A stretch of DNA of 64,000 nt from an uncultured bacterium. GTDB lineage: Bacteria > Patescibacteriota > Minisyncoccia > UBA6257 > 2-01-FULL-56-20. The stretch covers positions 353,521 through 417,520 of the forward strand of contig CAWDZM010000001.1 of NCBI GenBank assembly GCA_963807165.1, written 5' to 3'. The translations under genes were made by a program, and so were the position numbers. Below are positions 1-64,000 of this stretch, in pieces; the stretch's first letter is position 1, and each line of letters starts with the position of its first letter. The notes under the pieces are model-generated. The model ran no database searches and had not been told where the DNA came from. It saw nothing but the letters and a program-made list of their open reading frames with translations.

Positions 1-8774: not shown

Positions 8775-11700
8775 AGTTTCGTATAAGTTATATGAACAGG
8801 AGTTGTCACAGGAGTCCCTACGGTCGAAGTTACCTCAACGATAAACGCTTGCCCCGCAGGGTACGTAAGGTTCGTGCTGGTAGTTTGCCCTCCTATTCCA
8901 CAAGTGAATGAGCTTAGTATTGTGGAACTATTCGTCGTTGCGGTATCCGACGTAGGAATAAAGAAATAGATGGTCGTCGTCGCCACGGTATCATGACACG
9001 CGATCGAATTTATATTCACCGACTGCGGCGTGGTCCACTCCATAATGTTCGTCGTGTTATTTGTCGTCGTCGCGTTATCAATCACGAAGTTCCACGTTGA
9101 CGACGCAAGCGTTGAAGACACTGTAAGATTACTGCCGGACGTTCCAAGATACGCGCCCGCGCCGTAAATCGTACTGGTGCTAAATGCGTCCGCGCCGAGC
9201 GCGGTCGTCGTGGCCGTGCCACCGTTTGCTGCAGGGATGACGCCCGTGAGGGATATCGTGGTCGTGGTATTGCCTCCCGACGTGGCAACGGAAGTGGTGA
9301 CGTTCCCCGTACCAATGACATTGAAATTAATCACGCTCGACGTACCGTTGAACGTAGAAACATATGCCGTGGATGAAGATAAGAAGTCCGTCGTCGGATG
9401 CGTCGCGATCGATCCGAGTCCGAGGTTCGTCCTAAATGTTGACGTGTTATTTATATCAGAACCATTATTCGCCACGAGCATCGCGCCAGAAAGAGAAGTG
9501 AGGCATCCCGTACAGGTAAGGTTAAGCGTTGTTCCGTTTGAGAGCGATCCTCCACCGCCGAGCGGCGCGGCCGTGGCGATGGTGATAGAAGCGTTGTAAG
9601 TCGAGGTCGAAATGCCGCCGAAGTTCGCCAGCGCCGCTGCTGCCGAAGTCGCGTTCGATCCGCCGTTTGCGATTGGAAGCACTCCTGTGAATTGCGTTAT
9701 CGCGAGAGAGTTTAGTATGCCGGTAATATTAGAACCCGTCGTCGCAGAGAAATTAATTCCTCCTGCGGTCGTGGTGCTCAAGAGAGAAGCCACGTATGTT
9801 GTCGAAGAAGCCAAGAAATCCGTCGCAGGATGCGTGGCAGCGGAACCAAGTCCAAGATTTGTGCGAGCAGTTGAGGTATTCGTAAGCTCGGAGAGGTTGT
9901 TCGCTATTTGAAGATACAGGCCGTTGCCAGTAGATGAAGAGATATAATTATTCGAATTCGTCCAGCCGATCGCACCGGTCGAGGTGTTATAGGTGATGGG
10001 GTTGGTCGCGGAGAATAACGCATAGAGCGTTGAGGTGGTAAATGTTGTTGCGATGGATGTCGTGCCAGAACCCGTTACGGCGCCGGTAAGCGTGACGGTC
10101 TGGTTGCTGGTCAAACAAGTAGGACAACTGATGGTTGATGTTGAAGACCAGAGAATGGGAGAAAGAGCAGTAATCGAGGCATTGGTTAACCCACCAAAGT
10201 TGTTCGTCGATGTCGTGATGTAATGCGCATCATTCGCCCACTGGGAAATCGATGTGGTAGCAAAGTTTGCGGTGGTGAGGCCGGTGGAAGTGGAAATATA
10301 ATTGGACGGATTACTCGCGAGATAGAAGGATGAGCTATTTACGCCTTGCCATGTTCCCGCCCAGTTGCCGGTATTCGTGGCAATGCCAGTCACCGCTCCT
10401 GACGCGCCGTTAAAGGTTGAAACGAATGCGGTGCTTGAGGCGAGATAGTCGCCCGCGGAATGTGTGGCTATAGAACCCAAACCAAGATTGGATCGTGCGG
10501 CGGTTGCGCTCGCAAGGTCAGACAGATTATTCGCAGCTAGGAGCGCGCCCGAAAGCGAGGTCAGATACCCAGGATTTGTAAAGGTAAAGATGCCGGTAGA
10601 GCTGTTGTACGTAAGCGGGGTACCCGATGCCGAGAGCGCGGTCAAGGCGATGAAGGAAGAGGGATTCGCATTCGGATAATATGCGGTGCTCGTGAAGGCG
10701 TTGGATCCGAAGGAAGAAGTACTGAATGTGAGCGCAGCGCTCGTGGTCGTCGTCGAGATGGAAATAAAGGGATTTGCCGAAGTGACGGTGTATGAAGGGA
10801 TGCCGGTAGAGGTCGCAAGACCAGTGAAGACATTTCCTTGGACGCCGTTGATCGAAATGCTAGAAGTCGTGATATAGCCGAGCGAATTAGTCCAGCCAAT
10901 CGCACCCGTTGAGGTGTTGTATGTGATAGGCGCGGCGCCAGAAAGGGAATTCAAGGTGATACCACCAAAGTTGTTCGTCGATGTCGTGATGTAATGCGCA
11001 TCATTCGCCCACTGGGAAATCGATGTGGTAGCAAAGTTTGCGGTGGTGAGGCCGGTGGAAGTGGAAATATAATTGGACGGATTACTCGCGAGATAGAACG
11101 AGGAGCTATTTACCCCTTGCCATGTTCCCGCCCAGTTGCCGGTGTTCGTGGCAATACCAGTCACCGCTCCCGACGCGCCGTTGAATGTAGAAACATATGC
11201 CGTAGACGAAGCCAAGAAGTCCGTCGTTGGATGGGTAGCGGCCGATCCGAGTCCGAGATTGGATCGTGCAGCGGTCGCACTCGCGAGATCGCTCAGATTG
11301 TTTGTGGAAAGAAGTGCACCAGAAAGAGAGGAAATATATCCCGCGTCGTTAGCGAATTGAGAAACAGAGGTGGTGGCAAAGTTTGCGGCGGTAAGGCCGG
11401 TGGAGGTGGAAAGAAACGCCGTACTGTTGAACGCATTCGATCCAAAAGAGGAGGTGCTAAACGTGAGTGCCGCACTCGTCGTCGTCGTCGAAACAGAGAT
11501 GAACGGGTTTGCGGAGGTGACGTTGTACGAGGCGATGCCGGTGGAGGTCGCAAGACCGGTAAAGACATTCCCCTGCACACCGTTGATGGAGATGCTGGAG
11601 GTGGTGATATATCCAAGCGAATTCGTCCAACCGATCGCACCGGTCGAAGTATTGAAGGTGATCGGCGCGCCGCCAGAAAATAATCCGTAGAGCGTTGAGG

Positions 11701-13132
11701 TGGTGAAGGTCGTTGCGATAGATGTCGTACCAGAGCCGGTTACGGCGCCGGTAAGGGTGACGGTCTGGCTGCCGCTCAAACAGGTTGGGCAGCTAATAGT
11801 AGAGGTGGAAGACCAAACAATGGGAGAAATAGCAGTGATCGAAGCATTGGTGAGACCACCGAAATTATTCGTCGAGGTGGTAATGTATCCTGCGTCGTTG
11901 GCAAATTGAGAGATCGAGGTCGTGGCAAAATTAGCGGTGGTGAGGCCAGTGGAGGTTGCAAGGAACGCGGTACTGTTGAAAGCGTTCGATCCGAAGGAAG
12001 ACGTACTGAACGTGAGTGCCGCGCTCGTTGTGGTCGTCGAAACAGAGATGAAGGGGTTTGCGGAGGTGACGTTGTATGAGGAAAGACCAGCAGAGGATGT
12101 TGCATACCCAAAGCTATCCGTATATCCCCTAAGTGTGGCGGTTGTTACCGCGATAAGCTTTCCTGTTCCGTTCGTTGCGAGAAAAGGAGAGGAAATAATA
12201 TTCTCGTCGGTGATATCGCCGTTCACATCGAGTTTGGTTGCCGGTGCCGCCATCCCTATTCCGACATTCCCCGTAGAGGAAGAAAAGAAAAGCGTCGAGG
12301 TACCCGATAACCCTCCGGTGATGTTTGACCAGTAGGGAAAATTGAATGCGGTGACGGCGGAAGAAGTTGAGAGAGCGCCCGTGCCGCCGCCGGTAACCGT
12401 CAATGCGGTTCCCGTGGTGCTGGTCGTTGCCGAGCATCCCGAAACGCACGTCACGCTATAGGTTGCCGCACCGGTTTGTGTATTGAAAGATGACACGCCG
12501 GAATTCGTTGATGTGACATATCCCGCATCGTTCACAAATTGTGAAATGGAAGTGGTGGCAAGCGATGCCTCCAATGATCCAAAGATATTTTCCAAATTGA
12601 TCCCGCCGGGACCATTGCTATTCGCGTAATTCAAACCGATTGCCGTCGTCGAGGCGTTATAAGTGATCGGCGCGGTCACTATGAACGAACTCGACGAACT
12701 GCCGCCGCCGGTACATGTCCCCACGATAAGATCTCCCAAAGAATCGGTGCCGATGCAGGGAGCGTTCAACACATTGTCATCGCGGATATTTCCGTTGACC
12801 TCCAACGTGGTTGCCGGCGCCGCCGTCCCTATTCCAAAACGATCGGTCGTGTTGTTCCAAAAAAGATTTGCGTTGTTCTCATATACCGTTCCGCTCGCGT
12901 TGCCGATAAAAGGAACTGAGCCGGTGGTAAGCGTCGTCGTTGCCGCAAGCGGTGGGGTTACCGTGCAGTTGGGATCAGTTGGCCCGCACGAGGGGTTCGT
13001 TGTTTCTCCCGGCGCGTACGGAGAGAACGGCGGGGCAGCAAAAACCTTCGGCGCGCCCACAAAAACAAAAATGAGGGCGGCAAAAAATATCACGCCGAAG
13101 CACACGTTCTTTGTAGGTAGAAAATTCCTCAT
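8771..13132 (-). CDS. Giant (about 1,450 aa) Ser/Thr/Gly/Asn-rich repetitive surface adhesin-like protein
   Basis: The ORF is open to 13312. The probable start is MRNFLPTKNVCFGVIFFAALIFVFVGAPKVFA, a signal peptide, at 13132. The protein is built of 250-550-aa repeats such as SANPFISVSTTTTSAALTFSTSSFGSNAFNSTAF...SISQFANDAGYITTSTNNFGG. Near-identical DNA repeats occur within the gene. Confidence 0.7.
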   Translation of the reverse strand: MRNFLPTKNVCFGVIFFAALIFVFVGAPKVFAAPPFSPYAPGETTNPSCGPTDPNCTVTPPLAATTTLTTGSVPFIGNASGTVYENNANLFWNNTTDRFGIGTAAPATTLEVNGNIRDDNVLNAPCIGTDSLGDLIVGTCTGGGSSSSSFIVTAPITYNASTTAIGLNYANSNGPGGINLENIFGSLEASLATTSISQFVNDAGYVTSTNSGVSSFNTQTGAATYSVTCVSGCSATTSTTGTALTVTGGGTGALSTSSAVTAFNFPYWSNITGGLSGTSTLFFSSSTGNVGIGMAAPATKLDVNGDITDENIISSPFLATNGTGKLIAVTTATLRGYTDSFGYATSSAGLSSYNVTSANPFISVSTTTTSAALTFSTSSFGSNAFNSTAFLATSTGLTTANFATTSISQFANDAGYITTSTNNFGGLTNASITAISPIVWSSTSTISCPTCLSGSQTVTLTGAVTGSGTTSIATTFTTSTLYGLFSGGAPITFNTSTGAIGWTNSLGYITTSSISINGVQGNVFTGLATSTGIASYNVTSANPFISVSTTTTSAALTFSTSSFGSNAFNSTAFLSTSTGLTAANFATTSVSQFANDAGYISSLSGALLSTNNLSDLASATAARSNLGLGSAATHPTTDFLASSTAYVSTFNGASGAVTGIATNTGNWAGTWQGVNSSSFYLASNPSNYISTSTGLTTANFATTSISQWANDAHYITTSTNNFGGITLNSLSGAAPITYNTSTGAIGWTNSLGYITTSSISINGVQGNVFTGLATSTGIPSYTVTSANPFISISTTTTSAALTFSTSSFGSNAFTSTAYYPNANPSSFIALTALSASGTPLTYNSSTGIFTFTNPGYLTSLSGALLAANNLSDLASATAARSNLGLGSIATHSAGDYLASSTAFVSTFNGASGAVTGIATNTGNWAGTWQGVNSSSFYLASNPSNYISTSTGLTTANFATTSISQWANDAHYITTSTNNFGGLTNASITALSPILWSSTSTISCPTCLTSNQTVTLTGAVTGSGTTSIATTFTTSTLYALFSATNPITYNTSTGAIGWTNSNNYISSSTGNGLYLQIANNLSELTNTSTARTNLGLGSAATHPATDFLASSTTYVASLLSTTTAGGINFSATTGSNITGILNSLAITQFTGVLPIANGGSNATSAAAALANFGGISTSTYNASITIATAAPLGGGGSLSNGTTLNLTCTGCLTSLSGAMLVANNGSDINNTSTFRTNLGLGSIATHPTTDFLSSSTAYVSTFNGTSSVINFNVIGTGNVTTSVATSGGNTTTTISLTGVIPAANGGTATTTALGADAFSTSTIYGAGAYLGTSGSNLTVSSTLASSTWNFVIDNATTTNNTTNIMEWTTPQSVNINSIACHDTVATTTIYFFIPTSDTATTNSSTILSSFTCGIGGQTTSTNLTYPAGQAFIVEVTSTVGTPVTTPVHITYTKL
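9100..12300. repeat. Nested intragenic tandem repeats within the giant adhesin gene
   Basis: About 230 bp at 10190-10420 is nearly identical to 10960-11190, an offset of about 760 bp. Diverged copies lie at 10020-10230 versus 11690-11900, an offset of about 1.67 kb. The motif GTCCAGCCGATCGCACCGGTCGAGGTGTT recurs at about 9960, 10880 and 11630. Confidence 0.8.
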
Positions 13133-13159
13133 TGTCCCTATAAATATACCACAAAACCA

Positions 13160-14233
13160 ATGACGATTTACATCTATTTTTGGGGACATGATGTGAGTCG
13201 TGTTAGAATAGAACATATGGACGATAAGCGCGTCATCAAGGTCATCAAGAAGGTCATGCCTTCGGTCGTTTCGATCGCGATCGCGGAAAAGCTTGAGGAT
13301 CTTAAAAAACAATTTCCCAAAGATTTCAATCCAGAGATTCCCGAAGGAACGGTGGACGAACGCGGGATGGTGCAGACCGGCGGCGGATCAGGATTCATCG
13401 TGGCGCCCAACGGCTTGATACTCACCAACAAACATGTGGTAAGTGAAAAGAAGGCGGAATACACCGTCATTCTGAGCGACGGCCGCACATTCCCCGCCAC
13501 GATATTGAGCCGCGACCCCATCAATGACGTTGCGATTCTAAAGATCGCCGCAGAAAAACTCCCCTGCGTAAAGTTGGGCGATGCGACGAAGCTCGAGCTC
13601 GGGCAATCGCTCATCGCGATCGGCAACGCGCTCGGCATTTTCCGCAACACCGTTTCCGTCGGCATCGTCTCCGGACTCTCGCGCTCCATCACCGCGCAAC
13701 AGGATGCGGACGCGCCGCCGCAGGAGATGCGCGGCCTGATCCAAACCGATGCCGCGATCAATCCCGGTAACTCCGGCGGCCCGATCGTAGACCGCGACGG
13801 ATATGTGATCGGCGTGAACGCCGCGATCGTCTCCGGTGCGCAATCAATCGGCTTTGCAATTCCCGTCAACGCCGCGCGCCGCGACATCGACGACATCAAA
13901 AAATACGGCCGTATCAAACGGCCGCTGCTCGGCGTGCGCTACACGATGATCGACGCCCCGCTCGCAAAAAAAATGGGGCTTCCGGTGGATTATGGCGCGC
14001 TTGTCATGCGGGAAAGCGCGCATGACTACGCCGTGGTTCCCGAAAGCCCAGCAGAAAAAGCAGAGATAAAAGAAAAGGACATCATCCTTGAATTCAATAA
14101 TAGAAAACTCGACCGCGATCATCCTATTGTCGATTTCCTCGAAGAATCCAACGTTGGCGACGAAGTGACGTTGCTTATCTTTCGCGACGGAAAGCAGATT
14201 CCGGTAAAGACGACGTTGACAGAGCGCACGTAA
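13160..14233 (+). CDS. htrA: HtrA/DegP-family trypsin-like serine protease with a C-terminal PDZ domain
   Basis: VMPSVVSI...GSGFIV...LILTNKHVV (His)...DVAILKI (Asp)...GNSGGP (Ser)...PDZ-like LPVDYGALVM. An alternative start lies at 13217 (MDDKR). Confidence 0.85.
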   Translation: MTIYIYFWGHDVSRVRIEHMDDKRVIKVIKKVMPSVVSIAIAEKLEDLKKQFPKDFNPEIPEGTVDERGMVQTGGGSGFIVAPNGLILTNKHVVSEKKAEYTVILSDGRTFPATILSRDPINDVAILKIAAEKLPCVKLGDATKLELGQSLIAIGNALGIFRNTVSVGIVSGLSRSITAQQDADAPPQEMRGLIQTDAAINPGNSGGPIVDRDGYVIGVNAAIVSGAQSIGFAIPVNAARRDIDDIKKYGRIKRPLLGVRYTMIDAPLAKKMGLPVDYGALVMRESAHDYAVVPESPAEKAEIKEKDIILEFNNRKLDRDHPIVDFLEESNVGDEVTLLIFRDGKQIPVKTTLTERT

Positions 14234-14253
14234 GACAGGCAAAATTTTTGCAA

Positions 14254-14281
14254 TAAAAAAACGGCGCTGATTCAGCGCCGC
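14254..14281 (-). terminator. Intrinsic terminator for the minus-strand zf-HC2 gene
   Basis: CGGCGCTGA / TCAGCGCCG hairpin. On the minus strand it is followed by TTTTTTT (AAAAAAA on the plus strand at 14254-14261). Confidence 0.5.
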
Positions 14282-14304
14282 ATAGTAACGAGCCACGAAC
14301 TCGT

Positions 14305-14523
14305 TCAGCCTTTCTTCCTGAGACGAGCTTGTAACGCTTCGGCAATCTCTTCCTTTATGCCTCTGCACGCCCGGCAACCCTGGGCATGCTGGTTAAACGC
14401 TTGCACCGCCTGAGAATGTAACCAAAACTCGTCCAACGATTTGCCGGTGAGAATACCATTCAAGGCCAACCGGTAATTCTCGCGGCGCGTAGCACAATCG
14501 CTTGATCCATTGCCACCGTTCAT
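14305..14523 (-). CDS. Small zf-HC2-type (anti-sigma-factor-like) zinc-finger protein
   Basis: MNGGNGSSDC...FWLHSQAVQAFNQHAQGCRACRG carries the H-x3-C-x2-C motif of zf-HC2 anti-sigma factors. No sigma-factor gene is adjacent. Confidence 0.45.
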   Translation of the reverse strand: MNGGNGSSDCATRRENYRLALNGILTGKSLDEFWLHSQAVQAFNQHAQGCRACRGIKEEIAEALQARLRKKG

Positions 14524-14579
14524 ACAAAAAACTCCCTTCTCTAGGAGAAAAAATATCACATTTCTATATTTCTGTCAAT

Positions 14580-15515
14580 TTAATATGAATAGCGATCAAC
14601 GAGCAATCCGTTCTTGTCGAACAGAACCACGATAGAGTGATATTGGTTCACGATATTAGCACCGGTCCATACCCACACCTGATTTCCCAAAAAATTCGCA
14701 TCGGTGGAATGCTGGTTAAAGCATGATCGATACGTGAAATTATTTTCGAGATATTGCATGCACGCATAATCGGTTTGCGGAATCTGCGGGCTCGACATGT
14801 CGGGCACCTGACACCCCCATAACGATGAGAGATAATTTTGGCACACGCCGGAAAAGCTCTGCAGCTGCGACTGCGGTATCGAAGGACATGTCTGTGGCAA
14901 TGCCGGAACAAAATCTGCAACGTGCGCCATATAGCCGGTACATTCATTCAACCGAAGATTGAATGGTGCAGAGGTGGAATAGAGATAGACCGTATCCCCC
15001 GTCTTGAGAAAAATGTCGCTTGCTGGTGCAAGGCCGGTGGGATCGTAAAGGTTCACCGCCTGTGGAACGAATTCATTACCGATGCTCGATTTGATCTCCC
15101 AGCCAGTGACGTCGATCGTGCTCGTGGAATTATAATCTTCATCATCGAGCGTGATCGTGCCATAGTTATAGGGTGTCGCCGCCGAGATGCCGGCGATCCG
15201 CACTTTTTGGAAATACGGCGAGATCTGCGCGGCGGTATATCCCGCAGGGATATCCGCGGGGTTCACGGTGGTCGCGCCATTGCCGGAAGAGGGCGGCGCG
15301 ATCGTCGTCCCCTCAGGCATCGATAGGCCAATTGGTGCTGACGGTCCATGCGGAATCGAAGAAGAACCGATATTAAAAAACGATAATGTGGATGACGCAC
15401 TAATCAGCGTATTGAAGCTTTTAATTCCATTCACAAATGCGCCGGAGCTGTAGAGATATAACCCCAAGCCCAGCGCGATGATAATGATAATGATGAACCC
15501 GATCTTTCCTCCCAT
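14580..15515 (-). CDS. N-terminally TM-anchored Cys-rich extracellular protein, possibly with a lamin-tail (LTD)-like domain
   Basis: TM IGFIIIIIIALGLGLYLY. IDVTGWEIKS...DIFLKTGDTVYLYS resembles an LTD. It lies immediately downstream of leuS on the same strand. Confidence 0.55.
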   Translation of the reverse strand: MGGKIGFIIIIIIALGLGLYLYSSGAFVNGIKSFNTLISASSTLSFFNIGSSSIPHGPSAPIGLSMPEGTTIAPPSSGNGATTVNPADIPAGYTAAQISPYFQKVRIAGISAATPYNYGTITLDDEDYNSTSTIDVTGWEIKSSIGNEFVPQAVNLYDPTGLAPASDIFLKTGDTVYLYSTSAPFNLRLNECTGYMAHVADFVPALPQTCPSIPQSQLQSFSGVCQNYLSSLWGCQVPDMSSPQIPQTDYACMQYLENNFTYRSCFNQHSTDANFLGNQVWVWTGANIVNQYHSIVVLFDKNGLLVDRYSY

Positions 15516-15516
15516 A

Positions 15517-18012
15517 TTAGATGACGATATTCACTAATTTTTTATCGACGTAGATGATGCGCTTCGGCGCCGCGCCGGCGGAGATTCCCCCCGCCATGAG
15601 CGCAGCCTTCACTTTTTCGCTCGCGAGTGCCATCGCCTTTGCCTCATCCTCCGTGATCACAGCATCCACCGAAACAGCATCCTTCGTCCTTCCATTCACC
15701 TGGAACACCATCGTGATCTTCTCCTCGGTGATGAGCGCGGGGTCATACGCCGGCCACGGCTCGAAGTCGAGATAGGTGTTATTCCCCATAAGCGACCACA
15801 ACTCCTGCGCCATATGCGGAGCAAACGGATGAATGATCTTGACGAGCGCCACCACCTCCTCCTTTTCGAGCGGCGCAGATGCCTCTAACTCATTTAATAC
15901 TATCATCAATGCGGAAATCGCGGTGTTAAATTTGAATGCCTCGATATCCTCGCCCACTTTTTTGATCGTGCGATGAAGCGCAACCCGCGCGGAGGGCTTT
16001 TTTGTTAGTGATCCGGAAGCCGGATTTTGTCCGCTGGCACTGCCCTCTAAAGTATCACTGATATATTTCCAAAACCGTTTTAAGAATCGCTCGACGCCAA
16101 GAATCCCCCGTGCGTCCCACGGCGTCGGATCGTCGAACGGCCCGAGGAACATCAAGTACATCCGCATGGCATCCGCGCTAAACTCGGCGACGATCTCGTC
16201 CGGGTTCACCACATTACCCTTACTCTTGGACATCTTTGCACCATCCGTACCCATGATAAGCCCGATGTGACGAAGCTTTTTGAACGGCTCGGTAAATGAG
16301 AAATATCCTTCGTCGTGCAAAAACTTTGTGATGAAGCGCGAGTAGAGCAAATGCATCACCGTGTGCTCCGCGCCGATCACGTAGAGATCCACCGGCATCC
16401 AGTGCGCCACTTTTTCCTTGCTGAAAATTTCCGTCGCGTTATGCGGATCCGGATAACGGAGGAAGTACCACGACGAATCCACGAAGGTGTCGAGCGTCTC
16501 CGGATCGCGTTTTGCGTCGCCACCGCACTGCGGACACTTCACATTGATAAAGCTCGGCGAACTCGCGAGCGGAGGCATCCCCTGCGGACGATAGTTCTCC
16601 AGGTCGGGCAGTACCACTGGCAATTCACTCTCCGGCACGGACACGATGCCGTCCTTCGGACAATGGATCATTGGGATCGGCACACCCCAGTAGCGCTGGC
16701 GCGAAACGGACCAGTCGCGGATCTTATACTGCGTCTTTAGCTGGCCGCCAGCAAATTTTACGATCTCTGCTTTCGCTTTTTCGGAATCCATGTCAGTGAA
16801 CCGACCGGAATTCACAAGATCACCCACGCCTTCCCAAAGATCTTCTTCCGCACGCAACTCCGGTGATGCACCGCCCATCGCGGCACCAACAGCCGGCACG
16901 CCAGAGATAATCGGCTTGGGAAGCACCACTTTTTTTATCGGCAAGTTGAATTTCTTTGCAAACTCAAAATCCCGTTCATCATGTGCAGGCACTGCCATGA
17001 TCGCACCAGTACCATAGGAACCCAGCACATAATCCGCGATCCATACCGAAATTTCTTCCTGCGTTGCCGGATTGATTGCACGCATACCCTTCAATTCCAC
17101 GCCCGTTTTATTCTTGACTTCCTCTTGGCGCATCCGGTCGGTCTTATGCGTCGTCTCCTCTCGGTATTTTTCAACTTCCGCCCAGTTTTCGATTTTTGAT
17201 TTCAGCCCTTCTATCAACGCATGCTCAGGCGCAAGCACTAGATATGTTGCGCCAAACAACGTGTCGGGGCGCGTGGTAAAAACTTCAACGGCCACATCAG
17301 AATTTTTTAATAAAAACTTTAACAGCGCACCTTCGCTCCTCCCGATCCAATCCTCCTGACGCTTGATCGTGGCGGATGGCCAGTCGAGGCCATCAAGGTC
17401 GGCGAGCAAACGGTCTGCGTAGTCGGTAATCTTAAGGAACCACTGCTCCATGGCGCGCTCTTCTATTTCCGTTCCGCACCGCTCACACTTGCCGTCGATC
17501 ACCTGCTCGTTCGCGAGCACGGTCTGGTCCTTCGGACACCAGTTCACTTTTGCGTCCTTACGATACGCCAATCCTTTTTTAAAAAGTTGGATAAAGAGCC
17601 ACTGCGTCCACTTATAATATTCCGGCGATGCGGTGTCGATCTCGCGATCCCAGTCATACGAGAATCCGAACATCTGCACCTGGCGGCGGAAGTTGGTGGT
17701 ATTCGCGAGCGCGACTTCCTTTGGCGGCTTCCCTACCTTGATGGCATAGTTTTCCGTCGGGAGGCCGAACGCGTCCCATCCCATCGTATACAAAACCTCG
17801 TACCCACGCATGCGCATGTAGCGTGCGTGGATGTCCTCCGCGGTATAGCCCTTAGGATGACCCATGTGCAAGCCAGCCGCGGACGGGTAGGGAAACGTCT
17901 CTAGCTGATAATATTTTGGCTTCGCCGAATCGTCGGCAGCTTTAAAGACCTTCTCTTCGAGCCACTTCTTGTTCCATTTTTCCTCGATCTTCTTTGGGTC
18001 GTAGGGAGGCAT
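15517..18012 (-). CDS. leuS: Leucyl-tRNA synthetase
   Basis: FPYPSAAGLHMGHPKGYT (HIGH region), KMSKSKGN (KMSKS) and a full-length 831-aa class I LeuS architecture. Confidence 0.95.
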   Translation of the reverse strand: MPPYDPKKIEEKWNKKWLEEKVFKAADDSAKPKYYQLETFPYPSAAGLHMGHPKGYTAEDIHARYMRMRGYEVLYTMGWDAFGLPTENYAIKVGKPPKEVALANTTNFRRQVQMFGFSYDWDREIDTASPEYYKWTQWLFIQLFKKGLAYRKDAKVNWCPKDQTVLANEQVIDGKCERCGTEIEERAMEQWFLKITDYADRLLADLDGLDWPSATIKRQEDWIGRSEGALLKFLLKNSDVAVEVFTTRPDTLFGATYLVLAPEHALIEGLKSKIENWAEVEKYREETTHKTDRMRQEEVKNKTGVELKGMRAINPATQEEISVWIADYVLGSYGTGAIMAVPAHDERDFEFAKKFNLPIKKVVLPKPIISGVPAVGAAMGGASPELRAEEDLWEGVGDLVNSGRFTDMDSEKAKAEIVKFAGGQLKTQYKIRDWSVSRQRYWGVPIPMIHCPKDGIVSVPESELPVVLPDLENYRPQGMPPLASSPSFINVKCPQCGGDAKRDPETLDTFVDSSWYFLRYPDPHNATEIFSKEKVAHWMPVDLYVIGAEHTVMHLLYSRFITKFLHDEGYFSFTEPFKKLRHIGLIMGTDGAKMSKSKGNVVNPDEIVAEFSADAMRMYLMFLGPFDDPTPWDARGILGVERFLKRFWKYISDTLEGSASGQNPASGSLTKKPSARVALHRTIKKVGEDIEAFKFNTAISALMIVLNELEASAPLEKEEVVALVKIIHPFAPHMAQELWSLMGNNTYLDFEPWPAYDPALITEEKITMVFQVNGRTKDAVSVDAVITEDEAKAMALASEKVKAALMAGGISAGAAPKRIIYVDKKLVNIVI

Positions 18013-18046
18013 ATCCCAATCATTCTACGGCTTTACGGGCGATTTC

Positions 18047-18961
18047 TCAACGTCCGATCCCGAATATCCGCTTCGCGTTCTCCCAGATCTGCGCCTTCAT
18101 TTCGTCAGGTGTTACACCTTTCAACTCCGCGAGCTTCGCCACGGTATGCACCACATACGCCGGCTCGTTGCGCTTGCCGCGGAACGGCGCGGGCGCGACG
18201 TATGGCGCGTCGGTTTCGCTCAGAATGCGATCAATCGGGATGAGCGCGATCGCTTCGTCGTAATCACCCTGTGCCTTGCCCTTGCGCGGCGGGAACGTCA
18301 CAACACCACCGAACGTGAATGAAAATCCCAGCTCAAGCAACACGCGGGCATCGCCGGGCGTACCGGTAAAGAAATGGATGATGCCGGGCGGGAGCTCATG
18401 CGCGTGCGGGCGCAAAAACTCGATCAATTCGGGAAACGCGTCGCGGCAATGGATTATTAATGGTTTTTTAACCTCTTTTGAAAGCTCGATCTGCGCGAGC
18501 AGCGCATCTTTCTGGCGGGCGATCTGCGCCTCGCGCGGCTCGTCGTCGTTGAAATGGAAATAATCCAAACCGCACTCACCGATCGCAACCGTCGCGGGAT
18601 TCAACGCAAGCGCCCTATAATAGTCGGCGTCGAATATTTCGCCGCGCGAGGTGAATGTTTTGATCACGCCCTCCGCAGCCGCCTCCCCGCCACCGAGCTC
18701 CTGCTCGTCATGGAACGATCGGCTGGTATGAATCGGGTGGAGTCCGATCGCGGCGTACAACTCACCGGGATACTGCTCCGCAAGTAAGACCGCCGCGCGC
18801 GAGGTATCTTTTTGCGTGCCGACGTTCACCATGCGCACATCGGCGTCCTGCGCGCGGCGGATGACCGCATCGCGATCGGCATCGTAACCGGAAAACTGCG
18901 TATGGGTATGCGCATCGAGAAAGTGCGGCGATTGCGTTGATTGTTTGATTGGCTCTTGCAT
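18047..18961 (-). CDS. tatD: TatD-family metal-dependent hydrolase (DNase)
   Basis: FLDAHTHTQFS...IGECGLDYF...IIHCRDAF...SETDAPY are TatD motifs. The start is taken at MQEPIK (18961); the ORF is open to 19108. Confidence 0.8.
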   Translation of the reverse strand: MQEPIKQSTQSPHFLDAHTHTQFSGYDADRDAVIRRAQDADVRMVNVGTQKDTSRAAVLLAEQYPGELYAAIGLHPIHTSRSFHDEQELGGGEAAAEGVIKTFTSRGEIFDADYYRALALNPATVAIGECGLDYFHFNDDEPREAQIARQKDALLAQIELSKEVKKPLIIHCRDAFPELIEFLRPHAHELPPGIIHFFTGTPGDARVLLELGFSFTFGGVVTFPPRKGKAQGDYDEAIALIPIDRILSETDAPYVAPAPFRGKRNEPAYVVHTVAKLAELKGVTPDEMKAQIWENAKRIFGIGR

Positions 18962-19027
18962 GATTAGTGAAGTTATTTTATTATACGGGCAGTTACCCGC
19001 ACTCGCAACATCTATGGAGGAAGAACG

Positions 19028-19447
19028 ATGTTTCGTCTTGCAATTTTCAGTGATGACGTACTGTCCGACAACGCCGAGACCAGAAAGGCGCTCGATTTTC
19101 TCAAGCAATGCGAAGTCCTAAACGTCGCCGTGCGTACCGCGGAAATGCCGACGGAGAACACTCGCAAGCTGGGGCTCAGTGGGCTCATCAAAGGGACGTG
19201 GTTTTGCCCCAACAATGAGGGAGACACAATCCGCGACATTCTCGCCTATCACCATGTCGCCCCGCACGACGCGTTGTACGTGGGCAGCACCCCGCCAGCG
19301 ATCGGCCACGCGAATAAGACGGGAGTCGCGACGTTCTGCCTCGGAGAAAATCATGTGCCGGGATACCTCCACCAGGTCAAGCCCCGCTACAAGATCACCT
19401 CGCTGTCGGAGGTCTTCGCCGTAGTCCGCGCCCAGCTCGAGTCCTGA
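19028..19447 (+). CDS. Small HAD-superfamily-like hydrolase (degenerate)
   Basis: A strong GGAGG Shine-Dalgarno sequence at 19016-19020 lies 7 nt before the ATG. LYVGSTPPAIGHANKTGVATF resembles HAD motifs III/IV, and LAIFSDDVL resembles motif I. Confidence 0.5.
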   Translation: MFRLAIFSDDVLSDNAETRKALDFLKQCEVLNVAVRTAEMPTENTRKLGLSGLIKGTWFCPNNEGDTIRDILAYHHVAPHDALYVGSTPPAIGHANKTGVATFCLGENHVPGYLHQVKPRYKITSLSEVFAVVRAQLES

Positions 19448-19480
19448 CGCCGTTGCATCTCGGCTATCATTTGTTACCCC

Positions 19481-19516
19481 GCCGCGCTCAGAGTTTCTGA
19501 GCGCGGCATTTTTTTG
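19481..19516 (+). terminator. Rho-independent terminator
   Basis: GCCGCGCTCAGA-GTTT-CTGAGCGCGGC followed by ATTTTTTTG. Confidence 0.65.
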
Positions 19517-19529
19517 CTATAGTGTAGCT

Positions 19530-20000
19530 ATGCCGCATATCCATGAAAAAATCGACTTTGTCGCTGATGTCTATATCGTGAACAACGGCCGCGTTCTGCT
19601 CCGGAAGCACGATAAATATAAATTCTGGCTCCCCGTTGGCGGCCATATCGAATTGAATGAGGATCCGAACGAGGCTGCGGTGCGTGAAGCAAAAGAAGAA
19701 GTCGGACTGGATATCAAGCTTGTTGCAACAAGCCCAGTTCATAGTATCCAAGATTACATTGAAGATTATAAGGAGATCATCCCGCCGCGATTTTTAAATC
19801 GCCATAGGGTCAATGAACATCACGAGCATATTGCTCTGTCCTACTTCGCCACCAGCGAAAGCGATGAAATACATCAAGGGAAAACGGAGGTCAGCGACGA
19901 TATCCGTTGGCTCACAGCGCAGGAACTTGATGACCCATCGCTCGGTATAAGCGACCGGGTTAAATATTACGCGCGCGCAGCGCTTGAAACACTTTCATGA
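19530..20000 (+). CDS. NUDIX hydrolase
   Basis: Nudix box GGHIELNEDPNEAAVREAKEEVGL. Confidence 0.85.
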   Translation: MPHIHEKIDFVADVYIVNNGRVLLRKHDKYKFWLPVGGHIELNEDPNEAAVREAKEEVGLDIKLVATSPVHSIQDYIEDYKEIIPPRFLNRHRVNEHHEHIALSYFATSESDEIHQGKTEVSDDIRWLTAQELDDPSLGISDRVKYYARAALETLS

Positions 20001-20593
20001 AACTCATCATCGGCATCATCGGCGCCCCGCTCGCCGGAAAGGAAACGTGCGCGAACCTGCTTGAAAAACTGCTCGTGGAGGACGGCTATTCGGTGAGCCG
20101 CCATACGTTCTCAGAGATCCTCAAAGCGACGCTCGACCTGTGGGACATCCCGCACGGGCGCGACAACGAACAGAAGATGGCGATCATCATGAACGCAGAG
20201 ACGGGCTTTGGCGACGGTGCGCTATCGCGGGCGATGCGGCGGCAGTTGATGGAAGACACGGCCGATGTGACGATCCTGGATGGCGTTCGCTGGCTCGGCG
20301 ACGAGCGCATGATCCGCAGCTTGAACGATGACGGAATAAAAACCGTGATGGTTTATATTTTCGCCGATCCGAAGATACGCTACGCCCGCTTACTCGCGCG
20401 CAACCGCGCGGGCGAAGCCGCGACTACGTGGGAAGATTTCTCGCGACAGGAAAAAGTACGCACCGAAATAGACATCCCCGATATCGGTTCACGCGCAGAG
20501 ATCACGCTCGAGAACAACTACGACAACGTGGAGCATTTCAAGCGAGACATCAATCGCGTGTACGAGAGTTTATTCGACGAGAAAGGGCGATAG
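19997..20593 (+). CDS. P-loop NMP/dephospho-CoA-kinase-like kinase
   Basis: Walker A IIGIIGAPLAGKET. The start overlaps the NUDIX stop in an ATGA coupling. The C-terminus resembles the CoaE lid region (ARLLARNRAGE). Confidence 0.6.
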   Translation: MKLIIGIIGAPLAGKETCANLLEKLLVEDGYSVSRHTFSEILKATLDLWDIPHGRDNEQKMAIIMNAETGFGDGALSRAMRRQLMEDTADVTILDGVRWLGDERMIRSLNDDGIKTVMVYIFADPKIRYARLLARNRAGEAATTWEDFSRQEKVRTEIDIPDIGSRAEITLENNYDNVEHFKRDINRVYESLFDEKGR

Positions 20594-22045
20594 CACAGAA
20601 TATTTTATCCTCGGAAAAAGAATATCCGGCTTCTTGGTCTTCAACACGCCATCTTCGTGCACGATCGCCGCGCGAATTTTGCGGGAGGTCTCTGGTAAAA
20701 ATGGCACGAGTTCGGTCGCGACAGCATCAAGCAATGATACGAGATTAAACAACGCCGCCGCGCGCTGCGCGTCATCTTTTATCTCCCACACTTTCCGTTC
20801 GTTCACATAACGGTCGCCGAATGAAAGTGCAGCCCAGATCGCGGCGAGCGCATCGGAGAATTTATACTCCTTTAGCTTTGCGTACACCACGCGTTTCATC
20901 GTCTCGATCGTAATATCAAAATCGCCGTCGAGGATAGCGTCGGATGTAGACAGTGTCTCCTTTTCCGCAAGCGTCAGCACCCGCGCGGCAAAATTGCCAA
21001 GCCCATTCGCCAGATCGGCATTGTATCGCTCCTTCATCTTCTCTTCGGAAAAATCGCCGTCATCGCCGAAGGAAATTTCGCGGAGCAGGAAGTAGCGCAC
21101 TGCATCCACGCCATAGCGGGCGGCGAGATCGAGCGGATCCACGCCATTGCCAAGAGACTTGGACATCTTCGTGCCGTTGACGGTAAGGAAACCAGTCGAG
21201 ATAATCTGCCATGGCAGGGGCAACCCAGCGGACATGAGCATCGCCGGCCAGATCACCGCATGAAACCGCACGATATCCTTCGCCATCACATGCACATCCG
21301 CCGGATGCTCTTCCCATCCCTCAACCCCAACGAGAGAAATATAATTGACGAGCGCGTCGGCCCACACATAGATGACCTGATTCGGATCGTTCGGCACCGG
21401 AATCCCCCACTCCTTTTTTTCTCGCGAGAAACTGATGTCTTCCAGCCCGTTCTCTACGAACGCTCGCACTTCGTTGAAGCGATGCGCGGGCGCAACAAAT
21501 TCGCCGTGCGCTTCATAAAATTCCAAAAGTTTTTCCTGATAGTTTGAAAGCCGGAAGAAATAATTTTCTTCCGTGACGAGCTCCGGCGCGACTTTGTGTT
21601 CCGGGCATAGCCCGTCGGGCGTCAGCTCATCCTCCTTCATAAATGCCTCATGCCCTTTGCAATACAAACCTTGGTACTGCCCTTTATAAATATCGCCAGC
21701 GGCCTCCATGCGGCCCCAGATATCGCGCACCACCTCGATGTGCCGCTCTTCCGTCGTGCGGATAAAATCTGTGTTCGAGATGCCGAGCGTTGCCCATGTC
21801 GATTCCCATATCTCCGCAAGGCGATCAACATATTCATGAACGTCTTCCTCATTCTTTTTTGCCGCATCCACCGTTTTTTGCGAGTTCTCATCCACGCCGG
21901 TGGAGAACACCACGTGCTCACCGCGCGCCTCGCGCCACCGCGCGAGCGTGTCGGCGACGATTGTTGAATACGCGTGGCCGATGTGCGGCTTGTCGTTCAC
22001 GTAATAGATGGGGGTGGTGATAAAAAATTCGTCGCGGGAATCCAT
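20570..22045 (-). CDS. metG: Methionyl-tRNA synthetase
   Basis: FFITTPIYYVNDKPHIGHAYSTIVAD (HIGH) and KMSKSLGN (KMSKS). The start is taken at MDSRDEFF; the ORF is open to 22111. Confidence 0.9.
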   Translation of the reverse strand: MDSRDEFFITTPIYYVNDKPHIGHAYSTIVADTLARWREARGEHVVFSTGVDENSQKTVDAAKKNEEDVHEYVDRLAEIWESTWATLGISNTDFIRTTEERHIEVVRDIWGRMEAAGDIYKGQYQGLYCKGHEAFMKEDELTPDGLCPEHKVAPELVTEENYFFRLSNYQEKLLEFYEAHGEFVAPAHRFNEVRAFVENGLEDISFSREKKEWGIPVPNDPNQVIYVWADALVNYISLVGVEGWEEHPADVHVMAKDIVRFHAVIWPAMLMSAGLPLPWQIISTGFLTVNGTKMSKSLGNGVDPLDLAARYGVDAVRYFLLREISFGDDGDFSEEKMKERYNADLANGLGNFAARVLTLAEKETLSTSDAILDGDFDITIETMKRVVYAKLKEYKFSDALAAIWAALSFGDRYVNERKVWEIKDDAQRAAALFNLVSLLDAVATELVPFLPETSRKIRAAIVHEDGVLKTKKPDILFPRIKYSVLSPFLVE

Positions 22046-22058
22046 AAAAGTAAGCCTA

Positions 22059-23369
22059 CTATTTTTTAGCGCCTTTACGCAACCGCGCAGTAGCCTTCGC
22101 CGCGCGATCAATCGTTAAAATTTTCTTAAACGCCGGCGGCTTTTTATACGGACCAACGATGGCAAGGTTCAGTCTTTTATCATTGAATATCGCCTTCGCC
22201 ACGCGCTGAACATCTTGCGCGGTCACTTTTTTGATCCGCGCGGCGAGTACCGCCGGCGGCGTCATCGCGCCGGTTAGAATTTCCTGACTGCCGTGAAAAC
22301 TGGCAAGATCATCGGATGTCTCAAGCCCAAGCACCAAGCCGCCGATCATATGATCCTTCGTTTTTTGCAATTCTTTTTCCGAAACCAATTCATCCCGGAG
22401 CATCGCGCACTCTTCGATGATCGCGCGGATGACCTCCTCGCTCTTCGAGCGATCAACGCCAGCGGAAATAGCGAGTAGGCCGTGATCGAGCGACAGGTCC
22501 GTGCCGGCGCCGATATAATATGCCGCGCCCATCTTCTCGCGGATGCGCGTAAAGAGGCGCGAGCTCATTCCCCCGCCAAGCAGGTCGGCCAACACACGCA
22601 ACGCGTAGCGCCGCTCATCGAACATGTCGAACGCGCGGAAGCCAAGCACCAAATGCGCCTGATCCGATTCCTTAAAGTGCAGGGCAACCTTCGGCGACGA
22701 TTGCTTCTCTATCGTCTTGATCTTTGTAGGCGCCTTACGTCGCGGCAGAGCGCTAAAATCTTTTTTGATCTGCGCGATCACCATCTTCTCGTTAAACTTT
22801 CCCGCAACGACGACGACCGTTCCTGGCATCACATATCGACGCGCGCGGTATTCCACGAAGTCGGCGCGCGCAAGCGCGTTGATGATCGGTTTCTCACCGC
22901 CGACGTCCCAGCCCGCAGGCTGATCACCATACACCAGCCGCGCAAAGTCGCGCTGGGCGCGCGCCGGAAGATCATCCTCGTACATATTAAGTTCCTGAAT
23001 AATCACGCCACGTTCTTTCTGAATCTCCGCATCATCAAAGAGCGGGTTGCGATAGAGATCGGAAACAATATCCAAAATCTTCGGCAATTTTTCTGCTTGC
23101 GCCTTTGCGTAATAGCCGGTGTATTCCCCGCCGGTGAACGCATTGAACTGCGCGCCAAGCGCGGTCAGCTCATGCGCGATCATTCCCGGCTCAGGACGAT
23201 CGGTCGTCCCCTTAAACATCATGTGCTCCAAAAAATGGGAGACGCCGTTCTGACGCTTCGTCTCATACTCTGATCCCGCCTGCACCAAAATAAGCACTGT
23301 CGCGGCAAGATTGGTGGGTTGAGGCACCAACACGATGCGCAATCCATTTTTTAACGTAATTTTTTTCAT
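22059..23369 (-). CDS. M16-family (pitrilysin/insulinase-like) zinc peptidase
   Basis: HFLEHMMFKGT carries the inverted HxxEH zinc motif. The start is taken at MKKITLKNG; the ORF is open to 23501. Confidence 0.85.
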   Translation of the reverse strand: MKKITLKNGLRIVLVPQPTNLAATVLILVQAGSEYETKRQNGVSHFLEHMMFKGTTDRPEPGMIAHELTALGAQFNAFTGGEYTGYYAKAQAEKLPKILDIVSDLYRNPLFDDAEIQKERGVIIQELNMYEDDLPARAQRDFARLVYGDQPAGWDVGGEKPIINALARADFVEYRARRYVMPGTVVVVAGKFNEKMVIAQIKKDFSALPRRKAPTKIKTIEKQSSPKVALHFKESDQAHLVLGFRAFDMFDERRYALRVLADLLGGGMSSRLFTRIREKMGAAYYIGAGTDLSLDHGLLAISAGVDRSKSEEVIRAIIEECAMLRDELVSEKELQKTKDHMIGGLVLGLETSDDLASFHGSQEILTGAMTPPAVLAARIKKVTAQDVQRVAKAIFNDKRLNLAIVGPYKKPPAFKKILTIDRAAKATARLRKGAKK

Positions 23370-23388
23370 AAAATGATTAGTGAAATTA

Positions 23389-24900
23389 TTAACTGCTCGT
23401 TCCGTTGGTGATCGTCGAAATGTCCGCCGCAAAGCTCTGTGCCCGTTCCACCACCGCTTCGCCATACGTCCATAGATAATTCTGCCACCGGCTGCCCGCA
23501 TAATATTTCGCCGCGGTGCAGCGCTCTTGACTCAGCACCGCGCTATACACCGCCTGACATCCCACCATACCATCCTTCAAGTACAATGCCGTCGCCATGA
23601 ACGCATCAGCGTCGCTCCACGGCGACGGCGGATTATCACCCGTCGCCTTCGCAACCGCAGAGGAATATAAATCCCATGTTGATGGCTCGAACTGCGCCGG
23701 CCCCATCGCGCCGCCGTACACGCCATCCGCGTTTGGACAGGACACCATCATCTCGTTCGGATCTAAGTTGAGCGATGTCGTGATCGCAAGGAAGAGCGGC
23801 TGGTTCGCCGGACTCATCGCCGTTTTGTAATTGCACTGACCAACATTCTGACCGAGCGCAGATTCGCGATCGAGGATCGCAAGGATGAATGACGGATCGA
23901 TGCCGGTTGCGTTCGACGCCACTTGCGCGAATTGATACGCATCCTCGAATGAGAGCTGGCCGCCGCCAAGCAATTGGAAGATGCGATTACGGATCTGCGC
24001 CGCCGACGCCTGGGTCTGCACGAGCAACGTCTGATACTTTGATTCTTGCCCCTGCGTTTCCACAAGCAGCTGAGTCTTCGAACTCTTCGTACTCGCCACC
24101 GCCTGCGCCTGCGCCGCCTGATATGCCGCCGCGCTCGCTGCATCGGACTCAGACGCCTGGAACTCAGCCTCTTGGTTTTGTAACTGAGACTGAAGCGTGG
24201 TGATCTGCTGAACCGTCAATCGCAAATTATCTTGCAAGAGCGAGATCGCCTGCGTCTCATCCCAAAAATCCGAAAGGCGCGGATTCTGGAGGAATGTTTG
24301 TATCAGACTGATCTGATCATCCTGATAGAGATTTTCCATCAGCGCACCCATCGCCGTTTTTTTATTGACGATGTCCGCCTGGGTCGCCGTGATCTGCGAT
24401 TGTGTCTGGCCGATCTCGGTGTTCAATTGTTGAATGGTGAGGTTTGTCGCCCGGATCTGGAGATTGAGCGACGCGATCTTGTCGTTCAAAATACCAATCT
24501 GCCCGTTCAACGTCTTGCCCTGTGTCTCATAGCTGGAGATCTGACCCTGGTATTGATTGATCTGTGTTTCCAGTTGCGCGAGCTGGGATTCGAGCTGGGT
24601 GCGCTCGGTGGAGGGGTCGGTGCTCGTGGCCGTCACACTCGTTGAATCGCCGGAAGCTTTTGTCAAAAATGTCGGCGCGACGGCCGATCCAAACACCAAA
24701 AAAATCGCCGCGCTGGCGATGATGCCAATACGCAAGGACTTCGTGAGTGGAATGCGAATGATCCGCTCCTCCACTAAATTAACACGCGCGGCCAGCGGAC
24801 CGAACGAGCTCCAATTCTGATTATTCGATTTTTTAACAGAAACATCACCGAGTACCCTCGGTTTCAAAGGTCGTTTCATTGCTCTTCTATTATAACGCAA
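23389..24900 (-). CDS. PcsB-like membrane-anchored coiled-coil protein with a C-terminal lytic-transglycosylase/lysozyme-like domain
   Basis: TM IGIIASAAIFLVFGSAVA. A long Q/T/L-rich coiled coil runs LESQLAQLETQINQYQGQ.... The C-terminus ILDRESALGQ...GAMGPAQFEPSTW is an SLT-type motif. Confidence 0.7.
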   Translation of the reverse strand: MRYNRRAMKRPLKPRVLGDVSVKKSNNQNWSSFGPLAARVNLVEERIIRIPLTKSLRIGIIASAAIFLVFGSAVAPTFLTKASGDSTSVTATSTDPSTERTQLESQLAQLETQINQYQGQISSYETQGKTLNGQIGILNDKIASLNLQIRATNLTIQQLNTEIGQTQSQITATQADIVNKKTAMGALMENLYQDDQISLIQTFLQNPRLSDFWDETQAISLLQDNLRLTVQQITTLQSQLQNQEAEFQASESDAASAAAYQAAQAQAVASTKSSKTQLLVETQGQESKYQTLLVQTQASAAQIRNRIFQLLGGGQLSFEDAYQFAQVASNATGIDPSFILAILDRESALGQNVGQCNYKTAMSPANQPLFLAITTSLNLDPNEMMVSCPNADGVYGGAMGPAQFEPSTWDLYSSAVAKATGDNPPSPWSDADAFMATALYLKDGMVGCQAVYSAVLSQERCTAAKYYAGSRWQNYLWTYGEAVVERAQSFAADISTITNGTSS

Positions 24901-24926
24901 AAAGAAAAGCGGAGTTACCCCTCGTT

Positions 24927-25274
24927 TTATAAACTCCCTAAGTGAGTATTCTTAAAAGAATCTGGATACTTGAGTCCATAACCAAATAGTCGATCCATAC
25001 TTGAATGTCCCATTAAAATAGTACCTGCAAGCTGGGTGATGGAAGAATGCAAAAAATATCCCATGATATATATCATCACGCCAACCATTAATATATGGAT
25101 AACATTATAGCCAATAGCACCAAGGCGAGTGTTAAAAAAATATCCCACCATGCTCACATCGGGCACCAAAAGCAACACGGGATACCACCACCATGCATAC
25201 GACAACATGGAAAATAAAAATATCGAAAGAATAAAAATGGATAGGTATTCCAACCTCAAAAGCATCTTCATCAT
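24927..25274 (-). CDS. Small polytopic membrane protein (DUF4260-like)
   Basis: 115 aa with 3-4 predicted TM helices and a C-terminal FKNTHLGSL. Confidence 0.45.
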   Translation of the reverse strand: MMKMLLRLEYLSIFILSIFLFSMLSYAWWWYPVLLLVPDVSMVGYFFNTRLGAIGYNVIHILMVGVMIYIMGYFLHSSITQLAGTILMGHSSMDRLFGYGLKYPDSFKNTHLGSL

Positions 25275-25359
25275 ATAATTATATCAGACTGAATTGCGTG
25301 CACCCGACTGGACGATTTTCGAACAGAATAAAAAATATTCCGCATGCGCGGAGTATTTT

Positions 25360-26013
25360 TTATTCTTCCTTTGCGGCTTTGCTTGCGTCGCGTTCGGCTT
25401 TCTTCTCTTCGCCTTCGGTCTTGATGGCGGAGACGTCAACGGTCTCGACCGGTGCGACCACTTCTTCCGGAGCGGGCGGGGTCGCGGTTGCGACGGCGGT
25501 CTCGAGGTCGACGAGGAAGGTCACTCCCTTCGGACGCTTAAGATCCTTCACATAAATGGTCTTGTCTAATTCGTCGAGCACGGAAAGATCCACAACGAGG
25601 CTATGCGGAAGATCCTGCGGGAACGCCTCCACTTCAATCTCGGACATAGCGCGGTTGATGACGGCGGAAGCGGTCTTTATTGCCGGAGCCTCGCCAACGA
25701 ATTCCAACGGTACATGCGCCTTGACGAGCTCGTCCATGCGCACCTGATGCAGGTCAACGTGGATAACCTCACTCGAGACCGCATCACGCGCGACCTCGTG
25801 GATCATCGCGGACTTCTTTTCCTTGCCGATGATCAACGTGACGACGGATGTGGAGCCTGCTTCCTTCAATACCTTGCCGAATTCCTTTGCCGGCAACGCA
25901 AGGTGAATGTTTTCGAAGCCATGGCCGTAGAGCTCAGCAGGAACAAAGCCCTCCCTGCGGAGCGCCTTCACCTTTTTGCCCAATACGTCGCGTGTTTTGA
26001 CTGCTAAATCCAT
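25360..26013 (-). CDS. rplY: Ribosomal protein L25/general stress protein Ctc
   Basis: AVKTRDVLGKKVKALRREGFVPAELYG...VIHVDLHQV, with an acidic/Lys-rich C-terminal extension. Confidence 0.85.
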   Translation of the reverse strand: MDLAVKTRDVLGKKVKALRREGFVPAELYGHGFENIHLALPAKEFGKVLKEAGSTSVVTLIIGKEKKSAMIHEVARDAVSSEVIHVDLHQVRMDELVKAHVPLEFVGEAPAIKTASAVINRAMSEIEVEAFPQDLPHSLVVDLSVLDELDKTIYVKDLKRPKGVTFLVDLETAVATATPPAPEEVVAPVETVDVSAIKTEGEEKKAERDASKAAKEE

Positions 26014-26069
26014 AGGGGAAAGTATAGCAAAGATTGTAAAAAAGGCAAATAGAGGGATAGAATGGAGAT

Positions 26070-26945
26070 ATGTTTAAAAACCGTTTTGGCGAGCGAGGAG
26101 GCCCCAGCCCGGAAGACGCCGAGTTTGCCGAGCTTTTGGACCATGCATATGAAAAGGCAGAAGCATTGCTGAATATTAAGGCGGTAGACATGAACGCGTT
26201 CAAAGAAATATATGGCGAGGAGAAGATCCGGATCGACGAAGCAAAGGTTGTTGATTACGAAAAAAAGTTTGCGGCGGCGGATACGACCGAACAAAAACGG
26301 CGCGATAAAAGGCTTGCCACCGTTATGGAAGCGATGTTCTTTGATGGGGCAAGCAACTATGGCTGGCTAGGAGAAGGAGCGCAAGTATTGCCCTCAAGCA
26401 AATTCGATGACTACGTGAACGGCGCGGATTGCATCACGGAGTATAAGCGAGGAAATATGGCAGCGTATTTAGCGATGGCGATCGACGCGACATGGAGCTC
26501 AAACCCCTATAAAAAATTTGATAGGATTGGGGAGGATCTTTCGCGCGGCAAGTTGGGGAAAATAGAATATCTCGAAGTGGACGGTAAACCGCAACGCGGA
26601 AGGGAGGTTCCCCGCGTTGTTATAGGTGCTTCAGAAGGAACGCTCCGCGAGGTCATCAAGCTTTGGGTTGACGATGATGAAGAGGCTCTCAGAGACCACC
26701 CCATACAAATCCTCTTCCTCGAAGAAATCGTCAAAGAGCTTGAAGAATGCCGTACATTTTCCCAAAAAAGAAAACGAGAAAAGAATGTGGCGGTCTTCGA
26801 CGAATATCTCCCAATCCTAAAACCTATCCTGGAAGAGAAAAAACAAACGATCCACACAACGGAAACGTTCGAGAATGATACCGTGTGGAATGGGATCAAA
26901 GCGAGCCTCTTTGCATTGAATTATGAACGTCCAATGGCGGCGTAG
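26070..26945 (+). CDS. Hypothetical protein
   Basis: 291-aa ORF with no recognisable motif. It is convergent with 27011..27367. Confidence 0.45.
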   Translation: MFKNRFGERGGPSPEDAEFAELLDHAYEKAEALLNIKAVDMNAFKEIYGEEKIRIDEAKVVDYEKKFAAADTTEQKRRDKRLATVMEAMFFDGASNYGWLGEGAQVLPSSKFDDYVNGADCITEYKRGNMAAYLAMAIDATWSSNPYKKFDRIGEDLSRGKLGKIEYLEVDGKPQRGREVPRVVIGASEGTLREVIKLWVDDDEEALRDHPIQILFLEEIVKELEECRTFSQKRKREKNVAVFDEYLPILKPILEEKKQTIHTTETFENDTVWNGIKASLFALNYERPMAA

Positions 26946-27010
26946 CCAACCGACACAAAACGTAAAATAAAAAGGGCCGCCTGGATACAGCGGCCCATTC
27001 TCTCGATTTT

Positions 27011-27367
27011 TTAGTTGAACGTGATGAGTTCCCTCGTCTCTAACGCCATTTCATAAATGCGGTGAATATCGCGCCAGAAAAACTTTGCAAAAAAATCCCC
27101 TTGCTGATCTTTCGGATCAGGCCTGATCCGACCAGTGGCCGTATTCAGGATTGTCACATCGTCGAGTACGGATCGCACATCGAAATTCTTTGGAAGGAAT
27201 TTCCTCAGCTGTGGATCGGTTGTTATACGGCAGACCAATTCTTTCCAAGCTGAATGATTACTGGGAGGAAAATCCAAGACCGGATAGCATCGCTGAATAT
27301 ACTGCAACAACCCAACCAGAACCTCTCTCGGCGCAAACGTTCTCTGCTCTTCACATATCCCGATCAT
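27011..27367 (-). CDS. Hypothetical protein
   Basis: 118-aa ORF with no recognisable motif. Confidence 0.35.
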   Translation of the reverse strand: MIGICEEQRTFAPREVLVGLLQYIQRCYPVLDFPPSNHSAWKELVCRITTDPQLRKFLPKNFDVRSVLDDVTILNTATGRIRPDPKDQQGDFFAKFFWRDIHRIYEMALETRELITFN

Positions 27368-27439
27368 CGATTATTCCCCTTCCCCTGCGGTATTTTACTG
27401 CTCCGCATACTATACAATATAGAGCGTTTTTTGCAAAGC

Positions 27440-28326
27440 CTACGCGATCCCGTTGAATAGCTTCAACCGATCCGCCACGATCTTCTGAATATTGACCACT
27501 GACGGTGCGGTGAGCTTATACGGGGCAATCTCATTCGGATCCTTCAACCCTTCTTCCACACCACGGCGCCACGCAAGGCGCAGTTCGCTCGAAATGTGGA
27601 TGATCGTCATCCCCGCCTTCGCGGCGGCGCCAAGATCCGCATCGCCGGTGCCGGAACCGCCGTGCAATGTCATATATTTTGCATTCGTGCCGGCGATCGC
27701 AGCCTTGATCGCCGCGACACGCGCGATGTCGAGATGTTTATGCTCCGCATCCGCGCCGCCCGTCGTCATGGATTGCAAAAGTCCGTGCATGTTGCCCACC
27801 GCCGGCGCGAGCACATCAATTCCCGTCTCTTTACAAATCGCAAAGCCTCTTCCGGCGTTGACATCGTGAGCGATGCCTCCGGGCGCGTAGCGATGATCTC
27901 CGACGATGATCCAATGTAGCCGATCTCGCCCTCTATAATAATGCTCGGGTTGATGGCACGGATCGCCGCGACCGCCGCCTTTGTGTTCGCAATATTCTCT
28001 TCCATTGGCAATTGGGAATTATCAAAAATGATCTCGTCGAAACCGGCCTCGGCAGCCTCCTTTGCCTTATCGAGCGAATGCGTATGATCCGCGTTCAAAA
28101 AAATTGGGTAATCATACTGCTCACGCAAGCTTTTGATGAGCGCCGCCGCCTGACGCACGCCGATAAATTCGCGCTCTCCTTCCGATACGCCGATCAGCAC
28201 CGGCAATGCGAGCTCACGTGCGGCGGCGAAGATCCCTTTCAATGCCGCGAGGTCAGAAATATTGAAATGTCCGACTGCAACGTGGCGGGCTTCGGCATCG
28301 GCGAGAACTTCACGGAGCATTTTCAT
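27440..28326 (-). CDS. fba: Class II fructose-1,6-bisphosphate aldolase, interrupted by an apparent 1-nt frameshift
   Basis: N-terminal part (ORF 27766..28326): HFNISDLA...FLNADHTHS...IIIEGEIGYIG. C-terminal part (ORF 27440..27814): DVLAPAVGNMHG...LHGGSG. Re-reading across the A3 run (plus-strand T-run at 27830-27832) restores ...EEALRFVKETGIDVLAPAVGNMHG. Confidence 0.8.
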
Positions 28327-28357
28327 GATAGGAAATTTTACTTGGGTATTTATTTTT

Positions 28358-29356
28358 CTATAACGCTTTCGGCATATAATTCTTCGGCGCTTTCTTTAAT
28401 AACGCCATAAGCGCCGGCTTGGTGAGCAATCCGGTCTGCGCGCCAAAGGATTGCACGACGTGCATGGATTCGATCGGCGCCCATCGCAACGCATCGTGCA
28501 CCGACAGCCCATAGACCAAGCCACAGAAAAATCCCGTAGAGAACGCATCGCCTGCGCCGGTGCGCGAGACCGGCGGCTTTGGATCCGGATACGGCGGCAT
28601 AAAATATTGGTTCATCCCATCCGACGCGTACGCACCCTTCGGACCATCTGTGATCACCACGATCTTTGGGCCAAGCTTATGCAGCCCCTTAAAAAGAAAA
28701 TCAATGTTTTCATTTTTTGTATGAAGGATGAACGCGGCCTCCTCGCGATTCACAAAGAGCACGTAGGTATGTTTATAAATTTCGCGCAGCTTTTCCGCGC
28801 CAAAGCGGAGCTGGAATGTGCCCGGATTAAATCCCATCTTCACCTCCGGGTGCCGCTTAAGATAGTCTGCAACTTTTTTATGGAACGGCAGGGTGTGCTC
28901 GGCGATGGAAGAAAAATAAATCCAATCGGTATTCGAATCAAGCGCGCGCGGATCGAAATATTCGTATTCCTGATGTTTAATAAGGATTGTTCGCTCCGCC
29001 TTATAGCTCAGCACAAAATGATAGTTCGTCGGCTTATTCTTATTGATCTTGACGTACTCCGTGCTGACCCCTTCTTTATGATAGCGATCCAAGATTTCCG
29101 TGCCGTAATGATCGCCGCCGATCGCCGTAATGATTGCCGTATTCAAACCGAGCCGGCGCGCGCCGACCGCAACGTTCGATGCATTCCCTACTGCGGGCGC
29201 CACCGTGAGCGATTCGTAGGGGATCTTATCCGCGAACGCCATCGAAAGCCGGGGGTGCTCATGTGCGGCATCCCACTCCACGCGGGCTTCCTTAAGGCCG
29301 ATGAACGCGTCCATCACCACATCGCCGATGCATACCACGTCGTATTTTTCCTTCAT
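28358..29356 (-). CDS. PfkB-family sugar kinase (ribokinase/phosphofructokinase-like)
   Basis: VVCIGDVVMD...TGAGDAFSTGF is a PfkB signature. The start is taken at MKEKYDVV; the ORF is open to 29386. Confidence 0.85.
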   Translation of the reverse strand: MKEKYDVVCIGDVVMDAFIGLKEARVEWDAAHEHPRLSMAFADKIPYESLTVAPAVGNASNVAVGARRLGLNTAIITAIGGDHYGTEILDRYHKEGVSTEYVKINKNKPTNYHFVLSYKAERTILIKHQEYEYFDPRALDSNTDWIYFSSIAEHTLPFHKKVADYLKRHPEVKMGFNPGTFQLRFGAEKLREIYKHTYVLFVNREEAAFILHTKNENIDFLFKGLHKLGPKIVVITDGPKGAYASDGMNQYFMPPYPDPKPPVSRTGAGDAFSTGFFCGLVYGLSVHDALRWAPIESMHVVQSFGAQTGLLTKPALMALLKKAPKNYMPKAL

Positions 29357-29360
29357 ATGC

Positions 29361-29954
29361 TTATTGTAGCATAGAAGGATCATCACCCAACGGATGGGTT
29401 ATTAGATATTCTTTTGTCAGATACACAGACATAAGATCTGTCAGAATCGGGAGATTAAAATCCGCCACACCCGCATCGGGATATTTTGGATGCTGAAAGA
29501 CAAAGTTTTTTACTGGACTAAATTTATCACTATTAAGAAGCTCTTCTACGAGTGAGAATGACCTACTCCTTACATCGAGCTCATTCTTTGGATGAGTTGC
29601 CTGGATCATAGCAATCAGTACATCCAGACAATCATCGACGATCTTTCGAGCGCCACTTTCCTCTAACGCCCCTCTCCCAAGCATCGTAAGCACGATTGGA
29701 CTCCCGGTGGCAAAATAACCCGCCTGAAGTCCATCACGGGTGATAATATACATCGAGATACTCCCCATCGTTCTCCCGATTCTTTCAATCTGCCATTCAA
29801 GCCCGGATGCAAAATCCATTATGATAAAAATAAAGACGACGGAAATAATGCCGATTATCAGCGCCGATTGGCTGTCGATAATATTTTTAGCATAGAGGCC
29901 GTATAATGCCCCGAACCCTGCCAGCACGCCTATCAATTTGGTCATGATCTTCAT
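29361..29954 (-). CDS. Hypothetical membrane protein
   Basis: Two N-terminal TM helices followed by a soluble domain. Confidence 0.45.
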   Translation of the reverse strand: MKIMTKLIGVLAGFGALYGLYAKNIIDSQSALIIGIISVVFIFIIMDFASGLEWQIERIGRTMGSISMYIITRDGLQAGYFATGSPIVLTMLGRGALEESGARKIVDDCLDVLIAMIQATHPKNELDVRSRSFSLVEELLNSDKFSPVKNFVFQHPKYPDAGVADFNLPILTDLMSVYLTKEYLITHPLGDDPSMLQ

Positions 29955-30014
29955 GACCTCATCCTACATTTTTAAAAGAAGGATGCAAATTTCTTTTTAC
30001 CTTTTTTTAATCTT

Positions 30015-31004
30015 TTATTTTCTCCGTATCGCGCGCTTTGCCGCCGCCTTGATATCCTTCACATCCATGCCATATTTTTTGATCAATTCCGCGGGCGCGC
30101 CGGACTCGCCGAACGAATTTTGCATGCCGATGAACTCGATCGGCGTCGGCGCGTGCTTTGCCAGTACCTCCGCGACCGCACCGCCGAGACCGCCCTGCAC
30201 CTGATGCTCTTCCACCGTCACCACCGCGCCGATCTTTTTTGCCAACTCCACGATCTTTTTATCATCAATCGGTTTAATACTGGCGCAATTCAACACCACC
30301 GTGCCAATCTTTTCTTCCTCCAACTCTCGCGCGGCGAGGAGCGCATTATAGAGCAATCCGCCACAGCCGATGATCAACACTTCCGGCTTTTTCGATTGCC
30401 AGAAGATCTCCGCCTTACCTGGGATGAATGGTGTCTCATCCGTCGTCATGATGGGAGTCTTTTCGCGCTGAAACCGTAGATAGATCGGACCCCAGACGCG
30501 CGCGGCGGCGAGCGTCGCCTTGCGTGCCTCGATGGCATCGCACGGCACGATCACACTCATGTTCGGCATCGCGCGCATGATAGCAATGTCCTCCGTCGCC
30601 TGGTGCGTCGCACCGTCAGGGCCGACAGAAATGCCCGCGTGATGCCCCGCGATCTTTACGTTCGCGTTGTTGTATGCAATCGTGGTGCGGATCTGTTCCC
30701 AATTCCTGCCCGGCGAGAACGTTGCGTACGATGCGATGAACGGGATTTTGCCGCTCACGCCAAGCCCGGCGGCAACCGTCGCCATGTTCTGCTCCGCAAC
30801 GCCCATTTCAAAAAATCGCTCGGGGTATTTTTTGGCGAACGCTTCCACGCGCGTGGATTCCGTCAGGTCAGCACACAACGCAACGACGTTGGGGTTCGCA
30901 TCGCCTGCGGCGACAAGGCCATCGCCATACCCATTGCGGGTCGGCGCCTGCGCCACGTCTTCATCAAAAAGATTCGGATTCAGTTTTGCGTCGGGGTTCA
31001 GCAT
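30015..31004 (-). CDS. Transketolase, C-terminal (pyrimidine-binding) subunit
   Basis: FEMGVAEQNMATVAAGL...HAGISVGPDGATHQ. Confidence 0.9.
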   Translation of the reverse strand: MLNPDAKLNPNLFDEDVAQAPTRNGYGDGLVAAGDANPNVVALCADLTESTRVEAFAKKYPERFFEMGVAEQNMATVAAGLGVSGKIPFIASYATFSPGRNWEQIRTTIAYNNANVKIAGHHAGISVGPDGATHQATEDIAIMRAMPNMSVIVPCDAIEARKATLAAARVWGPIYLRFQREKTPIMTTDETPFIPGKAEIFWQSKKPEVLIIGCGGLLYNALLAARELEEEKIGTVVLNCASIKPIDDKKIVELAKKIGAVVTVEEHQVQGGLGGAVAEVLAKHAPTPIEFIGMQNSFGESGAPAELIKKYGMDVKDIKAAAKRAIRRK

Positions 31005-31026
31005 TATTGTTATTCTAACATACTCA

Positions 31027-31644
31027 TCATTGACCGAACGTGAGCGTGTTGATGATCATATGCGCGATGGCGTTATTATTTGCGGGCGACGCAAGATTGG
31101 GATTTGCATCGGCAATAGGAAAATCGAAGCGAAGTGTGCTCGTCCCGTCGGCCATATAGATCTGTTCCGCATCATGATCAAACTCAAATACTTTATACAA
31201 TTCGTATGCGTTATATGGCCCTATGTTCAACAAAAAACTTTTTTCGAATGACGCAACCTGGTTATTCCCCGCCTTGTACGCCGCCAACATCTGATGAACA
31301 TATTCTCCGGAAGATAGATTGCTCGGATTACTTTCTATAAACACTTCCAGTACATAGGTGGTCGTTCCATTCAAGGGATTGCCAAATTCAATAAAAGGCT
31401 CGGTCCCTAAAAGACCGCCTGTAAATATCTGCCAATTGGGAGGATATTCGAGTGAAAATCCATCGTTACCGTCGTGGTATGCCTGCCATGTGGAAGTATC
31501 AACACCAGTTAGTTGATCCGCCGCGCTTCCGTTAACATCTTGAAAAGTAAGCACCTGCCCAATCGCATGGGCGGCGGAATAAAGTAAAATAGCAGCCGCT
31601 CCAACAACGACGATTAATACTGCCCATACTTCCTTCCGATGCAT
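31027..31644 (-). CDS. Hypothetical secreted protein
   Basis: Signal/TM WAVLIVVVGAAAILLYSAAHA. The start is taken at MHRKEV; the ORF is open to 31716. Confidence 0.45.
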   Translation of the reverse strand: MHRKEVWAVLIVVVGAAAILLYSAAHAIGQVLTFQDVNGSAADQLTGVDTSTWQAYHDGNDGFSLEYPPNWQIFTGGLLGTEPFIEFGNPLNGTTTYVLEVFIESNPSNLSSGEYVHQMLAAYKAGNNQVASFEKSFLLNIGPYNAYELYKVFEFDHDAEQIYMADGTSTLRFDFPIADANPNLASPANNNAIAHMIINTLTFGQ

Positions 31645-31648
31645 TACG

Positions 31649-32179
31649 TTATTTTGCAATTTTCGCCTGGTGCCGCTGGATGAGCCACATGCTTCCGCCG
31701 ATAATGAGCACGGCAATCACGAGCCCGACGAAAAATTTCAGCTGATCATCAACACTCCCCCATCCGCGCACGTAGCCGTACATGATACTCCACAACCCGG
31801 CGAGCATAATCCCGACAGGCACCGCGTTCGATGCGAGCGCAACGCCGAAGATCAACCAGAATCCCACGGCGAATACGATGATGCCAACGAGGTTTGCGAT
31901 GATGAAGATATTCCGATTATAGATGCTCGTCGCGTTCTCATAGGCGGTTTCCGCATTATTATATTGATCCTGAGCCGCTTGCTGCTGGACCTCGATCTTT
32001 GCATTGTTCTGCATGCACGCGGTGTCGGCTGACGCGCATGGAACGACCGGCACTCCAATGTCATTGTTTGGATAAGACGGCGCTTGTGGTGCCGGATAAA
32101 ATGCCGAGATGCCGAGCGCGATCAATGCCGCAAGGATTACCGCCGTTGCAAGTCCGAGCACGAAATTTACAACTTTCAT
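31649..32179 (-). CDS. Hypothetical membrane protein (N-terminal TM, two C-terminal TM helices)
   Basis: It sits between the two transketolase halves. Confidence 0.5.
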   Translation of the reverse strand: MKVVNFVLGLATAVILAALIALGISAFYPAPQAPSYPNNDIGVPVVPCASADTACMQNNAKIEVQQQAAQDQYNNAETAYENATSIYNRNIFIIANLVGIIVFAVGFWLIFGVALASNAVPVGIMLAGLWSIMYGYVRGWGSVDDQLKFFVGLVIAVLIIGGSMWLIQRHQAKIAK

Positions 32180-32216
32180 ATTTTTTAATAAATTAATTTA
32201 TTTATTACCGCACGAC

Positions 32217-33077
32217 CTATTGATGTTCGCTCTGGATTTTATGTTGTAGCGTACGCAATTCCTCGAGCGCTTTTTCTGCTTCGCCCGGCTTGAACGGCTT
32301 CGAATGCCAGAGATAATCGTTCTCCATAAAATCCACGCCCTTACCCGGAATCGTGTGTGCGATGATTACCGTCGGCTGTTCATGGATCGCGCGCGCTTCC
32401 GCGGCGGCGGCGATGATCTCCTCAAAATTGTGCCCGTCGATCTCGAGCACGTGCCAGTTGAACGCGCGATACTTGTCCGCGAACGGTTCGAGCGGCATGA
32501 TCTTTTCCGTAAACCCGTCGATCTGGATGTTGTTGCGGTCAACAACGACAGTGAGATTGCTCAACCGGTTCTTCCCCGCGAACATGACCGCTTCCCACGT
32601 GTTGCCTTCCTCGTGCTCGCCGTCGGAGGTCAAACAATAGACCTGATATTTTTTTGCGTCGAGTCGCGCCGCCAAAGCCATGCCGCTTGCTTGCGAAATG
32701 CCGGAGCCGAGCGGCCCGGACGTGGTTTCAATGCCAGGCAGGACGCCGCGATGCGGATGCCCCTGCAGGCGCGTTCCCAACTGGCGCAGCGTCTTTAATT
32801 CCTCCACCGGAAAATATCCCGCATGTGCGAGTGCCGCGTACTGAACCGGACAGATGTGCCCGTTCGAAAGCACCAGGCGATCGCGATCCGGCATCGCCGG
32901 ATTCTTTGGATCGTGATGCAAAATATGAAAATAGAATGCGGTAAATATCTCCGCCATATCAAGTGGACCGGCAATATGGCCCGACCCCGCATGCGAGACC
33001 ATTTTGATGACGTCCTCGCGAAGGCGCGTGGCCATCAATTCCATCTCCTTTAATTTTTTTTCAGTGAGCGATTCCAT
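32217..33077 (-). CDS. Transketolase, N-terminal (thiamine-diphosphate-binding) subunit
   Basis: GSGHIAGPLDMAEI...GHPHRG...GPLGSGISQASGMA...DGEHEEG. Confidence 0.9.
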   Translation of the reverse strand: MESLTEKKLKEMELMATRLREDVIKMVSHAGSGHIAGPLDMAEIFTAFYFHILHHDPKNPAMPDRDRLVLSNGHICPVQYAALAHAGYFPVEELKTLRQLGTRLQGHPHRGVLPGIETTSGPLGSGISQASGMALAARLDAKKYQVYCLTSDGEHEEGNTWEAVMFAGKNRLSNLTVVVDRNNIQIDGFTEKIMPLEPFADKYRAFNWHVLEIDGHNFEEIIAAAAEARAIHEQPTVIIAHTIPGKGVDFMENDYLWHSKPFKPGEAEKALEELRTLQHKIQSEHQ

Positions 33078-33114
33078 TATTAGATTAAATAAAAATCCTA
33101 ATATCCAAGTGCTA

Positions 33115-33756
33115 TTAAATAGCGACTAGCTCCTCGTATGCCTTCTTCGGATCAGCCGCGTTGAAAATATAATTCGATGAAACGATCGTGTCCGCACCGG
33201 CATCCTTCACGCGCCGCGCCGTTTCCGGATTCATGCCACCATCAACCTCTATTATAGCATCCGGCAAGGCTTCTCTGATAAATCGAACCTTCTCCGCAAC
33301 AAACGGAAGGAATTCCTGTCCCGCCGGACCGGGCTGGACGGCGAGCACCTGGAACGCCGTGAAGTCCCGGAAGTATGGCGCGAGATCTTCCGATATCGCA
33401 TCCGGCTTTGATGAGATCATCACCTCCGCATGATAGCGCGCGGCGGCGGAAACAATCTCATGCAGCGACTGCGGCGTCAGCGTCTCCAAATGCACGATCA
33501 GCCGCCGCGCGCCTGCCGCGAGCCAATCATCCGCGCACTCCTCCGGATGCTCCACCATCAGGTGAACTTCGAGCGCGAACGGCGATTTGAGTGCGACCCA
33601 CGCGAGCGGTTCCGCCCACGTCTTGTGTTCAGCAAACGAACCATCCGAAACATCGAGGTGTAGCATATCGCCCTCGCTTAAAAACGTCTTCGCGACGTCA
33701 AGCTTTTTTTTCACGCATTCGACATCGGGGCAGTTGAGAACGGGAATTACTTTCAT
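33115..33756 (-). CDS. rpe: Ribulose-phosphate 3-epimerase
   Basis: LHLDVSDGSFA...HLMVEHPE...IIEVDGGMNPETARRVKDAGADTIVSSNYIF. Confidence 0.85.
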   Translation of the reverse strand: MKVIPVLNCPDVECVKKKLDVAKTFLSEGDMLHLDVSDGSFAEHKTWAEPLAWVALKSPFALEVHLMVEHPEECADDWLAAGARRLIVHLETLTPQSLHEIVSAAARYHAEVMISSKPDAISEDLAPYFRDFTAFQVLAVQPGPAGQEFLPFVAEKVRFIREALPDAIIEVDGGMNPETARRVKDAGADTIVSSNYIFNAADPKKAYEELVAI

Positions 33757-33760
33757 TCGT

Positions 33761-34228
33761 TTATTGTTTATCTTCGATCTCCGAAATTTTATTCAACCGG
33801 CGCAAATAACGTTCTTCGGTATTTTCAAACGGCGAGGAAAGAAACGCACGCGCGATTGCAAGCGCATCATCGGGCTTAATAAAATCCGCTGCAATCGCGA
33901 GTACATTCACATCGTCGTCATGCCGGCCAACGCGGATGTGTTCCGGCGACATCGCAAGCGCAGAGCGCACGCCTTTGAACTTGTTCGCCACGATGTCCGC
34001 GCCAAATCCCGATCCGCAGATCACGATCCCGCGCGCGGTCGCATCGCCGCTCGCCACTGCAGCCGCCATTTTTTCCCCGACCGCGGCCGCAAAATCCGGA
34101 TAGTCATCCGCCAGATCAAGCGCCGCGGCGCCGACATCCGTCAATTTATAGCCATCCTTTGCGAGCGCATCTTTAATAGTCTGCTTAAGAAAAAATCCCC
34201 TGTGATCCGCGCCAATATAAATTGTCAT
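33761..34228 (-). CDS. rpiB: Ribose-5-phosphate isomerase B
   Basis: MTIYIGADHRGF...GIVICGSGFGADIVANKFKGVRSALA. Confidence 0.9.
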   Translation of the reverse strand: MTIYIGADHRGFFLKQTIKDALAKDGYKLTDVGAAALDLADDYPDFAAAVGEKMAAAVASGDATARGIVICGSGFGADIVANKFKGVRSALAMSPEHIRVGRHDDDVNVLAIAADFIKPDDALAIARAFLSSPFENTEERYLRRLNKISEIEDKQ

Positions 34229-34309
34229 CCTTTAAGAATAGCATGTTGGCGACGCGGGATAAACGGCAAGCGGCGTGGGACGAAGTTTGAATAAATCTAT
34301 ACGCACAAC

Positions 34310-34693
34310 CTAAACGAGAATCTCTGAATGATTTTGAATGTCGCCATAAAAATCTTCGTAATTTACTGTCAATTCCTCTCCTGAAGCTATATCTCGTATG
34401 GTCGTAGTTTGGTCACTGATCCTTTCATCGCAATTTGGATTTAAAGAGTGATTGAAAAATCTTCCGTCATCACCGCAAAGCAAATATTTATTATATTTTT
34501 TATCTAAATAAGCGTAGTTGTAAAATTGCTTTTGGGAAAATGCAGAAAGCCTGCTTATCTCTTCTTTTGATAATAAAAGGTCGATAGCCCGCTCGAATTT
34601 CCATACAAGAGTACCCTTAGGAATTGGCTCATCCGCAAATAATCCAATGCCTGATATTTTACTTAGGGCAATTTTTGTTTTTACCGTTAACAT
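34310..34693 (-). CDS. SET-domain (lysine methyltransferase-like) protein
   Basis: GIGLFADEPIPKGTLV...RFFNHSLNPNC...ELTVNYEDFY are SET signatures. GC content is lower than the flanking genes. Confidence 0.75.
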   Translation of the reverse strand: MLTVKTKIALSKISGIGLFADEPIPKGTLVWKFERAIDLLLSKEEISRLSAFSQKQFYNYAYLDKKYNKYLLCGDDGRFFNHSLNPNCDERISDQTTTIRDIASGEELTVNYEDFYGDIQNHSEILV

Positions 34694-34728
34694 GCAAGGA
34701 TTTCAAATCTAGCGCGATTCAATTTTCC

Positions 34729-35760
34729 CTATAACAGCGCCGCAACTTTCTCCACATGCTTGATGAGCGTGCTCACATATCCTGCTTCATTGTCATACCA
34801 ACTCAACACCTTCACCATGTCGCCATCGATCACCTTAATGAGGTCAAGCGGCACCGTTGCGCCAAATGGCTGGCCGATGATGTCGGACGAAACGAGCTGA
34901 TCGTTCGTTACCTGCAAAATCCCCTGCCAGCGCGGCGACGCAGCGGCGTCGGTGAGGATCTGCGCAATCTCCTCTACCGTCGTCGGCCGCTTTGCGATGA
35001 ATGTGATATCAGAAATAGAACCGGTAATGTTCGGCACGCGGAACGAGAGCCCATCGAACTTGCCCTTGAGCTCGGGGATCGCGCGCGCGACGCTGATCGC
35101 TGCGCCGGTCGTTTCGGGAACGGTGTTCATCGCCGCGGCGCGGCCCTTGCGGAAATCATGGCCACCGCGGATCGGCCCATCAACAAGCGACTGCGTGGCG
35201 GTGTATGCGTGCACGGTCGAGAGCGCGGCCTTCACGATGCCGGGATTCTCGCTCAACACCTGAATGACCGGCGACGCGGAATTCGTCGTGCACGATCCGT
35301 TCGACGTGATCGGCGCGATCTTAAAGTTATCTTCGTTCACGCCCACGAGCACCGTCTGCCCGGCGACACCATCATCATCTTTTGCCGGCGCCGTTATCAC
35401 CACGCGCTTTGCGCCCGCGGTCAAATGCACTTTGGCTTTTTCGTATTCATCAAATAACCCCGTCGATTCCACCACAACATCAATATTCAAATCTTTCCAT
35501 GGAAGCTGGGTCGGATCCTTGATCTGCAAGAAAGAAATTTCTTTGCCCGCGACAATAAGTTTGCCATTCGCCATGTCAGCCTTCACTTCTTTGCCGTAGC
35601 GGCCATAGACCGTGTCGTACTTCAAAAGGTACGCAAGATTTTCCACATCGCCCAGATCGTTCAGCGCGACGATCTCAATGTTCGGCAATTCGAATGCCGC
35701 TTTAAAGAACAATCGCCCGATCCTGCCGAACCCATTTATCGCGACGCGTACATTTGCCAT
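34729..35760 (-). CDS. gap: Glyceraldehyde-3-phosphate dehydrogenase
   Basis: VAINGFGRIGR...SCTTNSASP...WYDNEAGY. Confidence 0.95.
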   Translation of the reverse strand: MANVRVAINGFGRIGRLFFKAAFELPNIEIVALNDLGDVENLAYLLKYDTVYGRYGKEVKADMANGKLIVAGKEISFLQIKDPTQLPWKDLNIDVVVESTGLFDEYEKAKVHLTAGAKRVVITAPAKDDDGVAGQTVLVGVNEDNFKIAPITSNGSCTTNSASPVIQVLSENPGIVKAALSTVHAYTATQSLVDGPIRGGHDFRKGRAAAMNTVPETTGAAISVARAIPELKGKFDGLSFRVPNITGSISDITFIAKRPTTVEEIAQILTDAAASPRWQGILQVTNDQLVSSDIIGQPFGATVPLDLIKVIDGDMVKVLSWYDNEAGYVSTLIKHVEKVAALL

Positions 35761-35920
35761 ATGGTTATTAAAAATAGTTAAAAGTTTATATCCTGCTGAC
35801 CGTTCCCTCTATTATATAGCGAAATTGGCGAGAAACCCAAAAGGGCTTGCATTATTCTAAACTTATGGCATTATATAGCCAGAATGTTGCACCCCCCGCG
35901 TTCGGTAAGGAGGTACCAAC

Positions 35921-36127
35921 GTGAACATTTTTGGTATACCTATCGGGAGGTCGCCTGAACGGCTCCTCCGAAAAGATCTGAAGAACCACGAATCCAGACT
36001 CAGCGGGATCGAACAACTGGCAAAATATGTCGGCGATCCCACCATCTCCCAAACATCCGAGGCAGAATCTCTTCGCAACAAAATTGTGGAAACCAAAGCC
36101 CTGCTGAAGCTATCAGGAACATCCTGA
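35921..36127 (+). CDS. Small hypothetical protein (68 aa)
   Basis: GTG start preceded by a strong AAGGAGG at 35908-35914. Confidence 0.4.
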   Translation: MNIFGIPIGRSPERLLRKDLKNHESRLSGIEQLAKYVGDPTISQTSEAESLRNKIVETKALLKLSGTS

Positions 36128-36141
36128 TAGCTTTTTTTATT

Positions 36142-36765
36142 CTATTGACCCGCACCGATCGTCACCGTGTCCCCCACCTTTATATTGTACTTTGCCACAG
36201 TGCCAGCGTTCACTTCCAACACTTTATCGGTGTTGGCGGGCGAGGTAACAATAGGCAATTCCCAAAGTTGAGTTCCTGGCGCGGGCGCGGGAACATTTTG
36301 CGCAAAACCATCCACGGTGTTGCCACTGATCCAAATCATATCCAACGGAAAATTCATGTCCTTCATCCAAAACGTTTGGATCGTGCCGGTACTGAAGATA
36401 AAGAGCATGCCATCATTCTCGCCAAGCGATGTGCGATACGAAAGTCCGCGCGTCTGTTCAACGATCGTGGACGCGAGCTCCACGCTGAACTGCGCACTAG
36501 CGATATCAAGCGGTTCCGCCGGGAGCGGCGGATTTGCGATGTCGGTGCCTGTTGAATCATCCATCGCCTCACTACTAGAAACAGTTCCGATAGATTGAGC
36601 GGCTCCAACGATCGGCGTCGACGAACTCGCGATAGAAATATTCGTCCGCGAGAGCGGCGGGTTCGGCTGGCCAAAGAAGATATACCACCAGACACCGAGG
36701 ATGATCAGAAAAGAAATCGGGGCGGCGATAATAAATAACGTGGTCATTTTTTTATTGCGGGACAT
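36142..36765 (-). CDS. DUF192-family protein (secreted/TM-anchored)
   Basis: GMLFIF...WMKDMNFPLDMIW matches the DUF192 signature. N-terminal TM. Confidence 0.65.
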   Translation of the reverse strand: MSRNKKMTTLFIIAAPISFLIILGVWWYIFFGQPNPPLSRTNISIASSSTPIVGAAQSIGTVSSSEAMDDSTGTDIANPPLPAEPLDIASAQFSVELASTIVEQTRGLSYRTSLGENDGMLFIFSTGTIQTFWMKDMNFPLDMIWISGNTVDGFAQNVPAPAPGTQLWELPIVTSPANTDKVLEVNAGTVAKYNIKVGDTVTIGAGQ

Positions 36766-36768
36766 ACT

Positions 36769-37269
36769 CTATATAATACCACCCCCAAAGCGTAACCCAA
36801 ACGCCGCGATGCCGAACGCAACCGCGACGTTCAACGATTCTTTTTTCCCCATCATCGGGATCTCGAGAATGCGATCGGATGCCGTTAATATAGATGGCGG
36901 TAATCCCTTCACCTCGTTGCCGACGATGATCGCCACCCGCGCATCCGCGTGCGCGAGCTTAGGATCGCGCGCAACATCATAATACGGCACCGAGCGCGCG
37001 GATTGTTCCAACGCAAATATCTCGTATCCCTCTTCCTTTAACCGATCCACCACTTCCATCGTCGTCTTCGCGGATTCCCAGGCGATATAATCCTCCGCGC
37101 CGAGCGCGACCTTGGCGAAATCGGGGCGCACCTGCGTAAAGCGGTCAAGTGGCGTCGGCGTGATGCCGCACAAATAGATCTTTTCCACGCCAGCCGCATC
37201 CGCGGTGCGAAAGATGGAGCCCACATTGTGGACGCTGCGAACATCGTGCGCGATGACGGCGAGTTTCAT
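36769..37269 (-). CDS. SpoU/TrmH-family RNA 2'-O-methyltransferase (TrmL/TrmH-like, short form)
   Basis: HNVGSIFRTADAAGV...IIVGNEVKGL...ESLNVAVAFGI. Confidence 0.8.
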   Translation of the reverse strand: MKLAVIAHDVRSVHNVGSIFRTADAAGVEKIYLCGITPTPLDRFTQVRPDFAKVALGAEDYIAWESAKTTMEVVDRLKEEGYEIFALEQSARSVPYYDVARDPKLAHADARVAIIVGNEVKGLPPSILTASDRILEIPMMGKKESLNVAVAFGIAAFGLRFGGGII

Positions 37270-37304
37270 CCCTCTATAATATCACGCAACGCCCAGGCAG
37301 GAGA

Positions 37305-38978
37305 TCAATTTGAGAACAATACCCCCGTATCGCCAGTCACGACAAACTTTGCGTTTACCAGCGAAGGGTCACTAAATAAGCCACCGGCAGCATCAACACC
37401 TGTTCCATAAAACTGTACGACGGCAGCAGTGGAAGGATTCCATGTTTGATCTTGAAAGACCCAGTGATATATGTGACTTGGAGAGAGTACGAATGGCGAA
37501 GAAGTGAAGTTGAAGATAGGAGTCCCTGCGCAGCTATATCCACTGAAGCCATTATCGCTTGGTATCACGCCAAGAGAAGAAAGATCGTATTCGTCGAAGA
37601 GTTCTAAAGAACAGCCGGTGACATCGGGATTCCTTGCGCCTGTCAAAAAATTGGCAGTGAATAGCTGGATGGATTGCAATGTGGAAGTCACTGGCACGGT
37701 AAAATACTGATACGCGTAATTCAGTTCCGGACTCAAATGGTATGGCGAGAATCCGGGCGGAAAATTCCACGTTGTAGTGACTACGGCAGATACGTCACCA
37801 AAATTATCCTCAGCGCGCACGCCAATGAGATACGAGTTCCCTATCGCAACGGGGATCGATCCGAGTGCCGACCAATCGGCATCAGAAAGCGTGGTGGAGG
37901 TCGAATAATTCATCTCATAATGCAATGGATTTGCCGACCAATCCGGATCGGTGGAGGTGCCAAATGAAAGACTGAGTTGCATGCCAAGATCATCAAACTG
38001 CATCGCGAGGTTTGTTGGTGTGGTAAGCGGCGGCGGCGTGAGCGTTGATGTCGCAGCAATCCCCTCCATCACCATGAATGGAAAGAATGGTTCGGTAAAT
38101 TGCACGCCACCTTCGCCATAAATAAAATTATCCCACATCATTGTGCCGGTCGTCGTGGTTGCCGTGCCGGCGAGGATCACGCTGCGATTCTGAAAATCCT
38201 GCATCGTCGTAAGGCGATAATAAAAATACGGCTTGAGCGAAATAGAAAGCCCGCTGAATGTCGCGGTCGCTATCACCGGCGTAAACGGCGCGTTATCGGA
38301 AATCGGAAACTGCTGAATCATCACGGTATAATTTTTATCTTTGAACTCCTGCAAGGCAACATGCGACCCATAATAAAGTTGATCGCTCACTTTCCCTTCG
38401 AGCGTCAGCGTGTTCAGCGTGCCAGAGAAACCGTTGCCCAGCTCAAACCAATTATCGTCATACCAGCTGGATTGAGAGTCCACGCTATCATCAAACTGAG
38501 CGAAAAGGGATGGATTTGAGGCGCCGCCGGAATCGGAAGAAGACGCTGTCGACGACGACGTTGATGATGCCACTGTTGATGATGAGTCTTCCTGCGTGGA
38601 AGAAGTGGCAGTGGTAATACTCGATGAGCTTGAACCCATAGTGCTCGTGGAAATAATAGTAGTGGTGGCAGTGCTGGTAGCGGTAGTGCTCGCATCGGTG
38701 CCTGTGGCGTCGGTTGATGATGTATCGGATGCCGGCGTTGATGTCGAACTGGCATCACCACTTACAATCGCCGGAATAATATTGCCAGCAGAAACACCAC
38801 TATTAGTGAACGGCGGCGGCGGAATCTGCGGATGAAGAAGTGGTGAGAGTTGTGATTGCGGCAGTTGTGGTTGCGGCGACAGGTGTTGTCGTCGCGACAG
38901 CGGACGCGCCCAAAATTTTCCCTCGCAACGCAGACGCTGCCGCGCCCGCCACACCGTCGCTACTATCATCATCTCCAT
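37305..38978 (-). CDS. Ser/Thr-rich secreted protein. The ORF is open from 38978 and overlaps the upstream M23 gene by 176 nt; the true start may be downstream, or the two may be one frameshifted gene
   Basis: A long S/T linker precedes a roughly 400-aa C-terminal domain with no recognised motif. The first in-frame Met after the overlap lies near 38639. Confidence 0.45.
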   Translation of the reverse strand: MEMMIVATVWRARQRLRCEGKFWARPLSRRQHLSPQPQLPQSQLSPLLHPQIPPPPFTNSGVSAGNIIPAIVSGDASSTSTPASDTSSTDATGTDASTTATSTATTTIISTSTMGSSSSSITTATSSTQEDSSSTVASSTSSSTASSSDSGGASNPSLFAQFDDSVDSQSSWYDDNWFELGNGFSGTLNTLTLEGKVSDQLYYGSHVALQEFKDKNYTVMIQQFPISDNAPFTPVIATATFSGLSISLKPYFYYRLTTMQDFQNRSVILAGTATTTTGTMMWDNFIYGEGGVQFTEPFFPFMVMEGIAATSTLTPPPLTTPTNLAMQFDDLGMQLSLSFGTSTDPDWSANPLHYEMNYSTSTTLSDADWSALGSIPVAIGNSYLIGVRAEDNFGDVSAVVTTTWNFPPGFSPYHLSPELNYAYQYFTVPVTSTLQSIQLFTANFLTGARNPDVTGCSLELFDEYDLSSLGVIPSDNGFSGYSCAGTPIFNFTSSPFVLSPSHIYHWVFQDQTWNPSTAAVVQFYGTGVDAAGGLFSDPSLVNAKFVVTGDTGVLFSN

Positions 38979-39600
38979 TATCAGAGAGATACCAATTCCC
39001 CGCCGTCAGATTGGTGTATCCAGAAATCGGTTCCGGATCATACGCGGAAAATGTTCCATCACTATTCACCGTATCCATCGCAAAATGCAGATGCGTGCCG
39101 GGATGTTCTGCGCACGCCGCTCCTGCCACAAGTCCGGTGTCACCGATAAGTCCGACCACCTGTCCACGCCGGATGGACGCGCCAGTCGCCGCGATTGTAA
39201 TGCTCTCAGGAATCATGTGCGCATACCGGCTTACTACATGATCGCCATGATCAATGATCAGCTCTGTGCCATATCCTCCGTTATATCCTTCCTGGCTCAG
39301 GAACATCGCCGTCCCCGATGCAGCCGCCACCGCTGGCACCCCGTACGCGTCACACCCGTTCTGCGTAAAATCCAACGCGTAACTATCTTTCTTGATATGC
39401 GTCGGCGGCGTATCATATCCCTGGGTCACAAGAAAACTCTGTCCCTTGGCATATGGCAGTTTAACGCCAAGTGATGGAGCGACGACGACGTCAGCGAGTG
39501 AGCGAATGGGCATAGCAGCGATAACAATCACTACTGCCACTGCCACCGTCAGCGCGATGGCCAAGGATATAATTGTGGTCGATATTTTTTTCATAGGCAC
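38803..39600 (-). CDS. M23-family (LytM-like) peptidoglycan metallopeptidase
   Basis: Signal peptide. HGDHVVSRYAHM...GDTGLVAGAACAEHPGTHLHF carries the HxxxD and HxH motifs. The C-terminus is an S/T/A-rich linker. Confidence 0.85.
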   Translation of the reverse strand: MPMKKISTTIISLAIALTVAVAVVIVIAAMPIRSLADVVVAPSLGVKLPYAKGQSFLVTQGYDTPPTHIKKDSYALDFTQNGCDAYGVPAVAAASGTAMFLSQEGYNGGYGTELIIDHGDHVVSRYAHMIPESITIAATGASIRRGQVVGLIGDTGLVAGAACAEHPGTHLHFAMDTVNSDGTFSAYDPEPISGYTNLTAGNWYLSDNGDDDSSDGVAGAAASALRGKILGASAVATTTPVAATTTAAITTLTTSSSADSAAAVH

Positions 39601-39610
39601 GCGTAAGCGA

Positions 39611-40228
39611 TCAAATAGTTAATGTCGAGAGAAACATTTTAAGCATGTCATCACACTGCGTCGCGCCACCCGCATCGCCACTGATGACCGACGGCGCAAT
39701 CTCATATGCGTGGCTATCATTGAATGCATAGACGAGCGTTGTTGGAACGCCGTCAATCGTTCCATTCCACTTCACGCCGGTGCCGCCGCTCAAAGAAACA
39801 TCCTCACTAGACGCTTCAACCACCGCCAGACTCGGATCGGCGCCAATGCGATGCGTGATCCAATCCGCAAAGCCATCCGCACCAGCTGAGTACGAAAAGG
39901 CTGACACTTCGATCTTACATGCGACGTCGGGTGATGACGCATCAGGATGGAGCGCGATAGTATCGCTCGTGGTCTGTTCAATATTCCAACTTGCGGGAAC
40001 GCTGAACGCATATCCGTCATTTGAAAATTGCTGCATTGGCACTGCGGAAACGTCCGGTGCGACATCGCCTGCGCCACCATCCCCGCCGGGAGTGGAAATA
40101 TCCGAAGGGATGCCCGCACTAGGCGTAACGCCTATGCCAAGATGCCTGCAGATTAAAAATGCCCCGCCCGCGACCACCGCTACAATAAGCGTCCATAAAA
40201 AGAAGATTCCTCGTGATTGTTTTTTCAT
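39611..40228 (-). CDS. Hypothetical secreted protein
   Basis: N-terminal TM/signal IFFLWTLIVAVVAGGAFLI. Confidence 0.5.
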   Translation of the reverse strand: MKKQSRGIFFLWTLIVAVVAGGAFLICRHLGIGVTPSAGIPSDISTPGGDGGAGDVAPDVSAVPMQQFSNDGYAFSVPASWNIEQTTSDTIALHPDASSPDVACKIEVSAFSYSAGADGFADWITHRIGADPSLAVVEASSEDVSLSGGTGVKWNGTIDGVPTTLVYAFNDSHAYEIAPSVISGDAGGATQCDDMLKMFLSTLTI

Positions 40229-40235
40229 AATATTT

Positions 40236-41345
40236 TTATTGAAGAGTAAAATCGTTTGTATTATTGTCCGTATCCACCATCATGCCGTCCGACGATCGGC
40301 GCGAGAGCAATTGATTCGCGCCGGGACTCGTCGGATACGGAGGACCTTCGCCGTATTGGCTGGTGCCGGTCCCCCACGCAACCGCGTCAACAATATTCCC
40401 CGTTGCATCCATAAGTGCCACGCTGTTATCCACCGCCAAGGTCTCCGTACTCGACACGTTTGCGGCCACCGTTTCAGAAAATCCTCCAGTGGAATTCGCC
40501 CACACAAAGAATTGTCCTGCGTCGATCGTGCTACCAGCAGGAAATTCCTTTAATGAATAGTCCGTTCCCGTCTCCGATTTTTTGTGAAGCTTCCATCCGC
40601 TTACATCAATCGCCGCCGCGGTGGGGTTGTAGAGCTTCACAAGATCATTACTTGAGGATGCACCACCGATCTGCACCGCGGCGATAAGAATGTGACCCAC
40701 GACAGCACCAGCGACGTCTGTCGGCGTGGTTGTCGGCGTTAGCGCGGCGGTGGAAGTGGCCGACGTCGCATCATCAACAGAGGCGACGTCGGTGCTACTA
40801 GCCTCCGCCGGCAACGAGGATGACGCAGAAGATGAAACATTTACATCGGGATTTTGTGCTGCAACGCTCGGCGGTATGGGGTTGGTGTTATTTGGAATCG
40901 CGATAGATATTGGCACACTCGTTGCAACACTTGAAGTAATTGCGTTCTTTGCAATAACACTGATCGTAGCGGACGCCACCGGTGCGGTGGTACTCACGGA
41001 TTTAGTTATTGGCACACTGCTTGTCTGCGCAATCGCCACGACAGATTGCGCTGTCGGCGGCGTAGCAGTAGATACCGCAATATTATTTTTCTTTTGCACC
41101 GCCTTTTTGGGTGTGGATGCCGCTGGCACAACCGATGCATCTGGAGTAGAAGTTGGCGTATCGACGTCCGACCCATCATCAAGCGCCAACGACGATGACG
41201 CGTCATCCACAATGGCATCGGATTGCGGAGTACTGATGCCGATCATATTATTTATTTCCATCGGATAGCAATAATACGCAACGCCTGCGCCAACAATGAT
41301 AACGACCGCGATAAAACCTACATTGAAATATTTTTTATTGTTCAT
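40236..41345 (-). CDS. Lamin-tail-domain (LTD) surface protein with an N-terminal TM and an S/T-rich stalk
   Basis: ILIAAVQIGGASSSNDLVKLYNPTAAAIDVSGWKL...FPAGSTIDAGQFFVW is a canonical LTD signature. Confidence 0.7.
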   Translation of the reverse strand: MNNKKYFNVGFIAVVIIVGAGVAYYCYPMEINNMIGISTPQSDAIVDDASSSLALDDGSDVDTPTSTPDASVVPAASTPKKAVQKKNNIAVSTATPPTAQSVVAIAQTSSVPITKSVSTTAPVASATISVIAKNAITSSVATSVPISIAIPNNTNPIPPSVAAQNPDVNVSSSASSSLPAEASSTDVASVDDATSATSTAALTPTTTPTDVAGAVVGHILIAAVQIGGASSSNDLVKLYNPTAAAIDVSGWKLHKKSETGTDYSLKEFPAGSTIDAGQFFVWANSTGGFSETVAANVSSTETLAVDNSVALMDATGNIVDAVAWGTGTSQYGEGPPYPTSPGANQLLSRRSSDGMMVDTDNNTNDFTLQ

Positions 41346-41448
41346 GAAAATAACGTACCACAAAGGGCATTAAAACAATCTTAAAAAGAGATCGAAAATC
41401 TCACCCAGAATTAATCTTCTTTTAATGTCATCCTTGTATGCTCTATAA

Positions 41449-41910
41449 ATGTCGATAAAAGAAAAATTATGGCGCATTCATGAACGACAGATAAGACGAA
41501 CAAAACCCGAAGCATATATTTCGATCATTAAAATACGGCTGGCAAAAATCACAAAGAGAACCCGACAGGCGCTACATTGCCACCAAAGAAAAATCTATAT
41601 ACAAACCCGTGCGCTAAAACATCTCTACGACAAAAAGCCCGCAGAGGAGTTTGATTTTCTGATCGATCACCTAGAAACTATCATTCGAAATCCGGAGCTT
41701 TTATACAAGAATAAAAATAACAAAACCGGTGATTTCTGTATTACAAAAAAGATCGATGACCACCGATATATCGTCATTATTGAAGTGGTAAACAGACAAA
41801 CCGCACAAGAAGAAATTTTCATCGTCACCGCCTTCCGCATACGGGACGAAAAATATCTAAGAAATTACGATCTCTTACGGAGCTGGAGGGACGGCGCCCG
41901 CTCATCGTAA
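41449..41910 (+). CDS. Hypothetical protein encoded in a very AT-rich (<30% GC) segment
   Basis: 153-aa basic protein. The composition is atypical for this genome. Confidence 0.45.
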   Translation: MSIKEKLWRIHERQIRRTKPEAYISIIKIRLAKITKRTRQALHCHQRKIYIQTRALKHLYDKKPAEEFDFLIDHLETIIRNPELLYKNKNNKTGDFCITKKIDDHRYIVIIEVVNRQTAQEEIFIVTAFRIRDEKYLRNYDLLRSWRDGARSS

Positions 41911-41979
41911 CGTGACAGCGCCGGTAACCCGGCGGAATCACGACCTGCAGTAGAGCCGAAAGATAGCAATAGCCATCTT

Positions 41980-42010
41980 GGGAAATCTTGTTTCCCTTTT
42001 CTGCGTTTTC
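41980..42010 (+). terminator. Rho-independent terminator
   Basis: GGGAAA-TCTTG-TTTCCC followed by TTTTCTGCGTTTTC. Confidence 0.5.
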
Positions 42011-42148
42011 AACTCCGCAAGAGATTGCAACTTCTTTTCTTTATACTATCTCAATTTTATCTAGTCATATATTTTAGTCAAATTTCTTTTAATGATTTTT
42101 TAATAAATCGCACACGATGCGGATTATTTGATATAATAAAGGGACGTC

Positions 42149-42778
42149 ATGAACCTCAAGACCATCCTCATCACCACGTCCTGCGTCGCAGTCGTATTCT
42201 GCCTCATTACATTTTACGTGGTGTTCTATGGCGGCAGTGGCACGTACGTGGTCAGCTCGTCGCTCGGGCCGAACGCGGGGATTTTTGCCACGAGCACCGC
42301 GCCGACCAATACAACGCCGAGTTCCACCGCATCATCCACGCTCGTCTTTGCATCATCGTCCATTGACTCCAGCACGTCATCCCCCACCCAGATCGGCGCG
42401 CCAGCCGTCACGTGGATAGAGGGCGGCGAAACACTTTCCGCCACTGGCGCCACATTGTCCGGCACACAGCTGACGCTCGAGGTGCAGGTCGCGATGGGAT
42501 CCGCTGGCGAGTGCGTGCCGCTCAACCTGCGCATGATCGCGGATGAACAGGGCGACCTTTCGCCGCCGATCACGCCGCAATTCACCTTCCCCGACACCGG
42601 CACCTGCAACGGCACCGCCGGCGAAACATACAGCGCCCAGCCGATCGTCTTCACGCTCTCTTCGCCCGTCGCGTTCCCCATCATCTTCACGACCGGCGGC
42701 ACAGCGAACATCCTCTTTGAGGTCGCGCAAAACGCGGATGGAAGTCTGACTGTGCAGCTACCGCCGAACTCGGATTAA
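42149..42778 (+). CDS. Hypothetical secreted/TM-anchored protein
   Basis: N-terminal TM ILITTSCVAVVFCLITFYVVFYG, an S/T-rich linker and a Cys-containing C-terminal domain. Confidence 0.5.
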   Translation: MNLKTILITTSCVAVVFCLITFYVVFYGGSGTYVVSSSLGPNAGIFATSTAPTNTTPSSTASSTLVFASSSIDSSTSSPTQIGAPAVTWIEGGETLSATGATLSGTQLTLEVQVAMGSAGECVPLNLRMIADEQGDLSPPITPQFTFPDTGTCNGTAGETYSAQPIVFTLSSPVAFPIIFTTGGTANILFEVAQNADGSLTVQLPPNSD

Positions 42779-42838
42779 AAAATGGTTAAAAGGCGGCTAT
42801 TGAAAATAGCCCGTTATCTGTTAGAATAGTATTCGTAT

Positions 42839-42910
42839 TCCGCGATAGCTCAATGGTAGAGCGGCGCCCTGTTAAGGCGATGGTTCCAGGTTCGAGTCCT
42901 GGTCGCGGAG
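42839..42910 (+). tRNA. tRNA-Asn (anticodon GTT); CCA not encoded
   Basis: Hand-folded cloverleaf. Acceptor TCCGCGA/TCGCGGA with U1-A72. D-arm GCTC-AATGGTA-GAGC. Anticodon arm GCGCC-CTGTTAA-GGCGA with GTT at positions 34-36. T-arm CCAGG-TTCGAGT-CCTGG. Discriminator G73. Confidence 0.85.
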
Positions 42911-42975
42911 CAGTCTAGTTTTAGTATCGGACAGACCGAGAGGCATCGATTTTTGCTATCTTTTTTGAAGCCAAA

Positions 42976-42987
42976 AGTTCGAGTCCT
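42976..42987 (+). repeat. Short duplicate of the tRNA-Asn T-arm 3' segment (candidate att remnant)
   Basis: aGTTCGAGTCCT at 42976-42987 matches gGTTCGAGTCCT at 42889-42900. Confidence 0.3.
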
Positions 42988-43052
42988 ACTCCCATAGTCT
43001 CTAGGACACCGAACTTATGATGGTTTTCTTCTCCAAATGGTAGAATACAACC

Positions 43053-44090
43053 ATGGATTTCGTTAAGCTCAACAAACTTAAAAAAGGCGACAAGATTGCT
43101 ATTCTCTCTCCTTCTTTTGCTGCGCCAGGGAAATGGCCTTGGGTATATGAATTGGGATTGAAACGCCTGCGCGAAGTCTTTGAATTAGAGCCGGTGGAAT
43201 TTTCCGTTACAAAAAAGATAGGCGCTTCAAAAGAAGAGCGATCCAAAGATTTGATTGATGCGTTTGAAAATAAAGAGATAAAGGCGGTCATCGCATCGCT
43301 CGGCGGCGATGATCAAATAACCTATATTAAAAATCTTCCTGTTACGCCATTCATCAATAACCCGAAGCCATTCTTTGGATTCAGCGATAATACCCATTTT
43401 GAAAACTTCCTATGGCTCCATGGCATTCCTTCGTATTATGGCGGATCACTCTTTACCGAATTTGCGATGCAGAAACGGATGGATCCGTATACGATCGAAT
43501 ATCTCAAACATGCATTATTTAACGAAGGAGAGTTCGAATTGAAATCAAGCGATACCTATAACGATATGGGGCTTGATTGGAACGATCCAGAGAACCTCGA
43601 CAAAGAGCGTATCTACGAAAAGAATGATGGATGGTTCTGGGATGGGACGCAAAACGCCGAAGGGATCACGTGGGGTGGATGCGTTGAATCCATTGACGAG
43701 CTTCTGCGACACGGGGTTCAGATCCCATCGCTTCAGGATTTCGAGAATGTAGTGCTTTTTACAGAAAGCTCCGAAGAGATTCCTTCCGCAGATTATGTCT
43801 ATCGCGTATATCGTGCTCTTGGCGAACGCGGAATATTGCAGCACGTGAAAGCCGTACTGACCGGTCGTCCGAAAGCATGGGAATTTGGAAAAGAACGCAA
43901 CGTGGAGGAAAAAAGTATGTACAGAAAATCACAGAGAGAAGCGATTACAAAAGCAGTGAAGCAATATAACCAATCGATTCCAATTATTCACAATATCGAT
44001 ATTGGGCATACCGCGCCGCAGATTCCCCTGCCGAATGGAAGACGAATACGGATCAATATGAAGGATGAGGAAATCTTTGTGGATTTCTAA
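43053..44090 (+). CDS. S66-family LD-carboxypeptidase (LdcA/MccF-like)
   Basis: KGDKIAILSPS, GFSDNTHF (catalytic Ser) and IDIGHTAPQ (His). It lies in the AT-rich island. Confidence 0.8.
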   Translation: MDFVKLNKLKKGDKIAILSPSFAAPGKWPWVYELGLKRLREVFELEPVEFSVTKKIGASKEERSKDLIDAFENKEIKAVIASLGGDDQITYIKNLPVTPFINNPKPFFGFSDNTHFENFLWLHGIPSYYGGSLFTEFAMQKRMDPYTIEYLKHALFNEGEFELKSSDTYNDMGLDWNDPENLDKERIYEKNDGWFWDGTQNAEGITWGGCVESIDELLRHGVQIPSLQDFENVVLFTESSEEIPSADYVYRVYRALGERGILQHVKAVLTGRPKAWEFGKERNVEEKSMYRKSQREAITKAVKQYNQSIPIIHNIDIGHTAPQIPLPNGRRIRINMKDEEIFVDF

Positions 44091-44099
44091 AATTAAACA

Positions 44100-44819
44100 A
44101 TGACAAAAAAGAAAAAAAGCCCAATATCGGTCCTTTTTATCGGAAATAGTTTTAGCTACTATCATAGTTTGCCAAAACTGATAGCTCGTTTCGCCAGCAC
44201 ATCAGGTTCGGGTGATCTTTTTGTGGATGGTGTTTTTCGCGGAGGTGCAACCCTTAAAATGCTCTAGGACGATGGCCAAGCGCTTAAAAAACTCCAAAGC
44301 AGAAAATGGGATTACGTTGTCCTTCAAGAGCGAGGGCGGCTGGGAGGTATCATTAAAAATGGCGTAGTTCATGTGGGAAAACCTCAGGAGTTTGCCAGAT
44401 ACGCAAGTCAATTTAATAAGGAAGCAAAGAAGAGCGGAGCAAAAACAATTCTCTATTGTCCTCCTTCATTTATTGGCATCGGCCTTCTTAAGGATGCGAA
44501 GAAACTAAATACACTGTATGCAACGGTAGCCAAAAGATTGCATGCTCAAATGATCTCCACTGAACCTGCCTTTACGCTCGCCATGAAAGAGCGACCTGAT
44601 ATAAGTTTGTTTGAGCGCGATGGACATCATCCAAATTCTGCAGGAATCTATCTCATCGCCAATTTGTTTTATAGAAAGCTGTTTCGGAAAAAGATATCCG
44701 ATCTCCCCTTAGAATCGTACTCGTCTAAATCGCAACATCTTCCTAAAAATCCCAAAGTAGTGAAATTATCCGACAGAGATGCTCGGCTTCTGTGGTCAAT
44801 CGCTAATCGGATGAAGTGA
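44100..44819 (+). pseudogene. SGNH/GDSL-like hydrolase interrupted by one in-frame TAG (codon 56, 44265-44267)
   Basis: MTKKKKSPISVLFIGNSFSYY...LKML-TAG-DDGQALKKLQSRKWDYVVLQERG...DGHHPNSAGIYL. The frame is continuous across the stop; ORF 44373..44819 is the downstream part. Confidence 0.6.
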
Positions 44820-44903
44820 TTGTTTAAAGACAACTTAACCTTAATATAAAACTCGACCCCACCAAGACTCGAACCGGATTTTCAATAAAATCGAAAACAA
44901 AAA

Positions 44904-45434
44904 GTGAGGTTTTTCAACACTTTTTTGAAACTAGTTCGAGTATCAGTGCAGGAGCAGCTTAAATCGTCAAGTCGAGTGCATCCGCCGATGTGGTATAATT
45001 TAGAAAACGTTATGCTTTCCAAATTAAAGCATTGGCTTAACGAGGAGGAATCACTAACAGTCAAGCAAAGAATTGGGTATACATTTCTTTATCCGGTTTG
45101 TTTTGTCATAATTATGTTCGGATTGGCGATCGGACATATAGCTCTTGATTTTATCGGAAGCGCTATAGCTACGCAGATCGTTCAATCTTCATATCCCACT
45201 AGTCCGTCCTGGGCAGTTGGCCTAGAAAACTTTTTTAACGCTGATTTTTGGGGTGGCCCAGTCAGCACGAATATGGAGAACATACTTACTATTTTTGTGC
45301 CGCTCTGTATTCTAGCGTATTCTATAATCGTTTTATGGGTATGGAAGTCTTTGAAAAAATCTGGCATTGTTGCACTGTTATTTATTCCTGACGTTATAAT
45401 TTATTTGATCGTTGCGGTCATCGGAATGCGGTAG
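44904..45434 (+). CDS. Hypothetical polytopic membrane protein (island)
   Basis: 4 TM helices. It shares a ...IVLWVWKSLKKSGIVALLFIP... module with the next gene. Confidence 0.45.
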   Translation: MRFFNTFLKLVRVSVQEQLKSSSRVHPPMWYNLENVMLSKLKHWLNEEESLTVKQRIGYTFLYPVCFVIIMFGLAIGHIALDFIGSAIATQIVQSSYPTSPSWAVGLENFFNADFWGGPVSTNMENILTIFVPLCILAYSIIVLWVWKSLKKSGIVALLFIPDVIIYLIVAVIGMR

Positions 45435-45599
45435 GTAATCCCTCCACCAGGTTCGAACACTTTCCACGATTCGGAGCATCGAAGGATGAGCGGGGCGAGA
45501 AGCCCGGTTTTTCTTTTTGTTTACTGTCCCAGCACTGAAATTCCAAGTCGCGAAGCCAAGGCGCCTTGTATTTTCTTCTCATGGTAATATCATTAAGTT

Positions 45600-46352
45600 A
45601 TGAATAGTCAACCGCTATCAAAAAAAGCTGTCGTCCTTTTTTCTATTTTATATCCGATTGCTTATATCGGGGGAGGATTAATATTTTTAATAATAAGCAT
45701 AATTCTTTCTGATAATGTGGCTCTCTCCAATACTTTTCCCATAGTAGTCATGGATGTTTTGTATGGGGGTGAATTACCTCCTAATGGAGTGAATGTCCCC
45801 GCATTTTTCCCATTGGCTTTCATTGCAATTATTGTTATTTGCATAATCGTATTGTGGATAAAAAAATCATGGATCAAATCATTGATTCCTTTGATTTTTA
45901 TTATACCTTTGGTTTTTTTTGCTTTTACTCAAATGTCAGCTTGGGATAAGCAAAATACTGAAATCAGCATGGCGAAAAGCGCAGCTGCTGAAAACGATGC
46001 TGTTCTTCAGTCAATTAATTCCAAAGAGATTTTTTACTGCGGCAGCAACCAAGCATATATTCAGTTTGAAGGCGGTCCTCTAAATAATGCTTATGCCATG
46101 TACGCTGTTTATAACGAATGGACTTCGGGTAATGGTAAGATAGTGGCGAAAGTTTTGCTTGCGGAACTTTTAGCCAACGGTACCGACTATTATATTTTCA
46201 CCCATAATTCTGAACAATATATAAATTATAAGAATATTAACCCGACTAACGCAGATTATTCGTCAAAGCTTGATTCCTGCGTTGATGCGCATGGTAAAAC
46301 TTTCTCACAATTGTATAATCGTGTCCAAAACTTACCAAATGACCAAGCCTAA
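45600..46352 (+). CDS. Hypothetical membrane protein with a C-terminal extracellular domain (island)
   Basis: The N-terminal TM bundle is paralogous to the previous gene (IIVLWIKKSWIKSLIPLIFIIP). Confidence 0.5.
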   Translation: MNSQPLSKKAVVLFSILYPIAYIGGGLIFLIISIILSDNVALSNTFPIVVMDVLYGGELPPNGVNVPAFFPLAFIAIIVICIIVLWIKKSWIKSLIPLIFIIPLVFFAFTQMSAWDKQNTEISMAKSAAAENDAVLQSINSKEIFYCGSNQAYIQFEGGPLNNAYAMYAVYNEWTSGNGKIVAKVLLAELLANGTDYYIFTHNSEQYINYKNINPTNADYSSKLDSCVDAHGKTFSQLYNRVQNLPNDQA

Positions 46353-46826
46353 TCAGGGTATGAGACCTATTCTTATTTCGTCATTAAATAGGTTCGCACA
46401 GCCAACAACGGGAGTAACTTTCAAAGCTACTTTGACAAGGCTTTTGTGAACTATTATAATCGCACATAGTTTCAAAATATCTGAAAGGGGCGTATCGCCA
46501 TGACTTGCAGATCTGCTTCCCCTCTCCCGCTAGCACACACTATCACCCCAACCCGAAGGATCAACCATGGGGAGAATCTTGTTCACGCTCTTCATCAAGG
46601 ATTTCCGTTATGCGGATTTACGCAAGCGTTTCCACGCGACTGGCCGGACGGAAATATTTGGACGGGAATCAGCGATCTCGGACACATCACGTGCCCGTCA
46701 TGCAAACAGAAAGCTGAGGCCTTTACAAAGAAAGTATGACCGAGGACCCCATCCTCAAGGCCCGGCGACGATTCAAACGCTTACTATGGAGACGCCAATA
46801 CGGGGGAATGTTTCCTGAATGGCGTT

Positions 46827-47297
46827 TTGCACGTAACCTCTGTCAGTAGGGGTGCAATCTGGTATATCGTCGACATGGATGCCCTAAGAAACGCTGACGA
46901 GTTGATGGCGCTGAATCACTTTGCCCACTATCAGACTGGGACGGTGGCGGGAATCGGCGGGACACTACCCGCGCTCCTGCGGTCGGAGATCTCTCTTTCT
47001 GCGAATTTTGGCCAAGGGATGGGTGTACGTATGAGCGGAAATACCGTTCAAATCGGCGATGCAACGCTCGTGTTACGGGTGAAGACAAACGATGGAATAT
47101 ATACCATCCAAGCGCTTGGAAGCGACGGGAAAGAACGACGGCAGTCAATCGTCGGCCTTGCCTCTGCCATCACCAACGGCACCAAGGTCAGCTTCCCTGT
47201 CGATCTCCACATCTTCAAGCAATCGGAGCCAAATCCAATTTTTTCTTCGAGCAAAATCGGCCGTATGGACGCCGAAGATATCGAGGTATTGAATTAG
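46827..47297 (+). CDS. Hypothetical protein
   Basis: 156-aa ORF followed by a strong terminator. Confidence 0.4.
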   Translation: MHVTSVSRGAIWYIVDMDALRNADELMALNHFAHYQTGTVAGIGGTLPALLRSEISLSANFGQGMGVRMSGNTVQIGDATLVLRVKTNDGIYTIQALGSDGKERRQSIVGLASAITNGTKVSFPVDLHIFKQSEPNPIFSSSKIGRMDAEDIEVLN

Positions 47298-47313
47298 GAT
47301 CAGGCACAAGTCA

Positions 47314-47351
47314 AGGCACAAACAATTTTCAAACGTTTGTGCCTTTTTTTA
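47314..47351 (+). terminator. Rho-independent terminator
   Basis: AGGCACAAAC ... GTTTGTGCCT followed by TTTTTTT. Confidence 0.65.
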
Positions 47352-47386
47352 ATCTCCTTCCGCCAGAAGGCTCAAGTGATGTAACC

Positions 47387-48298
47387 CTACACCACGGCCC
47401 CGATAGCGATCGTCGCAAACAACGCCACCATAACGATAAGCGAAAGAAAGAACATCTGCCGCGCCCAGCGCTTGTTTGCAGTAACGGCATGGGGAGCGGC
47501 GCCATCGCCATCACCAGGCAAAAAATATCCACGCACGCCGAGTGCAAGCCATGCGATGCCCAACACGAGTGCGATCACAAGATAGACGGGGCCCGCGTAA
47601 CCGAACACAAAGAGTAAGCTAGCGGCGGCGATAAATTCGATGATGTAGATCAGCATACTGAATTTGGTGCGGCGGATGCCATAGCGAACGGGCATCACGG
47701 GGATTTTTGCGGCGGCGTAATCATCCTCGCGCCTAATGGCGATCGCAAAAAAGTGTGGCATCTGCCAGACGAGCATGATCACAAAAAGAATGAGCGCCGC
47801 CACATCGATCTGTCCGCGCGACGCGGCGTATCCCACGACCGGCGGCGTTGCGCCGGCGATCGCGCCAAGAAATGTGCCATACACCGTGCGGCGCTTTCCC
47901 CAGATGGTGTACGCGAAGACGTAGAAGATAAAACCGGTCAGCGCCGCAAGCGTCGCCTGAAGATTGGTGCAGAAAAATAATATAAGGAATCCCGCGGCGC
48001 CGATGACGTACGCAAAAATCAAGGCGTTGCGGACGGACACCGCTCCGTTGATGAGCGCGCGATCCTTCGTGCGATCCATTTTTATATCGATATCCCGGTC
48101 AATACAATTATTAAAGACACATCCCGACGCCATCACGAGCGCGATGCCAACGAGCGTGGCAACGAGCAGCCATAGGTTCACCGCCAGAACTCCACCCGCA
48201 CCCGCGAGCACCCGCGCGCCGAGCAAAAATCCCGCGATCACCGTGATGAGATTTCCAAAGACCAACCCCGACTTCGTAAGCTCGTAATAATATTTCAT
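47387..48298 (-). CDS. cyoE: Protoheme IX farnesyltransferase (heme O synthase)
   Basis: UbiA fold. CVFNNCIDRDIDIKMDRTKDRAL carries the NxxxDxxxD motif. 8-9 TM helices. Confidence 0.9.
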   Translation of the reverse strand: MKYYYELTKSGLVFGNLITVIAGFLLGARVLAGAGGVLAVNLWLLVATLVGIALVMASGCVFNNCIDRDIDIKMDRTKDRALINGAVSVRNALIFAYVIGAAGFLILFFCTNLQATLAALTGFIFYVFAYTIWGKRRTVYGTFLGAIAGATPPVVGYAASRGQIDVAALILFVIMLVWQMPHFFAIAIRREDDYAAAKIPVMPVRYGIRRTKFSMLIYIIEFIAAASLLFVFGYAGPVYLVIALVLGIAWLALGVRGYFLPGDGDGAAPHAVTANKRWARQMFFLSLIVMVALFATIAIGAVV

Positions 48299-48310
48299 CG
48301 CGCGATAGAA

Positions 48311-48670
48311 CTAAAATCCATCCTGGCTTTGAATGTACGCATTCATATCCGCCGGCGATGCCATCATGTTGTAGTTCAGGTGATCCATGATCCAGATAGA
48401 GCCGATGACAATGATAAGGATGATGCCCACGGTGCCGGCAAAAACGCCCAGCCTCCACCGCGGTCCGGACTCCCCCGCAAGGTGCATGAAGAAAATAAGT
48501 TGAACCAGAAGCTGGATGAGTGCGAGCGCGATCAGGATTCCAATGACGGTGATGCGGGAGATCATTCCATCTCCAAAATGGATATTCATCCACACAAGCC
48601 ATGCCGCAGAAAGCGTCAAAACAAGCGAGAGAACGAATCCGATGATATATGATCTAAGCGTTGCTTTCAT
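48311..48670 (-). CDS. cyoD: Heme-copper quinol oxidase subunit IV
   Basis: 119 aa, 3 TM helices, in the cyoABCD position. Confidence 0.75.
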   Translation of the reverse strand: MKATLRSYIIGFVLSLVLTLSAAWLVWMNIHFGDGMISRITVIGILIALALIQLLVQLIFFMHLAGESGPRWRLGVFAGTVGIILIIVIGSIWIMDHLNYNMMASPADMNAYIQSQDGF

Positions 48671-48671
48671 A

Positions 48672-49286
48672 TTATTTTATTATTCCCATAAGATAGACCG
48701 TTGTGAAGATAAATATCCAGACAATATCCAAGAAGTGCCAAAAGATGGTGAAGCGGTTGAGCTTTGACATCACCGCAGGCGTAAGGCCGCGGAGTTTGAG
48801 CTGAGCGATCGCAACGACGATCCAGAGCAGGCCTATGGAAATATGCAGACCGTGCGTACTCACGAGTGTAAAGAATGCCGAAAGGAACGCGCTCTTCTGC
48901 CAGCTCGCGCCCATTCCGACAAAGCGCGAAAATTCGCTAAGCTCGAGCGTGAGGAATGTTGCGCCAAGCACAAACGTGGCGGCAAGCCATGCGATCGTTT
49001 GATTCACTTTCCCCCGCTGGGCCGAGATCAACGCCAAGCCGCACGTAAAGCTGGAGGTAAGGAGCACGAGCGTGCTCGCGAGCGCCGTCGGCAAGCTGAA
49101 TAGATCATTGGATGAAGGTCCGCCGAATGTATTCGCCTTGAGAACAAAGTACACCGCGAAGAGCACGCCAAAGATCACAAGGTCGGTCATCAGATAGACC
49201 CAAAAACCAAACATGTGCCTGTCGGCGCGTGCGACTTCCGCAAGCGTCGCGTTTATATCATTTTGCTTCTTTATTATTTTTTCCAT
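48672..49286 (-). CDS. cyoC: Heme-copper quinol oxidase subunit III
   Basis: 5 TM helices. ...IFWHFLDIVWIFIFTTVYLMG at the C-terminus. Confidence 0.85.
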   Translation of the reverse strand: MEKIIKKQNDINATLAEVARADRHMFGFWVYLMTDLVIFGVLFAVYFVLKANTFGGPSSNDLFSLPTALASTLVLLTSSFTCGLALISAQRGKVNQTIAWLAATFVLGATFLTLELSEFSRFVGMGASWQKSAFLSAFFTLVSTHGLHISIGLLWIVVAIAQLKLRGLTPAVMSKLNRFTIFWHFLDIVWIFIFTTVYLMGIIK

Positions 49287-51257
49287 GCCAGTGTTTCCAT
49301 TTTTTCTATTTCTGCAGCGGGGATCACATACTCCGTATGTTCATCAAACGAACGGATGATGACGCACGCCACGCAGCCGATCACGCCAAGCGCCATCAGC
49401 CAGAAGATGTGCCACACCGCGCCGAACGAGAATAAAAAGAAAAATGCAGAAAGGTAAATAGCCATGCCGGTATTCTTTATTAATTCGATGTCCTCATATT
49501 CCGCAGACCCCGCCGGGCGCGGCCACTTCCCCGCCTTCTTCATTTCCCAAAATGCATCGCGGGAATCCACCTCCGGCGCTTTCGCAAAGTTATAGAATAG
49601 CACCGGCGATGACGTTGCCCACTCGAGCGTATGCCCATCCCACGGATCACCCGTCGTATCCATATTTTGATGCCGCTCGCGAACGCTCACAATCACCTGC
49701 CACACCTGCATGAGCACACCGGCAGCAATGATGCACACGCCGATCCCGGCAACGATAAAATACGGCTGATACCCCGTGGACGCAGCATAGTGATCAAGCC
49801 GGCGCGTCGCGCCCATGAACCCTAATATATAGAGTGGCACGAATGACATAAAGAATCCCACGATCCACAGCCAGAACGCGCGCCGCCCGATCCGCTCATT
49901 TAATGTGAATCCCATGATCTTTGGAAACCAATACGTAATGCCCGCAAAGATGCCAAAGAGCGCAGCGCTCACGATCATCGTGTGGAAATGCGCCACGAGG
50001 AATAGGCTGTTGTGCAATTCAAAGTCCGCACCGGGCAAACGAAAGCAAAACGCCCGCCATACCGCCGAACGTGAATAAGCTCACAAATCCCATAAAATAC
50101 ATCATCGGCGTGGAAAACCATATCCTTCCGCGGTACATCGTGGCGATCCAATTGAAGATCTGCACGGCGGTGGGGATCGCGATAACCCCCGTCATGATGC
50201 CAAAGAACGCATCCACGTCCGCACCGGCACCCATCGTAAAGAAGTGATGTAGCCATACAAGAAACGAGAGCAGAGTGATAGCGATCGCGGCGCACACCAT
50301 CGAAACATAGCCGAATATTTTTTTGCCGGAAAACGTGGCGACGACTTCGGAGAATATGCCGAACGCAGGGATCACAAGGATGTAGACCTCCGGATGGCCC
50401 CACATCCAGATCAGGTTCACATACAACATCGGATTCCCACCAAAACCGGAGGTAAAGAAGTGCATCCCAAAAAATCGATCAAGCCAGAGAAGGAGCGTCG
50501 TCGCAGTAAGCACGGGAAACGCGGCAACGACGAGTGCCATACTACAAAGCGAAGTCCACGTAAAAAGCGGCATCATCATGAGCTTCATCCCCTTCACCCG
50601 CATCTTTAATATAGTGACGATGAAGTTGATGCCGCCGAGCAGTGATCCGAGCCCGGAGATCTGCAAGCTCCATATCCAATAATCCACGCCGGTGCCGGGG
50701 CTGTATTGCAACTCCGAAAGCGGTGGGAGCGAGAGCCAGCCGGATGCGGCAAACTCGCCGCCGACCACAAAGAACATATTGATAAATATCGCGCCGGCGA
50801 CGTAAAGCCAGAACCCAAGCGAATTCAAAAATGGAAAGGCCAGGTCGCGCGATCCGATCTGCAAAGGCACGATCAAATTCATGAGGCCAAAGAAAAATCC
50901 CATCGTCACAAAGAACACCATGATGTCGCCATGCGCAGTGAAGATCTGCTGAAAGTGGCTCGCGTCAAGATATCCCTGCGAGTTGCCTGCCGAAAGCGCT
51001 TGCTGTAACCAGATCATCATCGCATCCAATCCCCCGCGGAAAAGCATGAGTGACGCCATGATGATATACATGATCCCGATCTTTTTCGGATCCGTGGAGG
51101 TGAACCAATCATTCCAAAGCCACTTCCATCGTTTGAAATACGTGACGACCCCGGCGGCAATAATGAGCATCACAAAGATGGCCACTGTTCCCCCGATGGT
51201 AAACCATTGATGCGGAAGGTCGCTCCATGTAAGATTGCCGATAAGAAAATGGATCAT
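49274..51257 (-). CDS. cyoB: Heme-copper quinol oxidase subunit I, split by a 1-nt frameshift near 50035-50045
   Basis: ORF 50019..51257 ends ...GGMAGVLLSFARCGL* and ORF 49274..50038 begins MPGADFELHNSLFLVAHFH. Removing one T from cgTTTg (plus-strand AAA at 50037-50039) gives ...GVLLSLPGADFELHNS..., matching the subunit I consensus. His ligands are present (WGHPEVY, HHFF). Confidence 0.85.
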
Positions 51258-51259
51258 TT

Positions 51260-52192
51260 TTACATTTGCATGCCCGGCATATCCGCAGGCATGGAGGAGG
51301 TCGGCGTTGGTGTTAGTGTTGAAGTCGAATATGATGATGGATTTGTCGACGACGACGCCATCGTGGTCGTCGCGCCCATCCCTGGAATCATATACTTCAT
51401 TAAAATCGTATCATACAACGCCGGGTCAACCGAGGAATAATAGATAGGCGCAACATATTCGCTCGGCGGCGCGAGCGTGGCATTATAGTCATCTATCGTC
51501 AGTGTGTTGGATGAATTCTTGACCGACGCGATCCACGCGTTGAAGTCACTTTGCGAAACCGATTTGGCGGTGAACGTCATCCCGGCATAGCCCGCGCCAT
51601 TGATCTCTGTATCTTTGCCAACATACTGCCCCGTGGAATTTGCTTCCAGGCTCAGCTGGGTCTGCATCGCGGCCATCGCGTAGATCTGACTGCCAAGCTC
51701 CGGGATCCAGAACGAGCTCATCGGCGCGTCGGCAGTCAGCGAGAAGTGCACCGGCGTAGCCACCGGAAACTCCAGAAAATTTACCGTCGCAATCCCCTGC
51801 GCCGGATAGATAAAGAGCCATTTCCACTGAAGCGCAACAACTTCAACGTTGAGCGGCGGGTTGGCAGACGCGATCGGCTTATACGGATCGAGGGCATGCG
51901 TGCTTTGCCAGTTTATTACCGCGATTACCACGATGAGCGTCGCCGGAATCGTCCACCAAAGCAGCTGACGCCAGATACCGCCCACATGCTCCGGATCGTA
52001 CTTTGCCTTTTTATTCCCCGCCCGATATTTCCACGCAAAGGTATACAGCAAAATGAGCATCGGGATGGCGATCAGAAGCATAAGAACAACCGCGAGAATG
52101 ATCAGATTCCGTTCCTGTAATGCTATCGGACCCTGTGGATCAAATACGCCTCCGGACATTTTTCTATTGTACCATGCGAAGAAATCCCCCAA
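51260..52192 (-). CDS. cyoA: Heme-copper quinol oxidase subunit II (no CuA cysteine motif, so quinol- rather than cytochrome c-oxidising)
   Basis: Two N-terminal TM helices and a cupredoxin-like domain (WKWLFIYP...SSFWIPELGSQIYAMAAM) without the CxxxC CuA ligands. An S/T/M-rich C-terminal tail. Confidence 0.85.
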   Translation of the reverse strand: MGDFFAWYNRKMSGGVFDPQGPIALQERNLIILAVVLMLLIAIPMLILLYTFAWKYRAGNKKAKYDPEHVGGIWRQLLWWTIPATLIVVIAVINWQSTHALDPYKPIASANPPLNVEVVALQWKWLFIYPAQGIATVNFLEFPVATPVHFSLTADAPMSSFWIPELGSQIYAMAAMQTQLSLEANSTGQYVGKDTEINGAGYAGMTFTAKSVSQSDFNAWIASVKNSSNTLTIDDYNATLAPPSEYVAPIYYSSVDPALYDTILMKYMIPGMGATTTMASSSTNPSSYSTSTLTPTPTSSMPADMPGMQM

Positions 52193-52226
52193 CGCAATAG
52201 AATTCCTTTGATGATATAATGGAAAT

Positions 52227-52454
52227 ATGTCCCATCATGAAATGCCGTCCATCGGAAAGGAGATGGAACGCCTCGAGGGAGAAAATCCGCGCGTGATATT
52301 ATCACGCCTTAAAGAAGAAAGACGGGAGATTGATGATCGGGATGGGCCGGATAAATTATCGCCGGACGAGAGAGTCCGGTTTATTCAATTAACAGAACAG
52401 ATCGAGGAGTTGGAAGATAGATTGCGCCCTCAGCATTTTAAAAAAGCTGCCTAA
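52227..52454 (+). CDS. Small hypothetical charged protein (75 aa)
   Basis: The ORF is divergent from cyoA. Confidence 0.3.
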   Translation: MSHHEMPSIGKEMERLEGENPRVILSRLKEERREIDDRDGPDKLSPDERVRFIQLTEQIEELEDRLRPQHFKKAA

Positions 52455-52532
52455 GTAAGGATCATCTTGCATTTTGAGTGTCAAAATCGTACACTTAATC
52501 CGTAATAAAAACATAAATCAGCAACACATCCC

Positions 52533-52649
52533 ATGGCAAAACGAGGAAGCTGGATCAACCGCCAGAAATCAAGTTCTAAAAAGACCAAGAAGCGCCTGGA
52601 AGCAAAGAAGGTCATGTTAGCGGCAAAGAAGAGCAAGCGCCGCAAATAA
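52533..52649 (+). CDS. 38-aa Lys/Arg-rich small protein with its own terminator
   Basis: MAKRGSWINRQKSSSKKTKKRLEAKKVMLAAKKSKRRK. It is followed by the terminator at 52652-52687. Confidence 0.35.
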   Translation: MAKRGSWINRQKSSSKKTKKRLEAKKVMLAAKKSKRRK

Positions 52650-52651
52650 AC

Positions 52652-52687
52652 AAAAATCCCGACCATCGTGCCGGGATTTTTGTTTGA
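52652..52687 (+). terminator. Rho-independent terminator
   Basis: ATCCCG-ACCATCGTGC-CGGGAT followed by TTTTGTTTG. Confidence 0.6.
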
Positions 52688-52689
52688 TA

Positions 52690-52722
52690 AAAAAAGCCCC
52701 CGGAATGCACACCGGAGGCTTG
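52690..52722 (-). terminator. Rho-independent terminator for the minus-strand gene 52740..53411
   Basis: Minus strand: AGCCTCCGG-TGTGCATT-CCGGGGGCT followed by TTTTTTT. Confidence 0.6.
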
Positions 52723-52739
52723 TTGCCCGAAGGAATAAA

Positions 52740-53411
52740 CTACTCCTCTAACACTTTGACGCGGAATCCCGACGCAATCGCCACATACCAATCCGATTGA
52801 TTGTCCTGGATGCCCTCGAGGACGAGTTGAGTTCGAGAATCGTTGAGAAGAAGACAGATCCGATGGGTCCGACCGAGATCAGGATACGTCTCATCGCAAC
52901 GCAATCGATAGTTCTTGAGCGGAGCAGGCCATTCCCTTTCTTCACCTCTCTCCTTTTTCACCATAGAAGAGAAATCGATCGCGGCATACGCCAACACCGC
53001 GATCGGGAGAACCTGTTCGCCTTCGGGAATTTCTGCTTTTTGCTTTTCGAAAATCCCCATTTTGTCCCGGGCGAAGGCTTGATGGTTGAGGTCAAAAGAC
53101 GAAAGCCCCTCAGAAAGGAACTTCGTTTTGTCATCGGCCAGAGAAACCTGAGTCGGCTTTTTATTGATCAGCCAACTCCCACCAGAAATCACCTGATCGT
53201 AGAACGGTTTCGGCCGCATGGCCTCGACGCTACGACGATCAAAGATGTAGCACTTCCTTTCCACGATACCCTGCAGTGAGATAGTGGGGATTTTGAAAAA
53301 CAGATGCGTTGTCCGGAAGGATACTAATTCTGCCGGAGTAATCCGCCGTACCGAAGGCGCGGCACTGGGGGAAATGATTGCACCAACACGAGAAAGATCA
53401 AGTGTTATCAT
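52740..53411 (-). CDS. Hypothetical protein
   Basis: 223 aa with no recognisable motif. Confidence 0.45.
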   Translation of the reverse strand: MITLDLSRVGAIISPSAAPSVRRITPAELVSFRTTHLFFKIPTISLQGIVERKCYIFDRRSVEAMRPKPFYDQVISGGSWLINKKPTQVSLADDKTKFLSEGLSSFDLNHQAFARDKMGIFEKQKAEIPEGEQVLPIAVLAYAAIDFSSMVKKERGEEREWPAPLKNYRLRCDETYPDLGRTHRICLLLNDSRTQLVLEGIQDNQSDWYVAIASGFRVKVLEE

Positions 53412-53519
53412 TATTTTCCTTTGAAAACGTGAGATACTAACTCTTTTATAGTTGGTATCCTATCCTTTGTCAATCTATAACGCTGCTATAAAAGCCTGAG
53501 ATTGCGGTATAATAGATAG

Positions 53520-54818
53520 ATGCGCAATAAATATAGGCTGTATATATTGACCTTCGCAGGGTGTGCGGGGCTTTGCGCCGCCCTCATTTTTGCTATAGGA
53601 GCGGGCATTATCGGCATCGCGCAGGCGCAAACCGCCACGACAGCAACTTCCACAGACACCACCACGAGCAGCAGCTCTCTACAGGCGGAGCTCGACGCCA
53701 ACAACCAGGAAATGGCGAGTCTGAACCAGCAGATCGCAACGTACCAGGCAGAACTGCAGCAGGTCGGTGCGAACAAAAAGACACTCCAGGCGGCGATCAA
53801 TGGGCTCGACCTTCAGCGCAGTAAGGTACAGACACAGATCTCACTCACCCAGTATCAGATAAAAAGCACCCAGATCCAGATCCAGCAGCTCGGCGGCGAG
53901 ATCGCGGACACACAGCAGTCGGTCACCTCGGACCAAACCGCACTCGCCGCATATATTCGTAGCCTCCAAAGGGCGGAGGCGAAGCCGCTCATTGTGCAGA
54001 TGCTTTCCTCCGGCGGACTCGTGCAATCATGGAGCGACCTGAACCAGACGCTCGAGATCCAAGGCGGCATCCAAAGCGAAATGCTGGCGCTCAAACAAGA
54101 AGAGGGCGCGCTCACAAACTCACAGACCGCATCGGAGCAAAAGCAAAGCACGCTGACGGCGCAACAGCAATCGCTCGCCACACAACAGCAATCGCTCGCG
54201 GCGACGGAACAATCAAAAAATCAACTCCTCACCGAAACCAATTCCCAAGAAGCGACGTATGAGAAATTACTCGCGGTGGCGACTGCGGAGTTAAATAGTT
54301 TCTCCGCATTCGCAGCGAACGCCGGCGGCACCAAGATTCTTGGTAATCAAACTATTTGTGACTCATGGGGTTGTTACTATAATCAGCGCGACGCGCTATG
54401 GGGTAGCTTGCCGCTCGACGGCACAAAATACACCATGGCCGCGGACGGATGTCTTGTAAGCGCCATGGCGATGGTGCTAACGCATTACGGATATAAAGAT
54501 GTGACACCGGAGACGATCAACGCAAACCCGAACGACTTTGCCGCATACTCCCCGGCATATCTTTTGACCACCATCAATGTTGACGGTGCGACCGCCACGC
54601 GCAAAACGACGGCCATCGATGCAACGCTCGCCACCGGCAACCCGGTGATCGTCGGTATCAATGCCTACGGCGGCACGCACTTTGTAGTGCTTGTAAGTGG
54701 GAGCAAGGGCAGCTACATCATGAAGGATCCGTATATCACGGATGGCAACAATATCAGCTTCTCCGCAAACTATTCCCTGAGAAGTATTTTTGCGATCTCA
54801 AAAGTCATCATCAGCTAG
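53520..54818 (+). CDS. PcsB-like secreted coiled-coil protein with a C-terminal C39-like/papain-like cysteine peptidase domain
   Basis: Signal peptide. A Q/T/L-rich coiled coil runs from about residue 50 to 260. CDSWGCYYNQRDALWG...ADGCLVSAMAMVLTHYGY...GGTHFVVLV carries a Cys...His peptidase_C39_2-like pattern. Confidence 0.7.
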   Translation: MRNKYRLYILTFAGCAGLCAALIFAIGAGIIGIAQAQTATTATSTDTTTSSSSLQAELDANNQEMASLNQQIATYQAELQQVGANKKTLQAAINGLDLQRSKVQTQISLTQYQIKSTQIQIQQLGGEIADTQQSVTSDQTALAAYIRSLQRAEAKPLIVQMLSSGGLVQSWSDLNQTLEIQGGIQSEMLALKQEEGALTNSQTASEQKQSTLTAQQQSLATQQQSLAATEQSKNQLLTETNSQEATYEKLLAVATAELNSFSAFAANAGGTKILGNQTICDSWGCYYNQRDALWGSLPLDGTKYTMAADGCLVSAMAMVLTHYGYKDVTPETINANPNDFAAYSPAYLLTTINVDGATATRKTTAIDATLATGNPVIVGINAYGGTHFVVLVSGSKGSYIMKDPYITDGNNISFSANYSLRSIFAISKVIIS

Positions 54819-54874
54819 CGGCGGCGGATAAAAAAAGAGGGTGGCTTTCGGCCACCCTCGCTACATTCCCATCC

Positions 54875-55204
54875 TCAACAATTGAGGTGTATCGGACAAA
54901 GTTTTACCGCTATCGTCATACGATACAGACGCACCCTTCCCAAAATCTCGTTAGGCAGTATGCTGTCTGTCTCAATCTTACCCGCTTTGAGTCCCTCCCT
55001 TGTAAGGGCATCGCACAATTTCCGTTCAAGATGCAACGGCGACGATGGTGGCTCGATCAAAAATGGACAGAGCTCCGTTGATCCGATGAGTTCCACAATC
55101 TCGGGATCCCCATATTTACTATTGAGGATCCATACGCCGCTTGGCATTCTCCGGTATTCAATCTTAAGAACCTTTTCATCTCGAAAACCATCGTGAGACA
55201 TCAT
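54875..55204 (-). CDS. Hypothetical protein
   Basis: Start ATGATG preceded by GGGGAGG. The overlapping plus-strand ORF was disfavoured by codon usage. Confidence 0.3.
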   Translation of the reverse strand: MMSHDGFRDEKVLKIEYRRMPSGVWILNSKYGDPEIVELIGSTELCPFLIEPPSSPLHLERKLCDALTREGLKAGKIETDSILPNEILGRVRLYRMTIAVKLCPIHLNC

Positions 55205-55635
55205 TGCCTCCCCTGCTCTCTTATTTTTATACCAAAAAACGCCGGAGGGCAAACGGGGGGAAAATGGCATATAATGAGCGGAGAGGTTTTTGCGATGACA
55301 CTCCCTAAAACGAAGGAAGAATGGGATGAATTTTCTCATGGGAGGGTGGTGAAAAGCTGCCCTCATGCCGGATGCAGGCGCGCACAATTCGTGAGGGCGG
55401 ATGAGCTCTGTATAAGATGCAAAAAACCGCTCAATGCTTTTCCGATATTGCATCACTCCCCACCTCCTCCCCCTCACTCGAGGGAAGCAGAAATGCAGCT
55501 CGCGTTGGGGGAGAGAAGACCCTTTGGATGAAACGGCAAGAAGCCTTCAGTAGCACCACCCAGCGCCCGCGCGGAACATCCGCCCGGGCGCTTTTTTTTA
55601 TCCCAAAGGTGTATAATAAAAAAAATCTCACGAAT

Positions 55636-56310
55636 ATGAGAATTCTCGTGGTCGAAGATCAAAAAGAAACGGCTGATACCTTAAAGCGCAAGCTCGAGGC
55701 GGAATGCTATGCCGTGGACGTGGAGCATGACGGCGAAAAAGGATTCTACAAAGCCCGCACGAACAACTACGACCTTATCCTTCTCGATAAAGGCTTGCCG
55801 GGAAAGAGCGGCGATGCAATCTGCGCCGAACTGCGCGAATACAAAATGGCCACGCCGATCCTGATCTTGAGCGCCGCGGCGGAGATCGAGGATAAAGTCG
55901 GACTGCTCAATTGCGGCGCGGACGACTATCTGACGAAGCCATACGCATGGAGCGAGCTCGCGGCGCGCGTGAAGGCGTTACTCCGACGTCCGGCACAGCG
56001 TGAAGGAAAAACGCTCTCCGTAAACGGTCTATCGCTCGACCGGGAAACATATTCATTCACCTTTAAGAAAAAGACGGAGTCGCTTACGCCGAAGGAATTT
56101 ATGCTATTGGAATATTTGATGAAAAATGCAGGGAGGGTTGTTTCGCGCGGAATGATCCTCGAGCACGTCTGGGATGACAGCGCAGATCAATTTTCAAAAA
56201 GCATCGAAACACATATCATGAACCTCCGCAAAAAGATTGACCCGCGAGATAAGGATGCTTTTATCCACGCAGTCCCCGGCCATGGCTATATCGTTGGCGG
56301 AAAGATTTAA
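55636..56310 (+). CDS. OmpR/PhoB-family response regulator
   Basis: MRILVVEDQ...DLILLD (receiver Asp)...winged-helix ...TLTPKEFMLLEYLM...HVW... Confidence 0.9.
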   Translation: MRILVVEDQKETADTLKRKLEAECYAVDVEHDGEKGFYKARTNNYDLILLDKGLPGKSGDAICAELREYKMATPILILSAAAEIEDKVGLLNCGADDYLTKPYAWSELAARVKALLRRPAQREGKTLSVNGLSLDRETYSFTFKKKTESLTPKEFMLLEYLMKNAGRVVSRGMILEHVWDDSADQFSKSIETHIMNLRKKIDPRDKDAFIHAVPGHGYIVGGKI

Positions 56311-56391
56311 TTTCTATTTAATAAGTATTTAATATGGTCTGAGTATAATGTGTGGGAAAGGTCGAAAAAATTTTGAATCCTACACACCATC

Positions 56392-56496
56392 ATGAGCAAA
56401 TTATTGGAAAAAATTCTAACCGACCGAACGGCACGCGAGCCGGAGGAGACCGAGACGCTTGCCGCGGCGCAAGATGAATTTGAGATCTGGGACTGA
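56392..56496 (+). CDS. 34-aa acidic micro-ORF between the response regulator and kinase genes
   Basis: MSKLLEKILTDRTAREPEETETLAAAQDEFEIWD. Its stop lies 5 nt before the kinase ATG. Confidence 0.2.
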   Translation: MSKLLEKILTDRTAREPEETETLAAAQDEFEIWD

Positions 56497-56501
56497 AGAC
56501 T

Positions 56502-57872
56502 ATGGATGACGATCTGTTAAGAAGGAATACTATCCTGAATATCATTCTTATCGGGTCCGTTGTGATGCTGGCAATTCTTGACGCCTTCGTCCTTTTCCAT
56601 TCCCTGCAGGACGGTGCACTCTATCCGGGCATTCCATTTGTAGTGTTTTCGGTATTGCCAGCATTCTTCATCCTGTTGTACATGCTTTCGCGCCGGGGAT
56701 TCTCCACACTTGCTTCATATCTTTTGATAGGAACGTACCTAGTAAGCGACAGCTATATCGCGTACCGCTATGGGGTCGGGATACCGGTGGTGCTGATCGC
56801 ATATGCGCTCATTATTGTGATGGCGACAATCCTATGTGGCACGAGGTTCGGATTCTTTATTACCGGCATCATCGCCGCGTTCATCATACCGTTGTGGTAT
56901 GCCCAACTCTACGGCATCGTCGTTGCCCGGGCGCAACAACCCAGTGCCGATGATGCCATCGTTTTCTCAATACTCTATTTCCTGATCATGATCGTCGCAT
57001 GGCTTTATAACCGCGAGATCGATCATTCATTGCACCGCGCCCGCACGTCCGAGCAAGCGCTCCGGAACGAACGTGATCTTCTGGAAGTAAAAGTTATTGA
57101 ACGGACCGAAGAATTGCGGCGAACCCAGCTGGAAAAAGTACAACAGCTCAATCGCCTCGCCGAACTCGGCCAGCTTTCATCCGGCCTCTTCCACGATCTT
57201 CTCAACCTCCTTAATGCCCTCTCGCTTCGCGCGGAAGACAACACTGATCCGGCGCTCGCGAGCGCGTTCGATACCGCAAAGCAGATCCAAAGTTTTATGT
57301 GCGCGGTGCGCAAACAGATCGGCAGCGGCGAAAAACGGGAATTGTTCTCGCTCATAGAAGGGATTGATCATGTCATCCAACTCGTTAACTACCAGGCGGA
57401 CAAGGAACGTGTTCGTATCGCCTTCGACCATGCCGCGCAGACAGATATGTTACATTTCGACGTCCCATTCAAATTTCAAGAGATCGTCATAAACCTACTA
57501 CTCAACGCCATCGAATCATACGAAGGCATTTCTCCTTCCGACACCCGCGCGCGGACCGTCGCGATAACAATCGAGGAACGCGCCGGCACGGCAACGCTCT
57601 GCGTGCGCGACAATGGCTGTGGCATGACGCCCGCGGTCCGCGCGCGGGTATTCGAACCATTCTTCACCACAAAAAACGCATCGAAAGGGATCGGGATCGG
57701 CCTTGCGACTATAAAAAATCTTATAGAGAAAGATCTTCACGGCACCATCGCCGTGGAAAGCAAGGAAGGGTGCGGTGCTACATTCATCGTCACATTCCCC
57801 ATAACCCATGAACCGCTACCAGAACATCATCGATCAGGCACTAGAACACATTCGGAATCAACAACTCCCTGA
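56502..57872 (+). CDS. Membrane sensor histidine kinase
   Basis: 5-6 N-terminal TM helices. H-box LSSGLFHDLLNLLNAL. N box LLLNAIESY. G boxes VRDNGCGM and GIGIGLA. Confidence 0.85.
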   Translation: MDDDLLRRNTILNIILIGSVVMLAILDAFVLFHSLQDGALYPGIPFVVFSVLPAFFILLYMLSRRGFSTLASYLLIGTYLVSDSYIAYRYGVGIPVVLIAYALIIVMATILCGTRFGFFITGIIAAFIIPLWYAQLYGIVVARAQQPSADDAIVFSILYFLIMIVAWLYNREIDHSLHRARTSEQALRNERDLLEVKVIERTEELRRTQLEKVQQLNRLAELGQLSSGLFHDLLNLLNALSLRAEDNTDPALASAFDTAKQIQSFMCAVRKQIGSGEKRELFSLIEGIDHVIQLVNYQADKERVRIAFDHAAQTDMLHFDVPFKFQEIVINLLLNAIESYEGISPSDTRARTVAITIEERAGTATLCVRDNGCGMTPAVRARVFEPFFTTKNASKGIGIGLATIKNLIEKDLHGTIAVESKEGCGATFIVTFPITHEPLPEHHRSGTRTHSESTTP

Positions 57873-59787
57873 TGGAAGTTTTTTAAGCCTGTCCGGCTTT
57901 AGACCGGATGATTCTTCCGAAGCTATTCCACGGCGGACAACATTCTTTACTGCGAACATCCTTGCGTGCCTCCAGGATATCGCCAGACCAACAACCGATA
58001 CGCAACGCCGTGCGGCACATTTTTTGCTGCGAGAGAAGAGTGAAAAGTGGTCATTCAATTATTGGACACGTAGAGCAGGCGAACGGCATGATGCCGCCGA
58101 ATCATCCTATCCAGCATATCCCGATGATCTCGATGATACATTCGCCGCGCTTGTAGCGTTGGCCCGGCACGATGTTGCCATCATTGATGGCCACGCTATT
58201 GCCGCGATCGCAAAGATGCTGACCGCGCGGGAGGTGGATATTGGCGGCCCGTATCGGACATGGCTCGTCGCAGACGCCGCAGCGGCGAAATGGCAAGACG
58301 TTGACCTTGTGGTAAACAGTACCATTGGCTATTTCCTTTCACTTATCGGCGTTCAGCTTCCCCGGTTAAAATATTTTATGGATGACGCCATACGTACCAA
58401 TCAACTCTCATCGCCATATTATCCCGGAATATTTCATGTCGGATATTTTCTTTCACGGTGTTATGAAAACTATGATGACGATAACAAAGCGGATGTCCGC
58501 GATATAGTGGCAAACATTATTGTAACCCGGCTTAGGAATGACTACGCACAAAATATGACGTCACTTGAATACGCGATGGCGATCTCATCACTCGTTAACC
58601 TCGGGCATACGGAATGGATTGATCCGGCGATGGTCGACACGTTCGCGGATCGGATAGTACAAGAGGGATTTTTACCCTATGCGTTCTGCATTGACCCCGC
58701 CCGCGAAGGTAAGCGATGCTACGCCGGGGCATCGGCGCTCACGGCCGCATTCTGTGCCCAGGCACTCAACAAATATTCCGCATGCAATGTTTTTTCTATA
58801 AAAGAAATTGGTGTGTTGGCGGAAACGCCTACAGATGATGACCATATCCGCGCACTCGCACGCGCCTTATGCCATACACTCAGACCAGATCTTCACACTA
58901 TAGCACTCGCCTCCCTAGAAAAAACCACCGATAAAAAAATCACTGCGCTTGCGTATGAATTCCGCGAGATATTATACAGGAAAGGGATGATCATCCCGCT
59001 TGAAATCATCGAACAACTTTCGCTCGCGAATCTTTATGGATGGATCGCATATGATATCTACGACGACGCACTTGATGGCGACGGAGAATATGCGTCATCA
59101 CTCCCCTGCGCAAACCTCTTCCTTCGCGCACTGAGCAAAATCTACGTCGGACTCGATGCCCGCATCGCTGGCGCACAAGCACTTTTTGATCGCACAATGA
59201 ACCTCGTTGACAATGCTAATGTATGGGAACAACAGTATTGCCGCATCACAATACGGGATGAAGCACCTCGCCCGCTTCCGCAGTTCGACGATTATCAAAC
59301 TCTCGCCGACCGGAGCATCGGCCACGCCATGGGACCGCTCGCCGAACTGCTCTACGCCGGATACGCCATAGATTCAGAGGAATATATCAACGTCGAACAA
59401 TTTTTCCGGCACTACCTCATTGCCCGACAACTCCACGACGACGCGCACGACTGGGCAGAAGATCTGATGAACGGCCGCATAAATAGTGTCGGCGCATACA
59501 TCCTGCAAAATTTCCGAGAAAAAAATATTCACAAGCACTCAACGCAAAAAATCATTGAAGTTATTTCTAATTTGAAAAAAATATTCTGGGAAAAAGTCAT
59601 CGACGATACAGTTATCTTGATCCAATCTCACATCATCGCCGCGCGGTGTGCGAGAGAATGTTCCCACGTCCTTGCCGACACCGACTTTATGGAAAGCACG
59701 TTGCGCGCGCTAGAGGCCGCCGCGCACCGCGCAATCAAAGAACGCGATAAGACGCTCGTTTTTCTCGAAGATTATAAAATGAAATAA
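57808..59787 (+). CDS. Terpene-synthase-like protein: N-terminal class II cyclase-like region plus C-terminal class I/isoprenyl-synthase-like region
   Basis: QQLPDGSF is a QW-like motif. PDDLDDTFAALVAL fits DxDDTxxxxAL. The C-terminus carries AYDIYDDALDGD and RQLHDDAHDWAED, two DDxxD motifs about 128 aa apart. The gene overlaps the kinase 3' end by 65 nt. Confidence 0.55.
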   Translation: MNRYQNIIDQALEHIRNQQLPDGSFLSLSGFRPDDSSEAIPRRTTFFTANILACLQDIARPTTDTQRRAAHFLLREKSEKWSFNYWTRRAGERHDAAESSYPAYPDDLDDTFAALVALARHDVAIIDGHAIAAIAKMLTAREVDIGGPYRTWLVADAAAAKWQDVDLVVNSTIGYFLSLIGVQLPRLKYFMDDAIRTNQLSSPYYPGIFHVGYFLSRCYENYDDDNKADVRDIVANIIVTRLRNDYAQNMTSLEYAMAISSLVNLGHTEWIDPAMVDTFADRIVQEGFLPYAFCIDPAREGKRCYAGASALTAAFCAQALNKYSACNVFSIKEIGVLAETPTDDDHIRALARALCHTLRPDLHTIALASLEKTTDKKITALAYEFREILYRKGMIIPLEIIEQLSLANLYGWIAYDIYDDALDGDGEYASSLPCANLFLRALSKIYVGLDARIAGAQALFDRTMNLVDNANVWEQQYCRITIRDEAPRPLPQFDDYQTLADRSIGHAMGPLAELLYAGYAIDSEEYINVEQFFRHYLIARQLHDDAHDWAEDLMNGRINSVGAYILQNFREKNIHKHSTQKIIEVISNLKKIFWEKVIDDTVILIQSHIIAARCARECSHVLADTDFMESTLRALEAAAHRAIKERDKTLVFLEDYKMK

Positions 59788-59865
59788 ACCGACGAGAAAT
59801 CAGTAGTATTCTATGATCGCTCAAGGTCGGTTCATATAAACCAATCATCGATCACGCCATTATCT

Positions 59866-59955
59866 ATGGAACATATGGATGATGAACGGTGTCCCTCGTG
59901 CAAGCACGAGCACACCGCGCCCGACGGCACCTGCCGCTGTGGGTGCGAGGAGTAG
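59866..59955 (+). CDS. Cys-rich micro-ORF (26-29 aa)
   Basis: MEHMDDERCPSCKHEHTAPDGTCRCGCEE. It lies between the terpene-synthase-like gene and the terminator. No Shine-Dalgarno sequence. Confidence 0.15.
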   Translation: MEHMDDERCPSCKHEHTAPDGTCRCGCEE

Positions 59956-59959
59956 GAAA

Positions 59960-59990
59960 CAAAAACACCCCGAAAGGGTGTTTTTGTTTC
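59960..59990. terminator. Bidirectional intrinsic terminator (A-tract, hairpin, T-tract) between convergent genes
   Basis: AAACAAAAA-CACCC-CGAAA-GGGTG-TTTTTGTTTC. Confidence 0.65.
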
Positions 59991-60039
59991 TTTGGATTAC
60001 CGCAGGGATAAGGATATGTCTTCCGCTTCTGCGGCTAGT

Positions 60040-61239
60040 TCAGTTCAACGAGTTCCAGATCGCAGGATCAATATCCCCGTCCAGCTTAAAGAACATTACG
60101 CCGCGAAGACCATACTGTTTTGCAAGCGCCACTTTTTGCAGTTCCGATGTCGCGTCGGGGAAAGATACAAAGAATGTGGTGGATGCGCTGGGATTGATCG
60201 TGTCCAACACCGGCGGCTCCGTGGAGGACACATAATTGGTGAGGTCGAGCGGTGCCTGGATATACGTGCTCGACGTGAAGGTAAAGCTCAACTCCCCTGC
60301 GTTATCGCGCACCGGCGTGGCGCCGACCGAATCCGCACGATCCATCGCATCAAAATAATCCCATGCGCGCACTTGCTGATAGGTAGTAACGTCATCATTC
60401 CACGAAACCTCATACTCGTAACCATACGTTGGGATACCCAACATGATCTTTCGTGGGTTGATATATTGGATCGCGTATTGCACGATCTTCGTAACCCAAT
60501 CCGGATCCGCCGTCGGCGAGTATAGCTGACCGTTACCGCCCTTGCTCGCATCAAGCTTGAGGTCCGTCGTCCCCTGATCGTACGCCATCAGACGCACCTC
60601 GTCACAATAGTGATTGAGCACAGAATAATTTTCCGCATAGGTAAGATTTTGTGGAATCGCAACATACACATTGCTCGGCGCTTCGCGCGGCACCACGGTA
60701 CACGTGAGCACTTTATTTTCGGCATGAAGGCGTTGCGAAAGCCCTTCTATAAATAATGAATAGTATGGACGCGTTGATGTCGACATCGCCTCGAAGTCAA
60801 TGTCGATGCCGTCGAAGCTGTTCGCCTTTGCGAGTTGAGCGATGCTTGTCTCTTCTGCCTGCCGCGCCTTCGTCGCGGAAAGGAGATTATAGATGCCGTT
60901 CGTGTCGAACCACGCAATCGTCGGGATTACCTTGACCCCGCCCGACTGCACCGCCGATATCCAGCCGGTCCAAAGGCCTTTACTGATCCCAAGATCATCT
61001 TTGATAGTGCCGGGGGTCACGATCTCATAAGAAAACGGACTTACTTCTTGCAACGAATCGAGATTGACCGCGATCTGCTGTTCCCCTGCCGTGCTCGTCC
61101 AATATGGCACCCACGCGCCGTAGTAAAAGGGCAATTTTGTGGCAGTTTTTGCGGTAGGAGTAGCCGCCGCAGACGCAAAAAACGGCACCGTACCTATAAT
61201 AAGTGCGACGAGTCCGGCTTTAATGAGGTTTCTCTGCAT
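60040..61239 (-). CDS. Secreted GH18-family (chitinase-like) glycoside hydrolase
   Basis: Signal peptide. DGIDIDFE is the GH18 DxxDxDxE catalytic motif. YDQG. Confidence 0.7.
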   Translation of the reverse strand: MQRNLIKAGLVALIIGTVPFFASAAATPTAKTATKLPFYYGAWVPYWTSTAGEQQIAVNLDSLQEVSPFSYEIVTPGTIKDDLGISKGLWTGWISAVQSGGVKVIPTIAWFDTNGIYNLLSATKARQAEETSIAQLAKANSFDGIDIDFEAMSTSTRPYYSLFIEGLSQRLHAENKVLTCTVVPREAPSNVYVAIPQNLTYAENYSVLNHYCDEVRLMAYDQGTTDLKLDASKGGNGQLYSPTADPDWVTKIVQYAIQYINPRKIMLGIPTYGYEYEVSWNDDVTTYQQVRAWDYFDAMDRADSVGATPVRDNAGELSFTFTSSTYIQAPLDLTNYVSSTEPPVLDTINPSASTTFFVSFPDATSELQKVALAKQYGLRGVMFFKLDGDIDPAIWNSLN

Positions 61240-61246
61240 GATGATA

Positions 61247-62071
61247 TTATTTAATACAAATATAATTTCCTTTTCTGACGATAAAACCTTCTTTTTCTAG
61301 TCCATCGACGATCTTTTTGAATTTTTCCGGAGAAATCGCGAGTTCCTTAAAAAAATTTCTTACATTCAGTCTATGCTTTTCAGCGGCAAGCGTCGAGCGC
61401 ACGATCTTTCCGCGAAGCTCGCGATCGGATCCGACAAACGATGCCTGTTTTTTATAATGCGCACTGCGGCGGTTGGGATTAGCTTTTTTTGCTTTTCCCG
61501 CGGCGGGCATCGCCGCTCCATAGTCCATCAATGCCCAATACCACTCGCGCGGATTTTTCTTATCAACACTACTTTTGATATAACGTTCCAACTCCACATC
61601 GGTTACCTTGCGGCGGCGCGGAAAGAAAAAATGGATGAACACGCGACGGATATTTGTTTCGATAAAAATTTCCGGCTGATTGAATGCAAACGCCATGAGA
61701 GAACCGGATGTCCCCTTTCCGATGCCGGGCAGAGACTCCAACGCCTCTCTATTATTAGGGAGCGCGCCACCGCACTGTTCGGTTACGATTTTTGCCGTGC
61801 GCTGCAAGAACATCGCGCGGCGATTATAGCCAAGCCCCTGCCATGCGGCGAGAACATCACTCGTGCGCGCCCGCGCGAGCGCGCGGAAATTCGGGAACGT
61901 CTTGAGGAATTTTTTATAATATTCCTCAGCGCGCGCCACCTGTGTCTGCTGGAGCATGATCTCCGAAACCAGGATCGCATACGGATCACGCGTGTGCCGC
62001 CACAGCAACCCCGCCCGCCCGGCACAGCGGTAATGTGCCCAAATCGTCTTCTTAAAAGCCGCAATCGTCAT
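61247..62071 (-). CDS. HhH-GPD DNA glycosylase of the MutY/Nth family, without the Fe-S cysteine cluster
   Basis: LVSEIMLQQTQVARAEEYYKKF...WQGLGYNRRA...LPGIGKGTSGS matches the MutY N-terminal signature. There is no C-x6-C-x2-C-x5-C motif. Confidence 0.8.
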   Translation of the reverse strand: MTIAAFKKTIWAHYRCAGRAGLLWRHTRDPYAILVSEIMLQQTQVARAEEYYKKFLKTFPNFRALARARTSDVLAAWQGLGYNRRAMFLQRTAKIVTEQCGGALPNNREALESLPGIGKGTSGSLMAFAFNQPEIFIETNIRRVFIHFFFPRRRKVTDVELERYIKSSVDKKNPREWYWALMDYGAAMPAAGKAKKANPNRRSAHYKKQASFVGSDRELRGKIVRSTLAAEKHRLNVRNFFKELAISPEKFKKIVDGLEKEGFIVRKGNYICIK

Positions 62072-62234
62072 GTTTGATATATTAAATTTATATTAACCGG
62101 CATTTGCGCTTTTTGAAAAGCTTGTGGTATAATGATTGCGATGTAAGTGTTCTTAGTAAGTTTCCACTGGCCACTAAAAACGGCGCAGAAGCAGAGGAGA
62201 AGGAGGTCGCCTTACACATCAAAGCATTTATTGA

Positions 62235-62558
62235 ATGGCTACAAAATTATATATAGGAGGTTTACCGTATTCGACGACTCAGGATGAACTCCAGGCAGCA
62301 TTCTCGAAGGCTGGCGCAGTCGTGTCCACGAGCATTATCATGGACAAGATGACGGGCCGCTCTCGCGGATTCGGCTTCGTCGAAATGGGTTCCGATGACG
62401 ATGCGCAGAAAGCGATCGAAATGTGGAATGGCCAAGATTTCGATGGGCGCAAGCTCACCGTCAACGAGGCAAAACCTTTGGAGGCTCGCCCTCCGCGCCG
62501 TGAAGGTGGCGGAAGCCGCTTCGGCGGTGGCAACGGCGGCGGACGCGACTGGCAGTAA
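62235..62558 (+). CDS. RRM-domain RNA-binding protein with a Gly/Arg-rich tail
   Basis: RNP-2 KLYIGGL. RNP-1 RGFGFVEM. C-terminal RREGGGSRFGGGNGGGRDWQ. Confidence 0.85.
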   Translation: MATKLYIGGLPYSTTQDELQAAFSKAGAVVSTSIIMDKMTGRSRGFGFVEMGSDDDAQKAIEMWNGQDFDGRKLTVNEAKPLEARPPRREGGGSRFGGGNGGGRDWQ

Positions 62559-62580
62559 GCTGGTCTCGTAGCTCCGATCA

Positions 62581-62610
62581 AAAATACCCCGAAAGGGGTA
62601 TTTTTGTTTC
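62581..62610 (+). terminator. Rho-independent terminator
   Basis: TACCCC-GAAA-GGGGTA followed by TTTTTGTTTC. Confidence 0.65.
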
Positions 62611-62638
62611 CGAAACAATCAGAGTAAAATACATCTAT

Positions 62639-63709
62639 ATGGAAATCGCCCTCTTTATCATCATTATTATATTGTTCACCGCGATCGCATGGCGGCTTTG
62701 GAAGCCGCCGGTGGTGGTAGAGAAAAAAGAAGATCCGCAATCATTATTACTCCTCCAAAACCAGATCACCGAACTCAACCGGATGATTGAAGCCAAGCTT
62801 GGCGAATCAACAAAGGCCATCAGCGACTCCACGAGCAAGGCCTTCACGCAGGCCACGGAAAGCACGCGACTCATCCGCGAGATCACGCAAGAACTCGCAA
62901 AGGTGGGCGAAGGCCAGCGCCAAGTGGTGAGCATCGCGGACAACCTCAAGAACTTGCAGGATATTTTAAAGAACCCGAAACAGCGTGGCGTCCTTGGCGA
63001 ATATTATTTGGAAACGGTTTTAAAGAACGTGCTTCCGCCGAATGCATACCAAATGCAATACCCATTCAAGGATGGAACGATTGTGGACGCCGCAGTGATC
63101 ACAAAAGACGGCATCATCCCGGTAGACTCCAAGTTTTCGCTTGAGAACTATAACCGCATCCTCGAGGCGCCCGACAAGACCGAGCGCGAGCGGTTCGAGA
63201 ATGCGTTCGCAAACGACCTCAAAATCCGCATCGACGAAACGTCAAAGTATATAAAGCCGGAGGAAGGCACGCTCGGCTTTGCGTTCATGTTCATCCCGTC
63301 GGAGGCCGTCTACTACGACCTGCTCGTCAATAAAGTGGGCGCGCTCAAGTCAAACAACGTCAACCTCATCGAATACGCGAGTGGCAAGAAGAAGGTCATC
63401 ATCGTCTCCCCCACCACCTTCCACGCATACCTGCTCACCGTTTTGCAGGGCCTCAAAGCATTACGCATCGAGGAGAGCGCCAAAAAAATCGGCGAGCGCG
63501 TCGGCGAACTTGGTAAACACTTATTGAGCTATGAGGAATATTTTGGGAAAGTCGGCAAGAATCTGACAACCACCGTCTCCGCTTACAACTCTGCAGGAAA
63601 AGAGTTTGGAAAAATAAACAAAGATATTCTGCGGATCACAGGCGAACAGCTCGAGCTTGAATCGCCGATCGTGGAAAAGCCGGAGGAATTGGGAGGAGGA
63701 GAAATTTAG
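62639..63709 (+). CDS. rmuC: DNA recombination protein RmuC
   Basis: N-terminal TM and coiled coil. QRGVLGEYYLETVL...FAFMFIPSE...VIIVSPTTF is an RmuC signature. Confidence 0.85.
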   Translation: MEIALFIIIIILFTAIAWRLWKPPVVVEKKEDPQSLLLLQNQITELNRMIEAKLGESTKAISDSTSKAFTQATESTRLIREITQELAKVGEGQRQVVSIADNLKNLQDILKNPKQRGVLGEYYLETVLKNVLPPNAYQMQYPFKDGTIVDAAVITKDGIIPVDSKFSLENYNRILEAPDKTERERFENAFANDLKIRIDETSKYIKPEEGTLGFAFMFIPSEAVYYDLLVNKVGALKSNNVNLIEYASGKKKVIIVSPTTFHAYLLTVLQGLKALRIEESAKKIGERVGELGKHLLSYEEYFGKVGKNLTTTVSAYNSAGKEFGKINKDILRITGEQLELESPIVEKPEELGGGEI

Positions 63710-63990
63710 TCGACTCCGTAGGCCTCTAAATCTATCCTATTAAAATCGATCAGCTGTTTTGCCTCGAGGTCATAAAAAGAATTCTGATACGGATTTTCGG
63801 ACCAGTCCAACTCAAACGGATTCAGCTGATATAAATACGCCGTACTTTTAAGGGGTTTCCCAGGATAACAAAACAATATCCATTTCTGCTGATTTTCAAT
63901 ATAATCGTTAGGGAGTTTTATTTGGTTTTTAGTAAGTAGATAAAACATCAAAGCTTCCTCTAGGAAGAAATTTATTTGGTTCTCTTTCAT
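63706..63990 (-). CDS. Hypothetical protein in an AT-rich segment at the window edge
   Basis: 94-aa ORF with low GC. Confidence 0.35.
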   Translation of the reverse strand: MKENQINFFLEEALMFYLLTKNQIKLPNDYIENQQKWILFCYPGKPLKSTAYLYQLNPFELDWSENPYQNSFYDLEAKQLIDFNRIDLEAYGVD

Positions 63991-64000
63991 CTCTCTTCCA

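Follow-up and report, generated by a model that had tools for sequence, protein, structure and literature searches.

The window analysed here is a stretch of 64,000 nucleotides of a Patescibacteria genome, probably of Saccharibacteria type, in which a tRNA-Asn(GTT) gene is directly followed by small genes alternating with short repeats (Table 1). An intron of ~215 nt, present in the tRNA-Asn of many relatives at the position corresponding to 42872/42873, is absent from this gene. The tRNA trailer is found 3' of the tRNA or of internal sites in many relatives, and takes a clean terminator-hairpin form in L112, L070 and L077. Upstream, the PBECR3 gene occupies a second variable slot between an LTD gene and a 209-aa gene, outside the array; an earlier note had put its GC content below 30%, and the measured value is 40.3%.

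Table 1. Features of the tRNA-Asn locus, in window coordinates.
Feature	Position	Strand	Basis or remark
PBECR3 gene (barnase/EndoU/colicin-like nuclease domain), 40.3% GC	41449..41910	+	Pfam, synteny in relatives, GC
Promoter-like site, TTGAAA-16-TAGAAT preceded by TG	42800..42827	+	consensus scan only
tRNA-Asn(GTT), intact, no encoded CCA	42839..42911 (end 42910/11)	+	ARAGORN; Rfam 68.8 bits
Site 0, CCAGGTTCGAGTCCTGGTCGCGGAGCAG, tRNA 3' end plus 3 trailer nt	42886..42913	+	insertion point right after GGAGCAG
tRNA-Asn trailer TCTAGTTTTAGTATCGGACAGACCGAGAGGCATCG	42914..42950	+	comparison with relatives
Conserved 42-nt hairpin of the S66 leader, 5' arm GTTCGAGTCCT	42975..43016	+	comparison with relatives
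Extended -10-like element TGGTAGAAT, 6 nt ahead of the S66 ATG	43038..43046	+	predicted from sequence
Peptidase S66 (MccF/LdcA family), 345 aa, 43.7% GC	43053..44090	+	Pfam
SGNH-like (DUF4886-like) hydrolase pseudogene	44100..44819	+	sub-threshold profile match, L001 comparison
Inverted tRNA-3'-end-like fragment CCGGTTCGAGTCTTGGTGGGGTCGAG	44852..44877	-	8-bp stem with site 1
Site 1, CTAGTTCGAGTATCAGTGCAGGAGCAG, end of S66 module	44931..44957	+	ends of identity tracts
Cassette 2 ORF, small membrane protein, 148 aa, 38.9% GC	44988..45434	+	no Pfam family
Site 2, CCCTCCACCAGGTTCGAACACTTTCCACGATTCGGAGCA	45440..45478	+	39-nt repeat common to relatives
Spacer, 53 nt, with G+C hairpin and T-run (about 45491-45518)	45479..45531	+	
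Site 2b, GCACTGAAATTCCAAGTCGCGAAGCC	45532..45557	+	identity with L129/L130 restarts here
Cassette 3 ORF, 250 aa, 35.9% GC	45600..46352	+	TGGTAATAT ahead at 45582-45590
Site 3, TAGGTTCGCACAGCCAACAACGGGAGTAAC, end of array	46389..46416	+	L129 homology stops at 46404

The block from 42912 to 46416 deviates by both compositional measures that the earlier note had proposed to plot. Its GC content is 40.9% against 51.7% in the rest of the window, 7.8 SD under windows of the same size (minimum 49.1%), and its tetranucleotide distance reaches 0.40 against 0.19 ± 0.03 (maximum 0.27). The view of a foreign, mosaic block adjacent to the tRNA was supported. The deviation does begin directly after tRNA-Asn as described, but the drop is from ~52% to ~41% rather than from 55% to 35%; ~36% is reached in the last cassette only, and the GC content is back to ~50% beyond site 3.

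Both Pfam S66 domains match the first gene of the block, in agreement with its previous family assignment. At 345 aa the protein has the length of MccF-like proteins, and the Ser/Glu/His motifs of the solved MccF-like structures (GFSD, TESSEE, GHT) align in it. However, its nearest solved relative is the uncharacterised BA3275 of B. anthracis (E = 4e-48), and MccF (2e-15) and LdcA (8e-15) of E. coli stand at an equal distance. MccF confers immunity to microcin C and LdcA is a murein tetrapeptide LD-carboxypeptidase; the MccF-like immunity proposed in the earlier note, as any function given to this or other cargo, would be a prediction. One database source names the protein LdcA. The following gene does carry the reported in-frame stop, a G to A change at 44266 that makes TGG into TAG (44265-44267), and the L001 copy, otherwise identical, retains TGG and is intact (239 aa). 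Its SGNH assignment is more tentative, being based on a DUF4886 match below threshold (22 bits, cut-off 26.7) and on GNS and DGHH motifs recognized by eye.

The tRNA T-arm copy that had been noticed downstream of the tRNA is real, as GTTCGAGTCCT recurs exactly at 42977-42987; in the whole window, 4 matches with at most one mismatch were found, 3 of them inside the island, for 0.8 expected. It had been considered a simple att remnant. We rejected this candidate, as the copy is one arm of the 42-nt hairpin that is conserved in the leader ahead of S66. Homology of this leader with L081/L091 stops at 43015. Elements resembling TGGTAGAAT also precede the S66 homologues of L019 and L035.

The probable start of the cassette 2 protein is ATG 45012, after TGGTATAAT at 44991-44999, and a Pfam search gave no family for it. 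In the cassette 3 protein, three N-terminal hydrophobic segments precede a C-terminal half that is soluble. This protein is an orphan, for which only its own cluster was found among 5.8 billion proteins. The two had been described as paralogous, which is not demonstrable (BLASTP E = 4-17).

The block is bounded and subdivided by direct repeats resembling the 3' end of tRNA-Asn, namely sites 0, 1, 2, 2b and 3, all of the form AGGTTCG-N11-17-GGAGCAG. A search for distal repeats recovered those at 44931-44957 and 46389-46416, both missed in the earlier note. The weaker match it had placed near 45449 (CCAGGTTCGA, 45446-45455) marks a real module boundary: it belongs to the 39-nt repeat of site 2, which is present six times in L082 and a single time each in L080 and L007. 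Site 2b is similar to the 3' ends of both tRNA-Asn and a 150-nt structured repeat in L001. The looser pattern GTTCG-N10-20-GGAG has four + strand matches within 42890-46414, all intergenic, for 6.3 expected over 128 kb on both strands, and this clustering argues for a role of the sites in the array. Against such a role, site 1 equals the tRNA end at 17/25 positions, which in the window alone is not significant by itself, and only 5 of ~90 loci with this tRNA end have further strict sites downstream.

Two parts of the block have near-identical copies in divergent relatives, likewise beside tRNA-Asn. Window positions 42894-44957 correspond to 9842-11905 of L001 with 99.4% identity, and 42994-44957 differ at 3 positions only (99.85%), with an S66 peptidase 100% identical in amino acids; the flanking orthologues share 64-76% of nucleotides and 52-69% of amino acids. 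Similarly, 44951-46404 correspond to L129 5368-6805, with ORF bodies 99.6% and 99.0% identical and flanks at 69-79%; cassettes 2 and 3 are compositionally foreign there too (38.6% vs 50-55%). Judging from these identities, the S66 module on one side and cassettes 2 and 3 on the other appear to have been recently transferred. The S66 and SGNH genes occur without the other cassettes in L001, and cassettes 2 and 3 without the S66 module in L129, which indicates at least two modules with independent histories. The identity tracts end on sites: at 44957 (end of GGAGCAG), at 44951 (its start) and at 46404 (within site 3). The L001 tract stops in site 1, and the L129/L037 tract begins at the GGAGCAG of this same site, to the left of which the L129 sequence is unrelated to the window. 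The junctions are no assembly chimera, since an independent assembly, L003, matches 42885-47388 with 99.98% identity.

Across ~24 relatives with common upstream synteny, the region 3' of tRNA-Asn is hypervariable, as expected of an insertion hotspot. Further support comes from L082, where the 39-nt site occurs six times downstream of tRNA-Asn, always in direct orientation and with unrelated cargo genes in between, and from the direct repeats (42-nt and about 70-nt) that flank the S66-module copies of L001 and L007. In L080, a cassette of one gene cleanly separates tRNA...GGAGCAG from the native trailer and ends in the same site type. Other tRNAs are also concerned: in L020, tRNA-Ser and S66 are followed by a 26/27 copy of the tRNA 3' end (alignment score 62, null maximum 23), and in L018, tRNA-Gly and S66 are followed by GTTCGA...GCCCGCTCCA 26 nt past the stop. 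The S66 leader is kept behind tRNA-Asn, tRNA-Ser and tRNA-Trp, distant lineages included. Across Patescibacteria, S66 genes are enriched next to tRNAs (6/27 vs 7/379 other ORFs, p = 6e-5), and the tRNAs directly ahead of S66 homologues have many identities.

With a probability of roughly 0.55, we favour a recombination hotspot for which the tRNA-Asn 3' end serves as anchor and which would collect tandem, integrase-less mini-cassettes by means of a recombinase encoded elsewhere. In the window, the array would be composed of the S66 peptidase with the nonsense-mutated SGNH-like hydrolase, then the 148-aa membrane protein, then the 250-aa orphan membrane protein. Each cassette would start directly after the GGAGCAG core, formed by the last tRNA nucleotides and three trailer bases, and end in its own 27-39-nt site, a degenerate copy of the tRNA from T-loop to 3' end. 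Recombination from site to site would allow cassettes to be gained, lost and exchanged among related genomes, most likely as excised circles, with a recombinase supplied from elsewhere in the genome or by a helper element. Each cassette also seems to bring its own extended -10 promoter near the start codon. Neither Pfam on about 47 ORFs nor a motif scan detected an integrase or recombinase in the 64-kb window, which bears out the earlier note; the L001, L082 and L129 arrays yielded no recombinase, and that of L080 is also without integrase. The enzyme is thus hypothetical, which counts against this reading. So do further observations: cassettes 2 and 3 have so far always been seen together, and their junction differs between the window and L129 despite the near-identical bodies (a different 37-nt sequence replaces the 53-nt spacer in L129), which a simple rule that each cassette carries its own site does not predict.

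The main competitor, which we consider a serious though clearly less probable explanation, dispenses with any dedicated site-specific system: DNA taken up by natural transformation would remodel a hypervariable locus through homologous, or homology-facilitated illegitimate, recombination, with tRNA-Asn and its trailer as homology anchor, microhomologies such as GGAGCAG as the other joint, and the tRNA-like repeats as by-products or scars. In Saccharibacteria, natural competence and the integration of DNA through homologous recombination are indeed documented (PMC10633639). On its left side, the window/L001 tract begins (~42994) at no site but within the homologous leader, where identity rises from 88% to 99.85% inside the hairpin (last mismatch 42993), and homologous recombination fits this equally well. 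The lack of a recombinase in the window and arrays searched points the same way, as does the variable spacing of the two conserved boxes (11-17 nt), atypical of a tyrosine-recombinase core site and a point against our own reading. Also, the gene next to S66 in the module has been exchanged, with no intervening site: it is SGNH in the window, a NUDIX gene in L007 and an adenosine deaminase gene in L040. However, three tract ends lie at the 7-nt core with unrelated sequence beyond, which leaves RecA without homology. Six near-identical direct repeats of 29-39 nt punctuate the L082 array, single cassettes in L080, L020 and L001 are flanked by clean duplications, and one S66 leader stands behind three tRNAs in distant lineages without a common homology anchor; these, too, speak against it.

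Entry of one integrative element into tRNA-Asn by its own integrase, later lost during decay, with the T-arm copies as att remnants, was suggested by the tRNA adjacency, the foreign composition, the nonsense-mutated gene and the tRNA-like repeats. We regard it as unlikely, because the modules have separate histories and partners (L001 for 42994-44957, L129 for 44951-46404), each is bounded by its own site, and some measure no more than about 0.4-0.5 kb; moreover, an integrase is also missing from the related arrays (L001, L082, L129, L080), and its independent loss in each is improbable. Even less credit can be given to a chromosomal integron or CALIN array with attC cassettes and IntI. The tandem small cassettes, on one strand throughout in the window, and the inverted pair ACTCGAAC / GTTCGAGT around the S66-module end would fit, but neither IntI nor another tyrosine recombinase was found in the window; sites 2 and 3 and the L037/L129 sites are no hairpins (z = +0.1, -1.2, +0.8, +0.8), R''/R' GTTRRRY cores were unmatched by eye, GTTCGAG having C where R is required, the cassettes appear self-promoted, and both strands carry genes in L082. 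Least plausible of all is the vertical inheritance of ancestral low-GC genes without insertion. The comparison of the site among relatives gave a mixed answer here: L040 (81% nt) and L001 also have S66 behind tRNA-Asn, preceded by the same leader, and the GC content of S66 is slightly under the local value in several lineages, yet the gene is present in 3-4 of ~24 syntenic relatives only. For the present copies, 99.85% nucleotide identity against flanks at about 65-70%, between genomes ~30% diverged, makes vertical descent impossible, and the foreign composition of cassettes 2 and 3 in L129 also opposes it.

The proposed tRNA-anchored cassettes have several known counterparts. Xer-dependent dif/pdif modules and IMEX are small and recombinase-less, possess short (~28-nt) sites and are moved by a host-encoded recombinase. 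The modules described here are likewise small, recombinase-less, equipped with short sites and identical in different contexts. However, the geometry of pdif sites is fixed (11-6-11) and their orientation alternates, whereas the box spacing of window-type sites varies and all are direct. As in integron arrays (IntI, attI, attC), small cassettes, most of them with a single gene, are lined up behind a fixed entry point, and each is closed by a short site with a common core of a few nucleotides at every junction. Unlike them, our array has no IntI, its sites are not folded attC hairpins, its entry point is a tRNA 3' end, and its cassettes appear self-expressed, with genes on both strands in L082.

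Genomic islands linked to a tRNA or tmRNA gene, with tandem att repeats, are also known, namely hypervariable ones proximal to tRNAs in Prochlorococcus, and ssrA-linked ones in Dehalococcoides (PMC3146451). Such islands share with our locus a hypervariable block immediately downstream of a small RNA gene, its subdivision by repeated partial copies of the 3' end of this gene, and a foreign composition with strain-specific cargo. However, window-type units, with one or two genes in 0.4-2 kb, are far smaller, none seen so far has an integrase, and their repeats keep only two short boxes at variable spacing. CIMEs, and the accretion of integrase-less elements beside ICEs/IMEs (PMC5704250), differ by the lineage (Patescibacteria here) and site type, and by a size about ten-fold larger than our cassettes, for which the search of window and arrays gave no cognate autonomous element or integrase. 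Like these cassettes, though, CIMEs are att-bounded, have no recombination module of their own, are presumably mobilized by a recombinase acting in trans, and can stand in tandem at one attachment site.

The tRNA-Asn(GTT) gene of the window is intact, and a foreign block begins 3 nt past its discriminator base. The GC content of this block (42912-46416) is 40.9% vs. 51.7% in the rest of the window, i.e., 7.8 SD under windows of equal size, whose minimum is 49.1%, and its tetranucleotide distance to the background is 0.40, vs. 0.19 ± 0.03 (maximum 0.27) for the other windows. An earlier note, made by a model from the sequence, had described a fall from 55 to 35% GC; there is indeed a fall, but one from about 52% down to about 41%, and the gene just upstream of the tRNA (41449-41910), given there as <30% GC, measured 40.3%. 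The copy of the tRNA T-arm reported after the tRNA was recovered as the 11-mer GTTCGAGTCCT, with two exact copies, in the tRNA and at 42977-42987, and a one-mismatch copy on the - strand (44864-44874); CCAGGTTCGA is located at 45446-45455. The tRNA was the sole Rfam match of the island, and housekeeping genes of the window include those for LeuRS, MetRS, GAPDH, transketolase, L25 and a cyo-type quinol oxidase. Near the start of the window, ARAGORN called a "tRNA-???" with a four-base anticodon, which had no Rfam tRNA at gathering score and is probably a false positive. Also, a perfect sigma-70 consensus lies 16 nt past the last array site, directed into a stretch of normal GC (46500-47300) where small ORFs have no family matches.

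An exact-protein look-up with the S66 peptidase led to L001, a 213-kb contig partly syntenic with the window, whose flanking genes have only 64-76% DNA identity and 52-69% protein identity. Over positions 9842-11905, this contig matches window 42894-44957 at 99.4% identity; 10 of the 13 differences fall within the first 100 nt, and the three others lie in 42994-44957 (99.85% identity). One of these three is a G->A change creating the stop codon of the window hydrolase gene, which is intact in L001: the window copy of the S66 module is decaying. The GC content of L001 (about 45%) is nearer to the 42% of the module, so a lower-GC lineage like L001 is the more likely source. Cassettes 2 and 3 (44951-46404) were found again in L129, which was also met as L037 and L130. 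In this locus, from a relative whose flanks are 69-79% identical to the window, they sit about 2.4 kb downstream of tRNA-Asn, and their ORF bodies are 99.6 and 99.0% identical to those of the window. The island consists of at least two modules, each with its own recent history. A separate assembly (L003) matches window 42885-47388 at 99.98%, and the island junctions are therefore no assembly artefact. Nothing in E. coli genomes matched window 41000-47500.

The island reads as a row of modules of 0.4-2 kb after the tRNA, each closing with a degenerate copy of the tRNA T-loop-to-3'-end segment, and the 7-nt core GGAGCAG is present at module junctions. The identity tract with L001 stops at 44957, the final base of GGAGCAG in CTAGTTCGAGTATCAGTGCAGGAGCAG, a site similar to the tRNA end CCAGGTTCGAGTCCTGGTCGCGGAGCAG. 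The tract with L129 begins at GGAGCAG of the same site (44951), and the sequences to the left of it are unrelated; it is broken at site 2, picks up again at a fifth tRNA-like site (site 2b), and ends at 46404 within TAGGTTCGCACAGCCAACAACGGGAGTAAC. Sites 1, 2, 2b and 3 are degenerate copies of the tRNA 3' end, as validated by these tract ends and by other genomes that conserve such sites. Their conserved boxes are 11-17 nt apart, varying by site, and all sites are direct repeats. The pattern GTTCG-N10-20-GGAG gave four + strand matches in 42890-46414, every one intergenic, with 6.3 expected over the whole window and both strands. The distal copies have no significance on the window alone: an ungapped search of the window for a distal copy of the tRNA end (up to 8 mismatches) returned none, and the copies were recognised solely by comparison with other genomes. 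The match at 45449 that the earlier note called weaker is a genuine boundary (site 2); the distal-border repeats it proposed to look for do exist, but they are other ones than those it listed. Downstream of tRNA-Asn in 91 loci, a strict site pattern gave 9 matches vs. 2-5 in control strands or sides; this enrichment is modest, and arrays are therefore not universal in the lineage.

Features of the window and of the loci compared with it
Feature	Locus	Position	Strand	Remark
"tRNA-???"	window	1209-1281		ARAGORN call
Variable slot	window	41387-42107		between LTD-domain gene and 209-aa gene
tRNA-Asn(GTT)	window	42839-42910/11		ARAGORN and Rfam; 68.8 bits
Site 0	window	42886-42913	+
Site 1	window	44931-44957	+
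Site 2	window	45440-45478	+
Site 2b	window	45532-45557	+
Site 3	window	46389-46416	+
TGGTAnnAT	window	43038-43046; 44991-44999; 45582-45590		ahead of first-gene ATGs
S66 peptidase gene	window	43053-44090
SGNH-like gene	window	44100-44819		in-frame TAG, 44265-44267
Promoter-like sequence	window	46432-46460		TTGACA-17 nt-TATAAT
ctaB/cyoE-cyoDCBA cluster	window	47387-52192
COX1 positions 1-330	window	50019-51257	-
COX1 positions 331-435	window	49274-50038	-
tRNA-Asn insert	L001	9370-9586
tRNA-Asn insert	L039, L050, L058, L074, L080, L081, L088, L091, L095, L123, L129
150-nt structured repeat	L001	9707-9860; 12098-12248
150-nt structured repeat	L123	3811-3965
150-nt repeat, weaker copy	L084	2422-2547	-
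150-nt repeat, weaker copy	L126	795-941	-

The order LTD protein, variable slot, 209-aa protein and tRNA-Asn is common to the window and about 24 metagenomic relatives. Past the tRNA, the relatives diverge from the window and, for the most part, from each other. Among them, S66 follows tRNA-Asn only in L001, L040 (81% nt) and L117 (a remnant). The simplest case, in L080, runs from tRNA-Asn...GGAGCAG through a 100-aa ORF and a site of the type of site 2 ending in GAAGCAG to the native tRNA trailer. In L129, three sites of a single sub-type lie around cassettes 2 and 3. Downstream of tRNA-Asn in L082, the 39-nt site 2 recurs as six copies, all in direct orientation, between genes for a PLP enzyme, two pilin-like LamG proteins, a lycopene-cyclase-domain protein and an MFS transporter; the L082 array has genes on either strand. 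The S66 module is bracketed by direct repeats of 42 nt and about 70 nt in L001 and L007, respectively. Its partner gene is SGNH-like in the window and L001, NUDIX in L007 (11038-11439) and adenosine deaminase in L040 (3245-4135), while L081 and L091 keep the S66 leader with a kinase-like gene in place of S66 (a P-loop nucleotide-kinase-like protein as judged by eye; L091 oriented 2486-3034). In these four loci, the gene after S66 or its leader was swapped with no intervening site.

Two neighbouring regions also differ between the loci. The slot upstream of the conserved 209-aa gene holds in the window a PBECR3 toxin-like nuclease-domain gene (41449-41910, 40% GC), and elsewhere ribonucleotide reductase genes (L001) or other large genes (L048, L083). 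On the other side, the ctaB/cyoE-cyoDCBA cluster separates the array from resumed synteny with L001 and L007 (about 52530). It is missing at that place in these two loci and lies elsewhere in L129 (12392+); a distant version occurs about 1.1 kb upstream of tRNA-Asn in L121 (24-2273). The oxidase cluster may itself be part of the flexible region. Two overlapping ORFs (- strand, 49274-51257) share out the gene for its subunit I, through a frameshift, as a pseudogene, or by an error of sequencing.

Close relatives of the window S66 protein come almost all from Patescibacteria MAGs; one partly syntenic locus (L036) is labelled Saccharibacteria. The window, part of a 726-kb contig, is taken to come from a Patescibacteria genome that is probably Saccharibacteria-like. 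Of 30 genome loci carrying S66 homologues, eight show a tRNA on the same strand whose end lies within about 250 nt of the S66 start, and L011 is a ninth case, with a second tRNA-Gln ending about 450 nt upstream. The tRNAs preceding S66 are of seven kinds (Ser-tga, Ser-gga, Ser-gct, Gln, Gly, Glu, Trp). By automated count, tRNA adjacency concerned 6/27 S66 genes vs. 7/379 other ORFs (Fisher p = 6e-5). The first ~60 nt of the S66 leader are kept behind tRNA-Asn, tRNA-Ser (L008) and tRNA-Trp (L035). In L020, the tRNA-Ser end is copied (26/27) directly past S66, and in the complete Dojkabacteria genome L018, GTTCGA...GCCCGCTCCA lies 26 nt past the S66 stop codon. Between tRNA-Gln and S66 in L011 (2403-2920) are two more copies of the tRNA-Gln 3' part, so that tandem att-like structure also exists at another tRNA, in another lineage; the first copy resembles the tRNA beginning with the 3' side of the D-arm, its anticodon loop swapped for about 27 nt. 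Orphan tRNA-3'-like fragments lie upstream of S66 in L009, L026 and L030.

The S66 assignment made in the earlier note was confirmed by two Pfam domains above thresholds (PF02016, 69.8 bits; PF17676, 71.4 bits). The GFSD, TESSEE and GHT motifs line up with those of 5F5X and presumably hold the Ser-Glu-His catalytic triad known for the family. The best solved relative is B. anthracis BA3275, an uncharacterised protein (E = 4e-48); E. coli MccF (2e-15) and an LdcA (8e-15) are at equal distance, and Pfam detected no mcc-like genes near S66. The window protein could serve in MccF-type immunity or in murein-peptide recycling, judging from sequence, and its NUDIX and adenosine deaminase partners are a weak hint at nucleotide-linked substrates. 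The in-frame stop noted in the following ORF is present. Its reading as an SGNH hydrolase is weak: GNS and DGHH motifs were spotted by eye, and the DUF4886 match is under threshold even for the intact L001 copy, at 22.1 bits for a cut-off of 26.7 (PDB 4I8I, E = 0.5). The two membrane proteins, which had been called paralogous, show no significant similarity, and the 250-aa protein has no homologues outside its own cluster.

Two further elements were observed around tRNA-Asn. In many relatives, an insert of about 210-217 nt occupies the anticodon loop, between the second and third anticodon bases (window 42872/42873; the window gene has none). The 5' exon ends with U and the insert with G, and the Rfam group I intron model gave an end-to-end, sub-threshold match (23 bits, E = 0.007); ARAGORN missed these insert-bearing genes. 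A structured repeat of about 150 nt lies downstream of tRNA-Asn just past a terminator hairpin, or at an array junction. It folds into four hairpins inside a long stem, in which a tRNA-Asn 3'-end copy is base-paired to a complementary segment upstream, with compensatory changes at 12 of 45 pairs among three copies and a single-sequence fold z of -4.5. No Rfam family matched it. The window gave no match to a covariance model built from it, and retains just a remnant of the repeat's 3' end, at site 2b.

Taken together, our data are best read as site-specific movement of cassettes at tRNA-anchored sites, with a probability of roughly 0.55. Cassettes would be cut out and put in through site-to-site recombination, probably as circles, by a recombinase coded elsewhere. 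TGGTAnnAT stands 6-12 nt ahead of each first-gene ATG, which suggests that cassettes are self-expressed via leaderless or near-leaderless transcripts. Transformation followed by homologous or illegitimate recombination, with no dedicated site-specific system, is a less probable origin. It agrees with the natural competence known in Saccharibacteria (PMC10633639), with the left end of the L001 tract at about 42994, within a homologous leader, with the variable box spacing (11-17 nt), and with the lack of any recombinase enzyme in our searches. However, three tract ends have no homology past the 7-nt core, the repeats of L082 are uniform, every one of them direct, and clean duplications bracket single cassettes.

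The absence of an integrase stated in the earlier note was borne out: Pfam detected no recombinase family in ~47 window ORFs, which include all island ORFs and 35 of the 42 ORFs of at least 200 aa, and a six-frame scan of the 64-kb window for tyrosine-recombinase motifs found none. Nor did Pfam detect an integrase among 17 ORFs from related loci, of which 16 belong to arrays. A candidate Phage_int_SAM_2 in L001 (12380-13081) was discounted at 20 bits, under threshold. In viral contigs, neither S66 nor the 250-aa protein had a relative, and neither the tRNA-Asn end nor site 2 had an exact copy, which leaves a phage vector without support. Neither the compared loci nor the viral contigs yielded a cognate autonomous element with an integrase using the same att site. 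An integron or CALIN array is excluded on three tested features: intI is absent, the 64 kb having yielded no tyrosine recombinase; when folded as ssDNA, the regions of site 2, site 3 and L037 did no better than shuffles, so attC-like folding is rejected (the site 1 region alone folds modestly, z -2.3/-2.9); and cassettes are neither promoterless, given TGGTAnnAT, nor of a single orientation, given L082. The sites also lack the fixed two-arm geometry of Xer/dif-type modules, with its 6-8-nt spacer: their boxes are 11-17 nt apart, and the sites are all direct repeats.

Patescibacteria have tiny genomes with few recognisable mobile elements; their mobile DNA is poorly known, and strains vary in accessory genes. 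If site-specific movement is true, one-gene cassettes traded almost unchanged across ~30% diverged genomes would be a concrete route of gene flow. The array would also give a defined recombination site and, Saccharibacteria being transformable, this site could be used for gene insertion. S66 recurs behind tRNAs of many kinds, which suggests an enzyme frequently under horizontal selection in epibiotic bacteria, where its role could be murein-peptide recycling or aminoacyl-nucleotide detoxification. More speculatively, and we regard this as unlikely, Patescibacteria would own a dedicated, integron-like cassette-capture system built from different parts: entry at the tRNA 3' end, closing sites of 27-39 nt, self-expressed mini-cassettes and a recombinase elsewhere, the ~150-nt RNA perhaps assisting, and S66 would be the passenger carried most widely, moving across the radiation from one tRNA gene to another of different identity. 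Should homologous recombination be the true process, the locus would still be a well-resolved case of a transformation-driven hotspot.

With tRNA-targeting integrative elements, the array has in common the insertion at an intact tRNA 3' end, the distal repeats, the presence/absence polymorphism and the deviant composition; it differs in that no integrase gene was detected in the window ORFs scanned or in the related arrays. Tandem att repeats at tRNA and tmRNA genes, and integrase-less elements moved in trans, are already known (PMC3146451, PMC5704250). CIMEs are alike in being bounded by att sites without a recombination module. The islands of Prochlorococcus are a further example of tRNA-linked islands. 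Our literature search found no account of such a system in Patescibacteria. Points of difference are the lineage, an integrase-free state in every array examined, cassettes that are very small and self-contained, sites of two boxes at a variable distance, and the recurrent S66 passenger.

Follow-up and report, generated by a model that had tools for sequence, protein, structure and literature searches.

A four-gene, probably pheromone-like cassette of Patescibacteria encoding a fused terpene cyclase and prenyltransferase of predicted activity and a conserved tryptophan-bearing peptide

The 659-aa protein encoded at positions 57808-59787 of the plus strand of a 64-kb stretch of DNA (the window, i.e., the whole stretch that was analysed) is a terpene cyclase fused to a prenyltransferase, the activity of both domains being predicted from structural models. 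Its gene belongs to a compact four-gene cassette which we define here in at least 300 species-level genomes, and which also encodes a response regulator, a 34-aa peptide and a polytopic histidine kinase. Most likely, judging by analogy with known maturases, the enzyme attaches an isoprenoid to the tryptophan of the neighbouring peptide and cyclises it, and the cassette probably constitutes a pheromone-like system across the ultra-small Patescibacteria. The fold and the chemistry are already known, but the Patescibacteria-wide signalling cassette appears undescribed, and its enzyme and peptide families are unannotated.

All open reading frames reported by the initial annotation of this DNA are present as described. 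On the plus strand, an OmpR/PhoB-type response regulator of 224 aa (55636-56310) is followed by the precursor-like peptide MSKLLEKILTDRTAREPEETETLAAAQDEFEIWD (56392-56496), a sensor histidine kinase of 456 aa (56502-57872) and the enzyme. The regulator frame is open from 55417, and both its homologues and Pfam favour the start at MRILVVED. Only 5 nt separate the peptide stop from the kinase start, while the kinase and enzyme frames overlap by 65 nt, exactly as noted earlier. The public annotation of the source genome shortens the 659-aa protein to 587 aa (P0001); the long form is supported by homologues and by the AlphaFold model, in which the pLDDT exceeds 90 for residues 1-70. Between the cassette and a convergent GH18-family gene (61239 to 60040) lies a bidirectional intrinsic terminator (59954-59992) with a 17-bp perfect stem and a minimum free energy of -23.2 kcal/mol, which a simple terminator scan overlooked. 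No Rfam family matched between 55300 and 60100. A link with the upstream C39-like peptidase gene was rejected, as this gene is not kept beside the cassette in the best 80 loci.

The AlphaFold model of the enzyme (pLDDT 92) shows two domains. The N-terminal one (residues 1-334; 57808-58809) adopts the alpha/alpha-barrel beta-domain fold of monodomain class II terpene cyclases, which makes it one of them, with an activity predicted from the model; by sequence and structure, its best matches are AsDMS (9mhs, 9m7d) and MstE (6sbb). Motif conservation was scored over 90 full-length homologues, among which the QW, DxDDT and DDxxD motifs singled out by the initial annotation proved to be real, nearly invariant and far beyond chance. 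The class II motif, contained in PDDLDDT (58120-58140), has P105, D107, D109, D110 and T111 invariant, and in the QW-like element QQLPDGSF (residues 18-25) Q19, G23 and F25 are at least 90% conserved. In the family profile D109 aligns with D323, the general acid of AsDMS, but the residues binding the phosphates in that enzyme, R368, R370 and R415, align to W162, D164 and P203 (PMC12232559). The absence of this diphosphate site fits a cyclase substrate without diphosphate. A glycosidase or a LanC-like protein, the non-terpenoid toroids that could have accounted for the barrel, was rejected by the structure search, where all glycosidases scored a lower Z, shared 4-12% identity and had no DxDD motif.

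The C-terminal domain (residues 343-659; 58834-59787) has the all-helical fold of trans-isoprenyl diphosphate synthases with their first Asp-rich motif, and is consistent with a prenyltransferase. Both DDxxD motifs are genuine, with D419 and D423 invariant in the first (DDALD, 59062-59076) and Q541, D544, D548 and W549 in the second (Q541 and DDAHD, 59428-59451); the spacing, previously given as about 128 residues, is actually 125. The invariant Q541 stands in RQLHDD, just ahead of the second Asp motif. Canonical prenyl synthases also carry FQxxDD, so that Q541 alone does not discriminate Trp prenyltransferases. A Gln at this place was proposed to recognise Trp in prenyltransferase-cyclase maturases (PMC13290415). 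The family has no Pfam or NCBIfam model: neither the whole enzyme nor either half gave a match above threshold, and the single sub-threshold one was to TED_complement, the thioester domain of alpha-macroglobulin and complement. Searching the PDB with the single sequence returned no match; AsDMS was reached only by the family profile. In local mode, hhalign gave a collinear but weak match.

According to the initial annotation, the enzyme would be under two-component control, a description which misses the main point, namely the 34-aa frame lying between regulator and kinase. This is a conserved, Trp-bearing small protein, as judged from its sequence family, and by analogy it is the likely substrate of the enzyme, which is what makes the four genes resemble ComQXPA or PalPXQ. 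A profile search collected 336 cluster representatives, every one of 34-79 aa and matched at its C-terminal end, and the reverse look-up of three of these matches led to the same cassette each time. The leader is conserved (MKxLLxKxLTDKxAR) and the core is hypervariable, acidic in Paceibacteria and hydrophobic elsewhere, with no conserved transmembrane character; L9, R15 and W33 are invariant in the alignment. Exactly one Trp is present in 193 of 197 sequences, nearly always 1-6 residues from the C-terminus, never as the final residue and, in 83 of the 193, second from the end. The ComQ homologue StheQ prenylates a Trp at this same second-from-last position (bioRxiv 10.64898/2026.08.29.745113).

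The regulator matches Response_reg (E 1e-22) and Trans_reg_C (E 3e-24) in Pfam and, below threshold only, many OmpR-family models of NCBIfam. Being OmpR/PhoB-type, it makes the cassette analogous to ComQXPA and not a member of that group. The kinase matches HATPase_c (E 9e-22) and carries H231 in FHDL; hydropathy and conservation give it about six transmembrane segments with tiny loops and, from hydropathy, no extracytoplasmic domain. The regulator is the most conserved member of the cassette, whereas the peptide core and the transmembrane domain of the kinase are the least conserved.

An enzyme of this type had been thought unusual for Patescibacteria, but the family is typical of the group, being found in at least 300 species-level genomes, and the best 80 loci are spread over its lineages. 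The order regulator, peptide, six-segment kinase, enzyme recurs in Paceibacteria, Microgenomates, Saccharibacteria, Doudnabacteria and CPR2. Among these 80 loci the linkage to the two-component system is kept in about 70: the kinase gene is directly 5' of the enzyme gene on the same strand in about 71 and the regulator gene lies upstream, also on that strand, in at least 47, while the peptide gene is found just 5' of the kinase gene in about 65 of the 68 loci having sequence there. As for the prenyl supply, a polyprenyl synthase (PF00348, E 3e-53) adjoins the cassette in 16 of the 80 loci, although none was found in the 64-kb window itself. Neither a dedicated protease or exporter (just 10 of the 80 loci have an ABC exporter nearby) nor immunity genes are conserved beside the cassette.

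Two promoter-like regions speak against the one simple transcription unit proposed earlier. About 20 nt ahead of the regulator start, GTGTATAMT is kept in the window and in the related loci L001-L007, and TGTATAAT (55610-55617, plus strand) is on this ground a putative -10-like box of the regulator gene. The second conserved region sits between the regulator and peptide genes, where three direct ATTTAAT repeats with 11-bp spacing (56305-56333, plus strand) precede TGAGTATAAT (56340-56349, plus strand), whose conservation suggests a -10 box (TATAAT) for peptide, kinase and enzyme; GAGTATAAT is invariant across eight related genomes, 42-50 nt 5' of the peptide ATG. Nowhere else in the window does the exact triple repeat occur (0 expected from 100 shuffles), its core TTAA..ATATTTAAT is kept in L001-L007, and 8 of 65 loci have at least three phased repeats, compared with 0.85 expected. 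From known OmpR/PhoB boxes we infer that the repeats are a binding site of the regulator. Downstream, the minimum free energy fold predicts a 5'-UTR hairpin (56350-56385, plus strand) with arms GTGTGGGA and TCCTACAC, the loop of which holds the conserved AAGGTCGA (56358-56365). The arms differ by lineage yet remain complementary, with a mean stem of 6.2 bp versus 4.9 +/- 0.25 bp after shuffling, and about 29 of 65 loci have a GGTCGA-type motif 15-80 nt (mostly 24-59) 5' of the peptide start codon, the background of GGTCGA being 0.21 per kb. The idea that AAGGTCGA is a genome-wide translation signal was rejected, since 6 copies were found across the window versus 4 expected.

Between the enzyme gene and the terminator, a frame for a 29-aa Cys-rich protein (CxxC-x10-CxCxC; 59866-59955, plus strand), earlier suspected of being coincidental, is a real gene: by tblastn it has 69-75% identity in three relatives, with homologues in L002, L003 and L004 lying 0.6-1.4 kb 3' of the enzyme gene, and about 60 nt 5' of it are conserved, with CAAGGTCGR (59822-59830) among them. 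The gene, which the other lineages lack, is lineage-specific, loosely linked and, on sequence comparison, outside the widely conserved cassette.

The folds, the invariant motifs, the conservation of peptide and gene order, the neighbouring synthase and the repeats with their promoter box are the basis in hand for a reading to which we give about an even chance: a peptide maturase of the ChrPC kind, a prenyltransferase-cyclase, working within an autoinducing circuit like ComQXPA or PalPXQ. From the comparison with these systems, we infer that the peptide is the substrate and that the two reactions, then export, sensing and autoregulation proceed in the order given here. An allylic diphosphate (C10-C20), supplied by a canonical polyprenyl synthase that is often encoded next door, would bind to the C-terminal domain through the two DDxxD motifs and Mg2+; this domain would ionise the donor and prenylate the one conserved Trp of the peptide at its indole, with the conserved leader LLxKxLTDKxAR at the N-terminus of the peptide serving for recognition. 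The N-terminal domain, with D109 of DxDDT as general acid, would then protonate the attached chain at its terminal double bond and cyclise it. The lipidated peptide would exit the cell or enter the membrane and be sensed by the six-segment kinase, which would phosphorylate the OmpR-type regulator; by binding the three ATTTAAT repeats, the latter would turn on the peptide/kinase/enzyme promoter, closing a positive feedback as in ComQXPA and PalPXQ. Several observations run against this reading: neither Asp-rich motif is degraded, while the second one of ComQ is only a pseudo-motif; the regulator is OmpR-type and the kinase and regulator families are unlike ComP and ComA; and the window lacks a polyprenyl synthase, just as a conserved protease or exporter is missing from the cassette. 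The broader idea of an ancient signalling system shared by Patescibacteria (CPR), in which a ribosomal autoinducer with a cyclised terpenoid on its Trp would be made by the fusion enzyme, sensed by the kinase and fed back on its own promoter for communication between cells or between symbiont and host, is more tentative and, in our view, somewhat doubtful.

The same structural and peptide evidence would also suit an enzyme that modifies the peptide into an effector lipopeptide (membrane-active, antimicrobial or an attachment factor of epibionts to their host) and not into a pheromone. The two-component system would then regulate only production or immunity, possibly by sensing the product, as NisRK senses nisin. 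The strong dependence of the core composition on lineage and the ABC exporters near some loci point in this direction. Prenylated RiPPs with cyclised isoprenoids are, moreover, known natural products (PMC13290415). We consider this reading unlikely, however, given that the peptide gene is tied to the kinase gene in nearly every lineage, that the kinase has no extracytoplasmic domain and immunity genes are not conserved, and that one 34-aa precursor with one modified residue throughout the superphylum looks more like a signal than like a toxin in an arms race. Less probable again, the peptide would act on the kinase or regulator as a small partner protein of the MgrB or SafA type, and the enzyme would make an isoprenoid sensed by the kinase in the membrane. 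In favour of this, the conservation of the leader resembles that of a protein-protein interface, translational coupling links the peptide to the kinase rather than to the enzyme, and the kinase senses within the membrane. Against it, the core is hypervariable and not consistently transmembrane, a single invariant Trp at a set distance from the C-terminal end is the hallmark of the ComX, PalX and StheX substrates, and the enzyme has the fold of a Trp prenyltransferase. This is to us the least probable of the readings weighed here.

Two further readings dispense with the peptide as substrate. The initial annotation saw a bifunctional class II plus class I synthase, which would cyclise FPP or GGPP in the N-terminal domain and release a free terpene after ionisation in the C-terminal one; the neighbouring two-component system would control its expression, and the small frames would be unrelated. 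The isoprenoid-synthase alpha fold, the invariant DxDDT and the two invariant metal-binding Asp-rich motifs stand in its favour, as do the presence of a neighbouring polyprenyl synthase, the homologue P0060, which marginally passes the Pfam threshold for Terpene_syn_C_2 (E 1.4e-5), and the NCBI name of one family member, 'class 1 isoprenoid biosynthesis enzyme'; the C-terminal domain, however, lacks the (N,D)Dxx(S,T)xxxE (NSE/DTE) triad that class I terpene synthases combine with DDxxD, and we regard this reading as improbable. Slightly more improbable is a PvCPS-like fusion, in which a chain-elongating C-terminal domain would feed the class II domain to yield a cyclic prenyl diphosphate of the drimenyl or copalyl type, for use as membrane lipid or small-molecule signal. 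The C-terminal domain has no match to PF00348 (polyprenyl_synt), and neither the IPP-binding GGKxxR region, nor the RRG after the first motif, nor the basic residues of regions I/II are conserved; the cyclase domain misses the diphosphate site of AsDMS, a separate canonical synthase next door in 20% of loci would make elongation by the C-terminal domain redundant, and the peptide is left unexplained.

Patescibacteria are host-dependent, have tiny genomes and for the most part resist cultivation; to our knowledge, little is known of how they sense their partners or each other. Our search of the literature on Patescibacteria/CPR found nothing relevant on terpene synthases, ComQ/ComX or peptide pheromones, and a recent perspective on these bacteria does not use the terms two-component, quorum, histidine kinase or signaling (PMC11665869). 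If the signalling reading is true, the cassette would be the first circuit of quorum-sensing type described for the superphylum, with a new pheromone chemotype; it would bring into a huge uncultured lineage a hybrid terpenoid-peptide chemistry that has been known since 2024, and tie that chemistry to signalling rather than to the toxicity of natural products, and a synthetic pheromone would offer a molecular handle to manipulate or enrich Patescibacteria. Should it fail, the family still represents a new architecture, cyclase plus synthase fold, worth characterising.

Comparison with known systems places the enzyme and the cassette at the junction of several families. Like abietadiene synthase, PvCPS and the bacterial tridomain synthases (PMC12164552), the enzyme fuses an alpha domain to a class II domain, and it shares with bifunctional terpene synthases two isoprenoid active sites in one chain; those synthases, however, contain cyclases of the beta-gamma didomain type and use free diphosphates as substrates, whereas here we find a single beta domain, no gamma domain, no NSE/DTE and a co-conserved peptide. 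With AsDMS and MstE it has in common the beta-domain barrel, the position of the general-acid Asp and the motif PDDLD(D/T)T. AsDMS, a drimenol synthase, differs by being fused to a HAD phosphatase and by binding the FPP diphosphate through R368, R370 and R415; MstE is a stand-alone enzyme that cyclises an arene bearing a prenyl group, and functionally it is the closer analogue.

At the level of the genes, the PalP-PalX-PalQ system of Paenibacillus alvei comprises a kinase and a peptide with a C-terminal Trp; its Trp prenyltransferase has the alpha fold and was formerly annotated as a terpene synthase (PMC10853753). The cassette shares with it and with StheQ/StheX of Sphaerobacter (bioRxiv 10.64898/2026.08.29.745113) the grouping of a kinase gene with a peptide whose conserved Trp is C-terminal or penultimate and with an enzyme of isoprenoid-synthase fold, but neither of the two systems has a cyclase domain, and PalX carries an NHLP leader and obligatorily ends in Trp, whereas here the Trp is followed by at least one residue. 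In the ComQXPA system of Bacillus, ComQ is the prenyltransferase, ComX the Trp-prenylated pheromone, ComP the polytopic kinase and ComA the regulator (PMC4008528, PMC5331326). The resemblance lies in four adjacent genes on one strand, encoding an enzyme of IPPS fold, a small pre-peptide with its Trp close to the C-terminus, a polytopic kinase and a response regulator; peptide, enzyme and kinase sensor diverge faster than the regulator, which is also the pattern of comQXPA pherotype loci. The order regulator, peptide, kinase, enzyme is different, the regulator is OmpR-type (Trans_reg_C) and not NarL-type, so that ComP and ComA have no orthologues here, and ComQ has neither the extra class II cyclase domain nor an intact second Asp-rich motif; the libraries searched showed no sequence similarity to ComX or ComQ. 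The enzyme itself most resembles NctPC and ChrPC (Hubrich et al., Chem 2024), which a review describes as fused prenyltransferase-cyclase maturases prenylating a Trp, the chain being then cyclised by an MstE-like domain (PMC13290415). As in that description, a prenyltransferase and an MstE-like monodomain class II cyclase are joined in one polypeptide, with a Trp-containing ribosomal precursor encoded nearby, and the transferase, like that of ChrPC as described, is trans-IDS-like (PMC13290415). Unlike in those maturases, the cyclase is here N-terminal and the transferase C-terminal, the precursor is of 34-40 aa and neither a proteusin nor NHLP-type, and the genes stand inside a two-component signalling cassette found across Patescibacteria.

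We propose that the enzyme encoded in the cassette would place a prenyl group on Trp33 of a 34-aa peptide and would then cyclise the attached chain, that a six-TM histidine kinase would sense the lipidated peptide, and that an OmpR-type regulator would close a positive loop. Built on analogy with known systems, this reading as a whole is given an even chance. The genes concerned all lie on the plus strand: the regulator (55636-56310; Pfam Response_reg and Trans_reg_C), the 34-aa ORF of the Trp peptide (56392-56496), a 456-aa kinase (56502-57872; Pfam HATPase_c) with about six TM segments and very short loops by hydropathy, and the 659-aa enzyme (57808-59787). They are followed by a 29-aa Cys-rich ORF (59866-59955) and a terminator with a 17-bp hairpin (59954-59992). 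All the ORFs and the terminator listed in the initial annotation were thus recovered, and the ORF coordinates bear out the 65-nt overlap between kinase and enzyme that it had described, which is also present in five numbered loci of relatives (L001-L005). In the public gene call (P0001, 587 aa, on a 726-kb contig), the start of the enzyme is placed 72 codons too far 3' (window 57808-58023), apparently so that this overlap is avoided, and the cyclase barrel loses its initial helices. Homologues of full length and a structure model that is confident over residues 1-70 support the 659-aa form.

The 34-aa ORF, previously listed as a micro-ORF, is not incidental but belongs to a widely conserved family of Trp peptides: an ORF of 33-42 aa ends just before the kinase start in about 65 of the 68 loci with sequence in the gap that separates regulator and kinase. 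Its consensus consists of MKxLLxKxLTDKxAR, about 17 variable residues, (P/S/T)W and a final one to six residues. Gene callers have often predicted this ORF already, always as 'hypothetical' (61 matches), and searching 1.84 billion cluster representatives with a profile yielded 336 family members, all of 34-79 aa and with the profile match always C-terminal. Exactly one Trp is present in 193 of 197 peptide sequences, and Cys is absent from 193 of the 197. The Trp is never the last residue, is most often penultimate (83 cases) and sits 18-22 residues past the invariant Arg. A reverse test using independent gene calls placed all three of three peptide matches in the order regulator, peptide, kinase and Pfam-less protein of about 650 aa.

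Scanning one genome per species, we obtained a relative in 300 genomes. Paceibacteria, Microgenomates, Saccharibacteria, Doudnabacteria, CPR2 and other Patescibacteria account for the best 80 loci, a few of which carry other or generic labels. Some full-cassette loci (L044, L048, L054, L076 and many 'binchicken' records) bear the titles Vitreimonas, Methylomirabilota, Dormiibacterota or 'uncultured Gammaproteobacteria'; such contigs may be wrongly labelled or binned, or the cassette may genuinely occur outside Patescibacteria. When ORFs were called and clustered in the neighbourhoods of the best 80 loci, about 71 of these had a same-strand kinase gene directly 5' of the enzyme and at least 47 had the regulator 5' of the kinase; the gap between regulator and kinase, in which the peptide ORF lies, was always 106-382 nt. 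A canonical polyprenyl synthase (PF00348, E 3e-53) adjoins the cassette in 16 of the 80. An ABC exporter is found nearby in 10 of the 80, and neither a protease nor an exporter is conserved with the cassette. Three loci of the closest relatives (L001, L004, L006) show two minus-strand genes 5' of the regulator, of about 280 aa and 660-670 aa, whose translations look by eye like heme-copper oxidase subunits II and I. Two genes 5' of the window cassette, a plus-strand gene (53520-54818) ending at a strong terminator (54837-54859) encodes a 432-aa protein with an N-terminal hydrophobic segment, a long Gln/Thr-rich coiled coil and a C39-like peptidase domain with weak matches (E 5e-5 and 3e-4); this gene is not kept beside the cassette in the other loci.

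In the window and in L001-L007, the regulator is preceded by its own GTGTATAAT box, and the regulator-peptide gap contains a conserved TTAA..ATATTTAAT-N-GAGTATAAT region. The window version of this region is built of three exact ATTTAAT repeats with 11-bp spacing (56305-56333), an array unique in the 64 kb, where none is expected by chance. OmpR/PhoB-type activator sites typically take the form of phased direct repeats that overlap the -35 region, and by this analogy the repeats suggest a putative site through which the regulator would activate the peptide-kinase-enzyme promoter. A further AAGGTCGR-type element, AAGGTCGA/G, is present 5' of the peptide start, mostly at a distance of 24-59 nt, in about 29 of 65 loci, which represent widely differing Patescibacteria lineages. 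It usually lies in the loop of a hairpin whose arms vary by lineage and stay complementary; in the window the AAGGUCGA hairpin lies at 56350-56385, in the 5' UTR of the Trp peptide. The element has no Rfam match and, apart from a second copy before the Cys-rich ORF, at 59815-59853 in a conserved 60-nt region (window and L002-L004), shows no enrichment in the rest of the window; both small genes may share it as a cis-regulatory RNA element. In Microgenomates- and Saccharibacteria-labelled loci (e.g., L020, L024, L026, L032, L037 and L056), the peptide gene follows closely behind the regulator with a very strong extended Shine-Dalgarno (GAAAGGAGGTGA), whereas in Paceibacteria-type loci, the window among them, no Shine-Dalgarno can be recognised before peptide, kinase or enzyme and only an ATCATG context recurs. 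The cassette thus seems to come in two expression designs. A conserved stretch of about 85 nt (GGGGCCCGTCGTCTATG...CCGGGCGCAAGTTCCGGCGGGTCCAC...), resembling the gene of a tRNA or another structured RNA, stands about 60-140 nt 5' of the regulator start in L001, L003, L004, L006 and L007; at the matching place the window, L002 and L005 have a T-rich stretch instead.

Coincidence had been one option offered for the Cys-rich ORF. It can be dropped, and the reading as a gene stands: amino-acid identity reaches 69-75% in three relatives, 0.6-1.4 kb 3' of the enzyme gene, and about 60 nt 5' of the ORF are conserved. Judged by this conservation, the ORF encodes a genuine small protein that is lineage-specific, probably binds metal given its CxxC-x10-CxCxC pattern, and lies outside the widely conserved cassette. 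As to the composition of the window, GC drops to 0.40 at 44001-46000 against about 0.51 elsewhere, and GC skew peaks at +0.25 at 10001-12000, within a 1513-aa minus-strand ORF (8771-13312).

Neither Pfam nor NCBIfam assigns the 659-aa protein to a family, and nearly all of its 555 relatives in a database search are 'hypothetical'. Across 90 aligned full-length members, the motifs initially noticed vary little or not at all: the QW-like element (Q19, G23, F25), the class II motif PDDLDDT (P105, D107, D109, D110, T111), the first Asp-rich motif YDDxxD (D419, D423) and the second Asp-rich region RQLHDDAHDW (Q541, D544, D548, W549). D109 aligns with the general acid D323 of the drimenol synthase AsDMS (numbering from PMC12232559). 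The class II plus class I architecture deduced from these motifs has to be revised: no class I terpene cyclase is found among the top 60 matches and the second metal-binding motif is DDxxD, not NSE/DTE, and therefore the enzyme is a class II beta domain joined to an IPPS-like alpha domain. With this architecture, a class II/class I synthase releasing a free terpene is improbable. We consider a synthase-cyclase fusion resembling the fungal PvCPS distinctly improbable; the C-domain (residues 343-659) aligns with canonical synthases collinearly but weakly (E 0.007), has no match to the polyprenyl_synt profile and lacks the IPP-binding basic motifs conserved in them. Structurally, the C-domain is no nearer to Ord1 than to elongating synthases.

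Two other alternatives concern the peptide and its product. That the product is an effector lipopeptide and not a signal seems unlikely. That the peptide acts as a small protein binding the kinase is very improbable. Mean pairwise identity is 0.47 for the regulator, 0.43 for the cytoplasmic part of the kinase and about 0.40 for the enzyme, and falls to 0.33 for the TM part of the kinase and 0.22 for the peptide core, a gradient that fits, and does not prove, co-evolving signal-receptor pairs.

The preferred reading, a lipidated peptide sensed by the kinase, has precedents. In ComQXPA, a small peptide is prenylated by an IPPS-fold enzyme on a Trp close to its C-terminus and then sensed by a polytopic kinase (PMC4008528, PMC5331326). 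The same logic governs PalP-PalX-PalQ, whose PalQ was formerly annotated as a terpene synthase (PMC10853753), and StheQ/StheX, where the Trp of StheX is second from the C-terminus (bioRxiv 10.64898/2026.08.29.745113). The review PMC13290415, summarising Hubrich et al. 2024, describes NctPC and ChrPC as fused maturases in which a peptide Trp is prenylated and the chain then cyclised by an MstE-like domain, the ChrPC transferase being trans-IDS-like, and points to a conserved Gln directly ahead of the second Asp-rich motif, the proposed Trp-recognition element. The corresponding Q541 is invariant in our family, although this Gln also occurs in canonical synthases. The arginines R368, R370 and R415 that hold the phosphate in AsDMS correspond to W162, D164 and P203, which favours a cyclase substrate without diphosphate; on these alignments, the favoured order would have prenyl transfer precede cyclisation, as in MstE and ChrPC. 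It is from the precedents, Q541 and the missing arginines together that modification of Trp33 is proposed.

Our literature search found nothing tying the enzyme, the peptide or the circuit to Patescibacteria, and the survey of Hubrich et al. 2024 may include some of the sequences. Both the combination of folds and the chemistry, Trp prenylation and then cyclisation, are known from 2024 onwards, and cassettes for Trp-prenyl pheromones from earlier work. As for ComQXPA, its ComP and ComA are not orthologous to the kinase and regulator described here. New relative to these systems are an unannotated enzyme family with permuted domain order, its family of very short precursors, the joining of enzyme and precursor to a two-component circuit, and the spread of the cassette across Patescibacteria.
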